A stretch of DNA of 64,000 bases from Gemmatimonadales bacterium (GTDB taxonomy: Bacteria; Gemmatimonadota; Gemmatimonadetes; Gemmatimonadales; GWC2-71-9), in the NCBI GenBank assembly GCA_036558125.1, contig DATBGE010000082.1:5781-69780 (forward strand), written 5' to 3'. The position numbers were made by a program, and so were the translations under genes. Within the stretch, counting starts at the first letter, position 1. Each line of letters opens with the position of its first letter. Below the pieces are notes generated by a model. It was not told the origin of the DNA. It made no database searches and was given only the letters and a program-made list of their open reading frames with translations. Below are positions 1 to 64,000 of this stretch, in pieces.

Positions 1-189
1 TCGCACCGCCTCGTCGTTCGATTGGGTGACTCCCCGTCCACCGGCGAGCAGGTCCGCGTAGTGAACGCACTCCGCGTAATCACCAGCCTGACAGGCCTGC
101 AAAATCTCCTGCGGCGTCAGCGCGAGCTGGGCCTGCGCCTCATTGGTCGTCGCGGCCATCAGCACCAGGGCCGCCAGCATCCATCTCAT
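1..189 (-). CDS. N-terminal part of a secreted protein (gene runs off the left window edge)
   Basis: Reverse-strand ATG at 189-187 opens an in-frame read to position 1: MRWMLAALVLMAATTNEAQAQ..., which looks like a signal peptide. It shares an ATGA overlap with the dinB stop (186-188). Read by hand because it is below the ORF-track cutoff. Confidence 0.4.
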   Translation of the reverse strand, partial: MRWMLAALVLMAATTNEAQAQLALTPQEILQACQAGDYAECVHYADLLAGGRGVTQSNDEAVR

Positions 190-1379
190 TCCCGCTCCTG
201 TCTCCTGAGCGGCAGCGTTTCCGCCGTCGCTACTGCATCGAACCCGAACTTCTTCCTGACCTGATCTATCGCGGTGGTGAGTTCCCGCAATTTTGTACGT
301 TCGACCGGCTCAAAGAGATCCTCGGTGGCCGATTCTACGATATTGGTCGCCGCCACACCGATCAGCCGGACGCCCTTCTTTCTCCGTACCACGTCCTCGA
401 ATGCGCGATCGAACAGTGCCCGGGCCGCGACGAGGATCTCCTTGTCCAGCGAGGTCGGCTCGTCCAGCGTGTGGCGACGAGTGACCGTGTAGAAATCGCC
501 GTGACGCAGCTTGAGGGCGACCGTGCGCGCCGCGAGGCCTTCTTCCCGCAATTGACCGGCAACCCGGCTCACGAACAGCGCGAGCAGGGCGTCGAGCCGC
601 CCCTTCTCAGTCGCATCGCGCGAGAGCGTCGTCTCCCGGCTCACTGAGCGGGGGAGCCGATCGGCGCTGAGCTTGGAGGATCCATAGCCGTGCGCCCGCA
701 GCTTGAGCTCTCGCGCACCGTCTCCCAGAATCCGTTGCAGGTTCTCCAGCTCCATGTCCTGAATCTGGCGGACGTCTGTGAGACCAAGCCTGGCCCAGCG
801 CTCCGCCGTTTTCGGTCCTACGCCCGGCAACGCTCGCAGCGGCAGTCCTGCCAGGAATCCTTCCTCCCAGCCGGCGCGAATTTCCATCAGTCCACGCGGC
901 TTGGCCTGGTCCGAGGCCAGTTTGGCGATCATCCGGTTGGTGCCAATTCCGATGCTGCTATCGAGCCCGGTCTCCTGCTTCACCGCATCGCGGATCCGCT
1001 CCGCTTCGGGCAGCAGCGAAACCGGGAACAGGCGCTCGGTGCCGGTGAAATCAAGATACGCCTCATCCAGCGAGGCCATCACCACTGTCGGCGAATAGCG
1101 CCGGAGTACCCCCAACACCGCGCGCGAGGCATCGCGGTAGTGCCGGAAGGCGCCCCGGAAGAACGTGGCTTGCGGACAGCGCCGCGCCGCTTCCGCAATC
1201 GGCATCCCCGCCCGAACTCCAAACTTCCGCGCCGCGTAGGAGGCCGACTGCACGACTCCCCGTTCCTCCCGTCGTCCTCCCACCACGAGGAACTCGACGT
1301 TCCGCAGCTCCGGGTGGCGCTGCCGGCACACCTCGACGAAAAAGGCATCCAGGTCCAGGTGCAGCGTTCGTGCAGCCAT
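186..1379 (-). CDS. dinB: DNA polymerase IV (Y-family translesion polymerase)
   Basis: The N-terminus LHLDLDAFFVEVC...VVGG and the SIGIGTNRMIAKLASD block are typical of DinB/UmuC. ATG at 1379 is preceded by GGAGG. The ORF-track start at 1382 is a TTG one codon upstream. Confidence 0.9.
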   Translation of the reverse strand: MAARTLHLDLDAFFVEVCRQRHPELRNVEFLVVGGRREERGVVQSASYAARKFGVRAGMPIAEAARRCPQATFFRGAFRHYRDASRAVLGVLRRYSPTVVMASLDEAYLDFTGTERLFPVSLLPEAERIRDAVKQETGLDSSIGIGTNRMIAKLASDQAKPRGLMEIRAGWEEGFLAGLPLRALPGVGPKTAERWARLGLTDVRQIQDMELENLQRILGDGARELKLRAHGYGSSKLSADRLPRSVSRETTLSRDATEKGRLDALLALFVSRVAGQLREEGLAARTVALKLRHGDFYTVTRRHTLDEPTSLDKEILVAARALFDRAFEDVVRRKKGVRLIGVAATNIVESATEDLFEPVERTKLRELTTAIDQVRKKFGFDAVATAETLPLRRQERE

Positions 1380-1401
1380 CAAGCCTCCATGCTCCGACCC
1401 C

Positions 1402-2397
1402 CTACGGAAGCTTCACTTCCACAACACTCGCGCTCGAATCGGTCGCTCCGGCGTTCGCCCCCCAGGGCATGTTGAGGTTCGCCAGATAGATCGCATTGCC
1501 CTTCGCCTTGAGCTCGGCCGGGAAGTGCATCGGGCCTGCCGGGCCGTTGACCGCGATCTCGGTGATTTCCCCCGCCTGAGTCACCTTCACCAGGGCATTC
1601 CGGATGTTGCAGGCGATCCAGAGGTTGTCCTGTCCGTCGACAATCACACCGTCGGCGCCCATCAACCGGGGGTCCTTCACGAAGCTCTCGATCTTGCCGG
1701 GCTTGTAGTCGGGCTTGACCTCGATCCGGCTCACCTCGCCGGTCCCCGTATTCACCGTGTAGACGAGTCCCTTGGAGTCGACCGCCACACCGTTTACGGT
1801 GTAGGGCCGGACCCCTACCGTGGTGTCGGGATTCATCGGGGAGTAATCCTTCGCAAAGACTTGCGCCTTCCCGCCCTTCGGTCCGACATGATACAACGCG
1901 TGACTGTCTCCACCACCGATCCAGAGATGTCCTGAATGATCGAACGCGAGGCCGTTAGCTCCCATCGCGCCGGTGGCGAATTTCGAAACGTCGCTGGTCG
2001 CGCTGAAGTCCGATGCGCCAATCCGGTCCGCGGCGACTTTCAATACCCAGCCCGAATCGGGTACCGCGAAATAGAGATTCCCCGTGTCATCGGCCGCGAC
2101 GCCGAGTATGCCGACTCCTGGGACCGGTAGAACGGCGACCCGGGTCGGCGCCGGATCAGCGGGATCGATGCGGTATACCGCCGCATCCTTCCAGTCCGCC
2201 ACGTACAGTTTTCCGCCATGCTCGGCGATTCCCTCAATATGGGAGCCGGGGCCACCTATGACGGCCAGAGTCCGGGTGTTTGAATCCGCAGGCTCCATTG
2301 TTTCTGCTTTCTCTGCCGGCTGCTGCTTCGGAGCGCAGGCCAGAGCAAACGCCAGTAGCCCCAGCATCGTCCCGCCGCTCAAAATTGACGACCTCAC
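1402..2397 (-). CDS. SMP-30/gluconolactonase/LRE-like beta-propeller lipoprotein
   Basis: Repeated GxxxD/NG beta-propeller blades and a lipobox (LLAFALAC). GTG at 2397 has GGAGGA 3 nt upstream, so I prefer it to the longer ORF start at 2475. Confidence 0.7.
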   Translation of the reverse strand: MRSSILSGGTMLGLLAFALACAPKQQPAEKAETMEPADSNTRTLAVIGGPGSHIEGIAEHGGKLYVADWKDAAVYRIDPADPAPTRVAVLPVPGVGILGVAADDTGNLYFAVPDSGWVLKVAADRIGASDFSATSDVSKFATGAMGANGLAFDHSGHLWIGGGDSHALYHVGPKGGKAQVFAKDYSPMNPDTTVGVRPYTVNGVAVDSKGLVYTVNTGTGEVSRIEVKPDYKPGKIESFVKDPRLMGADGVIVDGQDNLWIACNIRNALVKVTQAGEITEIAVNGPAGPMHFPAELKAKGNAIYLANLNMPWGANAGATDSSASVVEVKLP

Positions 2398-2509
2398 TTT
2401 TCCTCCAGACGAATAGCGGTGAATTCCATTCCTCGAACCCGGAAATCTACCCTCGCCCCTTTCCCCGGCTACCACGCCGGGGCCCCCACACTTAGCCTTT
2501 AGCCCACTT

Positions 2510-3397
2510 ATGCGAGTCTCCTTTCTCGGTCTGGGTGCTATCGGTCGTCCGATGGCCGCTCATCTGGCCCGGAGTCACGAGCTAACGGTTTGGAATCGCA
2601 CCGCGAGCCGGGCCGATGAATTCGCCCAGACGCATGGCGCGCGCGTGGCACAAACCCCGCAGAAGGCGGCCCAAAGTGCCGAAGTCATTCTGACTTGCCT
2701 GCCTAACTCGGGCGAGGTGCAACAAATCCTCGAAGGCCCCGAGGGAATACTGTCTGGAATCAGAACAGGCGCACTATTTCTTGACTGTACCTCCGGCGAG
2801 CCCGCCGCTTCGGTGCGGATATCGGCACAGCTGCAGGCCCGTGGGGTGGATTTCGCCGATGCTCCGGTCAGCGGTGGTACCAACGGCGCCGAGGCGGGAA
2901 CTCTGACGGTGATGGTCGGCGGGAGCGATGCCACGTTCGAGCGCGCCAAACCGATTCTGGCTCTGTTCGCCAAGCGCATCGAACACATGGGGCCGGTCGG
3001 TACCGGGCACGCGATGAAAGCGATCAACAACGCGCTCCTCGCGGTCGGCATCCTGGCGTTCGGGGAAGGAATGGTAGGGCTGGTCAAAGCCGGGGTTCCG
3101 GCCAAAAAGGCGGTCGAGGTCCTCAATGCATCGAGCGGGCGCAGTTTCGTGAGCGAGGTGCTGGTTCCCGACCGGGTAATGACCGGAGCATGGCCGGTGA
3201 CGTTCCGCCTGGCACTGTTGGCCAAGGACGTGGACATCGCCTGCCGGTTCCTGGCGGAGCAGGGCATCGAGTCTTCGTTGCTGGACCGGGCGTCCCAGCT
3301 GCTCAATGCAGCCCGTGCCCGTTTAGGCGAAGGTGCCGACTATATGGAAGCGATCCGCCTGCAGGAGCAGGACGCGGGCGTTGAGATTCGAGGTTAG
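2510..3397 (+). CDS. NAD(P)-dependent beta-hydroxyacid (3-hydroxyisobutyrate-type) dehydrogenase
   Basis: N-terminal Rossmann motif FLGLGAIGRPMA and family blocks (LDCTSG, DAPVSGG, GTGHAMKAINN). Confidence 0.85.
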   Translation: MRVSFLGLGAIGRPMAAHLARSHELTVWNRTASRADEFAQTHGARVAQTPQKAAQSAEVILTCLPNSGEVQQILEGPEGILSGIRTGALFLDCTSGEPAASVRISAQLQARGVDFADAPVSGGTNGAEAGTLTVMVGGSDATFERAKPILALFAKRIEHMGPVGTGHAMKAINNALLAVGILAFGEGMVGLVKAGVPAKKAVEVLNASSGRSFVSEVLVPDRVMTGAWPVTFRLALLAKDVDIACRFLAEQGIESSLLDRASQLLNAARARLGEGADYMEAIRLQEQDAGVEIRG

Positions 3398-3406
3398 GAG
3401 GAGACC

Positions 3407-3871
3407 GTGGCATCAACCCAGTGGGCCGCTACTGAAAGACTGCAGGTTCGGGTCGTGATGGTTGAGGGAATGTCCATCGAGGGAGACCTCCACCTTCAGC
3501 CCAGCACGGCGCTACACGAGTCGCGGGAGACGCCCCTCGAGCTGCTCAACCGGGCGGAGAACTTCTTCCCGCTTTCGTTGCCCGGTGGCGAGGTGGTCTT
3601 TCTGGCCAAGGCGCAGGTAGCGGCTCTCGCGTACCAGGGGCCAGCGACTCCGGACCCGGAGCGGGAATCTGCCGCTCTGCACATCGGGCTCGAGGTCACC
3701 ATGAGCGGCGGAGATGAGTATCGCGGGTTTGCCGCGACCGAGCTCCCGCCCAACCGGAGCCGCGCCTCCGATTACCTGAACGCGCCGGAACGTTTTTTCA
3801 GTCTTGTCGTCGGCGAGACCACGGTTTGTCTGAACCGTAACCATGTCCGCGCCGCCCGTCCCTTGAGCTGA
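3407..3871 (+). CDS. Hypothetical protein made of two tandem ~65-aa repeats
   Basis: 154-aa ORF ending 8 nt before the pilT-like gene. It carries an internal duplication, with the pattern V.M..G....G......SR....LN..E.FF.L.....V.L....V appearing twice. Confidence 0.6.
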   Translation: MASTQWAATERLQVRVVMVEGMSIEGDLHLQPSTALHESRETPLELLNRAENFFPLSLPGGEVVFLAKAQVAALAYQGPATPDPERESAALHIGLEVTMSGGDEYRGFAATELPPNRSRASDYLNAPERFFSLVVGETTVCLNRNHVRAARPLS

Positions 3872-3879
3872 GGAATTCA

Positions 3880-5361
3880 GTGCCCCGTCTCGACAAGTTC
3901 ATCCAGGCCATGCATGAACACGGCGCCAGAAGCCTGGCGCTCCACGCCGGCAAGCCGGCCTCCCTGATGGTGGGAGACGCGACTCGTCCCGTCACCAAGG
4001 AACCGCTCACCGCGGCCCAGGTGACCATGCTGGTCAAGGAAATTGCGCCGAGTCAGCTGCAATCCAACGTCACCGACGGGGCGAGCTTCGCGTTCGCCTA
4101 TCTCTCACCGAGCGGGAAGGTGGACGTTGAACTGGCGAAAGGCAGTGCGACCATCCGTCCGCCCAACGGCACGGCCCCCGCCTCGACCGCGCCCGCCAAC
4201 GGATCGGCCAAGGCAGCTCCGGCGGTGGAGCCGACGGTCATGCCTTCGCTCGGAACGCAACCGGCGTCGGACGCGCGGGCTCGGATCGAGGGATTGCTCC
4301 GCCGCACCGTGGAAACTGGTTCCAGCGATTTGCACCTGCGCACTGGGGAGCCGCCGATCTTCCGCCGGGACGGCGAGCTGGAGCGTCACGAAGGCCCCGA
4401 GCTGCGCGCCGAGGAAGTAGAGGCGATGCTGACCAGCATCATGGCCACGAGGGAGCTCGCTGATTTCCGGGAAAGCGGCGACGCCGACTGGGCGTATGAG
4501 CTTCCGGACGCGGCGCGGTTCCGCGCCAACGCTGCGGTAGAGCGCCGCGGACCGATGGGCGTCTTCCGGGTCATTCCCTCCCAGATTCAGACCGTCGAGC
4601 AACTCGGCATTTCGGCCGAGATTCAGAAGCTCTGCTATCTGCCCAAGGGACTCGTCCTGGTCACCGGCCCGACCGGCTCCGGCAAGTCGACGACACTCGC
4701 GGCCTTGGTGGACCTCATCAACCGCACGCGGACCGATCACATCCTCACGATCGAAGACCCGATCGAGTTCGTCCACCGGCCACAGAAATGTGTGGTGACC
4801 CAGCGGCAGGTCGGGTTCCATACCAAGTCTTTCAAGCAGGCCCTGCGTGCCGCGCTGCGGGAAGATCCCGACGTGGTCATGGTCGGGGAGATGCGCGATC
4901 TGGAGACGGTTTCCATCGCGATCGAGACCGCCGAGACGGGACACCTGGTGTTTGGGACTCTGCACACCACCACCGCCGCTTCGACGGTGGACCGGATCAT
5001 CGATCAGTTCCCGGCCGACCGCCAGCCCCAGATCCGGGTGATGTTGTCCGAGTCGCTCAAGGGCGTCATCGCCCAGGTGCTGTGTCCCAGGATCGGGGGC
5101 GGGCGGGTTGCGGCGAAGGAAGTGCTGCTCTCGATCCCAGCCATCGCCAACCTGATCCGCGAGGGGAAGACCTTCCAGATTCCCTCGATCATGCAGACCA
5201 ACCGCAAGGCCGGAATGGTCACCCTGAACGATGCGCTGCTCGAGCTGGTGGAGCAGAAGGTCGTCGAGCCGAAGGACGCTTACGCCAAGTCAGCCGACAA
5301 GACCGGATTTGCCGCCGCGCTCAAGGCGAAGCGGCTGGACATCTCGTTTCTCGGGGAGTGA
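3880..5361 (+). CDS. pilT: PilT-family type IV pilus retraction (twitching) ATPase with ~130-aa N-terminal extension
   Basis: Walker A GPTGSGKST, Asp-box ILTIEDPIEF, Walker B VVMVGEMRD and His-box GHLVFGTLHT. The extra N-terminal segment resembles a degenerate copy of the PilT N-domain. Confidence 0.85.
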   Translation: MPRLDKFIQAMHEHGARSLALHAGKPASLMVGDATRPVTKEPLTAAQVTMLVKEIAPSQLQSNVTDGASFAFAYLSPSGKVDVELAKGSATIRPPNGTAPASTAPANGSAKAAPAVEPTVMPSLGTQPASDARARIEGLLRRTVETGSSDLHLRTGEPPIFRRDGELERHEGPELRAEEVEAMLTSIMATRELADFRESGDADWAYELPDAARFRANAAVERRGPMGVFRVIPSQIQTVEQLGISAEIQKLCYLPKGLVLVTGPTGSGKSTTLAALVDLINRTRTDHILTIEDPIEFVHRPQKCVVTQRQVGFHTKSFKQALRAALREDPDVVMVGEMRDLETVSIAIETAETGHLVFGTLHTTTAASTVDRIIDQFPADRQPQIRVMLSESLKGVIAQVLCPRIGGGRVAAKEVLLSIPAIANLIREGKTFQIPSIMQTNRKAGMVTLNDALLELVEQKVVEPKDAYAKSADKTGFAAALKAKRLDISFLGE

Positions 5362-5367
5362 TACCGC

Positions 5368-6141
5368 GTGAGCCTGCAGGCGCCGGTGCTGGTGCTGGTC
5401 GAGCCTCAGGACGTGGTGAATATCGGCAGCGCGGTCCGGGTGGCGAAGAATTTCGCCCTCAGCCAGGTGCGCCTTGTCGCACCGGCCATTTTCGACCCGT
5501 ACCGCATCGAGGGGATCGCGCATAGCACGGCGGATTACGTGGACAGCATCAGCATCCACCATACGCTGCAGGAAGCGATTCAAGATTGTGTATACGTCGT
5601 TGCCCTCACTGCCCGGGAGCGTGCCGCCAAGCGCACCGTGATCCGGCCCGGTGCCGCGGCGATCGAACTCCTCGCCCGCGCTGAGCGCGGCTCCGTCGCG
5701 GTCGTGGCCGGTCGCGAGGACAAGGGCCTCACCAACGACGAGCTGGACCTCTGCCACGCGCTCGTCACCATTCCCACCAATCCCGGTTACCGGTCGCTGA
5801 ACCTGGCCCAGGCTGTGGCCATCATGTGCTACGAGATCCGGTTGGCGGCAGGTGGCGAGCGCCAACCCTTCAAGCCGCCCCGCAAACTGGTCGGCGCCCC
5901 CGAGTCGGGACTGCTCGAGCGCCTCTTCGCCGACTGGGAGCGGGCCCTCTGGGGAATCGATTTCTTCAAGACCCGTCAGGCTGAGCACGTCATGCGGTCC
6001 TTCCGCGAAATCATCTACCGGGCGGACCTCGATGGCCGGGAAGCGGCCCTGATCCGGGCGATGGGAATCGAGGTGGTCCGCTTTCTCGAACGCAGTGGGG
6101 TGCAGTTGCCACCCTTGGATCACCCACCGGTCCCCGATTAG
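5368..6141 (+). CDS. SpoU/TrmH-family RNA 2'-O-methyltransferase (TrmJ-like)
   Basis: SPOUT motifs (VLVEPQDVVNIGSAVRVAKNF, VAGREDKGL, IPTNPGYRSLNLAQAV). Confidence 0.8.
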   Translation: MSLQAPVLVLVEPQDVVNIGSAVRVAKNFALSQVRLVAPAIFDPYRIEGIAHSTADYVDSISIHHTLQEAIQDCVYVVALTARERAAKRTVIRPGAAAIELLARAERGSVAVVAGREDKGLTNDELDLCHALVTIPTNPGYRSLNLAQAVAIMCYEIRLAAGGERQPFKPPRKLVGAPESGLLERLFADWERALWGIDFFKTRQAEHVMRSFREIIYRADLDGREAALIRAMGIEVVRFLERSGVQLPPLDHPPVPD

Positions 6142-6186
6142 CTTTCTCGCCGAAGATTCACCCTAGCCTAACCGGGAGAGAACCAC

Positions 6187-6681
6187 GTGGGCCGATCCGC
6201 CGCGTACTGGGCCGCCAATCTCTATCCCGAATCCCGCCACGAACCCAAGCCTTCCGCCCCGTACCGGGACCTTCCCGGGCCGATCGGCGCGCGCTTTCGC
6301 AAGGTCAGGGAAGGGCTCCTGGCGCTTCAGGGCGTCTCCGAATCCGTCAAATTCATGGGTCCGAGCTGGCGCTGGGCCTGGGAGTTTGCGGCCGGGAGCC
6401 GAAAGCTTTGCTGGCTCCACGTCATGCAGAACGGAGTCGGAGGGACATTCACTCTGAGTGATGGTGAAGAGCGGAAGGCCCTCGCGATCTCCCGGCTCCC
6501 CTCTGCCATCAGCGACGCCATCCAGAGCGGTCACCGCACCGGCCCGCTTCGCTGGTGCAGCATCGAGATTACCGATCAGAAGTCAGCCGACGTCTTCGTC
6601 GGCTTTGCACGGCGCAAGTTGGCGTGGCTCACGGCCGAGACGCCTGCCGCCGTGCTGGCGCGGAGAACTCTGACCGGCTAG
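6187..6681 (+). CDS. Conserved hypothetical protein (DUF3788-like)
   Basis: 164-aa ORF with a GTG start and coding-like composition. The W-rich central block resembles DUF3788. That assignment is from memory only. Confidence 0.5.
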   Translation: MGRSAAYWAANLYPESRHEPKPSAPYRDLPGPIGARFRKVREGLLALQGVSESVKFMGPSWRWAWEFAAGSRKLCWLHVMQNGVGGTFTLSDGEERKALAISRLPSAISDAIQSGHRTGPLRWCSIEITDQKSADVFVGFARRKLAWLTAETPAAVLARRTLTG

Positions 6682-6750
6682 CACCAAAGTACTGGTTGTT
6701 GAAGTGGCGGGACGAGCTATACTTGCCCCGCATGTCGGCCCTTGAAAATT

Positions 6751-6766
6751 CGTGAAATAATTCACA
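6751..6766. promoter_or_regulatory. Crp/Fnr-type palindrome upstream of the act operon
   Basis: cGTGAaataatTCACa matches the TGTGA-N6-TCACA half-sites in 8 of 10 positions. It sits in an AT-rich patch about 80 nt upstream of the actA ATG. Confidence 0.35.
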
Positions 6767-6837
6767 AACTTCTGCTCCGCCTGACTTCGGCTTGGAAACC
6801 GGTCGGCGGGCGACTCCTCTCCCGTTCCTGAGCGAAC

Positions 6838-7443
6838 ATGCGCAAGCTGGCCATACTCGCAGCTGGGTCGGTTTTCCTCGCCCTGGGCGGGGCGGCTCTG
6901 TTGCAACGGCCCGGGGGTGCCCAGCAGGGGAAACCTGCCCCCGACTCCGTGACCGCAACGGCAATCGCCGCCGAAGACTCCTCAGACCTTCGCGGTCCCC
7001 GCCAGCCCATCTTCTTTCGTCACGACATCCACGCCGGCCAGTACAAAATCCAGTGCCAGTACTGCCACTACAGCGTCGGGGTGTCGAACGAGCCAGGGAT
7101 CCCGAGCCTGCAGACCTGCATGGGCTGCCACATGGTCATCTCGGGGAGCGACAGCGGGGGCAAGACGGAGATCAAGAAGTTGCGCCAGTTCTGGGCCGAC
7201 AAGACCGATCCTGCGAAACCGCATCTGGAATGGTCCCGCATCCACGCGCTGGCGAGGCACGTGCACTTCCCGCACAGCCGTCACATCCAGGCCCTCGGTC
7301 CCAACGCCTGTAACACCTGCCATGGCGACGTCGCCCGCATGCCTCAGGTCTTCATGGTCAACAACGTGACGAACATGGGCTTCTGCATCACCTGCCATTT
7401 GGAACGGAAGGTCAATCGGGATTGTACGGCGTGTCATTACTAG
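6838..7443 (+). CDS. actA: Alternative Complex III subunit ActA (pentaheme cytochrome c)
   Basis: Five CxxCH motifs (CQYCH, CMGCH, CNTCH, CITCH, CTACH), an N-terminal signal/anchor, and first position in the actABCDEF order. Confidence 0.85.
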   Translation: MRKLAILAAGSVFLALGGAALLQRPGGAQQGKPAPDSVTATAIAAEDSSDLRGPRQPIFFRHDIHAGQYKIQCQYCHYSVGVSNEPGIPSLQTCMGCHMVISGSDSGGKTEIKKLRQFWADKTDPAKPHLEWSRIHALARHVHFPHSRHIQALGPNACNTCHGDVARMPQVFMVNNVTNMGFCITCHLERKVNRDCTACHY

Positions 7444-7529
7444 CTGTTAGCCGTTAGCTGTTAGCGGATTCTGCAGAGCTAACCGCTAAGAGCCAACCGC
7501 TAACCGCTAACAGCTAACAGCTAACAGCT
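7442..7529. repeat. Long hairpin built from tandem heptamers (GCTGTTA / TAACAGC) between actA and actB
   Basis: Left arm 7442-7467 (AGCTGTTAGCCGTTAGCTGTTAGCGG) pairs with right arm 7504-7529 (CCGCTAACAGCTAACAGCTAACAGCT) at 25 of 26 positions. The 36-nt loop contains more GCTAAC-type heptamers. Confidence 0.8.
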
Positions 7530-7550
7530 GCTGTTTCACTCGGAGTCCGA

Positions 7551-10500
7551 ATGTCCGACGAAACGCCGAAAGAAGGAATGGATCGCCGCCGCTTCCTTAC
7601 CGTCCTCGGGGCGACGGGCGCCGGGGCGATGGTGGTATCCGGCTGCTCCACCGAGCGGATAGAGAAGCTGGTCCCCTACATGGTCCAGTCCGAGGACCAG
7701 GTCCCGGGCATTCCGACATTCTACGCCAGCACCTGCACCGAGTGTTCGGCGGGGTGCGGGTTGCACGTGAAGACTCGCGAAGGCCGGGCGATCAAGCTGG
7801 AAGGAAATCCCCAGCATCCGGTGAATGCGGGGAAGATATGTTCCCATGGCGAGTCGGCGCTTCAGGGGCTCTACAATCCGGGACGGCTCACCGGGCCCAA
7901 GACCCGTCAGCCGGACGGCAGCTTCAAAGACGTGACGTGGGACGAAGCGATCGCAGCACTCGCCGGCAAACTGAGCGGCGCCGCTGGCAAGGTCGCCGTG
8001 ATTTCGGGCGCCGGCCGGGGAACCTTCTCCGATTTGCTGGCCGAGTGGACCGCCGCCGCCGGTGGCCGGGTAGTGCGTTACGAGCCCTTCGCTCACGAGG
8101 CACTGCGAGCGGCCAATCTCCGCACTTTCGGCACCAACGAGCTGCCGGCCCACGATTTCTCGGCGGCGAAGTACATCATCTCCTTCGGCGCCGATTTCCT
8201 GGAAAACTGGCTCTCCCCGCTGGAGAACCAGCGCGGATTCGCCAAGTCCCATGGCTACGACAATGGGACCATGGCGAAGCACGTCGCCTTCGCTCCGCGC
8301 ATGTCGCTCACCGGAATGAACGCCGACGAGTGGCACCCGACGAAGCCTGGCGCGGACACCGCGATCGTGCTGGCGATGGCGAACGTGCTGCTGAGCGAGC
8401 GGAGCGGCAATCCGGCCGACTCCAACGCACTGCGCGGCGCGCTCGCGGCGTTCACTCCGGAAAAGGCGCAGGAGACGAGCGGTGTCGGCGCCGAGGTCAT
8501 TCGCCGGGTGGCGCGTGAGTTCGCCTCCGCCAAGCCCAGCCTGGCGGTGGCGGGAGGCATCGGGAACCAGCATCGCGCCGCGGTCGATCTGTGCGCCGCA
8601 GTCAACCTGCTCAACTACATCGCGGGGAACGTCGGGACCACGGTCAAATTCGGCTCCGACCTCGATGGTGGTGAGGGTTACGGTGCCATCGAAGCGCTCG
8701 GCGCCGACATGGATGGCGGTCGGGTCTCACTGGTGCTCGTGCACGAGGCCAACCCGGTTTACTCGCTGCCGGTCAAGGGTGGCTTCGCCGAGAAGTTCAA
8801 GAAAGTCTCGTTCAAAGTCTCGACCTCGCTTTACCTGGATGAGACCGCCGCGATGTGCGACCTGCTGCTCCCCGGCCTGCATGCCCTGGAGCGCTGGGAC
8901 GATCTCCGGCCGCGGCGCGGGGTGATCGGCCTGATGCAGCCGGTGATGCAGCCGGTCTTCGCCTGCATGGCGACCGGCGACGTGCTGCTCAAGACGGCGC
9001 AGAAGGCCGGTGGCGCCTTCGGCCGCTTCAATGCCCCCTCCTGGGAGGCATACCTCAAGACTCAGTGGCAGACGGTCGCGCGGGCGCAGGGTGCCACCGA
9101 TACCGAGAGCTTCTGGCGCGCCGCGTTGCAGCGTGGCGGCGTGTACACCGATGCGCCGGTCACACCGGTGCGGCTCACGGCGAGCGCCGGTCAGATCGGT
9201 TCGACTGCGGCGTCCTTCGATGGCACCGAGGGGGGAGACAGCTACTGGTTCGCGCCCTACGCCTCCACCATGGGGGATGGACGCTTCGCCAATCGTCCCT
9301 GGATTCTCGAGCTGTCCGATCCGGTCACCAAGATCACCTGGCACTCGTGGGTGGAGATTCACCCCGAGCTGGCCAAGCGGCTCGACGTGCGGGAAGGGGA
9401 GATGGTCCGGCTCACGTCTCCCCACGGGAGTATCGAGGCGCCAGCCTACATCTATCCTGGACTCCACCCCGACGTCGTCGCGGTCCCCCTTGGACTGGGT
9501 CACACGGCTTACGGCGACTACGCCAAGGGTCGCGGGGTCAATGCGCTTGACCTGCTCGACGCCAAGGACGGGAACGGGTTCCTGCCCTACGTCGCGACCC
9601 GGGTCACGCTGAGCAAGTCCGGCCAGTACAAGAAGCTGGCGAAGACCGAGGGCACGACCCGCCAGCTGGGTCGCGGCATTTCCGACGCGATGACGCTGGA
9701 GCAGGCCAAGAAGGGCCTCACTCCCGCGCTCGCGCTGGAGGAGCAGGGTCATGCGGAGCACGAGGTCAATACCGAACGTGAAGTCGAAGCGATCCACGGC
9801 TTCCGGGAAAGCCAGCTGGAGAAGCGGAAGCATGGCGCCTACGTCGCCGAGCAGCCGATGTGGGGCATGGCGATCGACCTCGCCAAGTGTACCGGATGCT
9901 CGGCCTGCGTGACCGCGTGCTACGCCGAGAACAACATTCCGCACGTGGGTGAGGATGAGGTGCGCCGCGGCCGTGAGATCACCTGGATCCGCATCGAGCG
10001 GTTCTGGGAGGGCGGTGGCGACACTGGAGATCCGCTGGAGCCCCGGGTCATTCCGATGATGTGCCAGCACTGCGACGCGGCGCCCTGCGAGCCGGTTTGT
10101 CCGGTCTACGCCGCGTACCACACGCCGGACGGTTTGAACGGGCAGGTCTACAACCGCTGTGTGGGCACCCGGTACTGCTCCAACAACTGCCCGTACAAGG
10201 TCCGGTACTTCAACTGGTTCGCCTACGCGAAGAAGGCGTTCCCCGAGCCGCTCAACCTGCAGCTCAATCCCGACGTGACCGTCCGGGCCCGCGGCGTGAT
10301 GGAAAAGTGCACGATGTGCGTCCATCGGATCCGGGGCGCCCAGAACGCGGCGCGCCTGGAGGGCAGGGAACTCAGAGAGGGCGATGTCAACACCGCCTGT
10401 GCTCAAGCCTGTCCCTCGGACGCCATCGTCTTCGGCAACATGAAGGATCCGGGCAGCAGGGTGATGGCGCTCAAGACCAACCACCGCGGTTACCATGTCT

Positions 10501-10568
10501 TCGAAGAGCTCAATGTGCGGCCGGCGATCACCTACCTGGCGAAGGTTCTCCACCGGACGGAGGCCTGA
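7551..10568 (+). CDS. actB: Alternative Complex III subunit ActB (molybdopterin-oxidoreductase-like + 4Fe-4S ferredoxin fusion)
   Basis: Tat signal RRRFLTVLGATGAGA, an N-terminal Cys cluster (CTECSAGC), and C-terminal ferredoxin cysteine clusters (CTGCSACVTAC, CQHCDAAPCEPVCP, CVGTRYCSNNCP, CTMCVHR). Confidence 0.9.
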   Translation: MSDETPKEGMDRRRFLTVLGATGAGAMVVSGCSTERIEKLVPYMVQSEDQVPGIPTFYASTCTECSAGCGLHVKTREGRAIKLEGNPQHPVNAGKICSHGESALQGLYNPGRLTGPKTRQPDGSFKDVTWDEAIAALAGKLSGAAGKVAVISGAGRGTFSDLLAEWTAAAGGRVVRYEPFAHEALRAANLRTFGTNELPAHDFSAAKYIISFGADFLENWLSPLENQRGFAKSHGYDNGTMAKHVAFAPRMSLTGMNADEWHPTKPGADTAIVLAMANVLLSERSGNPADSNALRGALAAFTPEKAQETSGVGAEVIRRVAREFASAKPSLAVAGGIGNQHRAAVDLCAAVNLLNYIAGNVGTTVKFGSDLDGGEGYGAIEALGADMDGGRVSLVLVHEANPVYSLPVKGGFAEKFKKVSFKVSTSLYLDETAAMCDLLLPGLHALERWDDLRPRRGVIGLMQPVMQPVFACMATGDVLLKTAQKAGGAFGRFNAPSWEAYLKTQWQTVARAQGATDTESFWRAALQRGGVYTDAPVTPVRLTASAGQIGSTAASFDGTEGGDSYWFAPYASTMGDGRFANRPWILELSDPVTKITWHSWVEIHPELAKRLDVREGEMVRLTSPHGSIEAPAYIYPGLHPDVVAVPLGLGHTAYGDYAKGRGVNALDLLDAKDGNGFLPYVATRVTLSKSGQYKKLAKTEGTTRQLGRGISDAMTLEQAKKGLTPALALEEQGHAEHEVNTEREVEAIHGFRESQLEKRKHGAYVAEQPMWGMAIDLAKCTGCSACVTACYAENNIPHVGEDEVRRGREITWIRIERFWEGGGDTGDPLEPRVIPMMCQHCDAAPCEPVCPVYAAYHTPDGLNGQVYNRCVGTRYCSNNCPYKVRYFNWFAYAKKAFPEPLNLQLNPDVTVRARGVMEKCTMCVHRIRGAQNAARLEGRELREGDVNTACAQACPSDAIVFGNMKDPGSRVMALKTNHRGYHVFEELNVRPAITYLAKVLHRTEA

Positions 10569-10571
10569 GCG

Positions 10572-11921
10572 ATGGCCGTCATAGCGCACGAGCCGCAGCA
10601 TCCGACCCAGACCCACGCCGAGGTCACCCGCGACGTCGTCAACACGCTGGGGACCGCGGACCGGGGTTATTTCATCGCGCTCGGTGTGGCGGTGCTCTGC
10701 CTGCTGGTGGGGCTCGGCACGTTCACCATGCTGCTCAAGGACGGGCTGGGGCTGGCGGGCTATTCACCGCCGACCATGTGGGCGGTGTACATCACGACTT
10801 TCGTGTTCTGGATCGGTATCGGCCACGCCGGAACCCTGATCTCGGCGATCCTGTTCCTGTTCCGCTCCCCGTGGCGTACCGCGGTCTACCGGGCCACCGA
10901 AGCGATGACCGTGTTCGCCGTGATGACGGCCGGTCTCTTCCCGATCATCCATATCGGCCGCCAGTGGTTCTTCTACTGGCTGCTGCCCTATCCGAACGCG
11001 CGGTTCCTCTGGCCCAACTTCAAGTCGCCCCTGATCTGGGACGTCTTCGCGATCTCCACCTACCTCACGGTCTCCACGACCTTCCTCTGCGTGGGACTGG
11101 TGCCGGACATCGCCGCGGCGCGGGACAAGATGCGGGGGTGGCGACACCAGGTGTACTCGTTCTTCTCCCTGGGGTGGAAAGGCACCGACAATCAGTGGCG
11201 GCACTACACCCGTGCTTATCTCTACCTGGCGGCGCTGGCGACTCCGCTGGTACTGTCGGTGCACTCGGTGGTGTCGTGGGATTTCGCGATGAGCATCATC
11301 CCCGGATGGCATGGGACGATCTTCGCTCCCTACTTCGTCGCCGGCGCCATCTACTCCGGCGTTGGCATGGTGTTGACGATCCTGATCCCGCTCCGCAAGG
11401 CGCTCAAGATCGAGCACATGATCACCGAGTACCACTTCGACAACCTGGCCAAGCTGACTCTGCTGACCGGATCGATCCTGTTCTATGCCTACGCGATGGA
11501 GTACTTCATCGCCTGGTACAGCGGCAACCCGTTTGAGCAGGAAACCTTCTGGCGCCGAGCCTTCGGCCCGATGTGGTGGGCCGGCTGGACCATGATCATC
11601 TGCAACGCGTTCGTGTCCCAGCTGTTCTGGTTCCGGAAGATCCGCACCAATCTCACGGCGCTATTCGTCCTCTCGATCTTCGTCAACATCGGGATGTGGT
11701 TCGAGCGGTACGTCATCATCGTCTCGAGCCTCAGCAACGACTACAATCCCTACGCCTGGGGCCAGATGACCCCGACCTGGGCCGACTGGGGAATCCTGCT
11801 CGGTTCGTTCGGCTGGTTCAGCATGTGGTTCCTGCTGTTCGCCCGGACCTTCCCGGTCGTGGCGATCCAGGAGCTCAAGGAAATGATCCCGATGCCGCGG
11901 TTGAGAAAGGGAGGCCACTGA
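10572..11921 (+). CDS. actC: Alternative Complex III subunit ActC (NrfD/PsrC-like quinol-interacting membrane subunit)
   Basis: Polytopic membrane protein with NrfD-like sequence, starting 4 nt after the actB stop. Confidence 0.9.
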   Translation: MAVIAHEPQHPTQTHAEVTRDVVNTLGTADRGYFIALGVAVLCLLVGLGTFTMLLKDGLGLAGYSPPTMWAVYITTFVFWIGIGHAGTLISAILFLFRSPWRTAVYRATEAMTVFAVMTAGLFPIIHIGRQWFFYWLLPYPNARFLWPNFKSPLIWDVFAISTYLTVSTTFLCVGLVPDIAAARDKMRGWRHQVYSFFSLGWKGTDNQWRHYTRAYLYLAALATPLVLSVHSVVSWDFAMSIIPGWHGTIFAPYFVAGAIYSGVGMVLTILIPLRKALKIEHMITEYHFDNLAKLTLLTGSILFYAYAMEYFIAWYSGNPFEQETFWRRAFGPMWWAGWTMIICNAFVSQLFWFRKIRTNLTALFVLSIFVNIGMWFERYVIIVSSLSNDYNPYAWGQMTPTWADWGILLGSFGWFSMWFLLFARTFPVVAIQELKEMIPMPRLRKGGH

Positions 11922-12430
11922 TGGCCAAACCCGTCCCCGGCGTCCTGGCAGTCTTCGAGCACATCGACGCGGCTTGTGACGCCATCAAGACGCTTCGGGC
12001 TCAAGGCAAGCGAAACTTTACGGTCTATTCCGCAGCGCCGAACCACGAGCTGGAAGAGGCCCTGGGGGTGACCAACAGTCCGGTGCGTCTCTTCACCCTG
12101 ATCGGTGGGATGACCGGATGTCTGGCCGGTGTCGGCATGACCTTCTGGATGTCGCTCGACTGGCCCTTGCTCGTGGGCGGCAAGCCGATCGCGACCTTCC
12201 CACCCTACGTGGTGTTCATGTTCGAGCTGATGGTCCTGATTGGCGCGCTGAGCACGGTGACTGGATTGGTGCTGCTGAGTCTCACCAAACGCACCACCGG
12301 ACTCGCCTACGATCCCTCGTTCTCGGACGACCGGATCGGCATCTTCGTGCCGTCCGGCGGCGAGAGCGGCGCGGAAATCGAGCGGATCGTCCGGGATGCC
12401 GGGGCGGTGGAGGTGCGCAATGCGGCGTAA
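11921..12430 (+). CDS. actD: Alternative Complex III subunit ActD (DUF3341-type)
   Basis: ATG at 11921 overlaps the actC TGA (TGATG). MAKPVPGVLAVFEHIDAACDAIKTLRAQG followed by two TM helices is typical of ActD. The longer upstream ORF start would overlap actC. Confidence 0.75.
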   Translation: MAKPVPGVLAVFEHIDAACDAIKTLRAQGKRNFTVYSAAPNHELEEALGVTNSPVRLFTLIGGMTGCLAGVGMTFWMSLDWPLLVGGKPIATFPPYVVFMFELMVLIGALSTVTGLVLLSLTKRTTGLAYDPSFSDDRIGIFVPSGGESGAEIERIVRDAGAVEVRNAA

Positions 12431-13019
12431 CACCCTGCGCGCCTTCGCACTCGTCCTGCTGGCAGGGCTCGGCTCCTCCTGTGATTTCTACTACAACGAC
12501 GTGCCGTCGCCGGACGACGCACTGCACCTGGTGCCCTGGTTCGACGCCATGATCTTCCAGCGCTCGATCTCTCCGTATCAGCGCGCCGATGTCCCGCGCT
12601 ACACGGTCCCCGGCACGGTACCAGTCACCGGTGGGGAAGAGAGCTGGCAGGTGGGGGACCCGTTGCAGCTGGCCTACGGCTTCGACCAGGCCGTGGCGGA
12701 TAAGGTGGCGAATCCGCTCGCCGGTCAGGCCGCGACCGCGGTGGGCGATACGCTCTACCACACGTACTGCACTCCCTGCCACGGACCCGTCGGAGCCGGT
12801 GATGGGCTGGTCGGCGTCAAGATCGGCGCTCCATCGTTGCTCACGGACCGCGCCAGGGGATACACCGACGGCTACATCTACAGCATCATCCGTTACGGGC
12901 GAGGGGTCATGCCGCTCTACGGCGACAAGGTACGGGGCGAGAATCGGTGGCAGATTGTGAATTTCGTCCGCCAGCTTCAGGGATCCGGGCCGGCTCCCGC
13001 CGCGGGAGGAGCCCAATAA
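12420..13019 (+). CDS. actE: Alternative Complex III subunit ActE (monoheme cytochrome c lipoprotein)
   Basis: Single CTPCH heme motif and a lipobox LLAGLGSSC. ATG at 12420 overlaps the end of actD. Confidence 0.8.
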   Translation: MRRNTLRAFALVLLAGLGSSCDFYYNDVPSPDDALHLVPWFDAMIFQRSISPYQRADVPRYTVPGTVPVTGGEESWQVGDPLQLAYGFDQAVADKVANPLAGQAATAVGDTLYHTYCTPCHGPVGAGDGLVGVKIGAPSLLTDRARGYTDGYIYSIIRYGRGVMPLYGDKVRGENRWQIVNFVRQLQGSGPAPAAGGAQ

Positions 13020-14380
13020 TGGCCAGCTCCGTCGTCCGGGAAACTCTCTCGATCCGCGCCCTGTCGGCGCGCTACAACCTGTTCGTCGGCTTGGGCGCGG
13101 TGCTGGCCGTGATCGGTCTCATCCTTCTCGCGCTCGCGCTCACTGGAGCACAGGCCGATCGCGCCTGGCATCTCTTTCACGTGAACTGGGTCTTCTTCAC
13201 CAGCCTCACCGGCGGCAGCATGGCCTTCGTGGCGGTGCAGAAGGTGACCAAGGCCAAGTGGTCCGGCCTGATGATCCGGTTCTCGGAAGCAGCCGCCTTC
13301 CTGTTCTTTCCGGTATCGCTGATTGGATTCCTGCTGATCTTCACGGTCGGCTACAGCCACATCTTCCCGGCGATGGAAGGGTTGGGGCACGCCAAAGAGA
13401 TCTGGCTGTCCCACAGCTTCATGTTCTGGCGGCTCTTTATCGGCCTCTGCCTGCTTTACTACCTGGGCTACCGGCTGATCAGAGCCGACATGATTCCGGA
13501 CATGTTTGAGACCAAGGCCCTGCTCACCGGCCGGCGCCGGACCATGTACGATCGCTGGACCGCCGGGTATGACGACTCGCCCGAGGCCAGAGCCCGAAAC
13601 GATCACACCATCTACACCCTCGCGCCCGCGTACGTGGTGGTCTACGCGCTCGTCTTCACGTGGGTGGCATTCGACATGGTGATGGGCCTGCAGCCCCACT
13701 GGTTCTCCAACCTGTTCGGCGGCTGGTTCTTCATGGGTGCGTTCCTGGGAGCCCATACCCTCCTCGCGCTCCTGATGCTCTACGGGCGGAAGGAGGTGGG
13801 TATCACCGCGTTCGTGTCCCCCAAGCAGCGGCACGACCTGGGCAAGCTCTGCTTCGGCTTCACCGTCTTCTGGGCCTACCTGATGTGGGCTCAGTTCCTG
13901 GTGATCTGGTATGGCAACCTTCCAGAGGAGACTGGATTCCTCTTTGCCCGACTCTGGGGTCCTTGGCGGCCGATCGGCAGCATCGTATTCCTCGGCATGT
14001 TCGTCATTCCCTTCTTCGGCCTGCTTGGAGTTCTGCCCAAGAAGGTGCCGTTTACCATGGCGCTCTTCACCGCGATCAGCCTGGTATCGCTCTGGCTGGA
14101 GCGGTATCTCGACGTCATGCCCTCGGTAACTCGCGAGCCGGGTCCCGTGTTCGGCCTTCCCGAGTTCGCCTCGACCGCGGCGTTCCTGGGACTCTTTCTG
14201 TTGTGCTACGGGATCTTCGCCCGCACCTTCCCGATGGTTTCTCCCCGGCTCGCCGAGATTACCCTCGATCGGGAGCGCGGGCATGTACTTCAGGAAGTCA
14301 CCGGCGAGTTCGAGCATGAAGAGGCGCCGGGCGATTACGTGGCCGCGGACGTGATCGAGCGGAGACACAAAGAGCGGTGA
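13019..14380 (+). CDS. actF: Alternative Complex III subunit ActF (second NrfD-like membrane subunit)
   Basis: ATG at 13019 overlaps the actE TAA (TAATG). Polytopic membrane protein paralogous to ActC. Confidence 0.85.
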   Translation: MASSVVRETLSIRALSARYNLFVGLGAVLAVIGLILLALALTGAQADRAWHLFHVNWVFFTSLTGGSMAFVAVQKVTKAKWSGLMIRFSEAAAFLFFPVSLIGFLLIFTVGYSHIFPAMEGLGHAKEIWLSHSFMFWRLFIGLCLLYYLGYRLIRADMIPDMFETKALLTGRRRTMYDRWTAGYDDSPEARARNDHTIYTLAPAYVVVYALVFTWVAFDMVMGLQPHWFSNLFGGWFFMGAFLGAHTLLALLMLYGRKEVGITAFVSPKQRHDLGKLCFGFTVFWAYLMWAQFLVIWYGNLPEETGFLFARLWGPWRPIGSIVFLGMFVIPFFGLLGVLPKKVPFTMALFTAISLVSLWLERYLDVMPSVTREPGPVFGLPEFASTAAFLGLFLLCYGIFARTFPMVSPRLAEITLDRERGHVLQEVTGEFEHEEAPGDYVAADVIERRHKER

Positions 14381-14425
14381 ACGGTGAACGGTGAACGGTG
14401 AACAGTGAACGGTAATCGGTGATGC
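14377..14425 (+). repeat. Tandem heptamer array (GTGAACG x7, last units degenerate) starting in the actF stop codon
   Basis: GTGAACG GTGAACG GTGAACG GTGAACA GTGAACG GTAATCG GTGATGC. A partial inverse copy (CCCCGTTCCCCGTTCCC) lies at 14480-14497, on the far side of the hairpin. Confidence 0.8.
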
Positions 14426-14431
14426 AAATCA

Positions 14432-14465
14432 GAGCCCTCCTCGGCGTAGCGCCGCAGGAGGGCTC
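14432..14465. terminator. GC-rich hairpin between convergent actF and anti-sigma genes
   Basis: GAGCCCTCCT-N14-AGGAGGGCTC gives a perfect 10-bp stem. There is no clear U-tract, so terminator function is inferred from position only. Confidence 0.45.
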
Positions 14466-14509
14466 AATCACTTGGGAACACCCCGTTCCCCGTTCCCTTT
14501 TCCCCGCTT

Positions 14510-15556
14510 TCAGTACCTCCGCCGCACGCCCCCTCTCGAAATCATCAGGCTGCCGAGCACCTTCGAGGGCCCCGTTACGGCGAGCATCCGGTCTCCCTGG
14601 CGCAAAGTCAGCGTCATCTTGTCCGGCTGGGTGCTATTCGCAGCGTCCGGTTGGCGGCTCGAGGCGTCCTCAGCCTCCTGATTGGCAATCAGCGAGGAGA
14701 CCTTGGCGGCCGGGCCCTCGATAGTCCGGATGAGCTGGCCGTCCTCCAGCTGCTGATCGACCGCGGTGACCTCGGCACCTGCCTCACCCGGTTGCACTTG
14801 AACCTGGATCACCGGCAAACCGGGCACCCGAGGGAGCTGGCTGGGAGTCGACGGCTCCAGCCCATCAACGCCGACGTTGCGCCAGAGGCCCTGCAGGTTC
14901 CCCCCGCTCACCGAGGGCTGGCTCTCTACCGAGAACACTTCCTGAGAGGTCTGGTCGGTACCCTCCGAGGCAGGTGCGTAGGACGCTACCATTACCTCGG
15001 CCGACTCGTCCGCAACCTGGAACGCCGCCACTGGCAGACGGGCCGACGTCGGCTGGCGGAGTGCCACGGCTTGCCTGGGACGGTTCGGCTCGGGTCTGGC
15101 GGTCTGGATGGCGGGAACGGCGAGGGGCGGGCTGTCGGATGGGAGCAAGCGGATCGCGACCGGCGCAACGGCGATGGGCGCGTCCGCCTGGAGCCGGGCC
15201 ATCTCGGCCTGGACTCGCTGATTCATCTTCCAACCCAGTCCTGCCGCCACGATCAGGCTGGCGGCCCACCCAGCCCGCACCGTCCACTGGCGGCGCCACC
15301 GGCGTTCCGCGTCGTAGCGGTCGCGCAAAGTGGCGAAGCTTGGCGGAAGAATCGGTCCGGGACCCAGGCGGGCGAGCAGCGCAGTGGTGCGGTCCCTGAG
15401 CCCAGCCGTGTCATCCCGGAGGGCGCTGCAGCCGGGACATTCGGCGAGGTGACTCTCGATTTCCACGCACTGAGAACGGCTCAGCGCCTGGTCGAGATAG
15501 GCATGCAATTCTTCGTCAGGAATGTGCCGCACGGCTCTGCTGTTCCATTCGATCAT
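14510..15556 (-). CDS. Anti-sigma factor (zf-HC2 type) with single TM and extracytoplasmic domain
   Basis: The N-terminal motif HLAECPGCSALRDD has the H-x3-C-x2-C pattern. A central hydrophobic helix is present, and the gene lies directly downstream of the ECF sigma. The start may be internal because the ORF overlaps the sigma gene by 41 nt. Confidence 0.75.
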   Translation of the reverse strand: MIEWNSRAVRHIPDEELHAYLDQALSRSQCVEIESHLAECPGCSALRDDTAGLRDRTTALLARLGPGPILPPSFATLRDRYDAERRWRRQWTVRAGWAASLIVAAGLGWKMNQRVQAEMARLQADAPIAVAPVAIRLLPSDSPPLAVPAIQTARPEPNRPRQAVALRQPTSARLPVAAFQVADESAEVMVASYAPASEGTDQTSQEVFSVESQPSVSGGNLQGLWRNVGVDGLEPSTPSQLPRVPGLPVIQVQVQPGEAGAEVTAVDQQLEDGQLIRTIEGPAAKVSSLIANQEAEDASSRQPDAANSTQPDKMTLTLRQGDRMLAVTGPSKVLGSLMISRGGVRRRY

Positions 15557-16028
15557 ATGCGTCGACCAACCGCTTCCGGGCCCTGGCCAACGTCGTGCCT
15601 ACCGCGCCCAGAGCCAGGCCAGTTTGCTGGGCGATTTCGGGATAACTCATACCGGCGTCCCATAACAGCAGCACCTCCCGGTCCCGCTTGGTGAGAGCTC
15701 CCAAAGCCGCTTCTACCTTCGAACGTCGTTCGTCCTGCTCGACCGTCTCTTCTGCCGAGGGCTGAATCGACGGGAGGGTGACCGGGTCATCCTTCAACAG
15801 GGTCAGGTGCCGTTTGCGTCTCACAGCGGCGCGAGCTTCATCCCGCGCCAGGTTTGCTGCGACCGCAAATAACCAGGCCCGCGGCTTCTCCGGCCGGTGG
15901 GCCATGGCCCGCATAAAGACTTCCTGGGCCAGATCCTGTGCTCTATCCGCGTCCCAGACCCGTCGGTACAGAAATCGTACGACGGTAGAATAGGTGGTGC
16001 GGTAGAGTTCCTCCAATTCATCTGCCAT
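15516..16028 (-). CDS. ECF-type RNA polymerase sigma-70 factor
   Basis: Region 2 (DLAQEVFMRA) and region 4 (SYPEIAQQTGLALGAVGTTLARARKRL) motifs in a 170-aa protein. Confidence 0.9.
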   Translation of the reverse strand: MADELEELYRTTYSTVVRFLYRRVWDADRAQDLAQEVFMRAMAHRPEKPRAWLFAVAANLARDEARAAVRRKRHLTLLKDDPVTLPSIQPSAEETVEQDERRSKVEAALGALTKRDREVLLLWDAGMSYPEIAQQTGLALGAVGTTLARARKRLVDAYDRMEQQSRAAHS

Positions 16029-16109
16029 CGGCTATCTCCGGAAGTCCCGCGGCTCCAAGATTGACGCGGAACTCCGTTTAACCCACACACTTGACCGTTT
16101 CTGCTGCTG

Positions 16110-16964
16110 CTACTTTTTCTTTCTTTTCCGCCCCGAGGAGGTCCCGAAGACACACCCCGGATGCAGCCCTTTGCCTTTCGGGGGCCAATCGCTGCACAGG
16201 TCGGGTTTGGCCGGACGGCCATCCTCCCTGGTGCGGCCGTGGAGCGAGCAATTCCGGGTGCCGGCCTCGAGATACCCGCAGGCCGAGATGATTTCGGCCT
16301 CCAGGGAGTGATCCCCCTCCCTGGTGACCTTACAAAGATAGGGGGACCGGCGCGAACGAACGAGGGCCTCCAGCTCCACGTCCCCGCGCTCGCAGAGGAT
16401 CTCGACCTGGAGGTCGCGGCAGCAGGCAGCTCCAATTCGGTTGTCCGCTGTCCGGCAGGGGGCCGTCGCGCAGGGGTTGTCTCCCTGGAGAACGGGGAGG
16501 CTCCGCCGCCGCACATCCGGAAGGACTTTTCTGACCGCTTTGTGGTCCTGAATAACCTGAAACCGGTTGGAACCGAGTTGTCGTGGCTGGGGGGCCCCGG
16601 CTGTAATTGCAGGCGCCGACCCTTCGAATCCGTGGACCCGGCAGCGTGCTTCTCCGGAGTTTCCCGTCTTGAGATGCCGGCATGTGACGTGGAGCACTGC
16701 CGGAACGAGCAATTCCTCGCCCTTTATGCGCAGTTCTCCGAAGGTGACTTGGGCTGTATGCCCCAGCAGCCAGGTTGCCTCGTGATCCAGCGACTCGGGG
16801 CCTTCCTCGAGGGATCCAATCTTGAGGACCACAGGGAGCTCACGGCACTGTTTTCCGAGGCCGGAACACGAGGGAACAGGCCTCCCATTTTCAGACCGGC
16901 TCGCTATCTTTGTGCCCGAATTCACAAGCCCGCTTTCAAACCCTCTGACGGAGGATGGTTGCAA
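16110..16964 (-). CDS. Cysteine-rich hypothetical protein (possible YkgJ/CxxCxxCC-like metal-cluster protein)
   Basis: Multiple Cys motifs (C-x4-C...AACC, and C-x16-C-SDWP resembling the C..RP..C..aP end of YkgJ proteins) and a basic tail. It is on the same strand as, and upstream of, the ECF sigma. The start is uncertain. An equally long ORF lies on the opposite strand, and third-position GC did not separate the two cleanly. Confidence 0.4.
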   Translation of the reverse strand: MQPSSVRGFESGLVNSGTKIASRSENGRPVPSCSGLGKQCRELPVVLKIGSLEEGPESLDHEATWLLGHTAQVTFGELRIKGEELLVPAVLHVTCRHLKTGNSGEARCRVHGFEGSAPAITAGAPQPRQLGSNRFQVIQDHKAVRKVLPDVRRRSLPVLQGDNPCATAPCRTADNRIGAACCRDLQVEILCERGDVELEALVRSRRSPYLCKVTREGDHSLEAEIISACGYLEAGTRNCSLHGRTREDGRPAKPDLCSDWPPKGKGLHPGCVFGTSSGRKRKKK

Positions 16965-17443
16965 TGCGCGTGATCTCTCTCGCGGCGGGGTTGCTGCTCG
17001 CTGTCGCCGCGTGCGGTGGTGAAAAGAAGGCCCCGGAGCAGGCCGCCGCGGCGGACACGGGTGCCGCTGCTCCTGCCCCGTCAGCCCAGCAGGCGATGAC
17101 CGGCACCGGCACCACGGTTGACGTGAACATGGATTTCGACGGCAAGGTCGGCAAGTTCGATCCCGCGAACGTCACTATCAAGGCCGGTGATGTCGTGCGC
17201 TTTCACAATCACTCCGGCGGCCCGCACAACGTGGCCTTCGATAAGGATAGCATCCCGGCTGGCGCCGAGGCGGTCCTGAACGGCTCCATGAAGGATGTGA
17301 TTGCTCCGCTGACCGGCCCGATGCTGGTGCAGCCCGACCAGACCTACGAGATCTCCTTCGCGGGTGCTCCAGCGGGAGTCTACCATATCCACTGCACTCC
17401 GCACCTCGCTTTCAACATGCGGGGCACGATTACGGTGCAGTAA
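16964..17443 (+). CDS. Type-1 blue copper protein (plastocyanin/auracyanin-like cupredoxin), lipoprotein
   Basis: Copper ligands in HNVAF and YHIHCTPHLAFNM (C-x2-H-x4-M). Lipobox LLLAVAACGG. ATG at 16964 has GGAGG 9 nt upstream. Confidence 0.85.
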   Translation: MRVISLAAGLLLAVAACGGEKKAPEQAAAADTGAAAPAPSAQQAMTGTGTTVDVNMDFDGKVGKFDPANVTIKAGDVVRFHNHSGGPHNVAFDKDSIPAGAEAVLNGSMKDVIAPLTGPMLVQPDQTYEISFAGAPAGVYHIHCTPHLAFNMRGTITVQ

Positions 17444-17462
17444 GATAGTGATGGGTGAAAAG

Positions 17463-17504
17463 GACTGAGGAGTGAGAAGTCAGGACTGAGGGCTGAGATT
17501 GGAG
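17463..17504 (+). repeat. Tandem heptamer array (GACTGAG-like x6) downstream of the cupredoxin gene
   Basis: GACTGAG GAGTGAG AAGTCAG GACTGAG GGCTGAG ATTGGAG, immediately followed by a strong hairpin. Confidence 0.75.
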
Positions 17505-18409
17505 TCGAGGACCGAGTGCGAGGCGCGATGCCTCGCTTCGGTCCTCGATGCTTTTTCCTCCCGACTGCGTTCCGCCCACGCCCCGAACCCGGTAACCAGC
17601 AAGGCGAACGCCCCGCCGGCCAAGGCATCCACGCCGTAGTGCATCTGGCAGTAGACCACCCCGATAGAAAGAAGGACTGATGGCACCGTCAGTAGCCACC
17701 CGACCCATCGGGCTCCGAGAAATCCGGCGACCGTCGCGACAATCGCGGCCGCCACGTGCGACGAGGGGAACGCCGCACCATACGAACTCCCCTTGGCCAG
17801 GGTCGCATAAACCAGCCTGGCCATCGGATTGTCCATGATCACGGGGTCGGGTCGGGGAAACTCGTAGTACGGTCCGGCGACAGGAACAGCGAGGAACAGG
17901 AGGTAGCAGCCGAGGAAGGTTGCCGTGAGCCATAGGACCGAGCGCCGACAAGCCTGAATGCGGCCGGCGAAGAGAAAATACAGCACGGGCAACGCAACGA
18001 TCGGGTAGTAAGCGAAATAGGATGCGTGAAAGACGGTCGAGAGAAGCCGGCTCGGATGCGCCTGCCACCACTCCCGGGAAATCTGGCCGCCGAACAACAC
18101 CTGATCGGCGCGCATCGCCCACTCATCGTGCGTCGGGATGGCTCCGAAATTGTTGAGGATATCCAGTGCGCCGTAGGTAGAAGTAAGCAGGACCAGGGGA
18201 AAGATCTCGCGCAGCCCCCTTCCCAACGACCCGAGGTCCGCCCGCACGAACAGCGCGATCAGCAGGAGATAGAGTGCATTGGCGACAAGCACCCAGGCGC
18301 ACGCCGGCTGACTCTCAAACCGGACCAAGGCCAGGACGCTGGTGATCAGGAGATAACCGCCGACCAGGTACTCGACCGGACGAACGCGATGCCCGGCGTC
18401 CGGCCGCAT
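17480..18409 (-). CDS. PAP2-superfamily membrane protein (PAP2_3 / inositol-phosphorylceramide-synthase-like)
   Basis: The motifs AAFPSSHVAAA and CQMHYGVDALAG match the S-x-H and H-Y-x-x-D signatures in a polytopic protein. ATG at 18409 overlaps the upstream SDR stop (ATGA). The longer ORF start at 18523 would overlap the SDR gene. Confidence 0.8.
   Translation of the reverse strand: MRPDAGHRVRPVEYLVGGYLLITSVLALVRFESQPACAWVLVANALYLLLIALFVRADLGSLGRGLREIFPLVLLTSTYGALDILNNFGAIPTHDEWAMRADQVLFGGQISREWWQAHPSRLLSTVFHASYFAYYPIVALPVLYFLFAGRIQACRRSVLWLTATFLGCYLLFLAVPVAGPYYEFPRPDPVIMDNPMARLVYATLAKGSSYGAAFPSSHVAAAIVATVAGFLGARWVGWLLTVPSVLLSIGVVYCQMHYGVDALAGGAFALLVTGFGAWAERSREEKASRTEARHRASHSVLDSNLSPQS
17505..17558 (+). 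terminator. Intrinsic terminator of the cupredoxin gene
   Basis: TCGAGGACCGA...TCGGTCCTCGA (11-bp outer stem plus an inner GCGAGGC/GCCTCGC stem), followed by TGCTTTTTCC. Confidence 0.65.
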
Positions 18410-19407
18410 CAAAGCCAACCCGCTTCCCGGTACCACTGCGCCGCACTTGCCAGACCCAGGGCGAGATTCTGAGCCGGCACCCACGCCGTATCGCGCATCA
18501 GTGCGGCCGGATCTCCGGTCCACGCCGGCTGAAAGAATTCGTTCGCCTTGTCCGGCGTCAGAATGGTGGGCTTGTGAGTGGCCCAGGCCCAGGTGCCCGT
18601 CGCGCTGAGGGCGACGACGGCGAGCCAGTTGGGCAGCTTGATAACCCGCACTTCGCGATGCATCGCCGTGGCCACGGCATGGGCGAACTCTTCGCTGGTA
18701 AAGACCTCCGGGTGACAGGCATAGTAGGTCTTACCTACCGTCGCCGCGCTGGTGGCGGCGAAGATCAGCGCCTGCGCGAGGTCGGGGCCGGTCACGGCCG
18801 AAAGCTCCTGGCGTCCATCTCCGAACACGGGGGTGAGTCCAGTGCGAACCAGCTTGAAGACCTTGAAGACCTCGGCATCGCGCGGGCCATAGACCATCGG
18901 CGGCCGAATGATAGTCCATGGCAGCGACGATACCCGAACGACCGCCTCGCCGGCCAGCTTGCTCCGGCCATACGCGGTCACGGGATGGGGAGGTTCTTCT
19001 CCCCGGAGAGGTCGCCCGCGCTCGGAAGCGCCGCCGGCGGCCATGCTCGACACCAGCACGAATCTCGGGGGTTCGCCGCCTCGGTGCGATGGTTCGGCTG
19101 AAAGCGAGGTGTGTACTGCGGCGAGGAGGTTGTGGGTCCCGTCTCGATTGGCGCGCAGGAACTCAGGCTCATTACGTGCGGCCGTCACCCCGGCGACGTG
19201 AAAAATCGCATCCTGGTCCCTTACAGCGACGGCCAGAGCGGCCTCGTCGTGGAGGTCTCCTTGCACCTGCCGAACGCCGAGTCGATTGAGGAGGGTCGCT
19301 TTGCCGGGAGAGCGGACCAGCGCCGTAACTTCGTCCCCATTCCGAACCAGGGCTTCGACGAGGTGGCTCCCAACGAACCCCGTCGCCCCGGTCACCAGCG
19401 CCTTCAT
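18409..19407 (-). CDS. NAD-dependent epimerase/dehydratase-family SDR (candidate ceramide/ketosphinganine reductase)
   Basis: MKALVTGATGFVGSHLV Rossmann motif. ATG at 19407 overlaps the upstream gene stop (ATGA). Confidence 0.85.
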   Translation of the reverse strand: MKALVTGATGFVGSHLVEALVRNGDEVTALVRSPGKATLLNRLGVRQVQGDLHDEAALAVAVRDQDAIFHVAGVTAARNEPEFLRANRDGTHNLLAAVHTSLSAEPSHRGGEPPRFVLVSSMAAGGASERGRPLRGEEPPHPVTAYGRSKLAGEAVVRVSSLPWTIIRPPMVYGPRDAEVFKVFKLVRTGLTPVFGDGRQELSAVTGPDLAQALIFAATSAATVGKTYYACHPEVFTSEEFAHAVATAMHREVRVIKLPNWLAVVALSATGTWAWATHKPTILTPDKANEFFQPAWTGDPAALMRDTAWVPAQNLALGLASAAQWYREAGWL

Positions 19408-20531
19408 AGCGGACGATCGTACATGCGGTAGGTCTTGTACACCGTGAATTCCATCTTCTCGAGCCCCGCGTTCATTGCCGGATTGTCTTCCAGAATCCAC
19501 CCTGCTTCACCCCAGTAAATCCCGCGCTCGGCCGACTTGGTCCAGATCCAGTGATACAGCATGGCATCCACTCCTCTGCCTCTCCATTCCGGGAGAATGC
19601 CGAGGAGCAGGATCCGGAGCCGTCTGATGCGCTTCAGTTTCAAGGTGAGGAGCAGGTCTGCCAGCAGAGCGGGAGTGAGCCGGCCGGAACGATGGCGCTT
19701 GAAGATCGCGTTCAGGTCGGGGAGACAGAGTCCGAACCCGATGATCTCCCCGTTATGTTCGGCGAACGGGATGAGCTCAGGTATGGCGACGGGCTTGAAT
19801 TGCTCGGCGAGGTGATCGAGTTCGTGGTCGGTCATGGGGACGAAGCCCCAGTTCTTCTCCCAGGCCTTGTTGTAAAGAACCTTGACCTTTTCAACTTCGT
19901 TCTTGAAATCGGCCATATTGAACGGCCGCAAGGTGACGCCCATCCGCTTGCGAATCAGTTCGGTGCCGCGGGCCAGGCGTTCCGGCACCGGAACGTAGGA
20001 CGCCTCGTACCCACCTCGGTAGACCAGCAGGTCCATGGCCTTCTTGAACCCCTCGGCCTCGATCAACCGGCGGTACCAGGGCGGGTTGTGCGGCATCATC
20101 AAGGTCGGAGGAGTATCGTAGCCATCCACCAGCAAGCCGCACTCGTCGTTTACTGAGAAGGACGCCGGGCCTCTCAGAGTGTCGAGGCCGCGGGCGCGGA
20201 CCCATTCGGTAGCAGTGGTGAAGAGCGCCTTGACCGCCGCTTCGTCGTACTCGCACTCGAAGAATCCGAAGAACCCGACTTTGTCCTCGTGGGTCTCGTT
20301 GTGAAGCTTGTTGGCGATGGCGGCAATCCGGCCCACCACCTTCCCGTTCCGCTCGGCGAGGAAGTACTCGGCTTCAGCATGCTCGAAGAAGGGATTTTTC
20401 TTGCGATCGAGCAGTTTCCGCACGTCCATACGCAACGGCGGGACCCAATACGGGTCCCGCGCGTAGAGTTCGTAGGGTAGTGCGATGAACCTGTCGAGAT
20501 CGGCCCGGCCCTGAACGGGCCGGACCCGCAC
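19404..20531 (-). CDS. GNAT-like acyltransferase-fold protein (candidate N-acyltransferase of the lipid operon)
   Basis: Conserved block LPYELYARDPYWVPPLRMDVRKLLDRKKNPFFEHAEAEYFLAERNGKVVGRIAA, and a C-terminal GNAT-like LGILPEWRGRGVDAML. GTG at 20531 lies 8 nt after the upstream stop. The ORF-track start at 20642 would overlap the upstream gene by about 100 nt. Confidence 0.7.
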   Translation of the reverse strand: MRVRPVQGRADLDRFIALPYELYARDPYWVPPLRMDVRKLLDRKKNPFFEHAEAEYFLAERNGKVVGRIAAIANKLHNETHEDKVGFFGFFECEYDEAAVKALFTTATEWVRARGLDTLRGPASFSVNDECGLLVDGYDTPPTLMMPHNPPWYRRLIEAEGFKKAMDLLVYRGGYEASYVPVPERLARGTELIRKRMGVTLRPFNMADFKNEVEKVKVLYNKAWEKNWGFVPMTDHELDHLAEQFKPVAIPELIPFAEHNGEIIGFGLCLPDLNAIFKRHRSGRLTPALLADLLLTLKLKRIRRLRILLLGILPEWRGRGVDAMLYHWIWTKSAERGIYWGEAGWILEDNPAMNAGLEKMEFTVYKTYRMYDRPL

Positions 20532-20539
20532 GTCAGCGG

Positions 20540-21745
20540 TCAGATGACCCCCAGCTCGCGTCCGATCGAGGCGAACTGCTCCAGGCAGAAGTCGATCTGG
20601 TCGAACGAGTGTGTCGCCATCAGGCTGGTCCGCAGCCGGCACTGGGAAGGCGGAACCGCGGGGGGCGCCACGGGGTTGGTGAAGACACCGGCGTCGAACA
20701 GTTTGCGCCAGAAGACAAAGGTCTTCTCCAGCGGGCCGATCAGCACCGGGACGATCGGAGTCTCGGTTTCGCCGATGTCGTATCCCAGCTGGCGGAAGCC
20801 ATCCTGGAGCCGGCGGGTATTGGCCCAGAGGTTCTCACGCCGCTCCGGTTCACTCCTGAGCACTTCGAGTGCGGCGAGCACTCCGGCCGTATTGGCCGGC
20901 GGCAGGGAAGCCGTGAAGATGAGCGGACGGCTGTGATGCTTGAGATAGTGGATCACGCTCTCGGCGCCGGCCACGAATCCGCCGATCGAGGCCAGGGACT
21001 TGGAGAAGGTCCCGGCGATGATATCCACCTCGTCGGTCATCCCGAAGTGCGCAGCCGTGCCGTCGCCGTTCGGGCCGAGCACGCCGATCGCATGGGCGTC
21101 ATCCAGGGCCAGCGCGATACCGTACTTTTTCGCGATGCGAACCAGCTCCGGGACGTTGGCGATGTCGCCTTCCATGGAGTAGACGCCGTCCACGATGATC
21201 ATCGCGCCCCGGCCGTTCTTGGTGCGCTCGATCATCCGCTCCAGGCCGGCGAGGTCTCCGTGGGTAAATCGGAGCGTGTCGCCGTAGGACATCTTGGCGC
21301 CATCCACGATCGAGGCGTGGTCCAGCTTGTCCAGGTACACCACCTCGCCCCGGCCGATGAGTCCGGAAATCAGACCCAGGTTCGCCGAGTACCCGGTCGA
21401 GAAGACCAGGCAGTCTTCCTTGCCGAGGAACTCGGCCAGGGAGCGCTCGAGTTGACTGTGCAAGTCGAGGGTTCCGTTGAGGAACCGGCTACCGGTGCAG
21501 CCCGATCCATAACGGTGCAGCGCTCGGGAAGCGGCTTCAAGAACCTTGGGGTGGTGGGTCAGGCCGAGGTAGTTGTTCGACCCCAGCATGATGCGCTTCT
21601 GGCCTTCAATGACGACCGAGGTATCCTCGGAGTCGGAAATCGGCTTGAAGTAAGGATAGAGCCCGGCAGCTTGAACCTCGCGGGCTTTGGTAAACTGACG
21701 GCACTTTTCAAACAGAGCGACGGTCTGCAGAGTCTGAATATCCAC
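20540..21745 (-). CDS. spt: Alpha-oxoamine synthase, serine palmitoyltransferase-like (PLP-dependent)
   Basis: The PLP-lysine block GTFSKSLASIGGF closely resembles the SPT signature GTFSKS..T.GGF rather than the BioF/Kbl GTL(S/G)KA form. GTG at 21745 has GAGG upstream. The ORF-track extension to 21823 runs through a promoter and palindrome. Confidence 0.8.
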   Translation of the reverse strand: MDIQTLQTVALFEKCRQFTKAREVQAAGLYPYFKPISDSEDTSVVIEGQKRIMLGSNNYLGLTHHPKVLEAASRALHRYGSGCTGSRFLNGTLDLHSQLERSLAEFLGKEDCLVFSTGYSANLGLISGLIGRGEVVYLDKLDHASIVDGAKMSYGDTLRFTHGDLAGLERMIERTKNGRGAMIIVDGVYSMEGDIANVPELVRIAKKYGIALALDDAHAIGVLGPNGDGTAAHFGMTDEVDIIAGTFSKSLASIGGFVAGAESVIHYLKHHSRPLIFTASLPPANTAGVLAALEVLRSEPERRENLWANTRRLQDGFRQLGYDIGETETPIVPVLIGPLEKTFVFWRKLFDAGVFTNPVAPPAVPPSQCRLRTSLMATHSFDQIDFCLEQFASIGRELGVI

Positions 21746-21794
21746 GGTGCCTCGATTCAATCGCCGCCGGTTGCTAAAAAAGGGGATTGTCACT

Positions 21795-21833
21795 AACCCG
21801 TTACATTCTAACGGGTTGGACAACTCGACACAA
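21795..21833 (-). promoter_or_regulatory. Candidate promoter with overlapping 9-bp inverted repeat upstream of the spt-like operon
   Basis: On the minus strand: TTGTGT (21833-21828), 17-nt spacer, TAGAAT (21810-21805). A perfect palindrome AACCCGTTA-N5-TAACGGGTT (21795-21817) covers the -10 element. Confidence 0.45.
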
Positions 21834-21945
21834 GTTGGGGACTGGGCTAGGCATTAACCCGTACCCTGCCGCGTCGTTACGCTCCAGCCCCGGCGTGGTT
21901 TTACCGCTAACTTGAGTCTGACCTCAGCCCAAGCTGGTTTCTCTG

Positions 21946-23736
21946 TTGGCCATCCGTCTTCGCAACTTCGCTTCCGCCCTTGGCTTGGTCGGATGCCTCT
22001 GGCAGGTCCAGATCGGGGGCCTCAGGGCGCAGGAAGTATACCCGCGTTCCCGGGTGGGGAGATTCGAGGTAGAAGGGCTCGATTTCCGTCCGGAAGGGGC
22101 CTGGCGCAAGGGCTCGGAGCGGGTGCGCTCCAACCGAGCCGAGCTGCTCGGCCTGCGGGCTCTGTCGGTCTTGAACGGTCGTAGCGCGATGACGCGTGTC
22201 GCAGGCACCTATTTCGTCCCTGTCGTCCCAATCACCTTCAACAACACGACGCCGCCATTCCCCGCCGCCCAGTACGAGAACGTCCTGTTCAACCCGTCGC
22301 CAACCACCGAGCCGTACAGTGTCCGCAGCTACTATAAGGAAATGTCGCGTGGAGCGGTGACCATCAGTGGGGTAGTGCTCGATTGGGTCGTAGCCGACAG
22401 CGCAGACGTGTACTACGAAGACGGGTGCAACGGCGTCGGGGTGAAGGTGTCGTGCCCACACGGTGGCCGCCCGTTCGTGGAGCTGCTGCTCCAAGCGCTC
22501 AAGGCCAACGATACCGGCGCCGTGGATTGGGGAGAGTTCGACAACGATGGACCGGACGGGCTCCCGAACTCGGGCGATGACGACGGTGTGGTCGACTTTG
22601 TCACCTTCCTGCAGCCCGATGTAGACGGCGCCTGCGGGGCACCCGGGATCTGGGCGCACCGCTACTTCATGAGCGCCTGGAACGGCTCGCCTTACAAGAC
22701 GAAGAGCCCGCGGCGCGGTGCGGGAGGGGTGATCCTTCCCGGCCAGTTCATCATGGTTGATGACTACACGATGCAGAGCGCGGTTGGCGGGACGACCGCG
22801 TGCAACGGTGCCGCCATCATGCCGGTCGGAACCGTGGCTCACGAAACCGGGCATGCCTTCGGACTTCCGGATCTCTACGACACCGACCTGCGCAATCCCT
22901 CCGTGACGCAGGGGATCGGGGAGTGGGGAATCATGGGGAGTGGCAATTACACCCAGCCCTACAGCCCGTCCCGCTTCGAGGCGTGGTCGCTGGCTGAGCT
23001 GGGCTGGGTGGCAATTGATACGCTGGCTGCCTCACGCCCGGTCCGGCTGAGTCCGGTTGCGACGAGCGATACGGTTCTCTACATCGCGGTGCCCAACACC
23101 GACGAGTACTTCCTCCTGGAGAACCGCCAGCCGATCGGCAGCGACAGCGCGCAGATCAACGACTCCTGCGTGTTCGGTACCCGCTCCTGTGCCAAGGCGC
23201 CGGGTCTGCTGGTGTGGCACATCGATCAGGGAATAGTCGATGCTCGGGGGTTCCGGCTGGGCAACCGGGTCAACACCGGAGCGATCCAGGGTGTCGCGCT
23301 GGTGCAGGCGGATGGCCTGAACCAGCTGCGTGAGCCTGGCGGGAAGAACCGGGGAGACCTGGGCGACCCGTTTCCCGGATCGACGGAGAACCACACACTG
23401 GGCGATCTCACGCTCCCTGCCGCGCTGGACAACCAAGGCGCGACTGCCGGGTTCATGCTGGACTCGATCTATCAGGACGTAGATGGTTCCGTCGCGTTCC
23501 GATATACCAAGACTACCGCGGGCCTGGTGAACGTGAGCCTCCCGCAGGCCATTGACGAGATACTGGGGAAGGGAAGCCTCGGCTCGCTCCAACTGGCCTA
23601 TCTCGACTCTCTGGGAAACAAGAACGGTGGCTACGACGTGGGAGACTTCCTCGCGTATCTCTCGGCCAACTCCTCCGCGCTGTCGCCTGAGGTGTTCCGC
23701 GCGGTGCTGGCGGCGGATCGCCGGAGGCATCGATGA
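21946..23736 (+). CDS. M6-family (immune inhibitor A-like) secreted metalloprotease
   Basis: Zinc motif VAHETGHAFGLPDLYD, a signal peptide, and a C-terminal dockerin/EF-hand-like GNKNGGYDVGDF segment. Confidence 0.85.
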   Translation: MAIRLRNFASALGLVGCLWQVQIGGLRAQEVYPRSRVGRFEVEGLDFRPEGAWRKGSERVRSNRAELLGLRALSVLNGRSAMTRVAGTYFVPVVPITFNNTTPPFPAAQYENVLFNPSPTTEPYSVRSYYKEMSRGAVTISGVVLDWVVADSADVYYEDGCNGVGVKVSCPHGGRPFVELLLQALKANDTGAVDWGEFDNDGPDGLPNSGDDDGVVDFVTFLQPDVDGACGAPGIWAHRYFMSAWNGSPYKTKSPRRGAGGVILPGQFIMVDDYTMQSAVGGTTACNGAAIMPVGTVAHETGHAFGLPDLYDTDLRNPSVTQGIGEWGIMGSGNYTQPYSPSRFEAWSLAELGWVAIDTLAASRPVRLSPVATSDTVLYIAVPNTDEYFLLENRQPIGSDSAQINDSCVFGTRSCAKAPGLLVWHIDQGIVDARGFRLGNRVNTGAIQGVALVQADGLNQLREPGGKNRGDLGDPFPGSTENHTLGDLTLPAALDNQGATAGFMLDSIYQDVDGSVAFRYTKTTAGLVNVSLPQAIDEILGKGSLGSLQLAYLDSLGNKNGGYDVGDFLAYLSANSSALSPEVFRAVLAADRRRHR

Positions 23737-24119
23737 GAGGGCGCGCCACGCTGGCTCTCATCATGATCGTCCTCGCCTGCCACGAGGACGAAAAGACCAT
23801 GGCGCCTACGGGTCCGGGAGTGCTCGACGTCATCCTGACTACTCCCAACGACGACGACGGCGCGATATTGCTCACCGTAGATGGCGCGGTGGATTCGGTG
23901 CAGGGTGCTCCATATGTGGTCTTCTCGAGCGTTTCTGCCACGGGGACGCGAGTGGTGGTGACGGGTAACGTGGTCGCCGGGGTCATCACACGTCTGTACG
24001 TGCCCGATATCTCAACGGCGGACCAGTATGTCCCGCAGCTAGTCGAAGTGGCCCAGCGGAGTACTTACGCCTTGCGGTCCCCGACCTCTTATCGGCTGGA
24101 ACTGAAAGCCGAACGGTAG
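23733..24119 (+). CDS. Small lipoprotein, translationally coupled to the M6 protease
   Basis: ATGA overlap with the protease stop, and a lipobox IMIVLAC. Confidence 0.55.
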   Translation: MRGRATLALIMIVLACHEDEKTMAPTGPGVLDVILTTPNDDDGAILLTVDGAVDSVQGAPYVVFSSVSATGTRVVVTGNVVAGVITRLYVPDISTADQYVPQLVEVAQRSTYALRSPTSYRLELKAER

Positions 24120-24137
24120 GTGCTCATCAGGGCCCCA

Positions 24138-24165
24138 TTGACACATCAAGAATTATTGATATATT
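24138..24165 (+). promoter_or_regulatory. Sigma-70-like promoter with embedded ArsR-type operator; arsR is probably leaderless
   Basis: TTGACA (24138-24143), 16-nt spacer, TATATT (24160-24165). The palindrome ATCAAG-AATT-ATTGAT (24145-24160) fills the spacer. The arsR ATG lies at 24173, 8 nt after the -10 element. Confidence 0.55.
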
Positions 24166-24172
24166 CACTGCC

Positions 24173-24502
24173 ATGACAGCGACGACCGCCTTACCGACAC
24201 CATTGATTCGTTTGAGCGAGATCTGCCATGCGCTCTCCGATCCAACGCGTTTGCAGATCCTCGCCATGCTCCGTTACGGGGAGCGTTGCGTTTGCGATTT
24301 GACCGATGCCCTCGAGTCGGGGCAGTCGAGGCTCTCGTTTCATCTCAAGACTTTGAAGGATGCCGGCCTGGTGCAGGACAGGCGGGAAGGACGCTGGGCC
24401 TATTACAGTCTCGTGCCGGGCGAATTCGAGAGCCTTCACGAATTGCTGGGCGATCTGGGCAAAGAACTGCTGCCTAAGCGCGCTGCGCGCTGCTGTGGGT
24501 GA
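24173..24502 (+). CDS. arsR: ArsR/SmtB-family metalloregulator
   Basis: HTH block LSDPTRLQILAMLRYGERCVCDLTDAL, including the CVC metalloid site. Confidence 0.9.
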   Translation: MTATTALPTPLIRLSEICHALSDPTRLQILAMLRYGERCVCDLTDALESGQSRLSFHLKTLKDAGLVQDRREGRWAYYSLVPGEFESLHELLGDLGKELLPKRAARCCG

Positions 24503-24520
24503 TTTTTTTGTCGATAACAC

Positions 24521-24536
24521 ATCAATAAAAATTGAT
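24521..24536. promoter_or_regulatory. Second ArsR-type operator upstream of arsM
   Basis: Perfect palindrome ATCAAT-AAAA-ATTGAT, preceded by the same ACAC flank as the first site. Confidence 0.5.
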
Positions 24537-25410
24537 TAGCGTGGAGGCGACTGTGTCGGAACTGATTCAGGAGATTCAGACGAAGTATGGCGAGGCGGCG
24601 CGCCGTGCCTCGGCAGGTAACACGAGCAGTTGCTGCGGAGGCGCCGCCTTCTGCTCCAGCCCCGATCCCATCACCCGTGACCTGTATGGTGACGGTGAGA
24701 CGGCAGGGCTCCCTCCCACGGCGCTGCTGGCGTCCCTTGGCTGCGGCAATCCCACCGCGCTGGCCGAACTCAGGCCGGGCGACACAGTCCTGGACCTCGG
24801 TTCTGGAGGCGGGATTGATGTCCTGCTCTCCGCACGACGGGTGGGCCCGACCGGCAAGGCCTACGGCCTCGACATGACCGATGACATGCTGGCTCTCGCG
24901 CGCGCCAACCAGCGCGAATCAGGACTGACCAACGTAGAATTCCTGAAGGGACAAATCGAGAATATCCCGCTCCCGGACGAGTCGGTGGATGTCATCATCT
25001 CCAACTGCGTGATCAATCTTTCGGGCGACAAGGATCGAGTGCTGGCCGAGGCATTCCGGGTGCTCAAACCCGGCGGACGGCTGGCGATCTCCGACGTCGT
25101 GGTGCGCGGTGTGGTTCCCGAGGAGATACGGCGAAGCGTAGAACTCTGGATCGGATGTGTGGCCGGTGCGCTCGAAGAGCAGGAATACCTCGAGAAACTC
25201 TCCACCGCGGGTTTTGTCGGCGCCGAACTCGAGGCGACCCGGGTTTACAAAGCCGAGGATGCGCGGGCTTTCCTCGACGGCGCTGGTCTGGATGCGGATC
25301 AGATCGGGCCGCAGATCGACGGCCGTTTCATGGGAGCCTTTCTCCGTGCCACCAAGCCGGCGCCAGTCGAAGCGTGCTGCGGCAGCGACTGCTGCGGGGG
25401 CCACGCGTGA
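24532..25410 (+). CDS. arsM: Arsenite S-adenosylmethionine methyltransferase
   Basis: SAM motif [11 protein letters not shown], conserved N-terminal cysteines (SSCCGG) and a C-terminal Cys-rich tail. The start is ambiguous: TTG 24532, GTG 24541 or GTG 24553. Confidence 0.85.
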
Positions 25411-25856
25411 AGGTTCGTGGCCTGGGACCCGGGGACAGGGTAGCCATTCGCGACCTTCTCGATGGAAGCGGCCTTCCAACGACAGATCTCGATCAGGCGA
25501 CGATTCGATTCCTCGGGTATCGGGACGAGGCCGGGCTTGCGGGCGTGGTTGGTGTGGAGCTGTTCGGTGGGGTAGGGCTACTTCGGTCGCTCGCGGTTCG
25601 ATCCGATCTTCGAGGCAGCGGGCTGGGCGTGGCATTGGTCGAGGCTGCTGAGAGATTGGCGGTTCAGCAGGGTGCCCTCGAGCTGTTTCTGCTCACGACC
25701 ACGGCCGAGCCGTTTTTCGGCAGGCGAGGTTATGCTCGCCGCGATCGTGCTTCGGCGCCGGCATCGATTCGAGAAACCACCGAATTCACCAGTATCTGCC
25801 CATCTTCCGCCGCCTTCATGTCCAAGGCAGTCGCGTCGCCGCCGCATCGCCTCTGA
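25407..25856 (+). CDS. GNAT acetyltransferase of the arsenic cluster (ArsN2-like)
   Basis: GTG at 25407 overlaps the arsM TGA (GTGA). GNAT motif LAVRSDLRGSGLGVALVEAAE, and position between arsM and arsC. Confidence 0.7.
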   Translation: MKVRGLGPGDRVAIRDLLDGSGLPTTDLDQATIRFLGYRDEAGLAGVVGVELFGGVGLLRSLAVRSDLRGSGLGVALVEAAERLAVQQGALELFLLTTTAEPFFGRRGYARRDRASAPASIRETTEFTSICPSSAAFMSKAVASPPHRL

Positions 25857-25864
25857 AGTCACCC

Positions 25865-26410
25865 ATGTCCACCCCATCGAATCGTCCTCTCCGCGTCCTG
25901 TTTCTCTGTACCGGAAATTCAGCGCGAAGCCAGATAGCGGAAGCGGTCCTCAACCGGAAAGGAGGCGGTCGTTTCTCCGCGCACAGCGCCGGCTCTCATC
26001 CGGTAGAAACGGTCAATCCATTGGCGCTCGAGGTGCTCGAAGAATCGGGCTATCAGTGGAGAGGTCACCGGCCCCGCGGGCTCGCCGAACTCGATAGAGA
26101 GCACTGGGATTTCGTCATCACCGTTTGCGACAACGCCAGGGAGTCTTGCCCGATCTTCCCCGGTCAACCGGTCCTGGCTCACTGGGGCATGCAGGATCCG
26201 GCCGCCGTTTCGGGAACTCGGGAGGCACGGCTAACCGCCTTTCGTAACGCCCTGACCCTCATCAATCGGCGGATCGACCTCTTCCTCAACCTGCCGATCG
26301 AGAAGTTGGAGCGCCTCGCCCTGCAGGGGCGGGTGGAGGCAATTGGGAGCGAGGCCCTTCCGCCGGGTGTAAGCCAATCACCTACAGTGGGCCGACCTCG
26401 CCTCGCTTGA
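25865..26410 (+). CDS. arsC: Arsenate reductase, LMW-PTPase type
   Basis: P-loop VLFLCTGNSARSQIAE and a downstream CDNARESCP pair. Confidence 0.9.
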   Translation: MSTPSNRPLRVLFLCTGNSARSQIAEAVLNRKGGGRFSAHSAGSHPVETVNPLALEVLEESGYQWRGHRPRGLAELDREHWDFVITVCDNARESCPIFPGQPVLAHWGMQDPAAVSGTREARLTAFRNALTLINRRIDLFLNLPIEKLERLALQGRVEAIGSEALPPGVSQSPTVGRPRLA

Positions 26411-26458
26411 CGCTGCCCGTCTCCTTCCGCACTTTGCAATCAGGTTGTTCCTGCCTTC

Positions 26459-26971
26459 ATGGAGAAGCTGATGACCGATAGGGATCCGGTAGGCCGCCGC
26501 TCGTTCCTGGGCTTCCTCGGTCTGGCGGGGTTGTCACTGGCCGGTGGCAGCCGGAAAGGCGTCGCCGACCTGCTGCCTTTCCTCAAGGGTCCCGACGACC
26601 CCGAGGTTCCCAACGAAATCGTTCAGAAGATCATGAGCGAGCGGTTCGGGAGCCGGGAGATCAAGCGAGGTCACGTCACCCTCGACATGCCGCCCCTCGC
26701 GGAGGACGGCCGTGTCGTGCCGGTCGCCATCGAGTCCGACCTGCCGATGACACCCGACTCCTACGTGAAGGCGGTGTATCTCATCGTCGATCACAATCCC
26801 GATCCGCTGGTCACCGTCTTCCATCTCACGCCGGCGTTCGAGCGGGTGAAGATCGAGACCCGGATCAAGATGAAGCGAACCTGCTGGATCCGCGCGATCG
26901 TGGAGACCAACAACGACGAGCTATGGGCCGACTACATGAAAGTCGAAACCACGCTGAACGGGTGCGGATGA
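26459..26971 (+). CDS. soxY: Sulfur carrier protein SoxY
   Basis: Tat signal GRRSFLGFLGLAG and a C-terminal swinging-arm end ...TLNGCG. Confidence 0.8.
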   Translation: MEKLMTDRDPVGRRSFLGFLGLAGLSLAGGSRKGVADLLPFLKGPDDPEVPNEIVQKIMSERFGSREIKRGHVTLDMPPLAEDGRVVPVAIESDLPMTPDSYVKAVYLIVDHNPDPLVTVFHLTPAFERVKIETRIKMKRTCWIRAIVETNNDELWADYMKVETTLNGCG

Positions 26972-27303
26972 TGGCCGAGACCGGCAAGGCGAAGATCGTG
27001 ATCCCGGAGCAGATCAAGCAGGGCGACGCGATCCGGGTCCAAACTATCGTGCAGCATCCGATGGACACCGGCTTTTTCCGCGACGCCAACGCGGACCTGA
27101 TCCCCCCCTGGTTCATCAACGATGTGCGGGTGCTCTACGGAGACACGGAGATCGCTCGCTTCGAGTGGACCTCGGGGATCAGCAAGGATCCCATGGTCAG
27201 CTTCATGCTCCGGGCCGATCGCGAGGCTCCTCTCACCTTCGTGTGGAAGGACAACAAGGGCAAGGAATATCAGTCGGCGGTTGAGATCAAGTTCACTACG
27301 TGA
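26968..27303 (+). CDS. soxZ: SoxZ
   Basis: ATG at 26968/26971 overlaps the soxY stop. The SoxZ-like sequence IKQGDAIRVQTIVQHPMDTG... is about 110 aa long. Confidence 0.8.
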   Translation: MMAETGKAKIVIPEQIKQGDAIRVQTIVQHPMDTGFFRDANADLIPPWFINDVRVLYGDTEIARFEWTSGISKDPMVSFMLRADREAPLTFVWKDNKGKEYQSAVEIKFTT

Positions 27304-28370
27304 GAACGGCGGTCAAGACGGTCAGGGCGGACAGGGCGGACAACAAGGGAACGAAGGGGAAGCAGTGGTCCGCTTCGACCGCCTCGATCGCCCTGACCGC
27401 CTTCTCCGCCCTGTTCGTCCCGCCGGCCATGGCGCAAATCACTCCGCGGCCTACCGCATTTTCCCCCACTACCGAATCGACACTCTATCCGCTCCGCAAG
27501 CTGGGCGACGGCGTCTATGCCGTGCTGGGAGACACCGGCAAGGGTGCCGAGGGACGGCCGAACGCCGGATTCGTGGTGACGAAGGAAGGGGTGATGGCGG
27601 TAGGGGGATTGGCCAGTCCGGCGCAGGCACGTGCCGTGATCCGCACTATTCGGACGGTAAGCACGAAGCCGGTCCGTTACCTGGTCCTCTATGCTCACCA
27701 TCCTGACATGATGTTCGGGGCGATCGAGTTCAAGAGGATCGGTGCCAGGATCATTGCGCACCCGGACACGAGAGTCTTGGCCGGGGAGGGAGGACCGGAC
27801 GCGATGGTGGCGGCGTGGGATGGCGTGGTCGGACTCCAGGAGCTGCTGGGCTTCGAGTACGCCAACACTCCTGATCAGCCGGTGACCGGGACCGATACCC
27901 TGAACCTGGGCGGCAAGGCTATCGTCGCGATTCATCCGGGTGCGGCGCACTCAGCGGGGGATCTCATGGTCTGGCTCCCTCGGGAGCGGGTGCTCTTCGC
28001 CGGAGACATCCTGCTCCCCGACGGCGTCACTATGGTGGTAGACGGAAACTCATCGGTGCTGCTCAAGACGCTGGACCAGATCGACTCCCTGCGTCCCAGG
28101 GTCATTGTCCCGGGCCACGACGCGATTCCCGACGATCCCTCCGCGATGGTTCAGCGGACCCGGGACTATTTCGCTCAGCTTCGCGAAGCGATGGGAATCG
28201 CAGTAGAGCAGGGAACTTCGATGAGACAGGCGCTCGGCTCGTTGCCTCCGCCGGACGATGGGCGGCCGGTGTCGCTTCATTCCCGGGAGCGGCGGAATGC
28301 GGTGAGAGTCTACCTCGAGATGGAACGAGCGAAGATGGGCCTTGAAGAAACTCAGGAGGGAAGTCAGTGA
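27300..28370 (+). CDS. Secreted MBL-fold metallo-hydrolase (SoxH-like)
   Basis: GTGA overlap with soxZ, a signal peptide (ALTAFSALFVPPAMAQ), and the MBL motifs YAHHPD and HSAGD. The exact start is uncertain. Confidence 0.7.
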   Translation: MRTAVKTVRADRADNKGTKGKQWSASTASIALTAFSALFVPPAMAQITPRPTAFSPTTESTLYPLRKLGDGVYAVLGDTGKGAEGRPNAGFVVTKEGVMAVGGLASPAQARAVIRTIRTVSTKPVRYLVLYAHHPDMMFGAIEFKRIGARIIAHPDTRVLAGEGGPDAMVAAWDGVVGLQELLGFEYANTPDQPVTGTDTLNLGGKAIVAIHPGAAHSAGDLMVWLPRERVLFAGDILLPDGVTMVVDGNSSVLLKTLDQIDSLRPRVIVPGHDAIPDDPSAMVQRTRDYFAQLREAMGIAVEQGTSMRQALGSLPPPDDGRPVSLHSRERRNAVRVYLEMERAKMGLEETQEGSQ

Positions 28371-29236
28371 ACCTGTTGTCGATTGTCGCCTGGGCCGCCC
28401 TGACGGCGGCACCGCAGCCCGCGCTCATCAGCACCGACTCTCTGGCGCGGATGTTGGAGAGCGAACAGGTAACCGTGCTCGACGTCCGCCAGCCGTGGAC
28501 GGCTTACCTCCAGAACCACCTGCCGGGAGCGGTGTGGCTCAACGTCGAGACGCTGAGGTCCACCAACGGAGGACTGCCTTTCCAACTCCTGCCCGCCGAG
28601 ATGTACGCCGCGCTGTTCACCCGCGCGGGCGTGCGGGCCGATCGTCCGGTCGTGGTATACAGTGCCGGTGACCAGTTCGACATCGATGCGACCTTCGCGG
28701 TATGGATCCTCGCCGGCTTCCAGCAGCCGCGGATTTACCTCCTCGACGGCGGCTACGCCAAATGGCAGCTCGAAAACAAGAAACTCACCCAGGAGTACCC
28801 TCACGGCGAGGTCTCCGGCAAGGCCCTCGACGGCCATCACTTCAAATTGCCAACGGCGGTATTGAGCGACGTGCAGCAAGCGTCAGGGAAGAGCGGGGTT
28901 CGCCTGGTGGATGCCCGCCCCGGTGACCAGTACGCTGGCAGCGCGGGTGCGCAGCGGCGTCGAGGTCACATTCCAGGCGCGATCAATCGCCCGTGGAAAG
29001 AGGACCTTGAGCAGCGCGACCTGTCGCTGGTCTGGAAATCGGTGGACTCGTTGCGGGCGGAGTATGCAGCCCGGGGCCTCACCCCCGATCAGGACCTCAT
29101 CCTCTATTGCAATTCGAGCACGGAAGCCAGCCACGTCTTTTTCACCCTCAAGTACCTGCTGGGGTATCCGAAAGTGCGGATCTACACCGGCGCCTGGTCG
29201 GAATGGGCGGAGCGGATGGAACTTCCGATCGAATGA
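28367..29236 (+). CDS. Secreted two-domain rhodanese (thiosulfate/3-mercaptopyruvate sulfurtransferase type)
   Basis: GTGA overlap with the upstream gene, two rhodanese domains, and the active-site loop YCNSSTEAS. Confidence 0.85.
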   Translation: MNLLSIVAWAALTAAPQPALISTDSLARMLESEQVTVLDVRQPWTAYLQNHLPGAVWLNVETLRSTNGGLPFQLLPAEMYAALFTRAGVRADRPVVVYSAGDQFDIDATFAVWILAGFQQPRIYLLDGGYAKWQLENKKLTQEYPHGEVSGKALDGHHFKLPTAVLSDVQQASGKSGVRLVDARPGDQYAGSAGAQRRRGHIPGAINRPWKEDLEQRDLSLVWKSVDSLRAEYAARGLTPDQDLILYCNSSTEASHVFFTLKYLLGYPKVRIYTGAWSEWAERMELPIE

Positions 29237-29294
29237 GCGGCGGCTCTCCGAGATCCGGGCAAACCGGAGCCTGCCCGGACTCGGAAGGCGACGG

Positions 29295-29444
29295 CTACAC
29301 GGCGCGACGCCCTTGGACGATGCGAATCAGGAAGATGATAATCGCGGCGACGAGCAGGATGTGGATGAAGCCGCCCACGGTGTAGCTGCTCACCAGCCCG
29401 AGTACCCACAAGACAAGTAAGATGATGGCGATGGTCTCCAGCAT
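29295..29444 (-). CDS. 49-aa two-TM membrane protein (lmo0937-like family)
   Basis: Hand-translated as MLETIAIILLVLWVLGLVSSYTVGGFIHILLVAAIIIFLIRIVQGRRAV. Below the ORF-track cutoff. Confidence 0.55.
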   Translation of the reverse strand: MLETIAIILLVLWVLGLVSSYTVGGFIHILLVAAIIIFLIRIVQGRRAV

Positions 29445-29481
29445 TGCCTTCTCCTTTCAGGTTGGTTCCACTCCTATAACT

Positions 29482-29706
29482 TCAGCCCCCGGCCTTTCGA
29501 CCCGCCAGCCCGGCGCCCACAAGGGCGACACCTCCAACCAGGGCCACGATACCGACCCACTTGGGAACCGGGCGGTGGTCGGTGGCTTTCACTTCGACAT
29601 CTCCGACGTCCACGATCTTCTTCGTATCCTTGTACTGCATTCCTGTCACCAGCACGAAGGCACCGAAGACGAGTAACAGCACGCCGATTACCGCAGAAAT
29701 ACGCAT
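29482..29706 (-). CDS. 74-aa two-TM membrane protein
   Basis: MRISAVIGVLLLVFGAFVLV...IVALVGGVALVGAGLAG. ATG at 29706 is preceded by GGGAGGGG. The longer ORF start at 29808 would read through a terminator hairpin. Confidence 0.6.
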   Translation of the reverse strand: MRISAVIGVLLLVFGAFVLVTGMQYKDTKKIVDVGDVEVKATDHRPVPKWVGIVALVGGVALVGAGLAGRKAGG

Positions 29707-29739
29707 GAACCCCTCCCTGGGTGTTCTCGCTCGAAAAAA

Positions 29740-29791
29740 AAGCAGACGGCGCTTTGGAGACCTATGCAGTCTGCCAATGCGCCGTCTGCTT
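29740..29791 (-). terminator. Intrinsic terminator/attenuator in the leader of the small membrane-protein genes
   Basis: On the minus strand, AAGCAGACGGCGC-N26-GCGCCGTCTGCTT forms a 13-bp perfect stem followed by T8. It lies about 30 nt upstream of the ATG at 29706, and no gene lies upstream of it on that strand. Confidence 0.6.
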
Positions 29792-29870
29792 GTGAGGCCG
29801 TCCCTCACCCGCCGCGGCGGCTCCCGGAGGAGCCTATGTAAGGCGGGGCCGCGTTTGCCCCGTGCCTCGG

Positions 29871-29899
29871 ACAGTACCTTGGGCGACGGGGGCCGTCAA
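29871..29899 (-). promoter_or_regulatory. Candidate promoter for the terminator-containing leader
   Basis: On the minus strand: TTGACG (29899-29894), 17-nt spacer, TACTGT (29876-29871). Confidence 0.35.
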
Positions 29900-30025
29900 G
29901 AGCCCGAAGTTCCTCAGGTTGCGTAACCTGGATCACCTCGTCGGATGCGGTTGCCAATTCCGGGCGGCGACGTAGAGTAAGGACAGGCTGTGCCGCCCGC
30001 CTTCGGCTCCAGCAGGAGGCTGCCG

Positions 30026-30907
30026 ATGACTACCATCCACAATTCTCCGGTTCGCCGGTCACGGCCGATGGCGTCGGACATCGACGTGTTCGGCCTTACT
30101 CATCAGGGGAAGGTCCGCAAGGAAAACCAGGACCAGTTCCTCATCGCCAGCCTTCACAAGACCATGCAGATCCAGTCAACCAGTCTCCCACCGGAGCGGT
30201 TGCCTGAGTTGATGAGCGAGTCGCGCGGCTTCGTGTTCCTGGTGGCCGATGGGGTTGGCGGCATGCCGGGAGGCCAGCAGGCGAGCGGTACCGCCCTCTC
30301 CGCCATCGCGCATTACGTCACTCACACCATGCGGCTCTACTACCATCACGATCCGGATGAAGAGTCGAAGTTCCTGGCGGACCTCCAGGAGTCGGTGCTG
30401 CACAGCCACTCGCTGGTTCGCGCGGAAGGAGAGGCGGACCCGTTGCGGGAGGGGATGGCGACCACACTCACCCTGGTGGCGGTGCTCTGGCCCCGCGCGT
30501 ATGTAGTCCACGTCGGAGACAGCCGGCTGTACATCCTGCGGCAGGGACGGCTCGATCAGATCACCAAAGACCAGACGATGGCGCAGGCGCTGGTGGATGC
30601 GGGGGTGCTTGATTCCGCGAATCTCGACCGCTCTCCCTTCAAGAGCATCCTGTCGAGCGCGGTGGGTGGAAGTCAGGCCACACCGATGACCATGGTCACC
30701 GATGTGCGGTGGGACGACGTCATGCTGCTTTGCACCGACGGACTGACCAAGCACGTGACGGAAGCGGAAATCCAGCAGTACCTGGCGGAAGTCCACTCGG
30801 CGGAGCTGATCTGCCGCAAGCTGGTGGACCTGGCGCTGGAACGCGGCGGGACCGACAACGTGACCGTCGTGGCGGGCCGGCTCAAACGAAACGCGGGCCT
30901 CGAATAG
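30026..30907 (+). CDS. PP2C-family Ser/Thr protein phosphatase
   Basis: Motifs GLTHQGKVRKENQD, LVADGVGG and TDGLT, plus a GGTDNVTVV end. ATG at 30026 has AGGAGG 6 nt upstream. Confidence 0.85.
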   Translation: MTTIHNSPVRRSRPMASDIDVFGLTHQGKVRKENQDQFLIASLHKTMQIQSTSLPPERLPELMSESRGFVFLVADGVGGMPGGQQASGTALSAIAHYVTHTMRLYYHHDPDEESKFLADLQESVLHSHSLVRAEGEADPLREGMATTLTLVAVLWPRAYVVHVGDSRLYILRQGRLDQITKDQTMAQALVDAGVLDSANLDRSPFKSILSSAVGGSQATPMTMVTDVRWDDVMLLCTDGLTKHVTEAEIQQYLAEVHSAELICRKLVDLALERGGTDNVTVVAGRLKRNAGLE

Positions 30908-30911
30908 AAAA

Positions 30912-30941
30912 CGGCGGGCCCGCCCGCAGGCCGGCCCGCCG
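30912..30941. terminator. Hairpin between convergent PP2C and DUF4136 genes
   Basis: CGGCGGGCC-N12-GGCCCGCCG. On the minus strand it is followed by TTTTCT. Confidence 0.5.
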
Positions 30942-30966
30942 CTTCAAGCAGTTGTTCCTTCCCGAT

Positions 30967-31551
30967 CTACTCGCCCGGCTTCAGCGATGCCATGGTGCGG
31001 CCCACCCCGCCATCCACTTCATCCTGAGTGGGGGGATGATCCGGCGCCTCACCCGACAGCTCGCCACGCCAGGCGAGCTTTTCGTCCTTTGCGGTTACCA
31101 GGTCAACCACGAACTTGGCGTCCCGGACCGTCACCGGCGTCGTGGTGGTCGTGGCCATTCCCACTCCTCCGCCCCAACCCCACCCGTAACCGTAACCCCA
31201 GCCTCCGGTGTAGCCGGTCGTGGTGCTGACGTATTCGGTAGACTGTTTCATGCCGACGAAATACCGGACCAGGAAGTCGGCCTGGGCCGGGTCATCCACC
31301 AGCTGAAATCCCTTGGTCGTGAGCTCGTTCTTGATCGCGGTCTGGATCCGACGATGGACGATGTCGTTCCGGACGGCGGGATCGATGCCGGTCGCATCGG
31401 TGCCGCCTACGAAGGCCACCTTCGCGGCCTTGGGAATGGGTATGGTCGAGTCCCGGTCCGAAGTAACGGACGTACTGGCGCAAGCAGCGTAGGCGAGCAC
31501 TCCGCCGGTAAGTATGAACCTGGGCAGCAGGCGCGCACGGACGTTTGGCAT
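30967..31551 (-). CDS. DUF4136-like lipoprotein with GW-rich insert
   Basis: Lipobox VLAYAAC, and the blocks ADFLVRYFVG and VVDLV...LAWRG typical of DUF4136. The start is taken at MPNVRARL (31551). Confidence 0.7.
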   Translation of the reverse strand: MPNVRARLLPRFILTGGVLAYAACASTSVTSDRDSTIPIPKAAKVAFVGGTDATGIDPAVRNDIVHRRIQTAIKNELTTKGFQLVDDPAQADFLVRYFVGMKQSTEYVSTTTGYTGGWGYGYGWGWGGGVGMATTTTTPVTVRDAKFVVDLVTAKDEKLAWRGELSGEAPDHPPTQDEVDGGVGRTMASLKPGE

Positions 31552-31908
31552 CTGGACCTCGTGGTTTGGTGACTTGCCGGGGGTGGCGTCTTCCACAATC
31601 TATATGACTTCGCCACTGGTGCATTGGCCCAAAGGGCAGGCCCCGGGTGTGTCGCCGCCCGAAACACCTGTGGCGGATCTTAAGCACTAGATCCCTGGCG
31701 AAACGTGTCGCGAAGCCAGTCTCTCGGTACCCGCCTGCTACATCTCGAAAGTGCTCTATAAAATACGCCCGCCGGAGTCATCCGGAATAGCGACCGTATC
31801 GTACATGATCCCACCGAGGCGCCAGCGCGATGCCATGGGTGCGCGGCGTGTCCGGGATATCACCGAGCACCACTGGCTTGAGTCTTGGGAGAGAAATCTA
31901 CCTCCTCC

Positions 31909-33483
31909 CTATGCGTGCGTTGGCTTGTGCAGGGTCCACCACTCCCGCGCCTGTTCCTGGCTCCAGGGGTGCCGAACCTCCAACTCCCCCAACCGAAGAG
32001 ACAACTCTCGTGCGGATTGGGGACGCTGCGCCGGGTCCTTGGCGAGACAAGCCAGCACGAGGTCATCGAGTGCGGATGGAATAGGGAGCTCGGTCCGGGC
32101 GGACGGGGGCACCGGCGGCGTTTGCGCGTGCTGCAGCAGAAGTCCCATCGCATTGTCGGCCGTGAAAACGTACTGCCCCGTCAACAGCCAGTAGGCGACA
32201 CAGCCGGTGGCATAGATGTCGGCGCGCCCGTCCAGCGGTTGTCCCATTGCCTGTTCGGGGGCCATGAAGGCGGGAGTGCCCTTGATGCCATTCTCCCGGG
32301 TGTGCATGGCGCTCGAGTCATCCGGGGTGTGAACCGCTCCCACAATTCCAAAGTCGAGGACCTTCACGAAGTCGTATTCCTCGCCATACTGGCAGACGAA
32401 GATGTTCGCCGGTTTGACGTCTCGATGTACCAGCCCGCTCGAGTGGGCTTCGGAAAGGGAGTGACAGACCTGGCGCAACAAAGGAATAGCCCGCTCGGGC
32501 GGGGTTGGCCCGAATCGTCGGAGCAAGGAGTCCGCGTCGAGCCCGTCGAGCAGTTCCATGACATAGTAGAAGGCGCCATCCGCGGCAATCCCGAAATCGA
32601 ACAGTTCGACGGTATGGGGAGAGCGGAGACTCGCGATGACCTGGGCTTCGCGTTCGAATCTCCGGACCGCCTCCTGCGATAACCCATTCCCGGATTTTCC
32701 CGCGACGGCGGGACGGATCAGCTTGATCGCAGCGGGACGGGCCAGCATGCGATGGCGGGCTCGCCAGACCTCGCCCATTCCTCCCTCGCCCAGCTTCTGC
32801 TCGAGGCGGTAACTCCCCAGCTCTCTGGCCTTCCGGACTTCAGTGCTGAGCTGGTAGACCACGCGGGCCCCGACATAGGCCATGGCCACGACGAGGATGT
32901 AGGGGAACACGAGCCCGAAGAAGAACTGGAGCGGGTTGATTCCGTATAGGGCACCGGACCCAATCACGATCGCAACGACGACCGGCACGGCACTGACCGA
33001 TGCAAGCGCCGTCAGCAAGGCGCGGCGGGGAGAGGTCGGCACGACAATGGTGAACAACACGACCCACACCGCGACCCACGAGAGTCCCAGGAAACCCTTG
33101 TGGGTGATGAGCCCTTCGGGGTCGCCGAACTCGGCTGCGGCGATGGCGTAGCTGCTGACGATCTCGAACACCAGTCCGAGGTTCATCGCGGTGCGAAGGG
33201 AGGTCCGCGAGTTCCCAATCACGACCGCGACCACGAGGGCCACTACGATCCCGATTACACTGGGCCCCCACTGGATGAAGGTGCTGAGGAAACGGGCTCG
33301 CTCGCTGGGAAGGAGGAGGGCGGGGAAAACACCGGCCAAGAAGAAGATGAACGCGTAGAGTAGCGCGAGCACCCGAAGACGGCCGGCAGACTGGAGGAGC
33401 AGGTCGACCGGAAGACCCGCGGTGGTTCCCGGAGCGGTCCGGTCATCCGGCTCGGGTCGGATGAGTGTGACATCCTCCTGCAT
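31909..33483 (-). CDS. Ser/Thr protein kinase with N-terminal multi-TM domain
   Basis: Hanks motifs GEGGMGEVW, AIK, HRDVKPANI, DFG and GTPAFMAPE lie in the C-terminal half. About six hydrophobic helices fill the first ~220 aa. Confidence 0.9.
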   Translation of the reverse strand: MQEDVTLIRPEPDDRTAPGTTAGLPVDLLLQSAGRLRVLALLYAFIFFLAGVFPALLLPSERARFLSTFIQWGPSVIGIVVALVVAVVIGNSRTSLRTAMNLGLVFEIVSSYAIAAAEFGDPEGLITHKGFLGLSWVAVWVVLFTIVVPTSPRRALLTALASVSAVPVVVAIVIGSGALYGINPLQFFFGLVFPYILVVAMAYVGARVVYQLSTEVRKARELGSYRLEQKLGEGGMGEVWRARHRMLARPAAIKLIRPAVAGKSGNGLSQEAVRRFEREAQVIASLRSPHTVELFDFGIAADGAFYYVMELLDGLDADSLLRRFGPTPPERAIPLLRQVCHSLSEAHSSGLVHRDVKPANIFVCQYGEEYDFVKVLDFGIVGAVHTPDDSSAMHTRENGIKGTPAFMAPEQAMGQPLDGRADIYATGCVAYWLLTGQYVFTADNAMGLLLQHAQTPPVPPSARTELPIPSALDDLVLACLAKDPAQRPQSARELSLRLGELEVRHPWSQEQAREWWTLHKPTHA

Positions 33484-33568
33484 GCCGATGCTCCAACGGA
33501 AAAAGGCAATGTCTTGCGGCTACTGCTTGGACTCGCGGTTGGCTCTTGAATTCAAAGAGAGCCCCGAA

Positions 33569-34171
33569 CTAGGTGTCCGAAGAGTCCGGACCTCCAGCTA
33601 GTGGTGGAGGCATCTGCGATCCACTGTGCCGGATGACTCGACGAGCAGGCGCCAGACGCGAATAGAACCCTCGGAAGCTGGTGTAGGACCGCTTGGTCAC
33701 CGCATCCAACGCGCAAAGCACGAACACCTGATCCGGAAGCTCGGGCAGAGCGGCCCGAAGCGTGAAGATAGTACGCTCGCCTGACTCGATCTGCAGGTTC
33801 CCCTTCATCCCCGGGTCAGACGGGCGAATCACCCGTTCGGCGATCGGCGCCGTCTCGTCGGGAAGAAGGATGTGTCCCTCGCGGCGGCACTGAACCAGCC
33901 GGAGGGAAACTGCCCGTAGACGAAGCGGGCGCTGGCCCCGATTGGTGACGGTGTAGTCCGCGGTAAACACGACCGATCCGTCCGGCAGCTCGTAGTGGGC
34001 GCAATCCAGCGTCGAGTGCCAGCGGTGCCCGAAAATATTGAAGAGCTGGAACTTGACGATCGCGCCGACGGCGCCGAGCAGCAGCGTGACATCGACGAGG
34101 ACTCCGGTAACGTGTTGAGCAGATTCCCAGGAGGCGAGCATAGGGTACCGAACCTCGGCGGGTTGCGCCAC
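33569..34171 (-). CDS. Hypothetical single-TM protein with beta-rich domain
   Basis: 200-aa ORF on the same strand as, and 85 nt upstream of, the kinase gene. One TM helix (VTLLLGAVGAIV). No recognisable catalytic motif. Confidence 0.5.
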   Translation of the reverse strand: MAQPAEVRYPMLASWESAQHVTGVLVDVTLLLGAVGAIVKFQLFNIFGHRWHSTLDCAHYELPDGSVVFTADYTVTNRGQRPLRLRAVSLRLVQCRREGHILLPDETAPIAERVIRPSDPGMKGNLQIESGERTIFTLRAALPELPDQVFVLCALDAVTKRSYTSFRGFYSRLAPARRVIRHSGSQMPPPLAGGPDSSDT

Positions 34172-34320
34172 CGGCCGATTCTATCCTGCAGCGAAGGCCG
34201 GAGTTCGGCCACCCCAGTCGGCCGTTCTACGCCCAGCCTCAGGTGCAAGTCAGGACGCGCGCGGCTTTCCGCGCGCGGTAGGATGCGACTCAGATTGTCC
34301 GGAGGCTGGACCGCTTCGCG

Positions 34321-34767
34321 CTAGTGCGTAACTGTCTGATAGAGCCATTGCTCCGCCGGCGTCCGCACCCGCAGCACGGCCTCCTGTTGAAACCGCCGAC
34401 AGTACTCCGCGGCGATGTTCGCAAACGTGCTGTCCGCGGGCTGCCCGGCCGGATGTTCGACCTCGAAGACAAAGCCCGCCTCGTGCACGATCATCCCATC
34501 GGCACTCCGCCACTGCCCCTCCGTACGCCAGACGGTGAAGCCGTCCGGGAAGCGCGGCGTTACCACTTCGCTCAGGAAGTCAGCCCAGGCGGAATCGGTG
34601 ACCGTCCCGCCGGTTGGGATACTCCGTCCGAAGAACAAGCGATCGGACACAACGACGGCTGAGGCGGCCGGGGATGGCTGCGCCGGCGCCGGTGCTCGAC
34701 TGCACCCCGCGGCCGCGGAGATGGTGGCCGCGGAGAGCGCGACCCACAGAGTGCGGCTAACGGGCAT
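34321..34767 (-). CDS. DUF3574-like lipoprotein
   Basis: Lipobox SAAAGC, and the blocks RLFFGRSIP.GG.V....W..F and TVW...GQW typical of DUF3574. Confidence 0.65.
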   Translation of the reverse strand: MPVSRTLWVALSAATISAAAGCSRAPAPAQPSPAASAVVVSDRLFFGRSIPTGGTVTDSAWADFLSEVVTPRFPDGFTVWRTEGQWRSADGMIVHEAGFVFEVEHPAGQPADSTFANIAAEYCRRFQQEAVLRVRTPAEQWLYQTVTH

Positions 34768-34872
34768 CAGATTCTCCGGGTGACGCTTGACGGTGCTACC
34801 GACCGCTTAGGCCGGCAGGTTCATGGGGTAGTCAGACCGAAAGCTGACAGAGGTTTGATCGCTGACAGGCCC

Positions 34873-35160
34873 TCACTGGGGCGTCCGGGGCAGCGGTATC
34901 GAGGCCCGCTCGTTCCGCTGCGCCAGGAGGCGTTCGGCGAAATCGAGGCGCTCCTCGAGTTCGAGCAGTCGAGTGTTCGGCTTTTCCAGCTCAGCCAGCC
35001 GCTCACGGATCTCGGCAATTTCGGCCGCGAGGTCCGGATTGGCAGCCTCACCAGCGATCCGCCGGGCCCAGGCGTTTATTGCGGGCCGAAGCAGCATCAC
35101 GACCGCAAGGAGCGAGGCGATGCCAAAAATGGAGACGATGGCGATGTTGTCGGAACTCAT
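34873..35160 (-). CDS. Small membrane-anchored coiled-coil protein (PspB-like architecture)
   Basis: N-terminal TM helix followed by EIRERLAELE...LELEERLDFAERLLA. Confidence 0.55.
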   Translation of the reverse strand: MSSDNIAIVSIFGIASLLAVVMLLRPAINAWARRIAGEAANPDLAAEIAEIRERLAELEKPNTRLLELEERLDFAERLLAQRNERASIPLPRTPQ

Positions 35161-35360
35161 TGTGCCAGCCTTTCTTGCACCGGGGACGCCCGCGCGTCCC
35201 CGCGTCTTTCGCTACTTGAAGCGCTGACGCCGGACTGCAGCTTAACGATCCGCTGGCCGGGATTTCTGGAGGGACTGGTGGAGTCTCCCGTACAGCTGGC
35301 CAGGAGCAAACTGGAGACGAGGAGGAGACGACAAAGGGCACCTGCGGATCGTATCGACAC
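35157..35360 (-). CDS. Possible 67-aa lipoprotein
   Basis: GTG at 35360 has GAGGA upstream. Signal and lipobox LLLVSSLLLASC. The stop overlaps the next gene's start (ATGA). Weak call with no homology support. Confidence 0.3.
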   Translation of the reverse strand: MSIRSAGALCRLLLVSSLLLASCTGDSTSPSRNPGQRIVKLQSGVSASSSERRGDARASPVQERLAQ

Positions 35361-35489
35361 CGGGTCCTCGTCCACGCTGGCAACTGTGTTGGGACGAGAG
35401 AAAAAGGTACTCCACCCTGATTCTGCGGGACAGGGTGAGCACGGGTTCGCGGGGGAATCTGCTGCGGTCAAACAGCGCAGCAATGCCCG

Positions 35490-35915
35490 TTAGCGTTGTC
35501 TCAGCGCTGCGCGTGCTCCAAGCAAGGTGAGCAGGGCCGCAAGCAAGCCGGTAAAAACCGTGGCAAGATTGGCGAGGTAGGCTATCCAACTCGACAGCGT
35601 CTCATGCGGTGAGAGGGCTCGCACGCCTGTAATGGCCTGGATCAACACCGCTGCGGCAAAGGCGTATCCGGCCCCGACGAGTGACCAGCAGAGCGCCCGT
35701 TTCCGTGCGGGAGGCAGGACGAGAAGCGGCAGCGCGGGCCCGCTGGCCAAGAGCCAGACGCCGGCGAGTAGGAGAGCTCCGTGGGCGGCACGCCAAGTCG
35801 GTGGCTGTACCCCAGCGAGCTCTTCCGCCACCGCTGGCAGCCCGCAGAGAAGTCCGAGAAGGAGCAACACGGCACCGTTAAGAACTAGAAGGCTGGCCTG
35901 TTTGTCGGAGCTCAA
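35490..35915 (-). CDS. Hypothetical 4-TM membrane protein
   Basis: 141-aa hydrophobic ORF with coding-like composition. Confidence 0.5.
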   Translation of the reverse strand: MSSDKQASLLVLNGAVLLLLGLLCGLPAVAEELAGVQPPTWRAAHGALLLAGVWLLASGPALPLLVLPPARKRALCWSLVGAGYAFAAAVLIQAITGVRALSPHETLSSWIAYLANLATVFTGLLAALLTLLGARAALRQR

Positions 35916-36061
35916 GAGTGCCTCGCAGTTTCGAAATGGGGCGGCGAGCGGAAGAGGATCGAGTCAAGGAATTGGCGTCGGAGCGCCGGTGCCCGGCCGT
36001 ATCCCGCGACGGCGGAGATAGTGGCATCAGAGAGAACGACCCACCCTGCCCGTAAGGCGGC

Positions 36062-36607
36062 TCACCCGTGGAACAGCAGCCGCACAGTCCACACCGCGAT
36101 GAGCATGGCGGCCGCGTCCGCGATGAGGCCAGCCGGCACCGCGTGGCGAGTCTTCCTGATACTTATCGCCCCGAAGTACACCGCGATCACGTAGAAGGTG
36201 GTCTCGCTGGACCCGTACATGACCGAGGCCATCTTCACGAAGATCGAGTCCTCGCCGTACTGATTGATCATGTCCACCACCAGCGCCGCCGAGCCGGAGC
36301 CCGAGAGCGAGCGAATGATGGCCATCGGCAGCAGCTCGGCTGGGAAGCCGATCAACCCGAGTACCGGATTGAGTGCCTTAGTCAGGGCCTCCATGGCGCC
36401 GCTGGCCCGGAACATCGCTATGGCGAAGAGGATCGCGACCAGGTAGGGGATGATGCGGACCGCGACCTGGAATCCCTCCTTGGCTCCCTCGACGAAGCTC
36501 TCGTAGACGGGCACCCGCTTGATGAGGCCGTACAGCGGAAAGCCGACCAGGATAAGCGGAAGGACGAAGTAGGAAAGCAGGCTGATGGCGTCGCGCATGG
36601 TTTCCAT
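36062..36607 (-). CDS. Nucleoside-recognition-domain membrane protein (SpmB-like)
   Basis: SpmB-like sequence (IIPYLVAILFAI..FRASGA), paired with a SpmA-like gene 6 nt upstream. Confidence 0.8.
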   Translation of the reverse strand: METMRDAISLLSYFVLPLILVGFPLYGLIKRVPVYESFVEGAKEGFQVAVRIIPYLVAILFAIAMFRASGAMEALTKALNPVLGLIGFPAELLPMAIIRSLSGSGSAALVVDMINQYGEDSIFVKMASVMYGSSETTFYVIAVYFGAISIRKTRHAVPAGLIADAAAMLIAVWTVRLLFHG

Positions 36608-36613
36608 GGTGGC

Positions 36614-37573
36614 TCAGGCTTTCCGGTTGGGATCGGACGCCCGGTACCCCGGCAGCCGGCCGAGCAACCTCGCGGCCACGATGGCGACGATCATCCCCAA
36701 CACCGAGGTGATCAGGATCGGGAAGATGAGCGTGTTGATCTGGGTGCCCATGAGGGCCAGCAGCAGGACCGGCGGGACGAGCTGAATGCCGGCCGTGTTG
36801 ATGGCCATGAGCATGACCATCGAGTTGGTGGCGGTATCCTCGGACGGGTTGAGCTTCTGCAACTCCTCCATGGCCTTGATGCCGAACGGTGTGGCGGCGT
36901 TGCCCAGCCCGAACAGGGTGGCGGTGAGATTGAGCGCGATCATGCCGAGTGCGGGATGATCGGCCGGGACTTCGGGGAACAGGGGCCGCAGGATCGGCCG
37001 AACCAGCTTCACCAGGGCGAAGACGATCCCCGAGTCCTCGGCGATCTTGAGCAGCCCGAGGAACAGGGACAACACTCCGACCAGGCCGAGGGCGATCTCC
37101 GCTCCCGTCTTTGCGAAGTCGAGTGCCGCGGAAGCGATCGCGTTCAATTTCACGAACTGGACCGGCTCGAATACGACAGCGGCATTCGTTCCGGGAGGAT
37201 TGAATTCCGACAGCAGGCCCTGCAGCTCGTCGTCGCGTGACTTGGAGACTTTCCCGATTGTGGCCAGCGGTTCGGGGAGCTTGGATCCGGCAGCGAAGCG
37301 GAGCTGGACTCCCTCCTTCGTCTGCACCAGGTAGCCAGGGTAGCTCGGCGCCGGAGCCTGGTCGGTCTGGTAAAAGCTCGCGTATTGATCCGGCGCGATC
37401 CGGATCTCCACCGGCACGCGCCGGGCAGCCGAGTCGTAGCCTTGGGGGAAGGCGAGCTCCACGGGGAGCGGTTGGCCGTTGCGGTACTTGTCCACGCTCA
37501 GGTCGCGGATGTCGTAGCCGAGGGCGAAGACGAGGCTCGAGATGATCAGGCCTGCCCAGATGTAGTTCAGCAT
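36614..37573 (-). CDS. Nucleoside-recognition-domain membrane protein (SpmA-like) with ~110-aa soluble insertion
   Basis: MLNYIWAGLII N-terminus and the block GLGNAATPFGIKAMEEL. A non-hydrophobic insert follows the first helix. Confidence 0.8.
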   Translation of the reverse strand: MLNYIWAGLIISSLVFALGYDIRDLSVDKYRNGQPLPVELAFPQGYDSAARRVPVEIRIAPDQYASFYQTDQAPAPSYPGYLVQTKEGVQLRFAAGSKLPEPLATIGKVSKSRDDELQGLLSEFNPPGTNAAVVFEPVQFVKLNAIASAALDFAKTGAEIALGLVGVLSLFLGLLKIAEDSGIVFALVKLVRPILRPLFPEVPADHPALGMIALNLTATLFGLGNAATPFGIKAMEELQKLNPSEDTATNSMVMLMAINTAGIQLVPPVLLLALMGTQINTLIFPILITSVLGMIVAIVAARLLGRLPGYRASDPNRKA

Positions 37574-38397
37574 CGACCAGCCGGGGTTGTAGTAGGGGTG
37601 TCGGTGAGCGCTTCCCGTTCCGCGATCAAGGTGAACAAAACAGGATCGCCGTGAGGCCTACGATACCGTCCGTCGCGGCCGCGCAAGAGTCCTAGGCAAA
37701 GCTCGGAGGAAATCGAGCCGTGCTCCTCAAGGGAACGGATACGGAGGCCGGCACGTTCAGCCGCAGCGACAACGGAGCGAACGGAATGCCGAAATTGCAC
37801 CTGGGGGCCGGTTCGGAGAGGCGTCGCGTAATCCCAGCCACGCTCAATCCATTGGCGATCGGTCAATTTGCCGGGTCTGATGAGGCGAGCAAGCCTTCGG
37901 AAAAGCGACGTCCTCGGAATACCGTCGATCAAGACCAGTTTGCCGCCCGGAGCGAGCGCGCCGGCTGCTGAGCGCATCCACGCCGAAAGGTCCGCGATCC
38001 AGCAGAGAATACCAATCGTGGCCCAGACGAGATCAAAAGAGCAAGCGAACGATTCGGGCAGTTCGACCACATCCGCGCAGACCCAATCGATCGAAACGCC
38101 GCAACGTGCAGCGAGCGCGCGAGCCTTCTCAAGAGCAACGTTCGAAAAATCGACTCCACTGACGCTCGCGCCCCGGCGGGCGAAGGTGATGGCGTCGAAA
38201 CCGAGATGACACTGAAGCTGGAGAACTCGTTTTCCTTCCAGGTCGGCGCCTACCGCGGCCGAAAGGGCTGCTTCTTCCTCAGGGATCAGGGAGTTCGCGC
38301 CGCCGCAGAGGGAAGCCGTGTCGTAGTAGGCGTCCTGGCCGTGAACCGCGGCAAGGAGATCCCAGCACTCACGATTCAGTTGATGATCCGCGAGCAA
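37567..38397 (-). CDS. Class I SAM-dependent methyltransferase
   Basis: Motif I-like VLQLQCHLGFDAITFARRGASVSGVDFS. Confidence 0.75.
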   Translation of the reverse strand: MLADHQLNRECWDLLAAVHGQDAYYDTASLCGGANSLIPEEEAALSAAVGADLEGKRVLQLQCHLGFDAITFARRGASVSGVDFSNVALEKARALAARCGVSIDWVCADVVELPESFACSFDLVWATIGILCWIADLSAWMRSAAGALAPGGKLVLIDGIPRTSLFRRLARLIRPGKLTDRQWIERGWDYATPLRTGPQVQFRHSVRSVVAAAERAGLRIRSLEEHGSISSELCLGLLRGRDGRYRRPHGDPVLFTLIAEREALTDTPTTTPAGRC

Positions 38398-38449
38398 GTG
38401 TCGAATGCATCCGGATGAGGTGCGTCCAACGAACTACCGACCCCGATGG

Positions 38450-39010
<561 letters not shown>

Positions 39011-39309
39011 GTAAGGGTAACTCGACGGTCTCCTTTGAGGCTGACTCCGGGCGCAACCAGCACGTTACGCACCTTCTCCAAACACAACGCCGTCCTCGGT
39101 TGCCATTCCAGTGACGGCGTTCCACTCAGTACTGGCTTCAACTGGTCGGATCCTCGAAAACATCTGGCAATGGATAGCGAATGGCAAGGACGGTGCTCAA
39201 GAGCGAGGGCTTGATGAATAGCGGAAGTGCTTGAGCGGGGGTGACGGTCGGGGCTTCGAAGCCCTCGAGTGCCAGAAGGAGAAGTGGCCACTGTGCTGTC
39301 TACCGGGCG

Positions 39310-39891
39310 TCAACGGAGGCCACAGCCGGTGGGCGGGTCCGGGTCAGGCACGTACGCTGGCATCCCGGGCGTGTATGGCTTCGACGGATCGACGCGGACG
39401 CCGTCCACGAACCAGCGCATGCCGTGCTCGTTCGTCACGTTGAGGCGCTTCCAGCCGTCCGCCAGGTGGACCCAGGTCTCGCGCTGCAGCACGCTGGTAT
39501 CGATTCGGTGCTGCCGGCCGTCGCGGAGTCGCTGGAGGCGCGAGAACTCCTGGCAGACGTCCGCCACCGACGTGTCACCGCGCTCCTCGAAGCCCCGGAT
39601 ATCATTGCGGACATGGATCACGGAGTCCACGGTAGCGGTCAATCGCCGGGTATAGGCTTCCATGGCGGCGTAGTCAAAGATCTTGGCGTTGGGGTTCGTC
39701 GAGGAGAAATCCGGCGCCTGGAGGGCCAGGATGCCATCGACATCCTTTCGTCGGATCGCCTCGGACAAGCGTTGGTACTGTGATTCAATCGCGGGCCGGG
39801 AGTCCTGGGCAAGAACCATTTTCGGCGGGGTCGCAGGCATGCCACCGAGGCTCATTGCCAACGAAAGGTGTCGGAACCGTAGCGCTGTCAT
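39310..39891 (-). CDS. NTF2-like (SnoaL/DUF4440-type) secreted protein
   Basis: Start at MTALRF (39891). The block IESQYQRLSEAIRRKDVDGILAL..PDF is typical of the NTF2-like fold. Confidence 0.55.
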   Translation of the reverse strand: MTALRFRHLSLAMSLGGMPATPPKMVLAQDSRPAIESQYQRLSEAIRRKDVDGILALQAPDFSSTNPNAKIFDYAAMEAYTRRLTATVDSVIHVRNDIRGFEERGDTSVADVCQEFSRLQRLRDGRQHRIDTSVLQRETWVHLADGWKRLNVTNEHGMRWFVDGVRVDPSKPYTPGMPAYVPDPDPPTGCGLR

Positions 39892-40087
39892 CTGGCCTCC
39901 TGGGTTGGGCGCCCAGATGCGACAACGCCAGCCGGCGGAGGGTTGCGCGATGTGACGTGCCGCCGAACGACCCCATGCGGCGGTCCCTAGCCCCGTCCGA
40001 TACTCCACGACACCAGAAGTGCGTTCTCCGCAACCAGCTTCGCGTAGAGCGGGTAGGCCGTAGCTTGATTCAAGTGGCCTCCTTCGG

Positions 40088-40170
40088 AGCCAACGCCCCG
40101 CGCTTCACCTGCAGGCGACGAGCGTGCCAGCTCGCCGTCGTCCAACCTACTTGCGGAGAGGCGAATGGAT
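40088..40170 (+). repeat. Conserved intergenic repeat, copy R1
   Basis: AGCCAACGCCCCGCGCTTCACCTGCAGGCGACGAG, followed by an imperfect dyad (GGCGACGAGC / GCTCGCCGTCGTCC) and GAATGGATTGG. Confidence 0.8.
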
Positions 40171-40227
40171 TGGCGGCTCCGTCGGAGTGGGACCAACGGC
40201 CATGGCGCCCCAGCACAAGAGGATTTC

Positions 40228-40755
40228 TCATTTTTGGCAGACGATGAGCATCTCCACGCTGACCTTGGTCCCCTTGGTCGCCGTTCCCTGGACCTTGAGG
40301 GAGTCGATGCCACCGGCCGTCGTGATGCGGGTCGCGGTTCCCGGCTCGCCATATTGGGGCTGATTGGCCCGAACCACGTAGAGCGGCGGAGTTCCCGTCT
40401 GCCCTATCCGGATCCCGACGGCGAGGTAGAAGCTGTGGCCGGTGGTGCCGCTCTTCAACGTGTCGGCATCGAAGTTCACTGAGGTCACGGCGATCGTAGC
40501 CGTGTCGTCGGGAAAAATGATGGCGAACGAATTGAGCCGGTGGGGATAGCCATAATCCGCGAGGCCACACTTGGTCGAGATGCCCGAAGCAGAGTAGGTC
40601 CCATTGTAGAGAGCATCGGCGTCCTTGGAGATTTTCACGACCACGCTGGTCGGCCGAAGCAGCGTGCTGTCGGACTTCTGCGCATGGGCTGGCTCGACCA
40701 GGCTGGGGAGTGCCGAGGCAATGAACAACGCGATGGCGGGAAACGAAGAGCGCAT
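40228..40755 (-). CDS. Secreted hypothetical protein
   Basis: Signal peptide MRSSFPAIALFIASALPSLVEPAHA and beta-rich composition. Confidence 0.55.
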   Translation of the reverse strand: MRSSFPAIALFIASALPSLVEPAHAQKSDSTLLRPTSVVVKISKDADALYNGTYSASGISTKCGLADYGYPHRLNSFAIIFPDDTATIAVTSVNFDADTLKSGTTGHSFYLAVGIRIGQTGTPPLYVVRANQPQYGEPGTATRITTAGGIDSLKVQGTATKGTKVSVEMLIVCQK

Positions 40756-40821
40756 GTGAACCGATCAGGGGGACCACACAAACCTAGGTTCCGCATCCCC
40801 GCGCGGCAAAGCGGCGTGCCT

Positions 40822-41592
40822 TCAGTGGGAGAGGATCAGCGGCAGCCTCGGGCGTAGATCCCAGATCTGCCCTCGGACCCCGTCATCGAACTCCACCTCC
40901 AGGAACGCCGTGGGCGAGTCGGCAAACCGCACCCGACGGAGGTCGAGGCGTGCGCTCGCCGGATACTGGCCCAGGGCCGTGTGGACGATTACTCGGGTCA
41001 TGCGGTGGAATCCGGCCGGGTGAGCGAACTGCTCCGGCTCGCGGCGCCGGAACCGGTCGAGCCAGGTGGTAACCGCCCGATCGTCGGGCATGATAAAGAC
41101 GTCGGGTGCAAGCGACTCTGCCGGCTGACGCAGCAGCACGTAGGCAGCGGGCGGTTGAGTGTCGGGTATGGTATCAAGGCGGAAGGGGATCCCAAGGTCG
41201 GCGAGACTGCCCGCCTGGAAGTGCAGGCCGATCCCGAAGGGGCTGGCGCCGGTTTCGCGCCAGGACGCCGCTCGGCGGAAGTCCGTGAGATCGCGTTGGT
41301 GGGCCGAGTCGACCGTCACGCTCGAATCGACCCAGAGCAGTTCGAGATAGGCATTCTCGAAGAAGGCCGCGATGGAAGTAGTACCCTCCCCGTCATGGCG
41401 TACGGTTTCGGTGTCGATGTGAATGCCGGCCTGGCGGAGAGCCTGGATCGCCGCCGCGGCGCCCGCCGGGACAACGAGGTAGGCGTGGTCGAGCTCGAGC
41501 ACGGCCTGTTGAGCCACGGCTGGTGTGGATGGCGCCGCAGCGACGGTGAGGAGGCCAGTCAGGGGGAGGAGGTGCCTGATATGCGATGCCAT
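40822..41592 (-). CDS. Secreted glyoxalase-like (VOC-fold) protein
   Basis: Start at MASHIRH (41592), a signal peptide, and the block LDHAYLVV...FFENAYLELLWV, which resembles a Glyoxalase_3-type domain. Confidence 0.55.
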   Translation of the reverse strand: MASHIRHLLPLTGLLTVAAAPSTPAVAQQAVLELDHAYLVVPAGAAAAIQALRQAGIHIDTETVRHDGEGTTSIAAFFENAYLELLWVDSSVTVDSAHQRDLTDFRRAASWRETGASPFGIGLHFQAGSLADLGIPFRLDTIPDTQPPAAYVLLRQPAESLAPDVFIMPDDRAVTTWLDRFRRREPEQFAHPAGFHRMTRVIVHTALGQYPASARLDLRRVRFADSPTAFLEVEFDDGVRGQIWDLRPRLPLILSH

Positions 41593-41666
41593 GAAGCGTC
41601 GAGCCCGAACGTTTCTTTCCCCCACCTCCAGGTGGAGCTATGGCCGCCTGGGAAGAAAGGCGCCAT

Positions 41667-42083
41667 CTACCCGTAGCGCCGCCTTGCCTCAGCGATCGAA
41701 CCGACGACGAGTTGCTCGAGCACCGACTTGTCGAGGTCGGCGAGTTGTTTGAAGTAGAGGCAGGACTTGCCCATCTTGTGCTTGCCAAGCTTGGCCAACA
41801 AGGCCTTCTGTCTGCCGGCTTCGGCGTCCAGATAGACGACCAGGTCGCGGCCACGGACAGCGAAGCCCGCCAGAGGAGCCTCCCCTGTATGTCCACTCTC
41901 GTAGGTGTACCGGTAGGAGCCATAACCGACGATGCTGGGTCCCCACATTCTTGGTGACTGCCGGGTGATCTGCTGAAACAGAACCATCAACTCCCGGCAG
42001 TCGGCGCGTTGCTGCGCGTTGGCTCTGGAGGCGATGTACTCCTCGACGCTGGCGCCGGTGAACTTGGTCTTGTTTTGGGCCAT
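41667..42083 (-). CDS. DUF1801 (YdhG-like) domain protein
   Basis: MAQNKTKFTGASVEEYI...GKSCLYFKQLADLD is typical of DUF1801. Confidence 0.8.
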   Translation of the reverse strand: MAQNKTKFTGASVEEYIASRANAQQRADCRELMVLFQQITRQSPRMWGPSIVGYGSYRYTYESGHTGEAPLAGFAVRGRDLVVYLDAEAGRQKALLAKLGKHKMGKSCLYFKQLADLDKSVLEQLVVGSIAEARRRYG

Positions 42084-42112
42084 ATCAGATAGTCCGTGAT
42101 TGCCGGGTCCCG

Positions 42113-42236
42113 GCGCCTAAGGCCCGCGCTCACCCCTGCGGGCGACGAGTGGAGGAGTCAACAACTGGATCGCTTCCTTGAACATATAGCGTCCGACTGC
42201 CCTCGTCGCCTCGCTCCTGGGCGTGAGGCTAAGGCA
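42113..42236 (+). repeat. Conserved intergenic repeat, copy R2 (with the clearest long imperfect dyad)
   Basis: GCGCCTAAGGCCCGCGCTCACCCCTGCGGGCGACGAG-TGGAG-GAGTCAACAACTGGAT. The distal arm CTCGTCGCC...GCGTGAGGCTAAGGC pairs back to the GGCGACGAG, CTCAC and GCCTAAG elements. Confidence 0.8.
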
Positions 42237-42357
42237 TTGACCTCGATTTGTTTACGGCTTTCTCGCCAGTTCTGTCGATTTTGAGCGGTCTCGTTCGACG
42301 TGTAAGTGAGGTCGCGAACGCCGCCGCAACCATCCCAACCGAGTTCAGGAGAGCACA

Positions 42358-42759
42358 ATGCGTTTCATCGTCATGGGCATAATGAAGAAGGAGCCGGAAC
42401 CAGGCGTTCCGCCGAAGCCCGAAGCGTTCGCCGCGATGCAGAAGTACAACGAAGAGGCCGTGAAGGCGGGTGTCCTCCTCGCGGCCGAGGGTCTCGCGCC
42501 CCTCTCGAAGGGTGCGCGCGTGAAGTTCAGCGACGGCCAGCCCACCGTCATCGACGGTCCATTCACCGAGGCGAAAGAGCTCGTTGCGGGTTTCTCGATC
42601 ATTCAGGTGAAGTCGCTGGACGAAGCGATCGAGTGGGTGAAGCGCGCTCCAATAGTCGCTCCAAACGGCGAGGTCGAGATCCGCAAGCTGATGGATGTCG
42701 AGGATTTCGGTGAGGGGTTCACCCCGAACCAGGAAATCGCCAAAGTGAAATACAAGTGA
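42358..42759 (+). CDS. YciI-family protein
   Basis: The block VIDGPFTEAKELVAGFSIIQVKSLDEAIEWVKRAP is typical of the YCII/DGPF fold. Confidence 0.85.
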   Translation: MRFIVMGIMKKEPEPGVPPKPEAFAAMQKYNEEAVKAGVLLAAEGLAPLSKGARVKFSDGQPTVIDGPFTEAKELVAGFSIIQVKSLDEAIEWVKRAPIVAPNGEVEIRKLMDVEDFGEGFTPNQEIAKVKYK

Positions 42760-43934
42760 GTGGGCCCGTGCACAGGCCACTGCTGCGCGTTGCTCTCCTC
42801 GCCCTTTCGATTGCGGCGCCGAACGCCTTCGCGCAGACCACCACCGCCGCATCGCCATCGCCGGACTACGGGAACCCTTCAGTCTGGCTCTGTCGCCCCG
42901 ACCGGCTCGCGGCCTGCGACGTGGATCTTTCCACCACGGTGATCGGCCGAGACGGGCGCTCGACCGTCGAGCGCGCACGGCTGGATCCAAAGGCGCCGGT
43001 GGATTGTTTCTACGTCTATCCCTCGGTGTCGACGGATACGACGGATTTCAGTGATCTCGTACCCGACGCCGCCGAGCGCACCGTGGTACGACTGCAGCTG
43101 GCGCGGTTCGGCATACGGTGTCGGCTGTTCGCGCCAATGTACCGGCAAGTCACGCTCGCCGCACTAGGTCGTGCCAACGCCGCCGGCATTGCGTCGCCCA
43201 ACTTCCTCGGTATCGGATACGAGGACGTCCGCGCCGCGTGGCACTACTACCTCGCGCACGACAATGGCAACCGTGGAGTCGTGCTGATCGGACATTCCCA
43301 GGGCACCAGCATTCTGACCGAGTTGATCCGCCGCGAGATCGAGGGCACGCCGGTGCAGTCACGCATCGTCTCCGCGTTGCTCATCGGCGCGCCGGGTGGC
43401 ATCCTCGTTCCCCGCGGGAAGGACGTGGGCGGAACGTTCGCGCACATGCCGCTCTGTCGCGCGACTACGCAGACCGGCTGCGTCGTAGCGTATTCATCAT
43501 TTCGCGCCAGTGCACTCCCCGCGGCGAGGACGCCTTTCGGGCCGTCCGACTCGACGGTAGTCGCGGCGTGCACCAATCCCGCAGCGCTTGGCGGCGGTGA
43601 GGCCGCCCTCAACGGTTATTTCGACGCGAGCGGAGGGACGGCCCTGGCGATGGGGCCCACCGAACCGTGGACCGCTGGCGGACAACCGATTGCAACGCCC
43701 ATGGTGCGTGTCGTAGATCTGTTGAAGGGGCGGTGCGCGACCAACGCCTTCGCCACCTATCTCGAGGTAACTGTACAGCGAGAGCCTGGCAGCCCGGCGA
43801 GCCGAGACATTCAAGGGGACTTGGCGGAGGGGCTTGGCCTGCATCTCGTCGATCTGGAAGTGGCCATGGGCAATCTGGTCGATCTCGTCGGCCAACAAAG
43901 CAGGAGCTATCTCGCCAGTACCCGCCGACCCTAA
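42756..43934 (+). CDS. DUF3089-like secreted alpha/beta hydrolase
   Basis: GTGA overlap with the yciI-like stop, a signal peptide, and a nucleophile elbow LIGHSQGT. Confidence 0.75.
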   Translation: MSGPVHRPLLRVALLALSIAAPNAFAQTTTAASPSPDYGNPSVWLCRPDRLAACDVDLSTTVIGRDGRSTVERARLDPKAPVDCFYVYPSVSTDTTDFSDLVPDAAERTVVRLQLARFGIRCRLFAPMYRQVTLAALGRANAAGIASPNFLGIGYEDVRAAWHYYLAHDNGNRGVVLIGHSQGTSILTELIRREIEGTPVQSRIVSALLIGAPGGILVPRGKDVGGTFAHMPLCRATTQTGCVVAYSSFRASALPAARTPFGPSDSTVVAACTNPAALGGGEAALNGYFDASGGTALAMGPTEPWTAGGQPIATPMVRVVDLLKGRCATNAFATYLEVTVQREPGSPASRDIQGDLAEGLGLHLVDLEVAMGNLVDLVGQQSRSYLASTRRP

Positions 43935-44005
43935 CAGATACAGCAATCGAGTGCTGTTCGGTGTTGGAGCCGAGCAGCCAGGACATCGAACGTGTGGAGA
44001 CTCAA

Positions 44006-44590
44006 ATGAGAAAGATCAGGATCGCGGAGCACATCTCGCTGGACGGCGTGATCCAGCCGGGCGGACCGAACGAAAACAGCGAATACTCGCATGGCGGGTG
44101 GACGGCGCCGTATCGAACTCCGGAAGGGGCCGCCGCCGCCGCTGAGGCATACGGCAGTGGCTTCGATCTGCTGCTTGGCCGCCGCACCTACGATCTCTGG
44201 TCCAGTTTCTGGCCGAAGATGAAGGGCGGTCCGTTCGCGGACAATCTGAACGCCGCGACCAAGTATGTCGCAACTCACAGGCCGGATGGCCTCGAATGGG
44301 GTCCGGTCGGCGACCTGGGCGCGGATGTCATGGAGGGTGTTCGCCGCCTCAAGTCACAGGACGGCCCTGACCTGGTGGTCTGTGGAAGTGCGTCGCTGAC
44401 GTCCGTGCTGCTCGAGAAGGGATTGGTCGACGAGGTTGTGCTGGCGGTGTATCCCCTCTTGCTGGGCCGAGGTAAACGCTGCTTTCCGGACGGGGCTGAC
44501 GCGCCGGAATTCGCTCTCGTCAGCACGAAGTCCACGCCGACAGGCGTGCTGCTCAACACTTATCGACACGTTGGATCGAAGCGAACCTAG
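44006..44590 (+). CDS. Dihydrofolate-reductase-family protein (RibD C-terminal domain), second paralog
   Basis: MRKIRIAEHISLDGV...LLLGRRTYD...VLAVYPLLLGRG. Start at the ATG at 44006, inside the longer tracked ORF. Confidence 0.8.
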   Translation: MRKIRIAEHISLDGVIQPGGPNENSEYSHGGWTAPYRTPEGAAAAAEAYGSGFDLLLGRRTYDLWSSFWPKMKGGPFADNLNAATKYVATHRPDGLEWGPVGDLGADVMEGVRRLKSQDGPDLVVCGSASLTSVLLEKGLVDEVVLAVYPLLLGRGKRCFPDGADAPEFALVSTKSTPTGVLLNTYRHVGSKRT

Positions 44591-44644
44591 TCTTCCAGGT
44601 CGTTTTGTGAAACCGATCGGGCCGCGCCCTGGTGATGGTGCGCT

Positions 44645-44700
44645 GCCCAACGCCCCGCGCTTCACCTGCGGGGGATGAGTGTTCGAGTCAACGGCTGGAT
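44645..44700 (+). repeat. Conserved intergenic repeat, copy R3
   Basis: GCCCAACGCCCCGCGCTTCACCTGCGGGGGATGAG-TGTTC-GAGTCAACGGCTGGAT. It begins with a perfect RYYYAAC heptamer (GCCCAAC). Confidence 0.8.
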
Positions 44701-44980
44701 GGCACTCGCGGCATCGTCGGGAACAGCTGGCACCTGGCTTCCTGCCCTATCGAGGGAATCGGGTAACCCGACGTCTTTATCGTCACGAATGGCGTCCCCT
44801 CGGCGTTACCTGCTTCCTGCGTCGTGAGAAAGTGGCCACACGACATATCCAACGCGCACATCACGAAATCGGCCAGGATCTGGTGGGCGGTGGGTATGAA
44901 TGTCAGCAGCGGCTGATGTACGCAGGAACTGTACGACAGTGGGACTCACGGGCTGAGCGTCAAGCTAGCTGCGTGCAGGC

Positions 44981-46147
44981 TCATAAGCCGGCGAAGAACG
45001 CTGCGATGTCGCGGGCGAGCAACTCGGGCTCTTCGACTGGGGCGAAGTGCCCGCCGCTCGGCATCGGGGTCCACCGGCGCACGTTGTACAGGCGTTCGAC
45101 CCACTCACGGGGAGGCTGTCCCTCATCGATAAAATTGCTGGCGAATACGGCAATGCCAGTCGGCACGTTGACGAAGTCCTGTGGTCCGAGCGTGACTCGG
45201 AACCGCCGGTTGTCGTTGTCGAAGTAATCCCGCATCGAGGATGTGATCGTCTGCGTCACCCAATAGAGCGTGACCGTGGTCAACAAGAAATCGCGGGCGA
45301 GGCGCTGATCGAGATCACCACGGGAATCGGCCCAGGAGCGCCATTTCTCGAGGATCCACGCGGCGAGCCCAGCCGGCGAGTCGTTCAGCCCGTATCCGAG
45401 CGTCTGGGGCTTCGTGGATTGGATGGCCTTGTAACCATATTCTTCTTGCCAGAATGCCTCATTGCGCTCGCGGTAGGTTTTCTCCGCGGCAGATAGTGGC
45501 CGGGCCCCGGTTCCAGTGTAAGGAGCGATCTCCAGATTGCTCAGGTGGACACCAATCATTGGCTGCGGATTGGTCAACGCCATGAAAGTGGCAACTCCGG
45601 CTCCGAAATCCCCGCCTTGAGCCCCATAGCGCTCGTAGCCCAACCCGCGCATGAGGCGGTGCCAGAGCCCCGCCACGTGCTGGTAGTTCACGCCCAGCCG
45701 GGCTGGCCGCTCGGAAAACCCGTAACCAGGCAGGGAAGGAATAACGACGTCAAAGGCGGGACCGTCGATGCCGTGGGCGCCTGGGTCGGTCAGGAATGGC
45801 ACGAGCGGCAGCAACTCGACGAATGTGCTGGGCCAGCCATGGGTCAGGATCAGCGGAATGCCGTGCCCCTGTCTGGCCCGCTCATGGACGAAGTGGATAC
45901 GGACGCCGTCGAGGTCGGCGCGGAACTGGCGGGCCGCGTTCAGCCGGTGCTCTTGTGCGCGCCAATCGAAGTCGCCGGCCCAATACGCAAGCAGCTGTTT
46001 GAGGTACTCGAGGTCGGTCCCCTGCTCCCAGGCGGCGCCCGGCGCCGGATCGGGCCAGCGCGTGTTGCGGATACGCGCTCGCAGGTCGGACAGTATCTCT
46101 TCCTCGATCCGGATCGAGAACGGCGTGATATGCAGGGGTGAGCTCAT
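44981..46147 (-). CDS. Epoxide hydrolase (alpha/beta hydrolase with EH N-terminal domain)
   Basis: The N-terminal block I..F.I.I.EE.L.DL..R....RWPD, the oxyanion motif HGWP, and the nucleophile region GGDFGAGV. Confidence 0.85.
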   Translation of the reverse strand: MSSPLHITPFSIRIEEEILSDLRARIRNTRWPDPAPGAAWEQGTDLEYLKQLLAYWAGDFDWRAQEHRLNAARQFRADLDGVRIHFVHERARQGHGIPLILTHGWPSTFVELLPLVPFLTDPGAHGIDGPAFDVVIPSLPGYGFSERPARLGVNYQHVAGLWHRLMRGLGYERYGAQGGDFGAGVATFMALTNPQPMIGVHLSNLEIAPYTGTGARPLSAAEKTYRERNEAFWQEEYGYKAIQSTKPQTLGYGLNDSPAGLAAWILEKWRSWADSRGDLDQRLARDFLLTTVTLYWVTQTITSSMRDYFDNDNRRFRVTLGPQDFVNVPTGIAVFASNFIDEGQPPREWVERLYNVRRWTPMPSGGHFAPVEEPELLARDIAAFFAGL

Positions 46148-46178
46148 CGTGGATCTTGCCCTAACATTCTTACCTGCC

Positions 46179-46276
46179 GCCGAATGCCGCGCGCTTCACC
46201 TGCGGGCGACGAGGGAACGAGTCAACAACGGATGGATTCCCTTAAGACTACAGCGCCCGACGGCGCGGCGTTGGGT
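46179..46276 (+). repeat. Conserved intergenic repeat, copy R4
   Basis: CGCCGAATGCCGCGCGCTTCACCTGCGGGCGACGAG-GGAAC-GAGTCAACAACGGATGG, ending near a GTTGGGT heptamer (46270-46276) that matches the GTTRRRY form. Confidence 0.8.
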
Positions 46277-46297
46277 ACGCCTCCTGGCGGTCAGTGG

Positions 46298-46678
46298 CTA
46301 AGGCCCCGCCCGATGTCTCAACAGGAGTCCGGTGGTGAACGGGATCAGCCAAATGCTCCACACGGCGACGCTGACTCGGGGAAAGGTCCGCCGGGCGTGT
46401 TCATTGCCGCGAAGCATTACTGCGCTGGCCGAGAGTGCATGCGCCAGCATAAGGAAAAGGGCGACCACGCCAGTGGCCGTGTGAAGGGACCAGTGAAAGC
46501 CGCCGGCCATGCGACGCATCAGTTCAGTCCCCGCGCTGTCGGCGAGGAAGCCTCCCCAGAAGCACCCCAAATGCCAGGGCCTGAGGCGCTTCGTGAGGAA
46601 GCTGGTCCAGACGCCCACGGAGTAGAGGCCGAGGGCTGCGACCATGAGCAAGACGGCTGTCCGGATCATTGGCGGCAT
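46298..46678 (-). CDS. Small 4-TM membrane protein (HsmA/TIGR03987-like)
   Basis: 126-aa hydrophobic ORF. The family call is from memory only. Confidence 0.55.
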   Translation of the reverse strand: MPPMIRTAVLLMVAALGLYSVGVWTSFLTKRLRPWHLGCFWGGFLADSAGTELMRRMAGGFHWSLHTATGVVALFLMLAHALSASAVMLRGNEHARRTFPRVSVAVWSIWLIPFTTGLLLRHRAGP

Positions 46679-46754
46679 TGTGATGCGGACCCGCGTAGAG
46701 ACATCTGATGAAGAACCTGGGCGCTACAACGATGGGCGCATGAACCTGCGGCCG

Positions 46755-47210
46755 TCACAGCCGATTCTGAATCAGGTAGTCAATGTGATCGACGCTGGGG
46801 TACGGCACTCCCGCGCGTGCGCAGAGCGCCGACAGCTGGCCGCGGTGATGATATCCATGGGTGACCAGATGGTAGAGAATATCAGCCACGCTCGCGTGGT
46901 ACTCCTCCCCCGATGCCCGGCGGAAGTGAATGACGTCGGGCAATCGGGAGGCGATGAGCTCACGGTAGGTAACCGCGTTCTCGGCGAAACCGCGGAGCAG
47001 CTCCTCCTTGGCCAGCTCTGGGAGGGTCGTAGTCGTGACCTGCCGTCCCGCGATGCGAGCGAACCAGATACGTTCGCCCTGCAGAATGTGCGCCAACAGC
47101 GTCCGCGCCCGGGCGTCCAGCGTTGGCTGACCGTAGACGACTTCTACCCACTTCGCGTTGGCCCAGTTGGCTTGGGCGACGAGCTTGAGAAGATCCTGCG
47201 CTGAGGTCAT
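46755..47210 (-). CDS. DinB-family (four-helix bundle, metal-binding) protein
   Basis: DinB-type histidines (LAHIL, HLVTHGYHHRGQL). Confidence 0.8.
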   Translation of the reverse strand: MTSAQDLLKLVAQANWANAKWVEVVYGQPTLDARARTLLAHILQGERIWFARIAGRQVTTTTLPELAKEELLRGFAENAVTYRELIASRLPDVIHFRRASGEEYHASVADILYHLVTHGYHHRGQLSALCARAGVPYPSVDHIDYLIQNRL

Positions 47211-47281
47211 GGTGCCGCCTCACGACCTGGTGTTCAGCGGCGGGCGCATACGGAGGCAAGCGGCCGCGTCGTCCAGCAACG

Positions 47282-47310
47282 ATCATGGGGGCGCGGCCTC
47301 GACTTGTCAA
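47282..47310 (-). promoter_or_regulatory. Candidate sigma-70-like promoter upstream of the DinB-family gene
   Basis: On the minus strand: TTGACA (47310-47305), 17-nt spacer, CATGAT (47287-47282). Confidence 0.35.
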
Positions 47311-47378
47311 AGCAACGAATTCTTGACGCGCGATGAGTTTTTGACCACCGCGGGCCTTCTGCGTGCAGCCGAGGTCCC

Positions 47379-50300
47379 TTACGCGTTGTTCAAGAACAGC
47401 CGCCCCGACGCAAACGAATACCGCGCCACCGCCGGTGCCCAGCGCTGCATCTCGGCGCAGGTGAACGTATCCTCGAGCTCGATCCTGAGGACGCGAAGAT
47501 CCTCGAACAGGGCCCGCCACTGGGCCCGGTCGCCCTCCTCCGTGTCCTCTTCCAGCTCGTGGGAAATCGGGGGCCGGTCGGTGCGGAATACCTTGGTCGA
47601 CCGGCGGGCGCCCGGCGGGTGGGCCAGCTCGGGCTCCGTTGTCGGAAAGACTTGCTTCTCGATATTGTCGATGAATTTCCACCAATCGAGTTTCGCAGCG
47701 GCGGAAGGCTCCAACCCCTCCACCAGCTGACGGATGATCTCGGTCGTCTGCGCCGGATAGCCGGTCAGCATGGCCAGCAGCAGCAACACCAGCCGGTGAT
47801 CCTCCAGGTTGGGATTGATCAGCCGGTCGCGATCGGCCCCCCGCACGGTCGCGCGGAGCAGGCGATACACGTTCACATACCGCTTGGTCGCCCGCGGAGA
47901 AGGGAGCAGGACGTACAGCCGTTTCATGTGGGTGCGCTCCCAGTCCTCCAGGCGCAGGTGTCCTCGCGCTTTGGCGACGGCCTGCTTCGCCTCCTTTGCT
48001 TCAGTCGTCATCTGGCTCGGCTTCTTCTCTCCAGGGGCCTCCTGGGCCGGGAGCTTCGCGGGCTCCCCGGTAGCCGTCCCGGTCTCGGTGGCGCTCACCG
48101 TCCCCTTCTGTCCATCCTGGGCTGGGGGAGGTAATGGAAGCGTCTCCCCGTGGGGAGGCGGCTGAGCCCCGGCTTTCGAGAGATCGTCGATCAGGTTGTC
48201 ATACCCCTTCCGGTCCATCCGGCGTAGCGCAAAGGGGATCTGGAAGATCTTCTCCAGATAGCTGAGGGGCGTGGATTGCCAGTGGTTGCGCTCCTCCTCG
48301 GTGGTCTCTTCCTCCTTCATGCTGTTGAACGCGGCGAGTTGCTGCCGAAGCGAGTGCAGCAGCCACCGAGAATCCACACCTACGACGACCACGAAGAGGG
48401 GAAACGCCAGCAGCAGGTGCACGGCCTGGAGGACCTGAAAGACCTTTCTCTCCGGGCAGCGGTCCAGGTCGTCGATGTACAGCACGATGCGGTTGATCGG
48501 GGGGAAGTTCATCGCCCGCTCGCCCTTGGCTTCGTCCGGCTTGTGATTCTCGACCAGTCCCATGAGCCGGGTCAGCTCCTCGAAATCCTGCCGGGCCCGG
48601 GCGATCACCCCGAAGTACTTCCGGTACTCGTCGCCCTTGTTCCGGCTCTGGATGAAGTCGCTGAGTCGCCGGTCTGGCATCAGCTTGTCAAGCTTTTCGT
48701 TCAGGTCGGCCACCTCGTTCGTTACGGCTTCCACCTCCTTGCGTTTCGCCACCGCAAGGTCTTCCGCTTCCTTTCGCTCCTGCTCCGCCTCGGCCACGCG
48801 CTGCTGTCGGGCAGCGTCGATCTTGGTCTTCAGGCTGTCCCGGGCATCGGCGACGACCTTGGCCGCGGACCTGGCCTTGGCGAGCACCGGGGCGATCCTG
48901 GCAACGATCGCGACGAGCGCACTGGTTACCGCGGCGATGTACGGACCGACCACCAGGAGCTTCGTGAGGATCCAGCTGCCGGCAACCAACCCGATCACCA
49001 GCACCACGACCGAGATGACCCAGAACCGGGCGCTGCCTTTGGCGGTGAGCGAGCTGATGACGCCCTTGCCGAAGGAGGCGAGCTCCAGCGTCTCCTTGAT
49101 CTGATCGTCCAGGTTCCCCGCCGCCTCACTGAGAGGGTCCAGGCCGAGTTGCTTTCGCCCTTGGTCGAGCTGTTCCTTGATCCCGGGCTGGCTGCTGACG
49201 AACCTGACGATCTCACTCGCTACCGCCTTGGTGCCCAGGCTCTTTTCGATCTCCGCATCGGTGCGGTTCTGGGTTTCATCGACCACGCGCTGCCGCTCGG
49301 CCAGCTCGCCCTCGGCCGCATCGGCGGCCTGCTTGGCTTCGGCCAGCTTGTTCTCGGCGACGGTCTTTTGAGCCAGGAGCAGGGTGCGCTGCTCCTGAGT
49401 TTCAGAAATGCCGCGTTTCCGGACTTCCTCGTCGGTCAGGCTCTGGGCCAGGCCATCAAAGATTTGCGCTCCGAGAGTGGCCCAGAGACTCTTGTCGATG
49501 TAGTGCCAGGCATTGAACCAGAGCTGCACGATGTGAGGACAGAACGGCGAGCTGTCGTTGCCGCGGGCCTCGTCACGCAGGGCATTGATCCGTTTTTCCA
49601 TCTCCTGCATGAAGAAGCTCTTCCCGCTGCCCCAGTCGCCGAACAGCCCGATCGAGAGTGGCGGCTTGACTTCCCGCGCAGCGACCAGCGCGCTCAGCGC
49701 GTCGACCTCGTCGTCGATGCTGAGCAGGTCCTTCCCGCCGGCCACGTCATTGCTGCAGCCGGCGATCATGCCCTCGTCCACCTCGGGGATCGTCCGGTCG
49801 CCGAGGTCGATTTCCTCCTTCCGAATCCCCCGGTCGAGCAGCGCCTTGATGACATGGCAGTGCTCGATGGAGAGAGCGCCGTAGAGCAGGTGCCGGCTCT
49901 GGATCTGCACCGACTTCTTCTCATCGGCGATCGCTTGCGCGGCCTCGATCGCGATCTGGGCGTGACCGGACATGCCGGGCAACTCGGTGAGCTCGGTGGG
50001 CGTGTAGCTGCCCTGCCGGGGCAGCGCGGCCTCAACCGACTCCCCCAACACCGTCCGCAGTTCGTCCTCGTTATCGATCCCGGCCTCCTTGAACAATTTT
50101 TCGGCCGGGCCATCCTGTTTCAGAAACAGCCCCATGATGAGCTGTTCCATATGGACCCGGTCGCTGGGAGTGCTCTTCATCCCGTCGGCCACGCCAAGCG
50201 CGCCGCGTGAAGAGGGGCTCAGGCGGCGGAAGAAGGTGACCGGATCGAACGGTCGTTCGGATCCGCTGGTGCGGGGCGCGGCGGCCTTGGACTGCTGGAC

Positions 50301-50576
50301 CGCATTCGGAATGTTTTCGTTGGTCGGATTTCCGGCATTGCGGTCCGGTTGGTCGGCTGACCTGGCGAGGGCGTCCAACGTGGCCGCATCTACCCGGCCC
50401 GTGACCTCCAGTCCCCGCTGTTCCTGAAAGCGTCGTACCGATTGTTCGGTGGCGGCTCCGAACAAACCATCCACCGTGACCTTCATGCCGACCGTTTGGA
50501 GGAGCTCCTGAATCTTGCGGACTTCCGGTCCCTGATCGCCTCGGCCTGCGTCGCGTGCTGAACTCGGCTGCTGCAT
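47379..50576 (-). CDS. KAP-family P-loop NTPase with N-terminal peptidoglycan-binding-like and Clp_N-like domains
   Basis: Walker A LFGDWGSGKSF and Walker B VLYIDDLDRC are separated by an insert with two long hydrophobic helices (FWVISVVVLVIGLVAGSWILTKLLVVGPYIAAVTSALVAIVARIAPVL), which is the KAP hallmark. The N-terminus GPEVRKIQELLQTVGMKVTVDGLFGAATEQSVRRFQ resembles a PG_binding_1 repeat. Residues ~170-290 resemble Clp_N repeats. Confidence 0.85.
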   Translation of the reverse strand: MQQPSSARDAGRGDQGPEVRKIQELLQTVGMKVTVDGLFGAATEQSVRRFQEQRGLEVTGRVDAATLDALARSADQPDRNAGNPTNENIPNAVQQSKAAAPRTSGSERPFDPVTFFRRLSPSSRGALGVADGMKSTPSDRVHMEQLIMGLFLKQDGPAEKLFKEAGIDNEDELRTVLGESVEAALPRQGSYTPTELTELPGMSGHAQIAIEAAQAIADEKKSVQIQSRHLLYGALSIEHCHVIKALLDRGIRKEEIDLGDRTIPEVDEGMIAGCSNDVAGGKDLLSIDDEVDALSALVAAREVKPPLSIGLFGDWGSGKSFFMQEMEKRINALRDEARGNDSSPFCPHIVQLWFNAWHYIDKSLWATLGAQIFDGLAQSLTDEEVRKRGISETQEQRTLLLAQKTVAENKLAEAKQAADAAEGELAERQRVVDETQNRTDAEIEKSLGTKAVASEIVRFVSSQPGIKEQLDQGRKQLGLDPLSEAAGNLDDQIKETLELASFGKGVISSLTAKGSARFWVISVVVLVIGLVAGSWILTKLLVVGPYIAAVTSALVAIVARIAPVLAKARSAAKVVADARDSLKTKIDAARQQRVAEAEQERKEAEDLAVAKRKEVEAVTNEVADLNEKLDKLMPDRRLSDFIQSRNKGDEYRKYFGVIARARQDFEELTRLMGLVENHKPDEAKGERAMNFPPINRIVLYIDDLDRCPERKVFQVLQAVHLLLAFPLFVVVVGVDSRWLLHSLRQQLAAFNSMKEEETTEEERNHWQSTPLSYLEKIFQIPFALRRMDRKGYDNLIDDLSKAGAQPPPHGETLPLPPPAQDGQKGTVSATETGTATGEPAKLPAQEAPGEKKPSQMTTEAKEAKQAVAKARGHLRLEDWERTHMKRLYVLLPSPRATKRYVNVYRLLRATVRGADRDRLINPNLEDHRLVLLLLAMLTGYPAQTTEIIRQLVEGLEPSAAAKLDWWKFIDNIEKQVFPTTEPELAHPPGARRSTKVFRTDRPPISHELEEDTEEGDRAQWRALFEDLRVLRIELEDTFTCAEMQRWAPAVARYSFASGRLFLNNA

Positions 50577-51297
50577 AACGCCTCTGTCACGTTCCTTAGT
50601 TGATCACGACAAATTCCTTTCCTGTTTATCTCTGGGATCGAGTCTGGATACCCTGGTGACCCCGCTGCGCACGGAGGCGATCGCGCAGTTCGGGATAGAG
50701 AGGACTGAAGACCCGCCCCAACCCGCGTATGCCGCAAATGACTGCGAGCACTGGTCCCGCCCGGAACCCGACACTGCTCCCGCCCATCATGTTGGTCTGT
50801 GAGAATTGAATCGCGTGCGTGCACAATATGCCGCGTGCAACACGCGAGCACCATGTAGATGAAGATCTAGATCCAAGCAGACGAACCTCCGTCATCCTGC
50901 GAACCGGATCAATATTCCAACTCCTCGTCCGTCAGTATCATCGAATGGCGTGCCAATATTATCGATGAACTGTCGTGGGTTCGCGGCCCCGGCCGCGAGT
51001 CCCCAGCAGCTCCTGACCCGCTATCTTGCAACAATTCGACACGGGACGGCGAGGTGGATCCCCAGCTAAGTTGCTTTGCGCTGGGTTTGCTTTCGGAGCC
51101 GCCATAGTCGGAGCCATCGGCACCCATGGCTTCGCCGCTGCCTGGGGAAGAACTCGCCGGCGGCCCCAGCTCCTTCTCCGACAATTCGGAGCTGTACCCG
51201 ACAGGCCAATTCTCTGCAGCCACCGGCTGGCTTGGACGTCGGGGCAGCGCGCTGGTGAGGAGTGTGGCCCAGGACTTTCTTCCAAACGGCACGACGG

Positions 51298-52749
51298 ATG
51301 AAATCAAGCTTTCGACGGTTAGTCCAGACATTGCGGGGGGAAGAAGCCCTCACCCGTCCACCGCGGCTCGCCGACGAGAGTCGTTGGTACACCGAGCACA
51401 CAGCCCTCCTCATCAGCACCCTCAAGTGGGCCTTCCTTGGTGCGGCGGCCGGCTTGTGCGTTGGTTTCGGGACCCGGGGTTTCCTCTGGTCACTGAGCGC
51501 ATCGAGCAGTCTGGTCCATCGCCTTACCGGTCCGTTGCCCGGCTTCTTGCCGCTCCCGCTGGCTCTGCCACTCTGCGTCTGGCTCATTCGCCGCTTTGCC
51601 CCCGACGCTCAGGGTCATGGAACCGAGGCGGTCATCGCCGCAGTGCATCAGCGATCCGGCCGGATCGACTGGCTCATCGCCCCGGTAAAGCTCGGTGCCA
51701 CCGTCCTCACGCTCGCCTTCGGCGGTTCGGTTGGCAAGGAGGGTCCGGCCGCGCAGATCGGCGCCGCTCTAACGAGCCTCTTCGCCGACATTTTCCGCCT
51801 GAGCGATGAAGACCGTCGTCGCCTCGTGATCTGCGGGATCAGTGCGGGGTTTGCCGCGGTGTTCGGCACCCCGATCTCCGGCGCGCTGTTCGGCATCGAG
51901 GTCCTATACCTCGGGCGTATCGACTATACGGTCATCTTCCCCGCTATGGTGGCCGGCATCGTCGGGCATTTGGCGTGTGGTGTCCAACCTCCGTTTCCAG
52001 TACTCACCGAGCCTTTCGCTGGTCTCGGTCAAGTATCGACCATTGCGATATCGCTGGGCTCGGGGGCAGTGTTTGGCCTGGTCGCGCTCCTCCTCATCGA
52101 ATTCATGAGGGGGCTTGAGAAGGCGCTTCGCCGGTTTGCCGACCGTCCCTACCTCGTTGCAGGATGTGGCGGGGTCGTCCTGGTGGCATTCTACGCTCTG
52201 GTGGGAGATCGCTATGCGGGCCTGGGCACAGAGACCATCGCCGGGGTCTTATCCGGCACGACGACGGTGGTCTGGGCGGCATTCCTCTGGAAGATCATTG
52301 CGACCTCGGTGACGCTCGAGACCGGCGGCAGCGGGGGCATCGTGACCCCCATCTTTTTCATCGGAGCCACCAGCGGCGCGGCGATGGCCCACCTCATTGG
52401 TCTCCCCCAGGGCGTGCTCGCCGCCTTTGGCTTCGTCGCCGTTCTGGCAGCGGCGGCCAATACCCCGATTGCGGCAGCCGTCATGGCCATTGAACTGCTC
52501 CCCGCGACCACCGGCGTGTACGCCGCACTGGCTGCGGCCACGGCGTTCCTGATGGTCGGCCATCGAAGTGTCTATGCCAGCCAGAAGATTGGGTTCTCCA
52601 AGTCCGCTGCGCTCGAAATGGAGCTGGGCGGCGCAATCGGGGATCTGGACTTGGCCACCCTCCGCATTCGAAAGGGCAGTCTCACGGAGCGCTTCGGCCA
52701 GCTGGGCCGATCCAGCACCGCGAAGAACGACCCGCCCAAGGATCAGTAG
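51298..52749 (+). CDS. ClC-family voltage-gated chloride channel/antiporter
   Basis: Selectivity motifs GSVGKEGP and GTPISGALFGIEVL in a polytopic protein. The start is taken at ATG 51298. Confidence 0.85.
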   Translation: MKSSFRRLVQTLRGEEALTRPPRLADESRWYTEHTALLISTLKWAFLGAAAGLCVGFGTRGFLWSLSASSSLVHRLTGPLPGFLPLPLALPLCVWLIRRFAPDAQGHGTEAVIAAVHQRSGRIDWLIAPVKLGATVLTLAFGGSVGKEGPAAQIGAALTSLFADIFRLSDEDRRRLVICGISAGFAAVFGTPISGALFGIEVLYLGRIDYTVIFPAMVAGIVGHLACGVQPPFPVLTEPFAGLGQVSTIAISLGSGAVFGLVALLLIEFMRGLEKALRRFADRPYLVAGCGGVVLVAFYALVGDRYAGLGTETIAGVLSGTTTVVWAAFLWKIIATSVTLETGGSGGIVTPIFFIGATSGAAMAHLIGLPQGVLAAFGFVAVLAAAANTPIAAAVMAIELLPATTGVYAALAAATAFLMVGHRSVYASQKIGFSKSAALEMELGGAIGDLDLATLRIRKGSLTERFGQLGRSSTAKNDPPKDQ

Positions 52750-52841
52750 GACGAGTTTGGGTACGACGCTAATCAAATGCTGGCTGATCGGCGAGTGCGC
52801 TTGCCTGCGGAAATCGGTGCAGTGGAAGCCAGTGTTCGACC

Positions 52842-54038
52842 ATGGGGGCTTGCGTGCGGATCCTCATTAATGGTGTGGGCATCGCTGGGCCGACGCTCGC
52901 GTATTGGCTCCGACGGGACAACCATGAGGTCATGCTCGTCGAGGAAGCGCAACAGCTCCGCAACGGCGGTTACATCATCGACTTTTGGGGGTTCGGTTAC
53001 GACATCGCGGAGAAAATGGGCCTGATCCCTCAAATCAGAGAGCTGGGGTACCAGGTGCGGGAAGTCCGCTTGGTGGACCGGCTGGGTGGCAAGAGAGGCG
53101 GTTTCTCGGTCGACGTTTTCAGCCGCCTGACTCATGGTCGTTTCACCAGTCTGCGGCGGTCCGACCTTGCCGCCGCCATCCACCAGGCACTGGACGGTCA
53201 AGTCGAGACGATCTTTGGCGATTCCGTGGCGGGGGTCGAGACCGAAGGGCACCGGGTGCTGGTCACCTTCGATCGCGCCCCCTCACGTGAGGTCGATCTG
53301 GTCATTGGCGCCGACGGGCTGCACTCGCGCCTCCGCCAACTGGCATTCGGGCCGGAGGCGGAGTTTGAAGTCTCCCTTGGTTATCACGTCGCTGCGTTCG
53401 AGGTCCTCGGGTATCGCCCGCGTGACGATTTGGTCTACATCAGCCACGGCGTCCCGGGAAGACAGGTTTCACGATTTTCCATGCGGCAGGACAAGACGCT
53501 CTTCCTCTTCGTATTTCGCGACGAGTATCTGCCGTCCGGGAGTCTCTCAACTGAGCAAGAACGCAAAGCGGCGCTGGCAAGGGCCTTTGGCGACGTGGGC
53601 TGGGAATGCCCGCAGATTCTCGCGGCAATGGAGACCGTCAGCGGAATCTATTTCGACCGAGTCAGCCAGATTCGCATGGATCGCTGGTTCAGCGGCCGCA
53701 CGGCGCTAATCGGTGATGCCGCCGCTTGCGTTTCCCTCCTTGCAGGCGAGGGCACCGGACTCGCCATGGCGGAAGCCTACGTGCTCGCCGGGGAGCTTCG
53801 CGTTTGCCGGGGCGATCACAGCGCAGCCTTCGCGCGCTATCAAGAGCGCATGGCGCCGCTACTGGAACGCAAGCAGCGCGCGGCCGCGAAGTTCGCCTCC
53901 TCTTTTGCCCCGGAAACTACCTTGGGCATAACCGTCCGCAACCTCGTTACCGGGCTCTTCCGGCTCCCGTTCGTTGCGGATTTCTTCATCGGCCGCGACC
54001 TGCGGGATGTCTTCGCGCTGCCTGACTACGGATTCTGA
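52842..54038 (+). CDS. FAD-dependent monooxygenase
   Basis: Dinucleotide motif ILINGVGIAGPTLAYWL, a DLVIGADGLHS block and a GDAA motif. Confidence 0.85.
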   Translation: MGACVRILINGVGIAGPTLAYWLRRDNHEVMLVEEAQQLRNGGYIIDFWGFGYDIAEKMGLIPQIRELGYQVREVRLVDRLGGKRGGFSVDVFSRLTHGRFTSLRRSDLAAAIHQALDGQVETIFGDSVAGVETEGHRVLVTFDRAPSREVDLVIGADGLHSRLRQLAFGPEAEFEVSLGYHVAAFEVLGYRPRDDLVYISHGVPGRQVSRFSMRQDKTLFLFVFRDEYLPSGSLSTEQERKAALARAFGDVGWECPQILAAMETVSGIYFDRVSQIRMDRWFSGRTALIGDAAACVSLLAGEGTGLAMAEAYVLAGELRVCRGDHSAAFARYQERMAPLLERKQRAAAKFASSFAPETTLGITVRNLVTGLFRLPFVADFFIGRDLRDVFALPDYGF

Positions 54039-54054
54039 AAGATCCGATGAGTCA

Positions 54055-54066
54055 TTTGATATCAAA
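54055..54066. promoter_or_regulatory. Perfect 12-bp palindrome TTTGATATCAAA upstream of marR
   Basis: AT-rich palindrome in GC-rich DNA, about 150 nt upstream of the marR-family ATG. A near-identical copy lies at 55261-55272. Confidence 0.45.
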
Positions 54067-54214
54067 CTAGGTGGCGAAGAAGGATTTCAAGACCCGGGAA
54101 CCCGACCGGCTCCACCGCGCCGGTCACAGAAGCACCGCCCCGGCAGCCGATTGACGGGGGGGAAGGAGGAGCTAGTTTGCCGCCAATCCATCGGTCATCC
54201 AACCGAGCCTCGTC

Positions 54215-54733
54215 ATGCCTGCCACCCGCCGCGGTACGCCTCGTCGCCCCCATCCCGTCCGCCATCCCCCGCCATCCGCGACCACCCGAAGTATTGTGAA
54301 CGGCCTCCGCCGGATTGTCCGGGCCATCGAACTCTATTCGCAGGACGTGCTCCGGAGTTTCGGGCTTACCGGGCCCCAGCTCTGGGCGATCAAGACTCTG
54401 CAGCGGGAAGGGCCCCTGGCGGCCACGACGCTGGCCGACGCCTTGGCGGTGCAGCCGAGTACGTTGTCGATTCTGGTGGATCGGTTGGAGCGTCGGGGAC
54501 TGGTCCGACGGATTCGCTCGCGGGAGGATCGCCGGTTCGTGGAGCTCGGCTTGACACCGAAGGGAGAGGAACTGGCCGGCAGGGCGCCGGAGGCGGCCCA
54601 AGGGCGTCTGCTGCACGGCTTGGGCACACTGTCGGCCCCGAAACAGCGAGCCATCCTCAAGGCGGTGACGGCATTGGTCCAAATGATGGAAGCGAGCGAC
54701 GTGGAGGTCCGATACTTCTTCTCCGACGATTAA
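54215..54733 (+). CDS. MarR-family transcriptional regulator
   Basis: Winged-helix block LTGPQLWAIKTLQREGPLAATTLADALAVQPSTLSILVDRLERRGLVRR. Confidence 0.85.
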   Translation: MPATRRGTPRRPHPVRHPPPSATTRSIVNGLRRIVRAIELYSQDVLRSFGLTGPQLWAIKTLQREGPLAATTLADALAVQPSTLSILVDRLERRGLVRRIRSREDRRFVELGLTPKGEELAGRAPEAAQGRLLHGLGTLSAPKQRAILKAVTALVQMMEASDVEVRYFFSDD

Positions 54734-55260
54734 CGGGCCTGCCCCGGCACACTGGGCCGCGGAGCGCTGAAACGCTGCTCGCAATCGGGGCAGACGGTGT
54801 GTCGGAAGTCCGCCGAGGTCACCATCGAGACCACCCGTTCGAATCGAACCCATCGGCCGGCGTTCTTTACTCGGCCGCATCCTCCGCAGACAGCCAGAGT
54901 GGGGTTTAGGGCATGGGCTCTCCGCTGTCGCAGATAGCGGACGCCGGTTGCCACCGACAAGAAGACCGCCACACTCAGCGCGAAATTGGCCATTTCCGGC
55001 AGCACCAACCAAGGTGACTCGGAGTCCGCGACCAGCCAGAGTCGACTCAACGCTGCCAAAAGACCGAACGCAACCGCAGCGCTCCATCCCCAGCGGTAGG
55101 CGACCACCGCAACAGGCAGGACGAACAGGATGGATACGCGGATGTACGGCCCGGTGACCCGATCGAGGGTCATGAGCAGAATCGACAGGATCAGCACGAC
55201 GGACGTCCACGCCAGCGCGTCGCGCGCCTTGATACCGGACCGGAGCCGTCTCGCAAACAT
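54730..55260 (-). CDS. Membrane protein (DUF4118-like 4-TM domain) with C-terminal Cys4-type zinc-ribbon module
   Basis: Four hydrophobic helices, followed by CGGCGRVKNAGRWVRFE...FRHTVCPDCEQRF. Confidence 0.6.
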   Translation of the reverse strand: MFARRLRSGIKARDALAWTSVVLILSILLMTLDRVTGPYIRVSILFVLPVAVVAYRWGWSAAVAFGLLAALSRLWLVADSESPWLVLPEMANFALSVAVFLSVATGVRYLRQRRAHALNPTLAVCGGCGRVKNAGRWVRFERVVSMVTSADFRHTVCPDCEQRFSAPRPSVPGQAR

Positions 55261-55272
55261 ATTGATATCAAA
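55261..55272. promoter_or_regulatory. Second copy of the TTGATATCAA palindrome
   Basis: ATTGATATCAAA directly abuts the start codon (55260) of the minus-strand membrane-protein gene. It sits in the divergent intergenic region. Confidence 0.45.
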
Positions 55273-55382
55273 GTATCTTAGCAGCGAGCCCCCGTCAATC
55301 AGGTTAGGCGGTGTGGCTCTAGGCTGGGCCGTCCCGTTTGTGCATTTTTAAACCCGTTGCCGACAGATCCCATCATGGAGCC

Positions 55383-55763
55383 ATGACGCCGCCTGACATC
55401 CCCGAGCCTGTCCGGCGCCTCATTTTGGAGGCCATTGATTCCATCGCAGAACTCGAGGCCCTGATCCTGCTCCGCGAGACACCTGAGCAGCGCTGGACCC
55501 CGGAGGCGGTCGCGGTGCGTCTGTACGTTCCCCAGGTCGTGGCAGCTCATGCACTCGACGCCCTGTCGCGCCGGGGGTTCCTGGACGAGACGACTGGGGG
55601 CTACAGCTACCACCCAAGTTCTTCGGCCATGGTCGAGGCCGTCACGGCTCTGGCCCGCACCTATGCCACTCATCTCATTGCGGTGACCAACCTGATCCAT
55701 GCAAAGCCAAGCCCGAGCATCCAGGATTTCGCCCGGGCGTTTCGACTCCGGAAGGACTCCTGA
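55383..55763 (+). CDS. Hypothetical soluble protein (possible winged-helix)
   Basis: 126 aa from ATG 55383. It is first in a three-gene set linked by start/stop overlaps. Confidence 0.55.
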   Translation: MTPPDIPEPVRRLILEAIDSIAELEALILLRETPEQRWTPEAVAVRLYVPQVVAAHALDALSRRGFLDETTGGYSYHPSSSAMVEAVTALARTYATHLIAVTNLIHAKPSPSIQDFARAFRLRKDS

Positions 55764-56023
55764 TGGGGATCCTCGCCTATACCCTCTGCTCGGTCGCCTC
55801 GCTGCTCTGTGCCGTGCTCCTCTGGCGAGGCTATCGGCGCACCGGCACGCGGCTACTGCTCTGGAGCGCCATCTGCTTTGCCTGCTTGACGCTCAACAAC
55901 CTGCTCGTCCTGCTTGACTTGGTCATATTCCCCGAGATCGATCTTTTCCTGCCCCGGACACTCGCTGCCTTCGTGGGCATTGGAGCGCTCCTGTTCGGGC
56001 TGATCTGGGAGGACCGCAAATGA
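55763..56023 (+). CDS. Small 3-TM membrane protein (DUF5985-like), paralog 1
   Basis: TGATG overlap with the upstream stop. 86 aa with three hydrophobic helices. Confidence 0.6.
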   Translation: MGILAYTLCSVASLLCAVLLWRGYRRTGTRLLLWSAICFACLTLNNLLVLLDLVIFPEIDLFLPRTLAAFVGIGALLFGLIWEDRK

Positions 56024-56310
56024 CCTCCCTGCAGCACACACTCCTGGGCGCGGTGGCCATGGGCACTCTGGCGATCGGCCTCATCTTTCTCCGCCTGTGG
56101 CGGGATAGTGCGGACCGGTTCTTCCTTTTTTTCGCCCTCTCCTTCTTCGTCCAGGCGTTCAACCGCGTCGCGTTGTCGTTCGCTACCTCTCCGCAAGAGG
56201 GAAGCCCGTGGCACTATGGCGTGCGATTCCTCGCGTATGTGCTGATCATTCTCGCCATCGTCGACAAGAACCGAGCCCCGACGGATCCACTCGGCGCGCC
56301 CACCCGATGA
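56020..56310 (+). CDS. Small 3-TM membrane protein (DUF5985-like), paralog 2
   Basis: ATGA overlap with paralog 1. 96 aa with similar helix layout (LLWRGY.R / LRLWRDS.DR). Confidence 0.6.
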   Translation: MTSLQHTLLGAVAMGTLAIGLIFLRLWRDSADRFFLFFALSFFVQAFNRVALSFATSPQEGSPWHYGVRFLAYVLIILAIVDKNRAPTDPLGAPTR

Positions 56311-56426
56311 AGCTGGGCTGAACAGCGAGCCCGTCATGCCTGAGAGAGATGTTATACGCTGCAGGCACGGCCGCCCCGTTCCATACCCAGTGACAGCATG
56401 CTAAGTTCCTCCCGCGTTTCACCTTC

Positions 56427-56499
56427 GGGGCGGTAGCTCAGCTGGGAGAGCACCTGGTTTGCAACCAGGGGGTCGCCGGTTCGATCCCGGTCCGCTCCA
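56427..56499 (+). tRNA. tRNA-Ala (anticodon TGC)
   Basis: Cloverleaf read by hand: acceptor GGGGCGG/CCGCTCC with the G3:U70 alanine identity pair, anticodon loop TTTGCAA, and T-loop GGTTCGATCC. No encoded CCA. Confidence 0.9.
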
Positions 56500-56541
56500 C
56501 TTCCCTATAACCCATTCCGATTCAAGCTCGCCGGATCCCTG

Positions 56542-56766
56542 ATGGCGCTGGCTGCCGTCTCGTGTCTCGTCCCTCAAAGGCTGCCCGCTCAAAGCGAGGC
56601 TGCCCTCAAACAGTATTTCGAATGCCGCACCGTCACCGTCAAGCTCGACATGCCGGCGACCCAGGCGGGAATCGATGTCTGGCCAGGCACCAATCCACCA
56701 AGCGTTGTTCGTCGAGGGGATCCTGGTTCGATACTCGGTAACGTCAGAGTGACTCGTAGCTATTAG
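56542..56766 (+). pseudogene. Short ORF with signal-peptide-like start, possibly a truncated gene remnant
   Basis: The 74-aa ORF ends inside the heptamer-repeat hairpin. Coding status is uncertain. Confidence 0.25.
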
Positions 56767-56809
56767 CTGTTAGCCATTAGCGGGGAGCTAACAGCTAACA
56801 GCTAACAGC
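56759..56809. repeat. Hairpin built from GCTGTTA/TAACAGC-type heptamers (same unit as at 7442-7529)
   Basis: Left arm GCTATTAGCTGTTAGCCATTAGC, loop GGGGA, right arm GCTAACAGCTAACAGCTAACAGC (about 20 of 23 paired). It lies between convergent ORFs. Confidence 0.8.
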
Positions 56810-56823
56810 TCACAGCTCAGTCC

Positions 56824-58593
56824 TCAGTTGTCCGAGCAGCCCTTCGGTGCCACCGCCTCCGGCGCCGTCCCAGTCGTCACCGGCCCATCCACCGGCCAGT
56901 CGGTCTTCTCCGCCCATTCGGTCCAGGACGGGACGTACACCCGCACGTTGGGATACCCCAGCAGGAAGTGGAGCGCGAAGTAGGCGTGGCTCGCCTCCGT
57001 GCCGGTGTTGCAGTAGACGATGATCCACTTGTCGGCTGTGATGCCCTGCGCGGCATAGGCGGCGCGCAACTCGTCCACCGGCTTCCACACGGTTACCCCG
57101 TTGCTGGTGACCAGGTCGTCGTGCCAGAAATGGTTGACGGCGCCAGGAATGTGTCCCCGCCGAATCTGCGCGCCCGCGGTTCCCGCGAACTGATCCGCAG
57201 GCCTCACGTCCACGATCGCGAGCTCCTTGCCACCCAGCGAGTGCTGGACATGCTCTCCCTCGATCTTATCGAGCAGGAACGGATCGGTGGTGTATTTCAC
57301 CGCGGCAATTTCAGGGTAAAGCCGTGAGAGCGGCCGGTTCTCCGCGGCCCACTTGGCGTAGCCTCCGTCGAGCACATACACCTCGGGCTGGCGGAACCCT
57401 GCGAGCAACCAGGCCAGGAAGGTCGCGTTGAAGTTCTGTGCGTCACCGCTGGCGTAGATCACGACCGGACGGTCGCGCCGGACCCCAATCCGTCCCCACA
57501 ATTCGGCATAGCTCGCCGCCGGCAGGACGTCGCCCGGCGTTCCGGCCGCCGTCGCTCTCAGCGTCTCATAGTGGAGATAGACCGCGCCCGGAAGATGATT
57601 CGCGAGATAGGCATTGAGATCGCTCCGCAGATCGATCAGGGTGACGCTGTCCTTCGCGAGCCGCGCCGCCAGCGCCTCCGTGGAAATCAGCGCACCCCTG
57701 GTCGGAGCAATGCCACCTTCCACCTTGAGGTCTCGCTTAGTCCAGTCCTGATAGGACCCATCGTACAATCGCGCCTTGTAGCCGAGCAGGCGGGCGGCGA
57801 ACACTAGTGCGGTGGCCTGCTGGCCTATGTGACAGTAAGCCACGATCTCATCTCCCTTCGTTACGCCGGCCTTGGCGAACACTCCCCGCAGGGCGGAGTC
57901 CGACAGGAACCGGCCGTCGTCATCGGTAACCGTTGTGAATGGAATGCTGCGGGCGCCGGGCAGGTGTCCCGGACGGGTACCCGATCCAGCGGAGAGCCCG
58001 TTGTAGAACTGCGGATCGCGCGCATCGATCAGCCGAAACTTCGGCTGGCCGAGCCGAGCCTGGATCCACTCGGCGTTAGCGATCAGCTCGGGATGCGCAG
58101 TGCCGGCGAGCGACTGCGGCGCAGCCGCTGGCGGGACTTCGGCCGTCACCGCATTGCCGGCCGCCTTCCACGCAGGCAGGCCCCCGTCCAGAATCGAAGT
58201 GCGAGCCCCCATTCCCAGGTATTCGAACGTCAGCCACGCTCGCGTGGTGGGGCTGACCCAATCCGATCCGAAATAGAGGATGATCCGCGAATCGCGACTC
58301 ACGCCCAGGGCGGCGAAGGTCGAATCCAGTTGGGCCACGGCCGGCATCTCGAGATAGAGCCCGCCCTCCTGATCAGCCGAGATGGATTCGAAGTCGAGAA
58401 AGCGGGCGCCGGGGATGTGTTCCTTGTCGTACTCCGCCCGCTCGCCGATCTGCAGCAGGACGAGCTGGCGGTCGGCCAGGTGGGACTTGAGCCAGACCAC
58501 TGAGACGAGCATCTGGTCGCGGGGGGCGGCGAGAGCTGTAACTGGGGTCAGGAGCACCCCCGTGAGGAGCAGGGCGACCGAACGGTTCAACAT
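56824..58593 (-). CDS. Secreted sulfurtransferase with four rhodanese domains
   Basis: Signal peptide, two tandem two-domain rhodanese modules, and active-site loops YCHIGQQAT and YCNTGTEAS. Confidence 0.85.
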   Translation of the reverse strand: MLNRSVALLLTGVLLTPVTALAAPRDQMLVSVVWLKSHLADRQLVLLQIGERAEYDKEHIPGARFLDFESISADQEGGLYLEMPAVAQLDSTFAALGVSRDSRIILYFGSDWVSPTTRAWLTFEYLGMGARTSILDGGLPAWKAAGNAVTAEVPPAAAPQSLAGTAHPELIANAEWIQARLGQPKFRLIDARDPQFYNGLSAGSGTRPGHLPGARSIPFTTVTDDDGRFLSDSALRGVFAKAGVTKGDEIVAYCHIGQQATALVFAARLLGYKARLYDGSYQDWTKRDLKVEGGIAPTRGALISTEALAARLAKDSVTLIDLRSDLNAYLANHLPGAVYLHYETLRATAAGTPGDVLPAASYAELWGRIGVRRDRPVVIYASGDAQNFNATFLAWLLAGFRQPEVYVLDGGYAKWAAENRPLSRLYPEIAAVKYTTDPFLLDKIEGEHVQHSLGGKELAIVDVRPADQFAGTAGAQIRRGHIPGAVNHFWHDDLVTSNGVTVWKPVDELRAAYAAQGITADKWIIVYCNTGTEASHAYFALHFLLGYPNVRVYVPSWTEWAEKTDWPVDGPVTTGTAPEAVAPKGCSDN

Positions 58594-58633
58594 CGAGGCC
58601 TCCGGATATCGGGTTGCGTCACGATACGGAGGG

Positions 58634-58686
58634 GCGAGCGGGGAGTTGTGGTGAAACTGTGCGAAGGTGGTGCGGTTCCCGTCGGG
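58634..58686. promoter_or_regulatory. Direct-repeat element, copy A (upstream of the four-rhodanese gene)
   Basis: GCGAGCGGGGAGTTGTGGTGAAACTGTGCGAAGGTGGTGCGG, with TGTGG, TGTGC and TGGTG pentamers at 58647, 58658 and 58668. It is similar over about 35 nt to copy B. Confidence 0.5.
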
Positions 58687-59379
58687 TCAGGACTCGAACC
58701 GGTACCCGACCTTCCAGACGGTGAGGAAATGGCGGGGATCGGCTGGATTCTCCTCCAGCTTCCGGCGCAGCTCGGCCATGTGGGAGTCCACCGTGCGAGT
58801 CTGCACGTCTCCGGCAGAACCCCAGACCTCACGTAACAGCTCGATGCGACTCATCACCGCGCCTTCGCGGCGCACCAGGGCGAGCATCAGCTCGTACGCC
58901 TTGGGAGTGAGCGCGATCTGTCGCTCGCCGAGTGTCACGGTGCGGGCAGCCGGGTCGACACTGATCTGGCCGAAGCGGATCCGGGTCGCGGTATCTCCCC
59001 CCGGGGAATAGCTGGTCCTGCGAAGAATGGCGCGGACTCGCTCGAGCAGCTCCAGGAGTCCCACCGGCTTGGTCACATACTGATCGGCGTCGAGCCGGAA
59101 GCCGCGCACCTTGTCGGCTTCCTCTCCGCGGGCACTCACGATGATCACCGGTACCCGATGACCGCTGGTACGGAGTGCCTCGAGCACCTGGAACCCGCTC
59201 ATTCCCGGGAGCATCAGGTCCAGGAGAATCAAGTCGGGACTCCATTGCCGGGCGGCATCGAGTCCGGTCGGACCGTCGGAAGCCACCTGCACCACATAAC
59301 CTTCGCGTTCGAGGTTGTAGCGGAGACCGTCGGCCAGATCCGCGTTGTCCTCGACCAGAAGGATCCGGGCGCCTTTCAC
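58687..59379 (-). CDS. OmpR/PhoB-family response regulator
   Basis: Receiver motifs (LLVEDN, DLILLDLMLPG) and a winged-helix output ending TVWKVGYRF. Confidence 0.9.
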   Translation of the reverse strand: MKGARILLVEDNADLADGLRYNLEREGYVVQVASDGPTGLDAARQWSPDLILLDLMLPGMSGFQVLEALRTSGHRVPVIIVSARGEEADKVRGFRLDADQYVTKPVGLLELLERVRAILRRTSYSPGGDTATRIRFGQISVDPAARTVTLGERQIALTPKAYELMLALVRREGAVMSRIELLREVWGSAGDVQTRTVDSHMAELRRKLEENPADPRHFLTVWKVGYRFES

Positions 59380-61034
59380 GATTCGCCCGCGCCGGACTCG
59401 AGGGTGGGGAACACGACGGTGAATTCTGCCCCACCTTGAGGGGCCGACGTCACACTGACTTCACCGCCGAATCGGTCCGCTGCCGTCCTGACGATGGCGA
59501 GTCCGATCCCGCTCCCACCCACAGCGCGCGCGGCCGAGCTGGAGCCGCGGTAATAGGGCTCCCAGATCCGGTCCCGCTCGTCCTCGGGAACTCCAGGTCC
59601 CTGATCGGTCACGCTGAGCCGGGCACTGCCGTTGACCCGGGCGACACCTACGCGAACCACCTGACCAGGTGGGCCGAACTTCACAGCGTTGTCGAACAGG
59701 TTGAGCAGCAGCTGACGAAGGGTGGCCTGATCCGCGAGCACACCCACGCCAGTCGGCAGATCGGATTGAAAGGACACGTGACGCGACGCTGCGAGCGGCG
59801 CAAAGGCGGTAACCGCCTCGGCCACTTCGCGACCGAGATCCAACGGTTCGAGCGGAGCCGACGTCGGCACGCCTCGGTCCAAACGACTCACCGCGAGCAC
59901 GTTTTCGACCAGATGCTCGAGTCGCGTGGTTTCTCGCGACAAGTGACCGAGAAGCCATGCCTGCTCGGCCGGCGTGTCGTACCGCTTGAGCCGCAGCGTG
60001 TCGAGAAAGAGCCGGATCTGAGCCAGCGGCGTCCGCAACTCGTGGGAGACGCCGGCGACGAAATCGCTGCGGAGCCTCGCGAGGGCGCCCTCGCGCCGCA
60101 TCTGCGCCAGGGCCACAGCCGCGGCCCCGATACCGAGTACCGCGACCAGGAGCAGCAAAGGAAGCGGAGTCCGGGGAAGCCCGCCCGCGAGCAACGCCGG
60201 TGCCGCACCCGGAATCAGGGTGAGCCGAGTGATGAACCCGCCTCGATTCGGCGGAAGGGGTTCTTCGGCGATATAGGGCCACTCCCGCTCGCTGGCCGGC
60301 CAGTCGCGCGAGCGATAGAGCACTGATCCCGCATGATCGCGGATCTCCAGCGCGAAGAGCTCTGCGTTGGCTCGACCACCGGTCACGGTCGCAGGAAGGA
60401 GGGGCGACCCCCTAAGGACGCTGTCGAACGCGGTCACCAGGCTCAACGAATCGAAGGTGAAGCCATACACGATCGTGTCTCCCCAGGCCGTGGGCATGAT
60501 CCCGTAGGCGACGACTTGTCCGGCTCCCGGCAGGGGAACCATGCCCATCTGTCCCGGCTCGGTGTCCGATCGGACAGCCAGACCGACGAATCCCGCGATC
60601 ATTCCCTCGGTGGAGGCAGGAAGCGAGGCTCCAGCCGTGGTGACTGAATCACTGCCCAGGCGAAAGCGGAAATAAGTGGAAGGCTTCGCCGGTGGGTTGC
60701 AACGGCACTGCTCGAGATTCATCGCGAGATAGGAGGGCAGATCGTCAGCATCCGGAATCATGGAGCTCTGATGCGGTTGGCGATGGGCGATCGGATTCAA
60801 GGCAAACCAGCTGGTTTCTCCCAGCTCATTGCCCAGCCGCTCCGAGTAGCTCCAGGCGGCGAACGCGGCGTAGTCCTTGAGCAGCTGCTTGGTGTTGGCT
60901 CGCGACTTCCACGCGGCCACAACCGCGATAGATGTCGTCAGCGCGACGACGCCCAGGCTGGCGCCGAGGAGGAGGAGGGAATAGCCCGACGCTCGAGCGA
61001 GCGCGCGCTTCGGAGTCGATGACGATGCAGACAC
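59376..61034 (-). CDS. Sensor histidine kinase
   Basis: H-box SHELRTPL, N-box LLNLFDNAVKF, and G-boxes DQGPGV and GGSGIGL. Two TM helices flank a periplasmic segment of about 230 aa. Confidence 0.9.
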   Translation of the reverse strand: MSASSSTPKRALARASGYSLLLLGASLGVVALTTSIAVVAAWKSRANTKQLLKDYAAFAAWSYSERLGNELGETSWFALNPIAHRQPHQSSMIPDADDLPSYLAMNLEQCRCNPPAKPSTYFRFRLGSDSVTTAGASLPASTEGMIAGFVGLAVRSDTEPGQMGMVPLPGAGQVVAYGIMPTAWGDTIVYGFTFDSLSLVTAFDSVLRGSPLLPATVTGGRANAELFALEIRDHAGSVLYRSRDWPASEREWPYIAEEPLPPNRGGFITRLTLIPGAAPALLAGGLPRTPLPLLLLVAVLGIGAAAVALAQMRREGALARLRSDFVAGVSHELRTPLAQIRLFLDTLRLKRYDTPAEQAWLLGHLSRETTRLEHLVENVLAVSRLDRGVPTSAPLEPLDLGREVAEAVTAFAPLAASRHVSFQSDLPTGVGVLADQATLRQLLLNLFDNAVKFGPPGQVVRVGVARVNGSARLSVTDQGPGVPEDERDRIWEPYYRGSSSAARAVGGSGIGLAIVRTAADRFGGEVSVTSAPQGGAEFTVVFPTLESGAGES

Positions 61035-61065
61035 GCCTCCAGTGTCGGCAGTCGGGACACCTCTG

Positions 61066-61126
61066 GCAAGCGGGAGTTGTGGCGAAGCTGTGGAAGTAGT
61101 GTGCGAGTGCTGCGGACCCGTCGCCC
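61066..61126. promoter_or_regulatory. Direct-repeat element, copy B (between the kinase operon and sodA)
   Basis: TGTGG, TGTGG, TGTGC and TGCGG pentamers start at 61078, 61089, 61100 and 61111, exactly 11 bp apart. Confidence 0.5.
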
Positions 61127-61264
61127 AAATTCAAGGTTCTAGGTCTTTCAGAACCAAGCAGTTGGCCTCATGGTCCGGGATTGCACCAGCGGGTGGGGCC
61201 CTTCATACTTCCCCCTCGCGCCCCGGACGGCGCCAGTGTGTTGACCTTGCCTCAGGAGTACATC

Positions 61265-61879
61265 ATGGCGTTTACCTTGCCTCCACTTCCCTACGACTAC
61301 GCCGCGCTGGAGCCGCACATCGACGAACAGACGATGCGGATTCACCACGACAAGCATCACGCGGCCTACGTCAACAACCTCAATACGGCGCTCGAGCCCC
61401 ACGCCAACCTGCAATCCAAGTCCATCGAGGATTTGATCGCGAATATCGACGCACTGCCGGAGGCGATCCGCGGCCCGGTGCGAAACAACGGCGGTGGGCA
61501 CTACAATCACACGTTCTTCTGGGAGATCATGGCCCCGGGCGGAGCCAAGGAACCGGCCGGCGCCCTGGCCGACGCCATCAATAAAGGCTTCGGAGGTCTC
61601 GCCAGCTTCAAGGAACAGTTCCAGAAGGCGGGAGTCGGCCGGTTCGGCAGCGGCTGGGCCTGGCTTACGGTAGACAAGTCAGGCACCGTGGCGATCGAGA
61701 GCACTCCCAACCAGGACAGTCCCCTGATGGCCGGCAAGAGCGTCGTCCTGGGCTGCGACGTGTGGGAACACGCCTACTACCTCAAGTACCAGAATCGCCG
61801 CCCCGACTATATCGCCGCGTGGTGGAACGTGGTGAACTGGACGGTGGTGGGGAAGCGGTTCGAGAGTTTGAAGAAGTAG
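61265..61879 (+). CDS. sodA: Superoxide dismutase (Mn/Fe family, Mn-type signatures)
   Basis: The blocks [32 protein letters not shown] and [18 protein letters not shown]. Confidence 0.9.
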
Positions 61880-61930
61880 ACGGGAGACGGAAGACGGGAG
61901 ACGGGAGAGAGGAAAAGTCTCCCGTCTCCC
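61879..61930. terminator. Heptamer array (GACGGGA x4) that forms a bidirectional terminator hairpin
   Basis: GACGGGA GACGGAA GACGGGA GACGGGA begins in the sodA TAG. GGGAGACGGGAG (61896-61907) pairs perfectly with CTCCCGTCTCCC (61919-61930). The convergent peroxiredoxin stop is at 61931. Confidence 0.65.
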
Positions 61931-62389
61931 TCACTCCACCCCCCCCAACACCTCCAGCAGCTCCGCATTCTCCCGGCGCGTCCCCGTCGTCTCCTCGGCG
62001 AAGGCCCACCGCACAATCCCCTTGCGGTCGATGACGATGTAGGCGCGTCTGGAAAAGAACTTGTCCTCCAGCAGTACGCCGTAGGCTCGGCTCACGTCCC
62101 GCTTGAAGTCACTCAACAGGTCCACGCCGAACCGTTCCTTCGCCTTGAATTCCTTGAGCGTCGGCACCGAGTCGACACTGATCGGCAGGACGACCGTGTC
62201 GGCGGACCGGAACTGGGAGAAGTCATCGGTAAAGGCGCAGAGCTCCTTGGTGCAGGTACTGGTAAAGGCGAGGGGGAAGAAGGCGAGTAGCACTTTGTTC
62301 CCCCGAAGTTTGGAGAGAGTAACGGGCTCTCCGGAGGTCGAGGGGAGGGTGAAGTCGGGAGCGATGGTGCCGGGAGTGGAGAGAGGCAT
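61931..62389 (-). CDS. Peroxiredoxin (AhpC/TSA family)
   Basis: Active-site block FFPLAFTSTCTKELC. Confidence 0.85.
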   Translation of the reverse strand: MPLSTPGTIAPDFTLPSTSGEPVTLSKLRGNKVLLAFFPLAFTSTCTKELCAFTDDFSQFRSADTVVLPISVDSVPTLKEFKAKERFGVDLLSDFKRDVSRAYGVLLEDKFFSRRAYIVIDRKGIVRWAFAEETTGTRRENAELLEVLGGVE

Positions 62390-62395
62390 CAGGTC

Positions 62396-62430
62396 ATTGA
62401 GATTGAAGATTGAAGATCTCAGATTGACGG
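62396..62430. repeat. Tandem heptamer array (TTGAAGA-like x5)
   Basis: ATTGAGA TTGAAGA TTGAAGA TCTCAGA TTGACGG, between two minus-strand genes. Confidence 0.7.
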
Positions 62431-62443
62431 CGACGAACAGCTC

Positions 62444-62935
62444 CTAGCCCGTCCGCCTTACGAAAAACCAGTCGCCGTGCTCGATCGCCCAGTGAGTGAA
62501 ATAGGCCAGGGGCCACAGCAGCGGGAGAAACAGCGTGCAACCGTACCAGGTACTGGCAAGGCCTTCCCAGCAGCGCTCAAGAACTCGGCTGTTTGACGTT
62601 TGAGCGAACCAGAACCAGGATCCAACTACCAAGCCGAACAACGTCGCGGCGAAGTAGAGGGTCACCAGTGATGTCAGCCATCGAACACCGGTCGAGCTGT
62701 TCTCGAAGCGTGGTTGCATGAGCCGTCCGACGATGAGGCCAATCAAGGGGCTGGCGAGAACCCCGGACCAAATTCCCGGCCCCAAGGCCTTATTTCCGAG
62801 AAGGTAGACGAGCCCACCCCAACAAATTCCGGCGACTGAGTGGAGGAATGTCTCTCGAGCAGAAAGGTTCATCCCGATGTCGCCTATCAGACCAGTACGG
62901 CCCTTCCAAGGGCTAACGACTGCTGCCCTGCTCAT
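62444..62935 (-). CDS. Hypothetical polytopic membrane protein
   Basis: 163-aa hydrophobic ORF. An alternative start is MNLSA at 62872. Confidence 0.5.
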   Translation of the reverse strand: MSRAAVVSPWKGRTGLIGDIGMNLSARETFLHSVAGICWGGLVYLLGNKALGPGIWSGVLASPLIGLIVGRLMQPRFENSSTGVRWLTSLVTLYFAATLFGLVVGSWFWFAQTSNSRVLERCWEGLASTWYGCTLFLPLLWPLAYFTHWAIEHGDWFFVRRTG

Positions 62936-62956
62936 GGCCAGGGCCTAAGGCACTTT

Positions 62957-62988
62957 GCTGACCGCTGACCGCTGACGGCTGACGGCTA
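62957..62988. repeat. Tandem heptamer array (GCTGACC/G x4) ending in the aldehyde dehydrogenase stop codon
   Basis: GCTGACC GCTGACC GCTGACG GCTGACG GCTA. The final CTA is the reverse-strand TAG stop. Confidence 0.75.
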
Positions 62989-64000
62989 TTTATTCAAGTT
63001 CAAAACCAGCATGCGCGGCTCGCTCATGTCGTCCATCGCGTACCGCACCCCTTCACGCCCGAAGCCCGAATCCTTGACTCCGCCATAGGGGAAGTTGTCC
63101 ACCCGAAGGGTGGGGAAGTCGTTGACCACGACGCCACCGACCTCGAGCGTGCTGAACGCCCGGAATATCCGGTTCACGTCGTGAGTAAAGACTCCCGCCT
63201 GCAGCCCGAAATCGGAATCGTTGATCGTGGCGAGTGCGTCATCCCAGGTGTCGTAGGCTGCGACGATGGTGACCGGGCCGAACACTTCCTTACAGGAGAC
63301 CTTGGCGTCGGGCGGGACATCCGCGAGAACCGTCGGCGTCAGGACCGAGCCGGTCCGCTGCCCCTTGAGCAGGACCGTCGATCCGGCCTTCACCGCTTCG
63401 TCAACCCATGATTCGACCCGATCCGCCGCCTTGGAATCGATCATTGGCCCCACCACGGTCGAGGAATCCATCGGATCGCCGCACTTGAGTGCCGCCGACG
63501 CCGCCACAAACTTGTCCACCACACACTGATAAACGGGACGGTGAACCAGGACTCGCTGCACCTTGATGCAGACCTGCCCTGCATAGGCGAATCCGCCGAA
63601 GGCGAGCCGGTTGGCCACCCAATCGAAATCCCCGGCGTCTTCGTGTACCGCGACCGCCGCGTTCCCGCCGAGCTCCAGCACGACCTTCTTCTTCCCGGCG
63701 ACGTCCTTGAGGTGCCAGCCGACGGTTGGACTTCCCGTGAAAGTGAGCAGCTGGAAGCGCGGATCGGTCGCCAGGCGCTCGGCGATCGGGATCGGCAGGT
63801 GCAGCACGTTGTAGGCGCCGGCCGGAAGCCCGCAGTCGGCCAGGATCTCTCCCAGGCGAAAGGCGAGCTGGGGGCATTGCGGTGGCGGCTTCACCACCAG
63901 AGCACTCCCCACGGCGATCGCCGGCGCCACTTTGTGGGCCAGCAGGTTGAGCGGAAAGTTGAAGGGTGAGATGGCGCTGATCGGTCCGATCGGGAAGCGG
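62986..64000 (-). CDS. Aldehyde dehydrogenase family protein (N-terminus beyond the right window edge)
   Basis: The blocks LELGGNAA and GQVCIKVQR (catalytic Cys). The frame stays open to 64000 (..PFNFPLNLLAHKVAPAIA..). Confidence 0.85.
   Translation of the reverse strand, partial: RFPIGPISAISPFNFPLNLLAHKVAPAIAVGSALVVKPPPQCPQLAFRLGEILADCGLPAGAYNVLHLPIPIAERLATDPRFQLLTFTGSPTVGWHLKDVAGKKKVVLELGGNAAVAVHEDAGDFDWVANRLAFGGFAYAGQVCIKVQRVLVHRPVYQCVVDKFVAASAALKCGDPMDSSTVVGPMIDSKAADRVESWVDEAVKAGSTVLLKGQRTGSVLTPTVLADVPPDAKVSCKEVFGPVTIVAAYDTWDDALATINDSDFGLQAGVFTHDVNRIFRAFSTLEVGGVVVNDFPTLRVDNFPYGGVKDSGFGREGVRYAMDDMSEPRMLVLNLNK

Follow-up and report, generated by a model that had tools for sequence, protein, structure and literature searches.

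Damaged attC-like repeats and a probable decaying cassette array in a Gemmatimonadales bacterium

Genes and intergenic repeats at the locus

The window, by which we mean the whole 64-kb stretch of DNA analysed here, carries four intergenic repeat copies on one strand, R1 to R4, which start at 40088, 42115, 44645 and 46179 and were recovered by repeat search and alignment. Small genes lie between and around them, and Pfam returned the content that had been read from the sequence alone: two RibD_C proteins, DUF4440/SnoaL, Glyoxalase_3, DUF1801, YCII, DUF3089, an EHN epoxide hydrolase, a small membrane protein and DinB. Two ‘−’ strand genes that precede R1 (38450–39891), for a RibD_C protein (38450–39010) and a DUF4440/SnoaL-like protein (39310–39891), are possible former cassettes; attC similarity was not detectable in 39011–39309 or 38380–38460, and RibD_C homologues (82–85% identity) lie near epoxide-hydrolase cassettes in loci L045, L049, L057 and L087. 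Between R1 and R2, three co-oriented genes on the ‘−’ strand (40228–42083) encode a 175-aa protein assigned to no family, a Glyoxalase_3 protein and a DUF1801 protein; a 76% identical homologue of the first adjoins a degenerate attC in L015, in a different context. The block between R2 and R3 (YCII, DUF3089 and RibD_C; 42358–44590) is on the ‘+’ strand, an orientation opposite to that of 17 of the 21 cassette ORFs of intact arrays. On the ‘−’ strand again, the epoxide-hydrolase cassette (44981–46184; Pfam EHN, 1e-35) starts at TTCGGCGGCAGG (46184 downwards); a leader of 37 nt then precedes the EHN/alpha-beta hydrolase gene (44981–46147). Two further co-oriented, cassette-type genes on the ‘−’ strand (46298–47210), for a small membrane protein (46298–46678) and a DinB-family protein (46755–47210; Pfam DinB, 9e-15), lie between R4 and a conserved KAP NTPase gene.

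The repeats share a 24-nt core, CGCGCTTCACCTGCGGGCGACGAG, which R1, R3 and R4 match with at most two mismatches (three occurrences against 0.00 expected in 100 shuffles) and which R2 carries with small indels. Repeat families D1/D2 and alignment A1 thus bear out the four same-orientation intergenic copies of the sequence-only reading; its spelling of the module was also accurate, including the GAGTCAAC...GGAT part missing from R1, and the GCCCAAC heading R3 and the GTTGGGT closing R4 are both there. A fifth copy that it had suspected at 39040–39240 was not recovered: local alignment there scores 17, where shuffles average 16.3 (p ~0.38), and the covariance model described below finds nothing. 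The imperfect dyad said to follow each copy holds for R2, weakly for R1 and for R4 in the centroid fold only, and fails for R3 (DNA fold z −2.3 for R2, −1.5 for R1, −0.5 for R4 and +1.1 for R3, compared with −4 to −5.5 for intact sites of relatives). Similarly, the proposed inner CCCGC-N9-GCGGG stem is present as sequence, but in intact family members these bases pair with the distal arm instead. Rfam 15, which is without an attC family, gave no match at the repeats at gathering or relaxed thresholds. Neither an intI homologue (best tblastn E 0.61) nor an attI-like sequence was found within the 64-kb window, which does not, then, hold a complete integron with intI and attI adjoining the array.

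The copies are damaged in different ways. R1 (40088–40175, ‘+’ strand) is a truncated site that keeps its left box, AGCCAAC at 40088–40094 (a canonical R′, G|TTGGCT, on the top strand), and its 5′ arm as far as GGCGACGAG (40122); other sequence takes the place of the loop (VTS) and the distal arm, and ATTGGCG at 40169–40175 forms a weak partner box of its own. The blastn match of R1 to the family consensus covers positions 5–35 only, and its local alignment score is 54 against a shuffle maximum of 24; scored as a full-length site, it reaches 13.1 bits, which is noise level. R3 (44645–44703, ‘+’ strand) is likewise truncated: it keeps the left box GCCCAAC, with a canonical G|TTGGGC as R′, and its 5′ arm, and the loop is retained over its first third; neither a distal arm nor a right box was detectable in it, and it has no stable hairpin. 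Its blastn match spans consensus positions 5–45, reaching ~58 against related loci, and as a full-length site it scores 14.1 bits. R1 and R3 are recognised by their 5′ halves only, with whole-site scores at noise level.

R2 and R4 are fuller. R2 (42115–42235, ‘+’ strand), a damaged variant, has the left box GCCTAAG and hence C|TTAGGC as R′ (CTT for GTT), so that the crossover G is mutated. It has indels in the 5′ arm and a conserved loop; beyond AGCGTCCGACTG, which is where the old distal arm begins, a new one, CTCGTCGCC...GTGAGGCTAAGGC, pairs again with the 5′ arm, and the right box is GCTAAGG rather than GTTRRRY. The covariance model matches it locally at 42136–42199 (43.7 bits, E 1.7e-10, model positions 22–85), and the hairpin z is −2.3 as DNA, as given above, and −3.1 as RNA. 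R4 (46179–46276, ‘+’ strand) matches over the full length (49.2 bits, E 3.9e-12, model positions 1–104), with a perfect 5′ arm core (24/24), a conserved loop and the right box GTTGGGT. Its left box is GCCGAAT, giving A|TTCGGC as R′ (ATT for GTT), so here too the crossover G is mutated, and in the alignment a 6-nt deletion in the distal arm abolishes the bulge geometry; the fold is attC-like in the centroid only. A copy identical to R4 occurs on a metagenome contig (L019).

The same repeat in related Gemmatimonadales genomes

Integrons capture and shuffle gene cassettes by means of recombination sites called attC. The exact core was found in 18 stretches of GTDB genomes, 16 of them from three Gemmatimonadales MAGs and one from a Gemmatimonadaceae MAG, with up to five copies per 8 kb on one strand. 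Since Rfam lacks an attC family, membership rests on a covariance model built from the repeat family itself, which identified 68 sites in 15 loci at 38–128 bits. In L004, L006, L010 and L012–14, the sites (~103 nt) form dense, same-strand arrays, and array sites of the related MAGs share 86% mean column identity and a large conserved loop. L010 encodes an integron integrase at 5944–6924 (TIGR02249, 449.7 bits against a cutoff of 265), and the geometry is the same for the IntI homologues of L006 and L007. The arrays begin directly after intI and a conserved attI: in three MAGs conservation continues for 203 nt past the intI stop codon and stops at ...AGTAATAG|TTAGRC, the end of attI. In L006, L007 and L010, attI immediately follows the intI stop codon and intI shares a strand with the cassette ORFs, 17 of 21 of which are on the intI strand. 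These relatives therefore show what is expected of attC, a co-oriented array of sites with one ORF each that starts at attI by the integrase, and the related MAGs hold a complete integron plus separate attC clusters on other contigs.

Architecture of the sites

Across 70 aligned sites of the family, the left box reads RYYYAAC in 47 and ends in AAC in 61, while the right box reads GTTRRRY in 55 and starts with GTT in 63; the boxes are inversely complementary, as attC core boxes are, and the R helix is 87% paired. In an alignment that had been fitted to the family-derived model, 92.9% of the cells of the whole structure are paired and double changes occur in 21 of 30 pairs, a covariation equalled by none of 500 shuffles. 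The 18-bp stem is 96.6% paired, with 12 pairs changed on both sides, and forms the imperfect hairpin typical of attC; slid controls were at most 37% paired. Numbered from the 3′ end of the ‘+’ strand, bases 16 and 23 are bulged in 69–70 of the 70 sites, with six bp between them; one is C in 68 of 70 and the other is A, T, C or G in 46, 13, 7 and 4. The published rule places the extrahelical bases of attC opposite the bottom-strand AAC triplet, the first and last split by a 6-bp stem (PMC5027507). The family agrees in arm and separation, with C/A instead of the usual G/T.

From this architecture a working model may be drawn. The ‘+’ strand of the window would be the bottom strand, predicted to fold into a hairpin running from the R box (GCCTAAC/GTTAGRC) through a short spacer and the 18-bp stem to a closing loop of ~45 nt, with bases 16 and 23 bulged out of the arm that faces the AAC triplet. 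IntI would be expected to cut the folded bottom strand at AA|C (G|TT on the top strand), so that cassettes would read TTRRRY-ORF-attC-G on the ‘−’ strand, and insertion would take place at attI, just downstream of the co-oriented intI.

Cassette exchange at the boxes

Cassettes common to several arrays or MAGs have their ends at either attC boxes or the attI junction, and the first cassette begins with a stretch complementary to the extended R″ of the attC that it carries (15/15 in L010, 15/15 in L004 and 12/12 in L007), as crossover at G|TT requires. The right box of one site and the left box of the next pair at 5.7 of 10 positions against 4.0–4.1 in controls; between neighbouring copies in the window, extended box complementarity is absent. 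Together with the arrays and attI, this evidence from relatives identifies the repeat family as a lineage-specific attC.

The epoxide-hydrolase gene links the window to this behaviour. It has relatives in 80 metagenome loci (84–91% amino-acid identity), in none of which the gene arrangement of the window recurs. In 18 loci homology starts at 46184, and in 29 it starts within 46180–46190, a position that coincides with the crossover TT of R4; it ends 1–15 nt past the stop codon. This gene, at least, is thus shown to be a mobile cassette whose 5′ end is the crossover point. On the other side of R4, L008 carries a KAP gene 90% identical to that of the window, with a different cassette and attC sites at the same position.

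A probable decaying array and its alternatives

We have shown that R1–R4 derive from the Gemmatimonadales attC family. Every copy is lesioned, by mutation of the crossover G in R2 and R4, by loss of the distal arm in R1 and R3 and by the 6-nt deletion in R4. As the repeats are worn-down attC sites, the stretch would be a leftover cassette array without integrase, and we consider it very likely that R1–R4 are attC sites of one homogeneous, lineage-specific family of Gemmatimonadales chromosomal integrons and that the window is a decaying CALIN. The decay of the copies accounts for the imperfect AAC/GTT ends, the several genes between repeats and the mixed orientation. Because there are several genes per interval, an opposite block and no complementarity between neighbours, the layout is not a simple one of one gene per cassette. 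The leading idea of the sequence-only reading, a non-canonical attC-like cassette array with its integrase out of view, is supported by the intI/attI arrays of relatives, the covarying stem and the exchange at boxes. It had named genome-wide scatter of the core, lack of a recombinase and lack of variation at repeat boundaries as grounds for giving the idea up; we found the core clustered and not REP-like, a recombinase accompanying the family in relatives, and gene content that varies at the boundaries.

The array might still be active, with an IntI encoded elsewhere excising and reshuffling the genes among R1–R4 despite their imperfect sites. R2 and R4 score within the 33–60 bits of divergent sites inside real arrays, R1 and R3 keep canonical G|TT boxes, complete integrons coexist with separate attC clusters in related MAGs, and integrases tolerate diverse attC sequences (PMC4889954, PMC5027507). 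However, none of the four copies joins a canonical crossover box to an intact two-armed bulged hairpin, let alone has both boxes canonical as a functional attC does: R1 and R3 miss the R″-L″ arm, fold stabilities are near the level of shuffled sequences, and C or A replaces the crossover G in R2 and R4. Partner sites that differ in the first nucleotide of GTT do not recombine in the class 1 system (PMC2811028), and the changes in R2 and R4 would accordingly bar recombination with canonical partners. We regard continued activity as unlikely.

The other alternatives that had been listed, a REP/MITE, a structured RNA or the sites of another recombinase, are unsupported. Like a generic self-spreading REP/MITE-like element that merely resembled attC, the sites are short and palindromic, lie between genes and number many per genome, but they form one-strand arrays spaced by single ORFs rather than being scattered, the arrays start at intI/attI, the unit moving between genomes is a gene plus one site cut at G|TT, and target-site duplications are lacking, as are terminal inverted repeats other than the attC boxes; we think this explanation almost certainly wrong. 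A structured RNA, or a regulatory or terminator element co-transcribed with neighbouring genes, would fit a conserved hairpin in intergenic DNA and the conserved half found 30–35 nt upstream of the ‘−’ strand starts of the epoxide hydrolase and DUF1801. The placement of the repeats with respect to genes nevertheless varies (R3 follows a ‘+’ gene, and R1 is 200 nt from the next start), no promoter-like or terminator-like sites coincide with the repeats, the Rfam search was empty, and DNA recombination accounts for the behaviour of the family, which makes an RNA or regulatory element very improbable.

Comparison with known systems

A CALIN, a cluster of attC sites lacking an integron-integrase, was defined by Cury et al. 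2016 and is common (PMC4889954). The window resembles one in having at least two same-strand attC within 4 kb (R2–R4 are 3.9–4.0 kb apart) and no intI nearby, in its cargo of small genes of unrelated functions and in the complete integron elsewhere in related genomes; the qualifying sites are R2 (43.7 bits) and R4 (49.2 bits), as scored by the family-specific model and not by the IntegronFinder model and its thresholds. It differs in that its sites are visibly eroded, two of the four being half sites, and in having up to three genes per interval, including the opposite-orientation block. Like the homogeneous attC families of sedentary chromosomal integrons, such as the VCR (Vibrio cholerae repeats), the Gemmatimonadales sites are long (~103 nt), similar to one another and lineage-specific, form many-cassette arrays and have a large conserved loop, with bulges at 16/23, six bp apart, opposite AAC (PMC5027507). 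Unlike those families, they have C16 and a variable A23 in place of G16 and T23/24, the spacer at the R box is mostly paired (5 vs 2 unpaired bases, the usual being 5–6 per arm), and the host phylum is Gemmatimonadota. The co-oriented intI with attI directly downstream in L006, L007 and L010 recalls Treponema-type integrons, in which intI is transcribed towards attI (PMC3607928), whereas the score of the Gemmatimonadales IntI comes near that of the class-1-type model NF011946, at 354 bits against a cutoff of 435.

The surviving half site and the fate of the cassettes

What survives in the window and in relatives is nearly always one ~35-nt half, the crossover box and the adjacent arm (L′-R′ on the top strand). 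Breakpoints cluster just past GGGCGACGAG, at ~35–38 in R1, L009, L011 and L017 and slightly further in L008 and R3; the two fuller copies of the window have lost the crossover G instead. It is conceivable, though we hold it to be distinctly unlikely, that attC decay is non-random, through a process or selection that locks cassettes by disabling attC or because the half site has a function of its own, and that the Gemmatimonadales system is a distinct integron variant. In L008 the half site adjoins the KAP gene, which suggests, for example, that it may serve at the start of arrays as a double-stranded docking site akin to attI. If true, this would, with the C16/A23 bulges and the co-oriented intI, make the system a distinct structural variant of the integron with its own route of cassette fixation.

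Under the preferred reading of a decaying CALIN, the array is genuine, yet of a known kind and not especially unusual among the genomes of soil bacteria. Judging from their lesions, R1–R4 are probably now poorly active or inactive, and the genes between them would therefore be effectively fixed chromosomal genes.

The repeats and the genes between them

The window between 38 and 47.5 kb was read directly, and a repeat search of the window was run as well. The sequence-only reading had described four intergenic copies of one module on the same strand, and these were recovered as repeat families D1 and D2: R1 at 40088, R2 at 42115, R3 at 44645, and R4 at 46179. The 24-nt core CGCGCTTCACCTGCGGGCGACGAG is matched by R1, R3, and R4 with at most two mismatches and was found in none of 100 shuffles; alignment places the same core, with small indels, in R2. 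A degenerate fifth copy had been proposed at 39040–39240, and this did not hold up, as the similarity there is not above that of shuffles and the covariance model described below has no match to it. The remaining spacers of the island likewise hold no attC remnants above shuffles. Pfam confirmed the genes listed for the island, namely RibD_C (two copies), DUF4440/SnoaL, Glyoxalase_3, DUF1801, YCII, DUF3089, an EHN epoxide hydrolase, a small membrane protein, and DinB. Base composition is even along the window and marks out no compositional island.

A conserved attC family in Gemmatimonadales

In GTDB species representatives, a scan for CGCTTCACCTGCRGGSGAYGAG gave 18 stretches. Three Gemmatimonadales MAGs account for 16 of these, where 8 kb can carry as many as five copies, all on one strand and 450–750 nt apart. 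In L004 (comparison loci outside the window, mostly from Gemmatimonadales MAGs and soil metagenome contigs, are numbered L001–L099), the units are near-identical, 103–106 nt long, and read GTCTAAC-GGCCC-GCGCTT-CACCTG-CGGGCG-[~45 nt]-CGCCCG-A-CAGGTG-C-AAGCGC-TG-GTTAGAC. They have a perfect RYYYAAC on one side and a perfect GTTRRRY on the other, and their arms pair except at two single-base bulges.

An alignment (A2) of 42 full-length copies was turned into a covariance model, and a search of the loci with it gave 70 sites including those of the window (68 in 15 loci; 38–128 bits). In the 70-site alignment, 92.9% of cells are paired, and both partners have changed in 21 of 30 pairs, values reached in none of 500 shuffles and set against slid controls below 37% paired, although these figures are somewhat inflated because the alignment was fitted to the model. 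The 42 closest copies resemble one another too much to show covariation, which appears only once divergent members are added. Essentially all of the 70 sites carry the bulges. The R-box-proximal bulge is C in 68 of 70, and the distal one is A in 46, T in 13, C in 7, and G in 4. Folded as DNA, intact sites have z values of −4 to −5.5.

Tandem heptamer repeats lie elsewhere in the window. At 7441–7529, in an intergenic region, (GCTGTTA)x3.6 faces (AGCTAAC)x7.6 to form a 27-nt palindrome that is 93–96% complementary, and AGCTAAC recurs 4.6 times at 56786–56817, between a tRNA gene and a rhodanese gene. Further intergenic tandem heptamers (CGGTGAA, AGACGGG, and GCTGACC) lie at 14375–14422, 61878–61908, and 62957–62987. 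AGCTAAC resembles the attC R box and the palindrome at 7441–7529 is a weak covariance-model hit (16 bits), which may be coincidence.

Integrase, attI, and cassette arrays

An IntI1 sequence served as a tblastn probe only, and its hits in L010, L007, and L006 were validated with NCBIfam; the complete L010 protein is an integron integrase (TIGR02249, 449.7 bits, cutoff 265). The three MAGs share one geometry: if the repeats are written on the plus strand, intI lies to the right on the minus strand, and is therefore transcribed towards the array. This layout, with intI running towards attI, is a known atypical arrangement described for Treponema (PMC3607928), and the Gemmatimonadales loci resemble Treponema-type integrons in this respect.

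The 203 nt after the intI stop codon are conserved in the three MAGs and end in ...GCATGCAAGTGAAGTAATAG|TTAGRC, after which the sequences diverge. This stretch is an attI with a canonical GTTRRRY crossover box. It spans ~200 nt directly downstream of the intI stop codon (L006 246–468; L007 6929–7128, minus strand; L010 5741–5943, minus strand); its conservation in the Gemmatimonadales MAGs ends at AGTAATAG|TTAGRC, and intI is co-oriented with the cassettes. Remnants consisting of its last 26 nt, without intI, occur in L004 (4248–4273, minus strand) and L018 (7030–7055, minus strand). The extended R'' box of the first attC has its exact reverse complement in the DNA right after the crossover G (for example, TTAGGCAGCACACC in L010), over 15/15 nt in L010, 12/12 in L007, and 15/15 in L004, where it follows the 26-nt remnant. 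Such complementarity is the signature of a cassette that was circularised and inserted at G|TT.

The arrays behave in the same manner. The right box of one site matches the left box of the next at 5.7/10, compared with 4.1/10 for its own left box and 4.0/10 at random; when ORFs are chosen by a crude GC3-based criterion, 17 of 21 intervals have the cassette ORF on the intI strand. The same cassette can be found, identical, in separate arrays and in separate MAGs (L001 4237–4911 equals L007 6259–6933; L004 3672–4253 equals L014 6867–7450), with homology stopping at the attC boxes or the attI junction. Because of the linkage to intI and attI, the junction complementarity, the neighbour-box match, the ORF strand, and the ends of the shared cassettes, we conclude that the repeat family is a bona fide attC of Gemmatimonadales chromosomal integrons. 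The attC-like, cassette-array view first drawn from the sequence is thus supported by array, intI/attI, and cassette-exchange evidence.

Several kb of array are 97–99.9% identical between L001 and L013, L014, and L005, from MAGs that GTDB counts as different species, reflecting either recent transfer of arrays or segments or bins that are closely related at this locus. In L007, the first cassette (minus strand, from attI at 6929 to the first attC at 6359) is a two-gene pair resembling, by eye, the BrnT/BrnA toxin-antitoxin. The first cassette ORF after attI in L010 (5293–5724, minus strand) has ~69% nucleotide identity to a 141-aa window ORF without a Pfam match (35490–35915, minus strand), beside which no attC is detectable.

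Strand and bulges compared with published rules

In attC sites, the bottom strand carries the AAC triplet on its 5' arm; the extrahelical bases, as a rule a G at position 16 and a T at position 23/24, are on the other arm, and a 6-bp stem separates the first of them from the last (PMC5027507). Here, the plus strand has the AAC box at its 5' end and the bulges on its 3' arm, at positions 16 and 23 from the 3' end and six bp apart, and is therefore the bottom strand. The attI junction and the minus-strand position of the cassette ORFs independently point to the same assignment. Unlike the textbook attC, the Gemmatimonadales sites have C and mostly A as bulged bases rather than G and T, and the spacer beside the R box is largely base-paired.

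A decayed array in the window

A covariance-model search of the window, on both strands with filters off, scored R4 at 49.2 bits over its full length and R2 at 43.7 bits over model positions 22–85; R3 (14.1 bits) and R1 (13.1 bits) are at noise level as whole sites, and no further site was found on either strand. In R4, the 5' arm and loop are perfect, the distal arm has a 6-nt deletion with loss of the bulge geometry, and the top-strand crossover box reads A|TTCGGC. In R2, the 5' arm has indels and the distal arm has been replaced, with a hairpin still formed; its boxes are C|TTAGGC and GCTAAGG. All that is left of R1 is its canonical crossover box, G|TTGGCT, and the arm beside it; R3 has been reduced to its canonical crossover box, G|TTGGGC, the arm beside it, and a short piece of the loop. 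The hairpin cannot form in either. In the class 1 system, the first GTT nucleotide must be identical in both partner sites (PMC2811028), which means that recombination of R2 and R4 with canonical partners is not expected. Single-sequence RNA and DNA folds were clearly more stable than shuffles in R2 only, and by themselves such folds neither prove nor disprove attC. By eye, neighbour-box complementarity is absent among the window copies; any pairing that a copy shows is with its own distal sequence. A tblastn search with the IntI1 probe found no intI in the window, which also has no attI-like sequence. Because R1–R4 are damaged and the window is without intI and attI, we concluded that its array is a decaying CALIN, a cluster of attC sites lacking an integron-integrase, in the sense of Cury et al. 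(PMC4889954).

In damaged sites, the half that persists is nearly always the one with the crossover box and its adjoining arm. Breakpoints lie near model position 35–38 in R1, L009 (1222–1248), L011 (7915–7949, minus strand), and L017 (4474–4496), and slightly further on in R3 and L008 (6981–7015, minus strand); a single candidate, at L014:1400, retains only the 3' part. Many partial BLAST hits in the loci had looked like half sites and were rejected when the covariance model showed most to be full-length divergent sites, leaving about four to six true half sites. The L008 half site sits at the array start next to the KAP NTPase gene, where attI would be expected. Survival of the same half might stem from deletion stimulated by the hairpin, from selection acting on the downstream gene's leader, or from a role of the half site itself.

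Window genes as probable former cassettes

Content variation at repeat boundaries between relatives, which the sequence-only reading had named as a test of its proposal, is present in epoxide hydrolase loci, L008, and L015. The epoxide hydrolase gene beside R4 has 80 close relatives (84–91% amino-acid identity) on soil metagenome contigs. None of these 80 loci has the gene arrangement of the window, and the few with a RibD_C homologue close by have it in another relative position. Nucleotide homology to the window begins at 46184, the first T of the TT after the R4 crossover base, in 18 loci and within 46180–46190 in 29, and ends 1–15 nt past the stop codon. In those loci, the cassette starts with G|TTCGGCGGCAGG or G|TTAGGCNGCAGG, and other attC types lie downstream. 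An exact-protein look-up returned one 2-kb contig only, identical to the window and adding no context. Across L020–L099, at least three downstream attC types accompany the cassette, among them one of ~70 nt (GCCGAAC-AACGTGTTGCAGCC...CACAACC-GTTAGCC) and one of ~130 nt (GACCTAAC-CAGGCGATGCAGC...GATCTTGTNTCTC-GTTAGA), which suggests that it circulates widely among soil integrons.

L008, a contig from a MAG, shares 90% identity with the window across the KAP gene; the cassette next to this gene is a different one, for a membrane protein, and lies between an intact attC and a half site. A homologue of the 175-aa window protein, 76% identical, is encoded in L015, where the context differs and a degenerate attC lies close by. 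The KAP gene itself lies to the right of the island (47379–50576, minus strand) and encodes a 1065-aa protein with an N-terminal peptidoglycan-binding domain and a KAP-family P-loop NTPase. Its L008 counterpart (3518–6800; 90% nucleotide identity) is apparently split by frameshifts, with synteny lost on both sides.

Alternative explanations

A REP/MITE-like repeat, dispersed on its own account, is contradicted by copies that are clustered and linked to intI and attI, and by a moving unit that consists of gene plus site, cut at G|TT. A structured RNA or regulatory element finds no support: an Rfam search at gathering and relaxed thresholds gave no match at the repeats, promoter and terminator scans found no signals in them, and their position relative to genes is inconsistent. 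The sole promoter-like site lies upstream of DinB (47310–47282, minus strand), in a count not above that of shuffles. That the window array is a still-active CALIN is improbable, given the predicted disabling lesion in every copy. The window feature is instead a lineage-specific attC family and a decayed CALIN, with C16/A23 bulges and a co-oriented intI as variant details.

Implications

A puzzling, repeat-punctuated island is explained here as a fossil integron cassette array, and a well-resolved attC family, an attI, and an integron layout are gained for Gemmatimonadales. Integrons have already been reported or listed in Gemmatimonadota, including Gemmatimonadales, an abundant soil lineage (PMC8618304); a limited literature search found no description of Gemmatimonadales integron sites. 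The understanding of integrons is unchanged, and the value of the finding lies mainly in annotation and in the study of cassette domestication. A family-specific covariance model could assign soil metagenome cassettes to Gemmatimonadales. Genes such as those for the epoxide hydrolase, RibD_C, and the 175-aa protein circulate as cassettes among soil bacteria and may become fixed once their attC sites erode.

Follow-up and report, generated by a model that had tools for sequence, protein, structure and literature searches.

What does a peptidoglycan-binding domain do on the cytoplasmic side of the membrane, joined to an ATPase? The question is raised by a reverse-strand gene in a 64,000-nucleotide stretch of DNA from a Gemmatimonadales bacterium (the whole stretch is called the window here), whose product had been predicted to fuse such a domain to Clp-type repeats and a KAP P-loop NTPase.

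Coding status, domain order and topology

The gene is real and intact, and encodes a 1065-residue membrane-anchored KAP-type ATPase. Its main features are as follows.

47379..50576, reverse strand: complete gene (ORF of 1065 aa, codon-position GC, Pfam, dN/dS)
49617..49640, reverse strand: Walker A motif GDWGSGKS, aa 313-320, invariant in 87 homologs
48456..48479, reverse strand: Walker B motif YIDDLDRC, aa 700-707, with invariant D702, D703, D705 and R706
48627..49415, reverse strand: helical/coiled-coil insertion from Walker A to Walker B, aa 388-650, long helices in both AlphaFold2 models
48879..49025, reverse strand: predicted membrane hairpin, TM1 aa 518-538 and TM2 aa 546-566, with a 7-residue loop (hydropathy, charges)
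47382..48005, reverse strand: conserved helical C-terminal domain, aa 858-1065, with invariant P894, R895, R899, N902, Y904 and R905

GC content at the three codon positions was 0.67/0.42/0.83, which is clearly coding. The start is the earliest possible start codon downstream of an in-frame stop, so that an N-terminal extension is impossible. Purifying selection acts on the gene: dN/dS was 0.21 for the whole gene and 0.03-0.07 for the NTPase core (both relative to a 90% ortholog), 0.13 for the C-terminal helical domain, 0.33 for the PG_binding_1 domain and 0.46 for the linker that follows it. The domain order is PG_binding_1, Ser/Pro linker, two Clp_N repeats, KAP NTPase with a coiled-coil and two-TM insertion, and helical C-terminal domain; ORF, Pfam, family profile and AlphaFold2 agree with the 1065-residue architecture of the original prediction.

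The KAP_NTPase model of Pfam (PF07693) scored 80.2 bits (cut-off 20) in two stretches that flank the insertion. Walker A and Walker B (VLYIDDLD, aa 698-705) are both intact and invariant in 87 homologs. They are split, as anticipated, by a coiled coil and two predicted TM helices (motifs at aa 313-320 and 700-707, TM segments within aa 518-566). TM helices within the NTPase domain are a feature of many prokaryotic KAP members (Aravind et al. 2004, as cited in 10.1101/2022.08.21.504612), and the window protein has its predicted helices in this place, between Walker A and Walker B. Lys and Arg residues flank the outer sides of both hydrophobic helices, which are kept in 87/87 and 80/87 family members, respectively; AlphaFold2 modelled the hairpin at low confidence (pLDDT 50-70).

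The P-loop core is thus split by a coiled-coil stalk that ends in a two-helix hairpin, so that everything on either side of this insertion (N-terminal modules, the two NTPase halves, helical C-terminal domain) lies in the cytoplasm. No signal peptide or N-terminal TM segment was found, the first 60 residues having no hydrophobic stretch (Kyte-Doolittle maximum 0.95), in keeping with what had been claimed. With the hairpin topology and the impossibility of an N-terminal extension, every soluble part, the peptidoglycan-binding domain included, must be cytoplasmic; the earlier placement of this domain on the ATPase side therefore holds. The domain has no export signal and lies on the Walker A side, away from peptidoglycan.

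The N-terminal modules and the protein family

Three features precede the NTPase core.

50367..50534, reverse strand: PG_binding_1 domain, aa 15-70, cytoplasmic, endolysin-type (Pfam, PHROGs)
50253..50351, reverse strand: Ser/Pro/Ala-rich linker, aa 76-108, pLDDT <50, boundary of module swapping in the family
49791..50252, reverse strand: double Clp_N repeat, aa 109-262 (family profile, AlphaFold2, Foldseek)

The PG_binding_1 domain scored 61.2 bits in Pfam (cut-off 23) over the full model (1-57/57), and its DG-h-h-G-x-x-T motif is present as DGLFGAAT (aa 36-43). It matched PHROGs endolysin families (E=1e-12); phage genomes were matched by no other part of the protein, the identity to endolysins being 39-44%. 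Judged from its sequence, the domain is of the phage-endolysin (lysin) type, which had been missed before. PG_binding_1 carriers found so far in the family number six: the window protein and its 89% ortholog, the near-identical homologs P0097 and P0104, P0133, and P0182. This version is rare but recurrent, family members having gained the domain repeatedly.

Two explanations centre on this domain. It could be a cytosolic sensor of peptidoglycan fragments (anhydro-muropeptides or UDP-MurNAc-peptides, raised by wall damage) that switches the NTPase on, by a logic like that of NOD1/NOD2. The domain is canonical, has kept DGxhGxxT under purifying selection and is unavoidably cytoplasmic, and other family members, likewise without a signal peptide, repeatedly carry related wall-binding modules (SH3_3, PG_binding_1) in this slot. 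However, the peptidoglycan moiety bound by PG_binding_1 is poorly defined, and the domain doubles as a protein-protein module, for example in MMP pro-domains; we consider such a sensor rather improbable. Alternatively, the domain would be an integrated phage-derived bait for a lysis-cassette protein or an anti-defence factor, like the decoys of plant NLRs, and the NTPase would fire late. The PG_binding_1 domain of P0097/P0104 is 73-86% identical (P0097: 76-86%) to the N-terminal domains of proteins of ~290 aa, which are themselves homologous over their full length to annotated phage endolysins from 882 phage records, and matches of the window domain to phage genomes are confined to endolysin and transglycosylase genes. 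The window domain itself is nevertheless no more than 39-44% identical to any endolysin domain and so does not indicate a recent capture here; in addition, we know of no documented homotypic PG_binding_1 interaction, and late sensing would have to come before lysis. A bait is accordingly an unlikely explanation.

The Clp_N-like repeats are supported, although the single sequence stayed below the Pfam cut-off (11.1 bits versus 20.7). First, a profile built from 87 family members matched the N-domains of ClpC in PDB over both repeats (E=1e-7) and essentially nothing else, and homolog P0133 scored 25.9 bits for Clp_N. Second, aa 110-260 were modelled with pLDDT >90 and superposed in Foldseek on ClpC/ClpC1 N-domains with a target-normalised TM of 0.70-0.76 (probability 1.00); with ClpT N-domains included, TM was 0.65-0.76 (probability 1.00), and the predicted fold is a double four-helix repeat. 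Family profile and predicted structure thus support the Clp_N assignment that had been made, despite its sub-threshold score. The resemblance to the N-domains of ClpC/ClpB-type Hsp100 proteins extends to their position, a double Clp_N fold right before a P-loop NTPase with a coiled-coil insertion. Unlike Hsp100 proteins, the NTPase here is KAP and not AAA+, and there is neither a second ATPase ring nor a ClpP-binding loop. With regard to ClpC-like binding of adaptors or phospho-arginine, only one trait is conserved: repeat 1 (HMEQL) retains the Glu of the 'TEH' motif of ClpC, which repeat 2 (SRHLL) has replaced.

Homologs align only from about aa 104-116 onwards, and the linker is therefore the boundary at which N-terminal modules are swapped. 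The family comprises ~3,300 clusters at 50% identity (3,328 at E<=1e-30), and at least 538 of its loci were found in species-representative genomes, spread over many phyla. Among the best 120 homologs, the N-terminal modules were Clp_N (58), TIR (18), Trypsin_2 (10), HEAT (6), PG_binding_1 (4), phosphoesterase (3), SH3_3 (2) and TPR (2), with single occurrences of CHAT, AbiJ-like, WD40, LRR, LTD, peptidase C1 and cyclophilin domains. By these comparisons, the family consists of stand-alone proteins in which the core (Clp_N being present or absent) is conserved across thousands of homologs and the N-terminal module is hypervariable (phospholipase included). Clp_N-KAP is the common architecture of a very large family, so far unstudied, in which only the PG_binding_1 front end is rare; the fusion is not unique, as the original prediction had supposed. 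That TIR, protease and lipase domains can take each other's place at the front end points to a role in anti-phage immunity.

The family is patchily distributed and has no conserved synteny. No conserved neighbour or partner gene was found in 80 genomic loci or in nine inspected contexts, as expected of the stand-alone gene that had been described. Several homologs lie amid housekeeping genes (beside OGDH, between rpoC and rpsL, beside the bio operon); close orthologs are flanked by integron attC sites (below).

The housekeeping surroundings bear on a housekeeping or stress function, namely that of a membrane-tethered Clp_N NTPase that would act on proteins along the inner membrane face, remodelling or recruiting them (for example wall-synthesis or quality-control clients), and would have no part in immunity. 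Clp_N repeats are the substrate or adaptor docks of Clp/Hsp100 chaperones, the neighbours are stress, detoxification and housekeeping genes, and PADLOC gave no system match. Such a role is difficult to reconcile with the patchy distribution and the lack of synteny or operon partner, with differing contexts and attC flanking at 90-98% identity, and with the swapping of TIR, CHAT, trypsin and phospholipase modules, unexpected in a housekeeping factor; we regard it as doubtful.

Integron cassettes beside the gene

The gene lies at the edge of what had been called an accessory island. The position is correct, and the island is an integron cassette array, which had not been recognized. Four co-oriented attC sites were found in the window between 40.1 and 46.3 kb.

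46177..46282, reverse strand: attC site, 81.2 bits in the covariance model (E=6e-16), the nearest to the gene, 1.1 kb downstream and co-oriented with it
44643..44733, reverse strand: attC site with a degenerate left arm and R' box GTTGGGC, 27.4 bits (E=4e-4)
42114..42209, reverse strand: attC site, 60.2 bits (E=2e-11)
40086..40176, reverse strand: attC remnant with only the right arm conserved, 10.8 bits (E=1.7), 19-mer core with one mismatch

The sites have R'' (RYYYAAC) and R' (GTTRRRY) boxes, an imperfect inverted repeat and extrahelical bases. Their consensus is GCCTAAC...GTTAGGC, with two extra bases (T, G) in the left arm relative to the right; some degeneration is seen in the window copies. 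Matches were found in at least 120 metagenome contigs, in arrays of up to 12 sites, and of 28 short cassettes, 22 were filled by their longest, co-oriented ORF. A crude motif screen of the window and loci, which include short contigs, detected no integron integrase or tyrosine recombinase; an array without integrase fits a CALIN-type cluster.

Also missed by the original prediction was the presence of attC sites on the flanks of the gene in close orthologs. In the L010 ortholog, a 98.8-bit attC lies 140 nt upstream of the gene and a degenerate one 127 nt downstream; in the L001 ortholog, a 27.9-bit attC with GTTAGGC follows the gene. The covariance model found no attC at either end of the window copy, whose own 3' site is absent. 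Similarity to the 90% orthologs stops 50-300 nt upstream and ~20 nt downstream of the gene, which occurs at >=90% (90-98%) identity in three unrelated genomic contexts, two with flanking attC and the third being the window.

That integron cassettes serve as reservoirs of defence systems is known (10.1101/2024.07.02.601686). The array resembles the cassettes of sedentary chromosomal integrons and CALINs that encode anti-phage systems (10.1101/2024.07.02.601686) in its attC boxes with two extrahelical bases, in its co-oriented arrangement with one ORF per cassette, and in the attC bracketing of the gene in orthologs. It differs from them by the lack of a detected integrase, the unusually large cassette (~3.6 kb), the loss of the 3' attC in the window copy, and a Gemmatimonadales host instead of Vibrio or Xanthomonas. 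As part of the joint reading given below, and with the same moderate confidence, the gene is probably a mobile integron-type cassette of this Gemmatimonadales lineage.

The region upstream of the gene was described as a long, lower-GC, non-coding gap of ~330 nt.

50577..50908, reverse strand: upstream non-coding region, GC 0.572 versus ~0.63-0.64 in the window, with two conserved blocks

Its length and GC content were as described, but in the adjoining ORF 50909-51331, GC differs little between codon positions (0.56/0.60/0.65) and Pfam gave no match; the true non-coding distance to the divergent CLC channel gene is therefore ~690 nt. Two blocks are shared with the contig of the L001 ortholog: 50730-50877, with a palindrome (GATCTAGATC) and an inverted repeat (GCGTGTTGCACGC), and the final ~45 nt, which carry the ribosome-binding site AGAGG. 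No Rfam match and no sigma-70 consensus promoter were found in this region. The gene is neighboured by a DinB-family gene and the CLC channel gene, the latter lying with others beyond the array. Neighbouring cassette genes are of detoxification or stress type without PADLOC matches, and no known defence or mobile-element gene was present within 10 kb in the window.

Large chromosomal integrons carry addiction modules, and the gene combines an integron-cassette association with an apparently promoter-like upstream block of its own. It might thus be a selfish or stabilizing cassette, or an inter-bacterial conflict factor, in which the toxicity of a membrane-active NTPase stabilizes the array or hits competitors and not phages. 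What speaks against this is that neither an antitoxin-like partner nor a secretion signal nor a neighbouring secretion system was seen; we hold it to be very improbable.

Known defence systems and a proposed mode of action

KAP NTPases act in phage defence, as documented for PifA, QatA and four Walker B-dependent KAP fusions (PMC13552941, PMC13279940, PMC13001434); the fusions reported as anti-phage in 2026 are EF_KAP and three gut-metagenome KAP fusions (PMC13552941). The window protein shares with PifA of the F plasmid, QatA of QatABCD and the EF_KAP group an above-threshold KAP_NTPase core with Walker A and B, with EF_KAP a membrane segment inside the NTPase domain, and with the tested fusions the joining of NTPase and variable regions in one polypeptide. 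In contrast to the tested KAP proteins, it has a ~380-residue coiled-coil stalk, a Clp_N double repeat and an N-terminal variable module, none of which is described there.

The defence-type reading, already proposed in the original prediction, remains the best available, KAP fusions being anti-phage (PMC13552941). On balance we lean towards a self-contained membrane-anchored KAP NTPase that constitutes a single-gene anti-phage (conflict) system on a mobile integron-type cassette. We infer that it would combine sensor and effector functions. Several observations speak against this reading: housekeeping-sited homologs, the lack of a defence gene within 10 kb of the window gene, the sub-threshold PADLOC and NCBIfam matches, the integrase that was not found, the window copy without its own 3' attC, and the hairpin pLDDT of 50-70.

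In the resting state, the anti-phage NTPase would be an inactive membrane-tethered monomer or oligomer. A trigger produced by infection would be bound by its cytoplasmic sensor surfaces, for which the Clp_N repeats, the C-terminal helical domain and the endolysin-type peptidoglycan-binding domain are candidates; the last may recognize peptidoglycan-derived molecules arriving in the cytoplasm (anhydro-muropeptides, UDP-MurNAc-peptide), or else part of the phage lysis machinery. Binding would alter the nucleotide state and oligomerization of the NTPase, and the change would pass via the coiled-coil stalk to the membrane hairpin. The hairpin would then impair the membrane (by ion loss, depolarization or drain of ATP, effects described with PifA and Tmn), stopping phage production. 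No enzymatic effector was found in the window protein, where the hairpin would be the sole effector, its membrane disruption being assumed by analogy only. In relatives, the N-terminal slot holds an enzymatic effector instead (TIR, trypsin-like protease, CHAT, phospholipase-C-like); swapping of N-terminal modules is typical of NTPase-based immune proteins.

Assignment to a defence system by classifier was not achieved: PADLOC returned no system match, and PADLOC and NCBIfam matches were partial and sub-threshold only. QatA membership was rejected (55.1 bits versus an NCBIfam cut-off of 600, no QatBCD neighbours), as was full-length similarity to PifA (PADLOC PifA E=2.5e-4, aa 291-419 only). 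The Tmn class, to which the protein had been tentatively linked, proved to be a different family: Tmn is now described as a YobI-family NTPase, phylogenetically distinct from KAP and without recognizable accessory domains (PMC13001434). Membership was rejected, as there was no PADLOC Tmn match (the presence of the Tmn model in the PADLOC copy used being unconfirmed) and no YobI-type Pfam match at E<=1. The likeness to Tmn is one of design only: two TM helices between Walker A and B with the other parts cytoplasmic, a long helical C-terminus, and a stand-alone gene without conserved operon. The window protein differs from Tmn in its P-loop family, in its PG_binding_1 and Clp_N domains and in its much longer stalk. 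By analogy, a Tmn-like mode of action is plausible for it, with NTP turnover coupled to an effect on the membrane or on ions once a phage protein has been sensed.

The best structural match of the NTPase core was RdrA of RADAR, a weak one (E 0.014-0.05, TM ~0.15). RdrA is likewise a defence ATPase, of the ring-forming kind; in contrast to the window protein, it lacks a membrane insertion and acts together with the RdrB deaminase.

Domain order and membrane topology of the KAP protein

The KAP gene (47379..50576, minus strand) encodes 1065 aa. Its reading frame begins at the first start codon past an in-frame stop, so that an N-terminal extension is impossible, and its codon-position GC content (0.67/0.42/0.83) is a strong coding signature. 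Pfam matched PG_binding_1 at aa 15-70 (61.2 bits, cut-off 23) and KAP_NTPase in two stretches (80.2 bits, cut-off 20), in the order of the original prediction. Both Walker motifs are intact and do not vary in the family: GDWGSGKS (Walker A) at aa 313-320 and YIDDLDRC (Walker B) at aa 700-707. The segment that separates the motifs contains long helices and also a hydrophobic pair (aa 518-538 and 546-566), whose two helices are joined by a 7-residue loop, flanked on their outer sides by Lys/Arg, and kept in 87/87 and 80/87 homologs respectively. PADLOC matches to LeoBC, LeoB and LmuB (aa 373-674) fall in this coiled-coil insertion and were treated as compositional, not as homology.

The Clp_N repeats that had also been proposed missed the Pfam cut-off when the single sequence was used (11.1 bits against 20.7). 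A profile built from 87 family members and compared with the PDB matched the N-domains of ClpC, ClpB and ClpA in both repeats, with E-values down to 1e-7, and essentially nothing else. In the AlphaFold2 model, aa 110-260 have a pLDDT above 90, and the region superposes on the N-domains of ClpC and ClpC1 with a target-normalised TM of 0.70-0.76. Profile, model and superposition together indicate that the Clp_N assignment is correct in spite of the sub-cut-off single-sequence score.

No N-terminal hydrophobic segment was found in the protein, and the helix pair is inside the P-loop domain. The two halves of this domain have to come together on the side of the ATP; everything soluble in the protein, peptidoglycan-binding domain included, is therefore cytoplasmic. 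The oddity pointed out in the original prediction, a peptidoglycan-binding module on the same side as the ATPase, is thus real. Comparison of the window gene with a 90% identical ortholog gave an overall dN/dS of 0.21, and all domains are maintained.

dN/dS of the window KAP gene against its 90% identical ortholog, by region
Two NTPase halves: 0.03-0.07
C-terminal domain: 0.13
Clp_N: 0.26
PG_binding_1: 0.33
Linkers: 0.43-0.46

A conserved NTPase with interchangeable heads

A word-indexed search returned 255 relatives of the window protein, and when 1.84 billion representatives were searched exhaustively with HMMER (query aa 105-1065), 5,428 clusters matched at E<=1e-10, 3,328 of them at E<=1e-30. 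Species-representative genomes contain at least 538 family loci, and members occur in Gemmatimonadota, Acidobacteriota, Myxococcota, Actinomycetota, Planctomycetota, Bacteroidota, Proteobacteria and other phyla. NTPase, stalk, hairpin and C-terminal domain are conserved from about aa 265 on; a large subset also keeps Clp_N, the alignment there starting at about aa 105. N-terminal of this conserved part the family is hypervariable. Domains were counted in the 120 best clusters of relatives, and their N-terminal placement was checked on individual sequences.

Domains among the 120 best clusters of relatives
Clp_N: 58
TIR: 18
Trypsin_2: 10
HEAT: 6
PG_binding_1: 4
Phosphoesterase: 3
SH3_3: 2
TPR: 2
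CHAT, AbiJ-like, WD40, LRR, LTD, peptidase C1, cyclophilin: 1 each

The closest relatives (44-49% identity) carry a trypsin-like head in place of PG_binding_1. NTPase-based conflict systems are built in this way, from a conserved NTPase engine and plug-in heads, known immune effectors among them. Across 80 loci there was no conserved partner gene, the largest neighbour cluster being a generic kinase (7/80), and the nine gene contexts inspected were all different, in agreement with the stand-alone status that had been proposed.

Two neighbourhoods may be described. Beside the trypsin-headed member P0004 (L002/L003, 11568-16177) lie a 626-aa protein without Pfam match and a 904-aa fusion of Amidase_2 (PGRP-type muramoyl-alanine amidase) with a caspase-like Peptidase_C14, which is another peptidoglycan-recognition/death-protease pairing. 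An SH3_3-headed member (L009, 10001-13993) occupies a small insertion between rpoC and rpsL-rpsG-fusA, a normally conserved stretch; the insertion also carries a DNA ligase and a methyltransferase.

PG_binding_1 was present in 6 of the 232 family members examined, and its fusion to KAP is therefore rare but recurrent.

Family members carrying PG_binding_1
Window protein and its 89% ortholog
P0097 and P0104: TIR-PGB-KAP
P0133: PGB-x-Clp_N-KAP
P0182

Used alone as a homolog query, aa 1-110 gave no matches, a domain of this length being too short for that database's E-values. Proteins of about 290 aa with GH19, muramidase or M15 peptidase catalytic domains carry at their extreme N-terminus a domain that shares 73-86% identity with the PG-binding domain of P0097 and P0104. 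For one such protein, P0264, homology to annotated endolysins in 882 phage records extends over the full length. The 73-86% identity suggests that an immune-like NTPase recently took up a phage lysin domain to give P0097/P0104 (TIR-PG_binding_1-KAP; L007, 10001-14074). Genes for vWA proteins and for a GT4-conflict glycosyltransferase occur near this locus.

When the window protein was compared with phage genomes, matches were confined to aa 12-101 and fell in endolysin and transglycosylase genes of phiKZ-like, Erwinia and Serratia phages (39-44% identity); the protein also matched PHROGs endolysin families (E=1e-12). On these matches its head is classed, by sequence, as an endolysin-type wall-binding domain. 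In the window lineage the head is too old for direct capture to be demonstrable.

Integron cassettes and mobility of the KAP gene

Comparison of the window with ortholog contigs exposed a repeat at about 40.1, 42.1, 44.7 and 46.2 kb. On the KAP gene strand it reads GCCTAAC-CAGCGCTTGCACCTGTCGGGCG...CGCCCGCAGGTGAAGCGCGGGC-GTTAGGC, is about 105 nt long, and has arms that are complementary save for two extra (extrahelical) bases. A shared promoter, operator or REP element was considered first, copies of the repeat being 34-82 nt upstream of co-oriented genes (three of the four window sites precede the next co-oriented ORF at this distance). This reading was dropped because of the extrahelical bases, the arrays found in metagenomes, and the ends of the repeat, which by sequence are the R'' (RYYYAAC) and R' (GTTRRRY) boxes of integron attC sites. 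A scan with the 18-nt core of the attC site found at least 120 metagenome contigs, mostly from rhizosphere and soil, many of which contain co-oriented arrays with a spacing of 430-1750 nt. A covariance model revealed arrays with as many as 12 sites, and the longest ORF was co-oriented and filled the cassette in 22 of 28 short cassettes. The attC hairpin received no covariation support, because the attC family is too uniform. In the window the model placed four sites, all on the KAP gene strand:

46177-46282, minus strand, attC site, 81 bits
44643-44733, minus strand, attC site, 27 bits
42114-42209, minus strand, attC site, 60 bits
40086-40176, minus strand, attC remnant

The accessory island at whose edge the gene had been placed is thus an integron cassette array, just downstream of the KAP gene. 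Its genes are of the detoxification/stress type (DinB family, epoxide hydrolase, RibD_C, DUF3089, YCII, DUF1801, glyoxalase-like and SnoaL-like), and none of them had a PADLOC match. Two crude regex screens for tyrosine-recombinase box II found no integron integrase in the window or in any retrieved locus, which fits a cluster of the CALIN type; in locus L100 the gap between arrays contains ArsR and SRPBCC genes, not intI. The attC family carries the idea of integron cassettes as defence biobanks over to soil Gemmatimonadales, and the covariance model is a simple sequence handle for mining more cassettes in rhizosphere metagenomes.

It was also observed that two RibD_C-domain paralogs (38450-39010 and 43991-44590) lie in and beside the cluster on opposite strands, and that at 42358-44590 the plus strand carries three genes (YCII, DUF3089, RibD_C) whose orientation is opposite to that of the attC sites. 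A single tRNA-Ala(TGC) gene (56427-56500) is located 6 kb from the KAP gene, with no integrase or other mobile-element gene seen near it.

The KAP genes of contigs L001 and L010 are 90% identical to the window gene and 98% identical to each other, in unrelated surroundings. Between the window and these contigs, homology extends to about 20 nt beyond the end of the gene and to 50-300 nt upstream of its start codon. In L010, a Gemmatimonadales MAG, a 98.8-bit attC site lies 140 nt upstream of the KAP start codon and a degenerate one 127 nt after the stop codon (sites at 9756-9861 and 13340-13444), next to a bioB-bioA-bioD operon. In L001 the gene is within an attC array (1-82, 4086-4191, 4589-4696 and 6469-6570) with YdjM cassettes around it. 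Homology between L001 and L010 stops at the R' box. The covariance model placed no attC site at either end of the window copy. The attC flanks in the unrelated surroundings of L010 and L001 indicate that a unit of about 3.6 kb has recently moved in the manner of a cassette. An attC-plus-DUF1801 cassette is common to the window (41768-42197) and L001 (1-428; 75% identity); in L001 it adjoins the KAP gene on the upstream side, but in the window it lies 5 kb downstream of that gene, a displacement that looks like cassette shuffling.

An ortholog of the window Ser/Thr kinase gene (31909-33483) is directly beside the KAP homolog in L002/L003 (L002 5523-7187, about 69% nucleotide identity), and in L008 (1-3325) a kinase and a CLC channel are within 8 kb of another KAP homolog. 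This proximity may be a remnant of ancestral synteny, interrupted in the window by a 14-kb cassette region.

The lower-GC region noticed upstream of the KAP gene (50577-50908) has a GC content of 0.572. The next ORF, 50909-51331 (minus strand, 140 aa), has flat codon-position GC and no Pfam match and is probably not a gene, so the non-coding gap extends over about 690 nt, up to the divergent CLC channel gene. The first ~100 codons of the latter look weakly coding (51262-51570, plus strand), and the divergent intergenic region may be at least 690 nt long. No Rfam family matched upstream of the KAP gene; SNORD86, the single match at E<=1, was a chance match within the coding region, and tRNA-Ala elsewhere was the one match at gathering level. 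A promoter scan, of limited value for the phylum Gemmatimonadota, found no sigma-70 consensus. Two upstream blocks are conserved with L001. The first, 50730-50877 (about 79% identity in otherwise diverged surroundings, absent from L010), holds a perfect palindrome, GATCTAGATC, and a short inverted repeat, GCGTGTTGCACGC; the second, the last ~45 nt before the gene, includes an AGAGG ribosome-binding site. The two blocks would be the KAP gene's own promoter or operator and its 5' UTR, and block 50730-50877 may be an operator or promoter travelling with the gene.

Relation to known defence systems and possible function

Like Tmn, the window protein has two transmembrane helices inside the P-loop domain, a helical C-terminal region and a stand-alone gene; unlike Tmn, it belongs to another family. 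Tmn is now described as a decameric NTPase of the YobI family, separate from KAP, which responds to phage RIIB by Mg2+ export and plasmolysis (PMC13001434). Tmn membership, which had been raised in the original prediction, is rejected on this ground and by the lack of Pfam or PADLOC support; an earlier preprint, in which Tmn was called a KAP NTPase (10.1101/2022.08.21.504612), explains the attribution. Architecture, topology, stand-alone status and island edge stand, and the Tmn attribution falls. Matches to QatA, PifA and PDC-S20 were partial and below any membership threshold, and membership of QatA or PifA was ruled out on score and context. PifA excludes T7. In QatABCD, the oligomeric QatA serves as an accessory ATPase (PMC13279940). 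[quoted passage not shown] Our literature search found no paper describing the Clp_N-KAP subfamily or the PG_binding_1-KAP fusion; there is a single mention of Clp_N repeats in fusion with other components of conflict systems (PMC7159879). The subfamily is very large, phylogenetically broad and unstudied, and the window gene represents it cleanly.

Judging by its architecture, by the pattern in the family, by its mobility and by analogy, we infer that the KAP gene most likely constitutes a single-gene, mobile defence against phages, with a membrane-anchored KAP NTPase that would be gated by cytoplasmic sensor domains; we favour this reading with moderate confidence. With a conserved membrane-anchored engine and interchangeable heads, function lends itself to direct tests in which heads are exchanged or the Walker motifs, Clp_N and the hairpin are mutated. 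The sharp question is what a peptidoglycan-binding domain kept in the cytoplasm reads inside the cell. A far more speculative joint proposal, which we consider unlikely, is that an immune NTPase senses through its endolysin-derived domain, either cytosolic muropeptides or wall precursors, as a prokaryotic counterpart of NOD1/NOD2, or phage lysis machinery, as an integrated decoy, and that the Clp_N-gated KAP NTPase and the coiled-coil stalk couple this detection to a hairpin that disrupts the membrane. In that case the whole Clp_N-KAP family (~3,300 clusters) would form a major, unrecognised class of single-gene defence systems with plug-in effector or sensor heads, spread partly as integron cassettes, and a head reading muropeptides or phage lysis proteins would be a new sensing principle for bacterial immunity.

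The profile search of the PDB found no solved KAP structure by sequence. Fold matches of the NTPase core were weak, with no close solved relative, the best being RdrA of RADAR, followed by AAA+ proteins. The best viral match was a giant-virus KAP protein.
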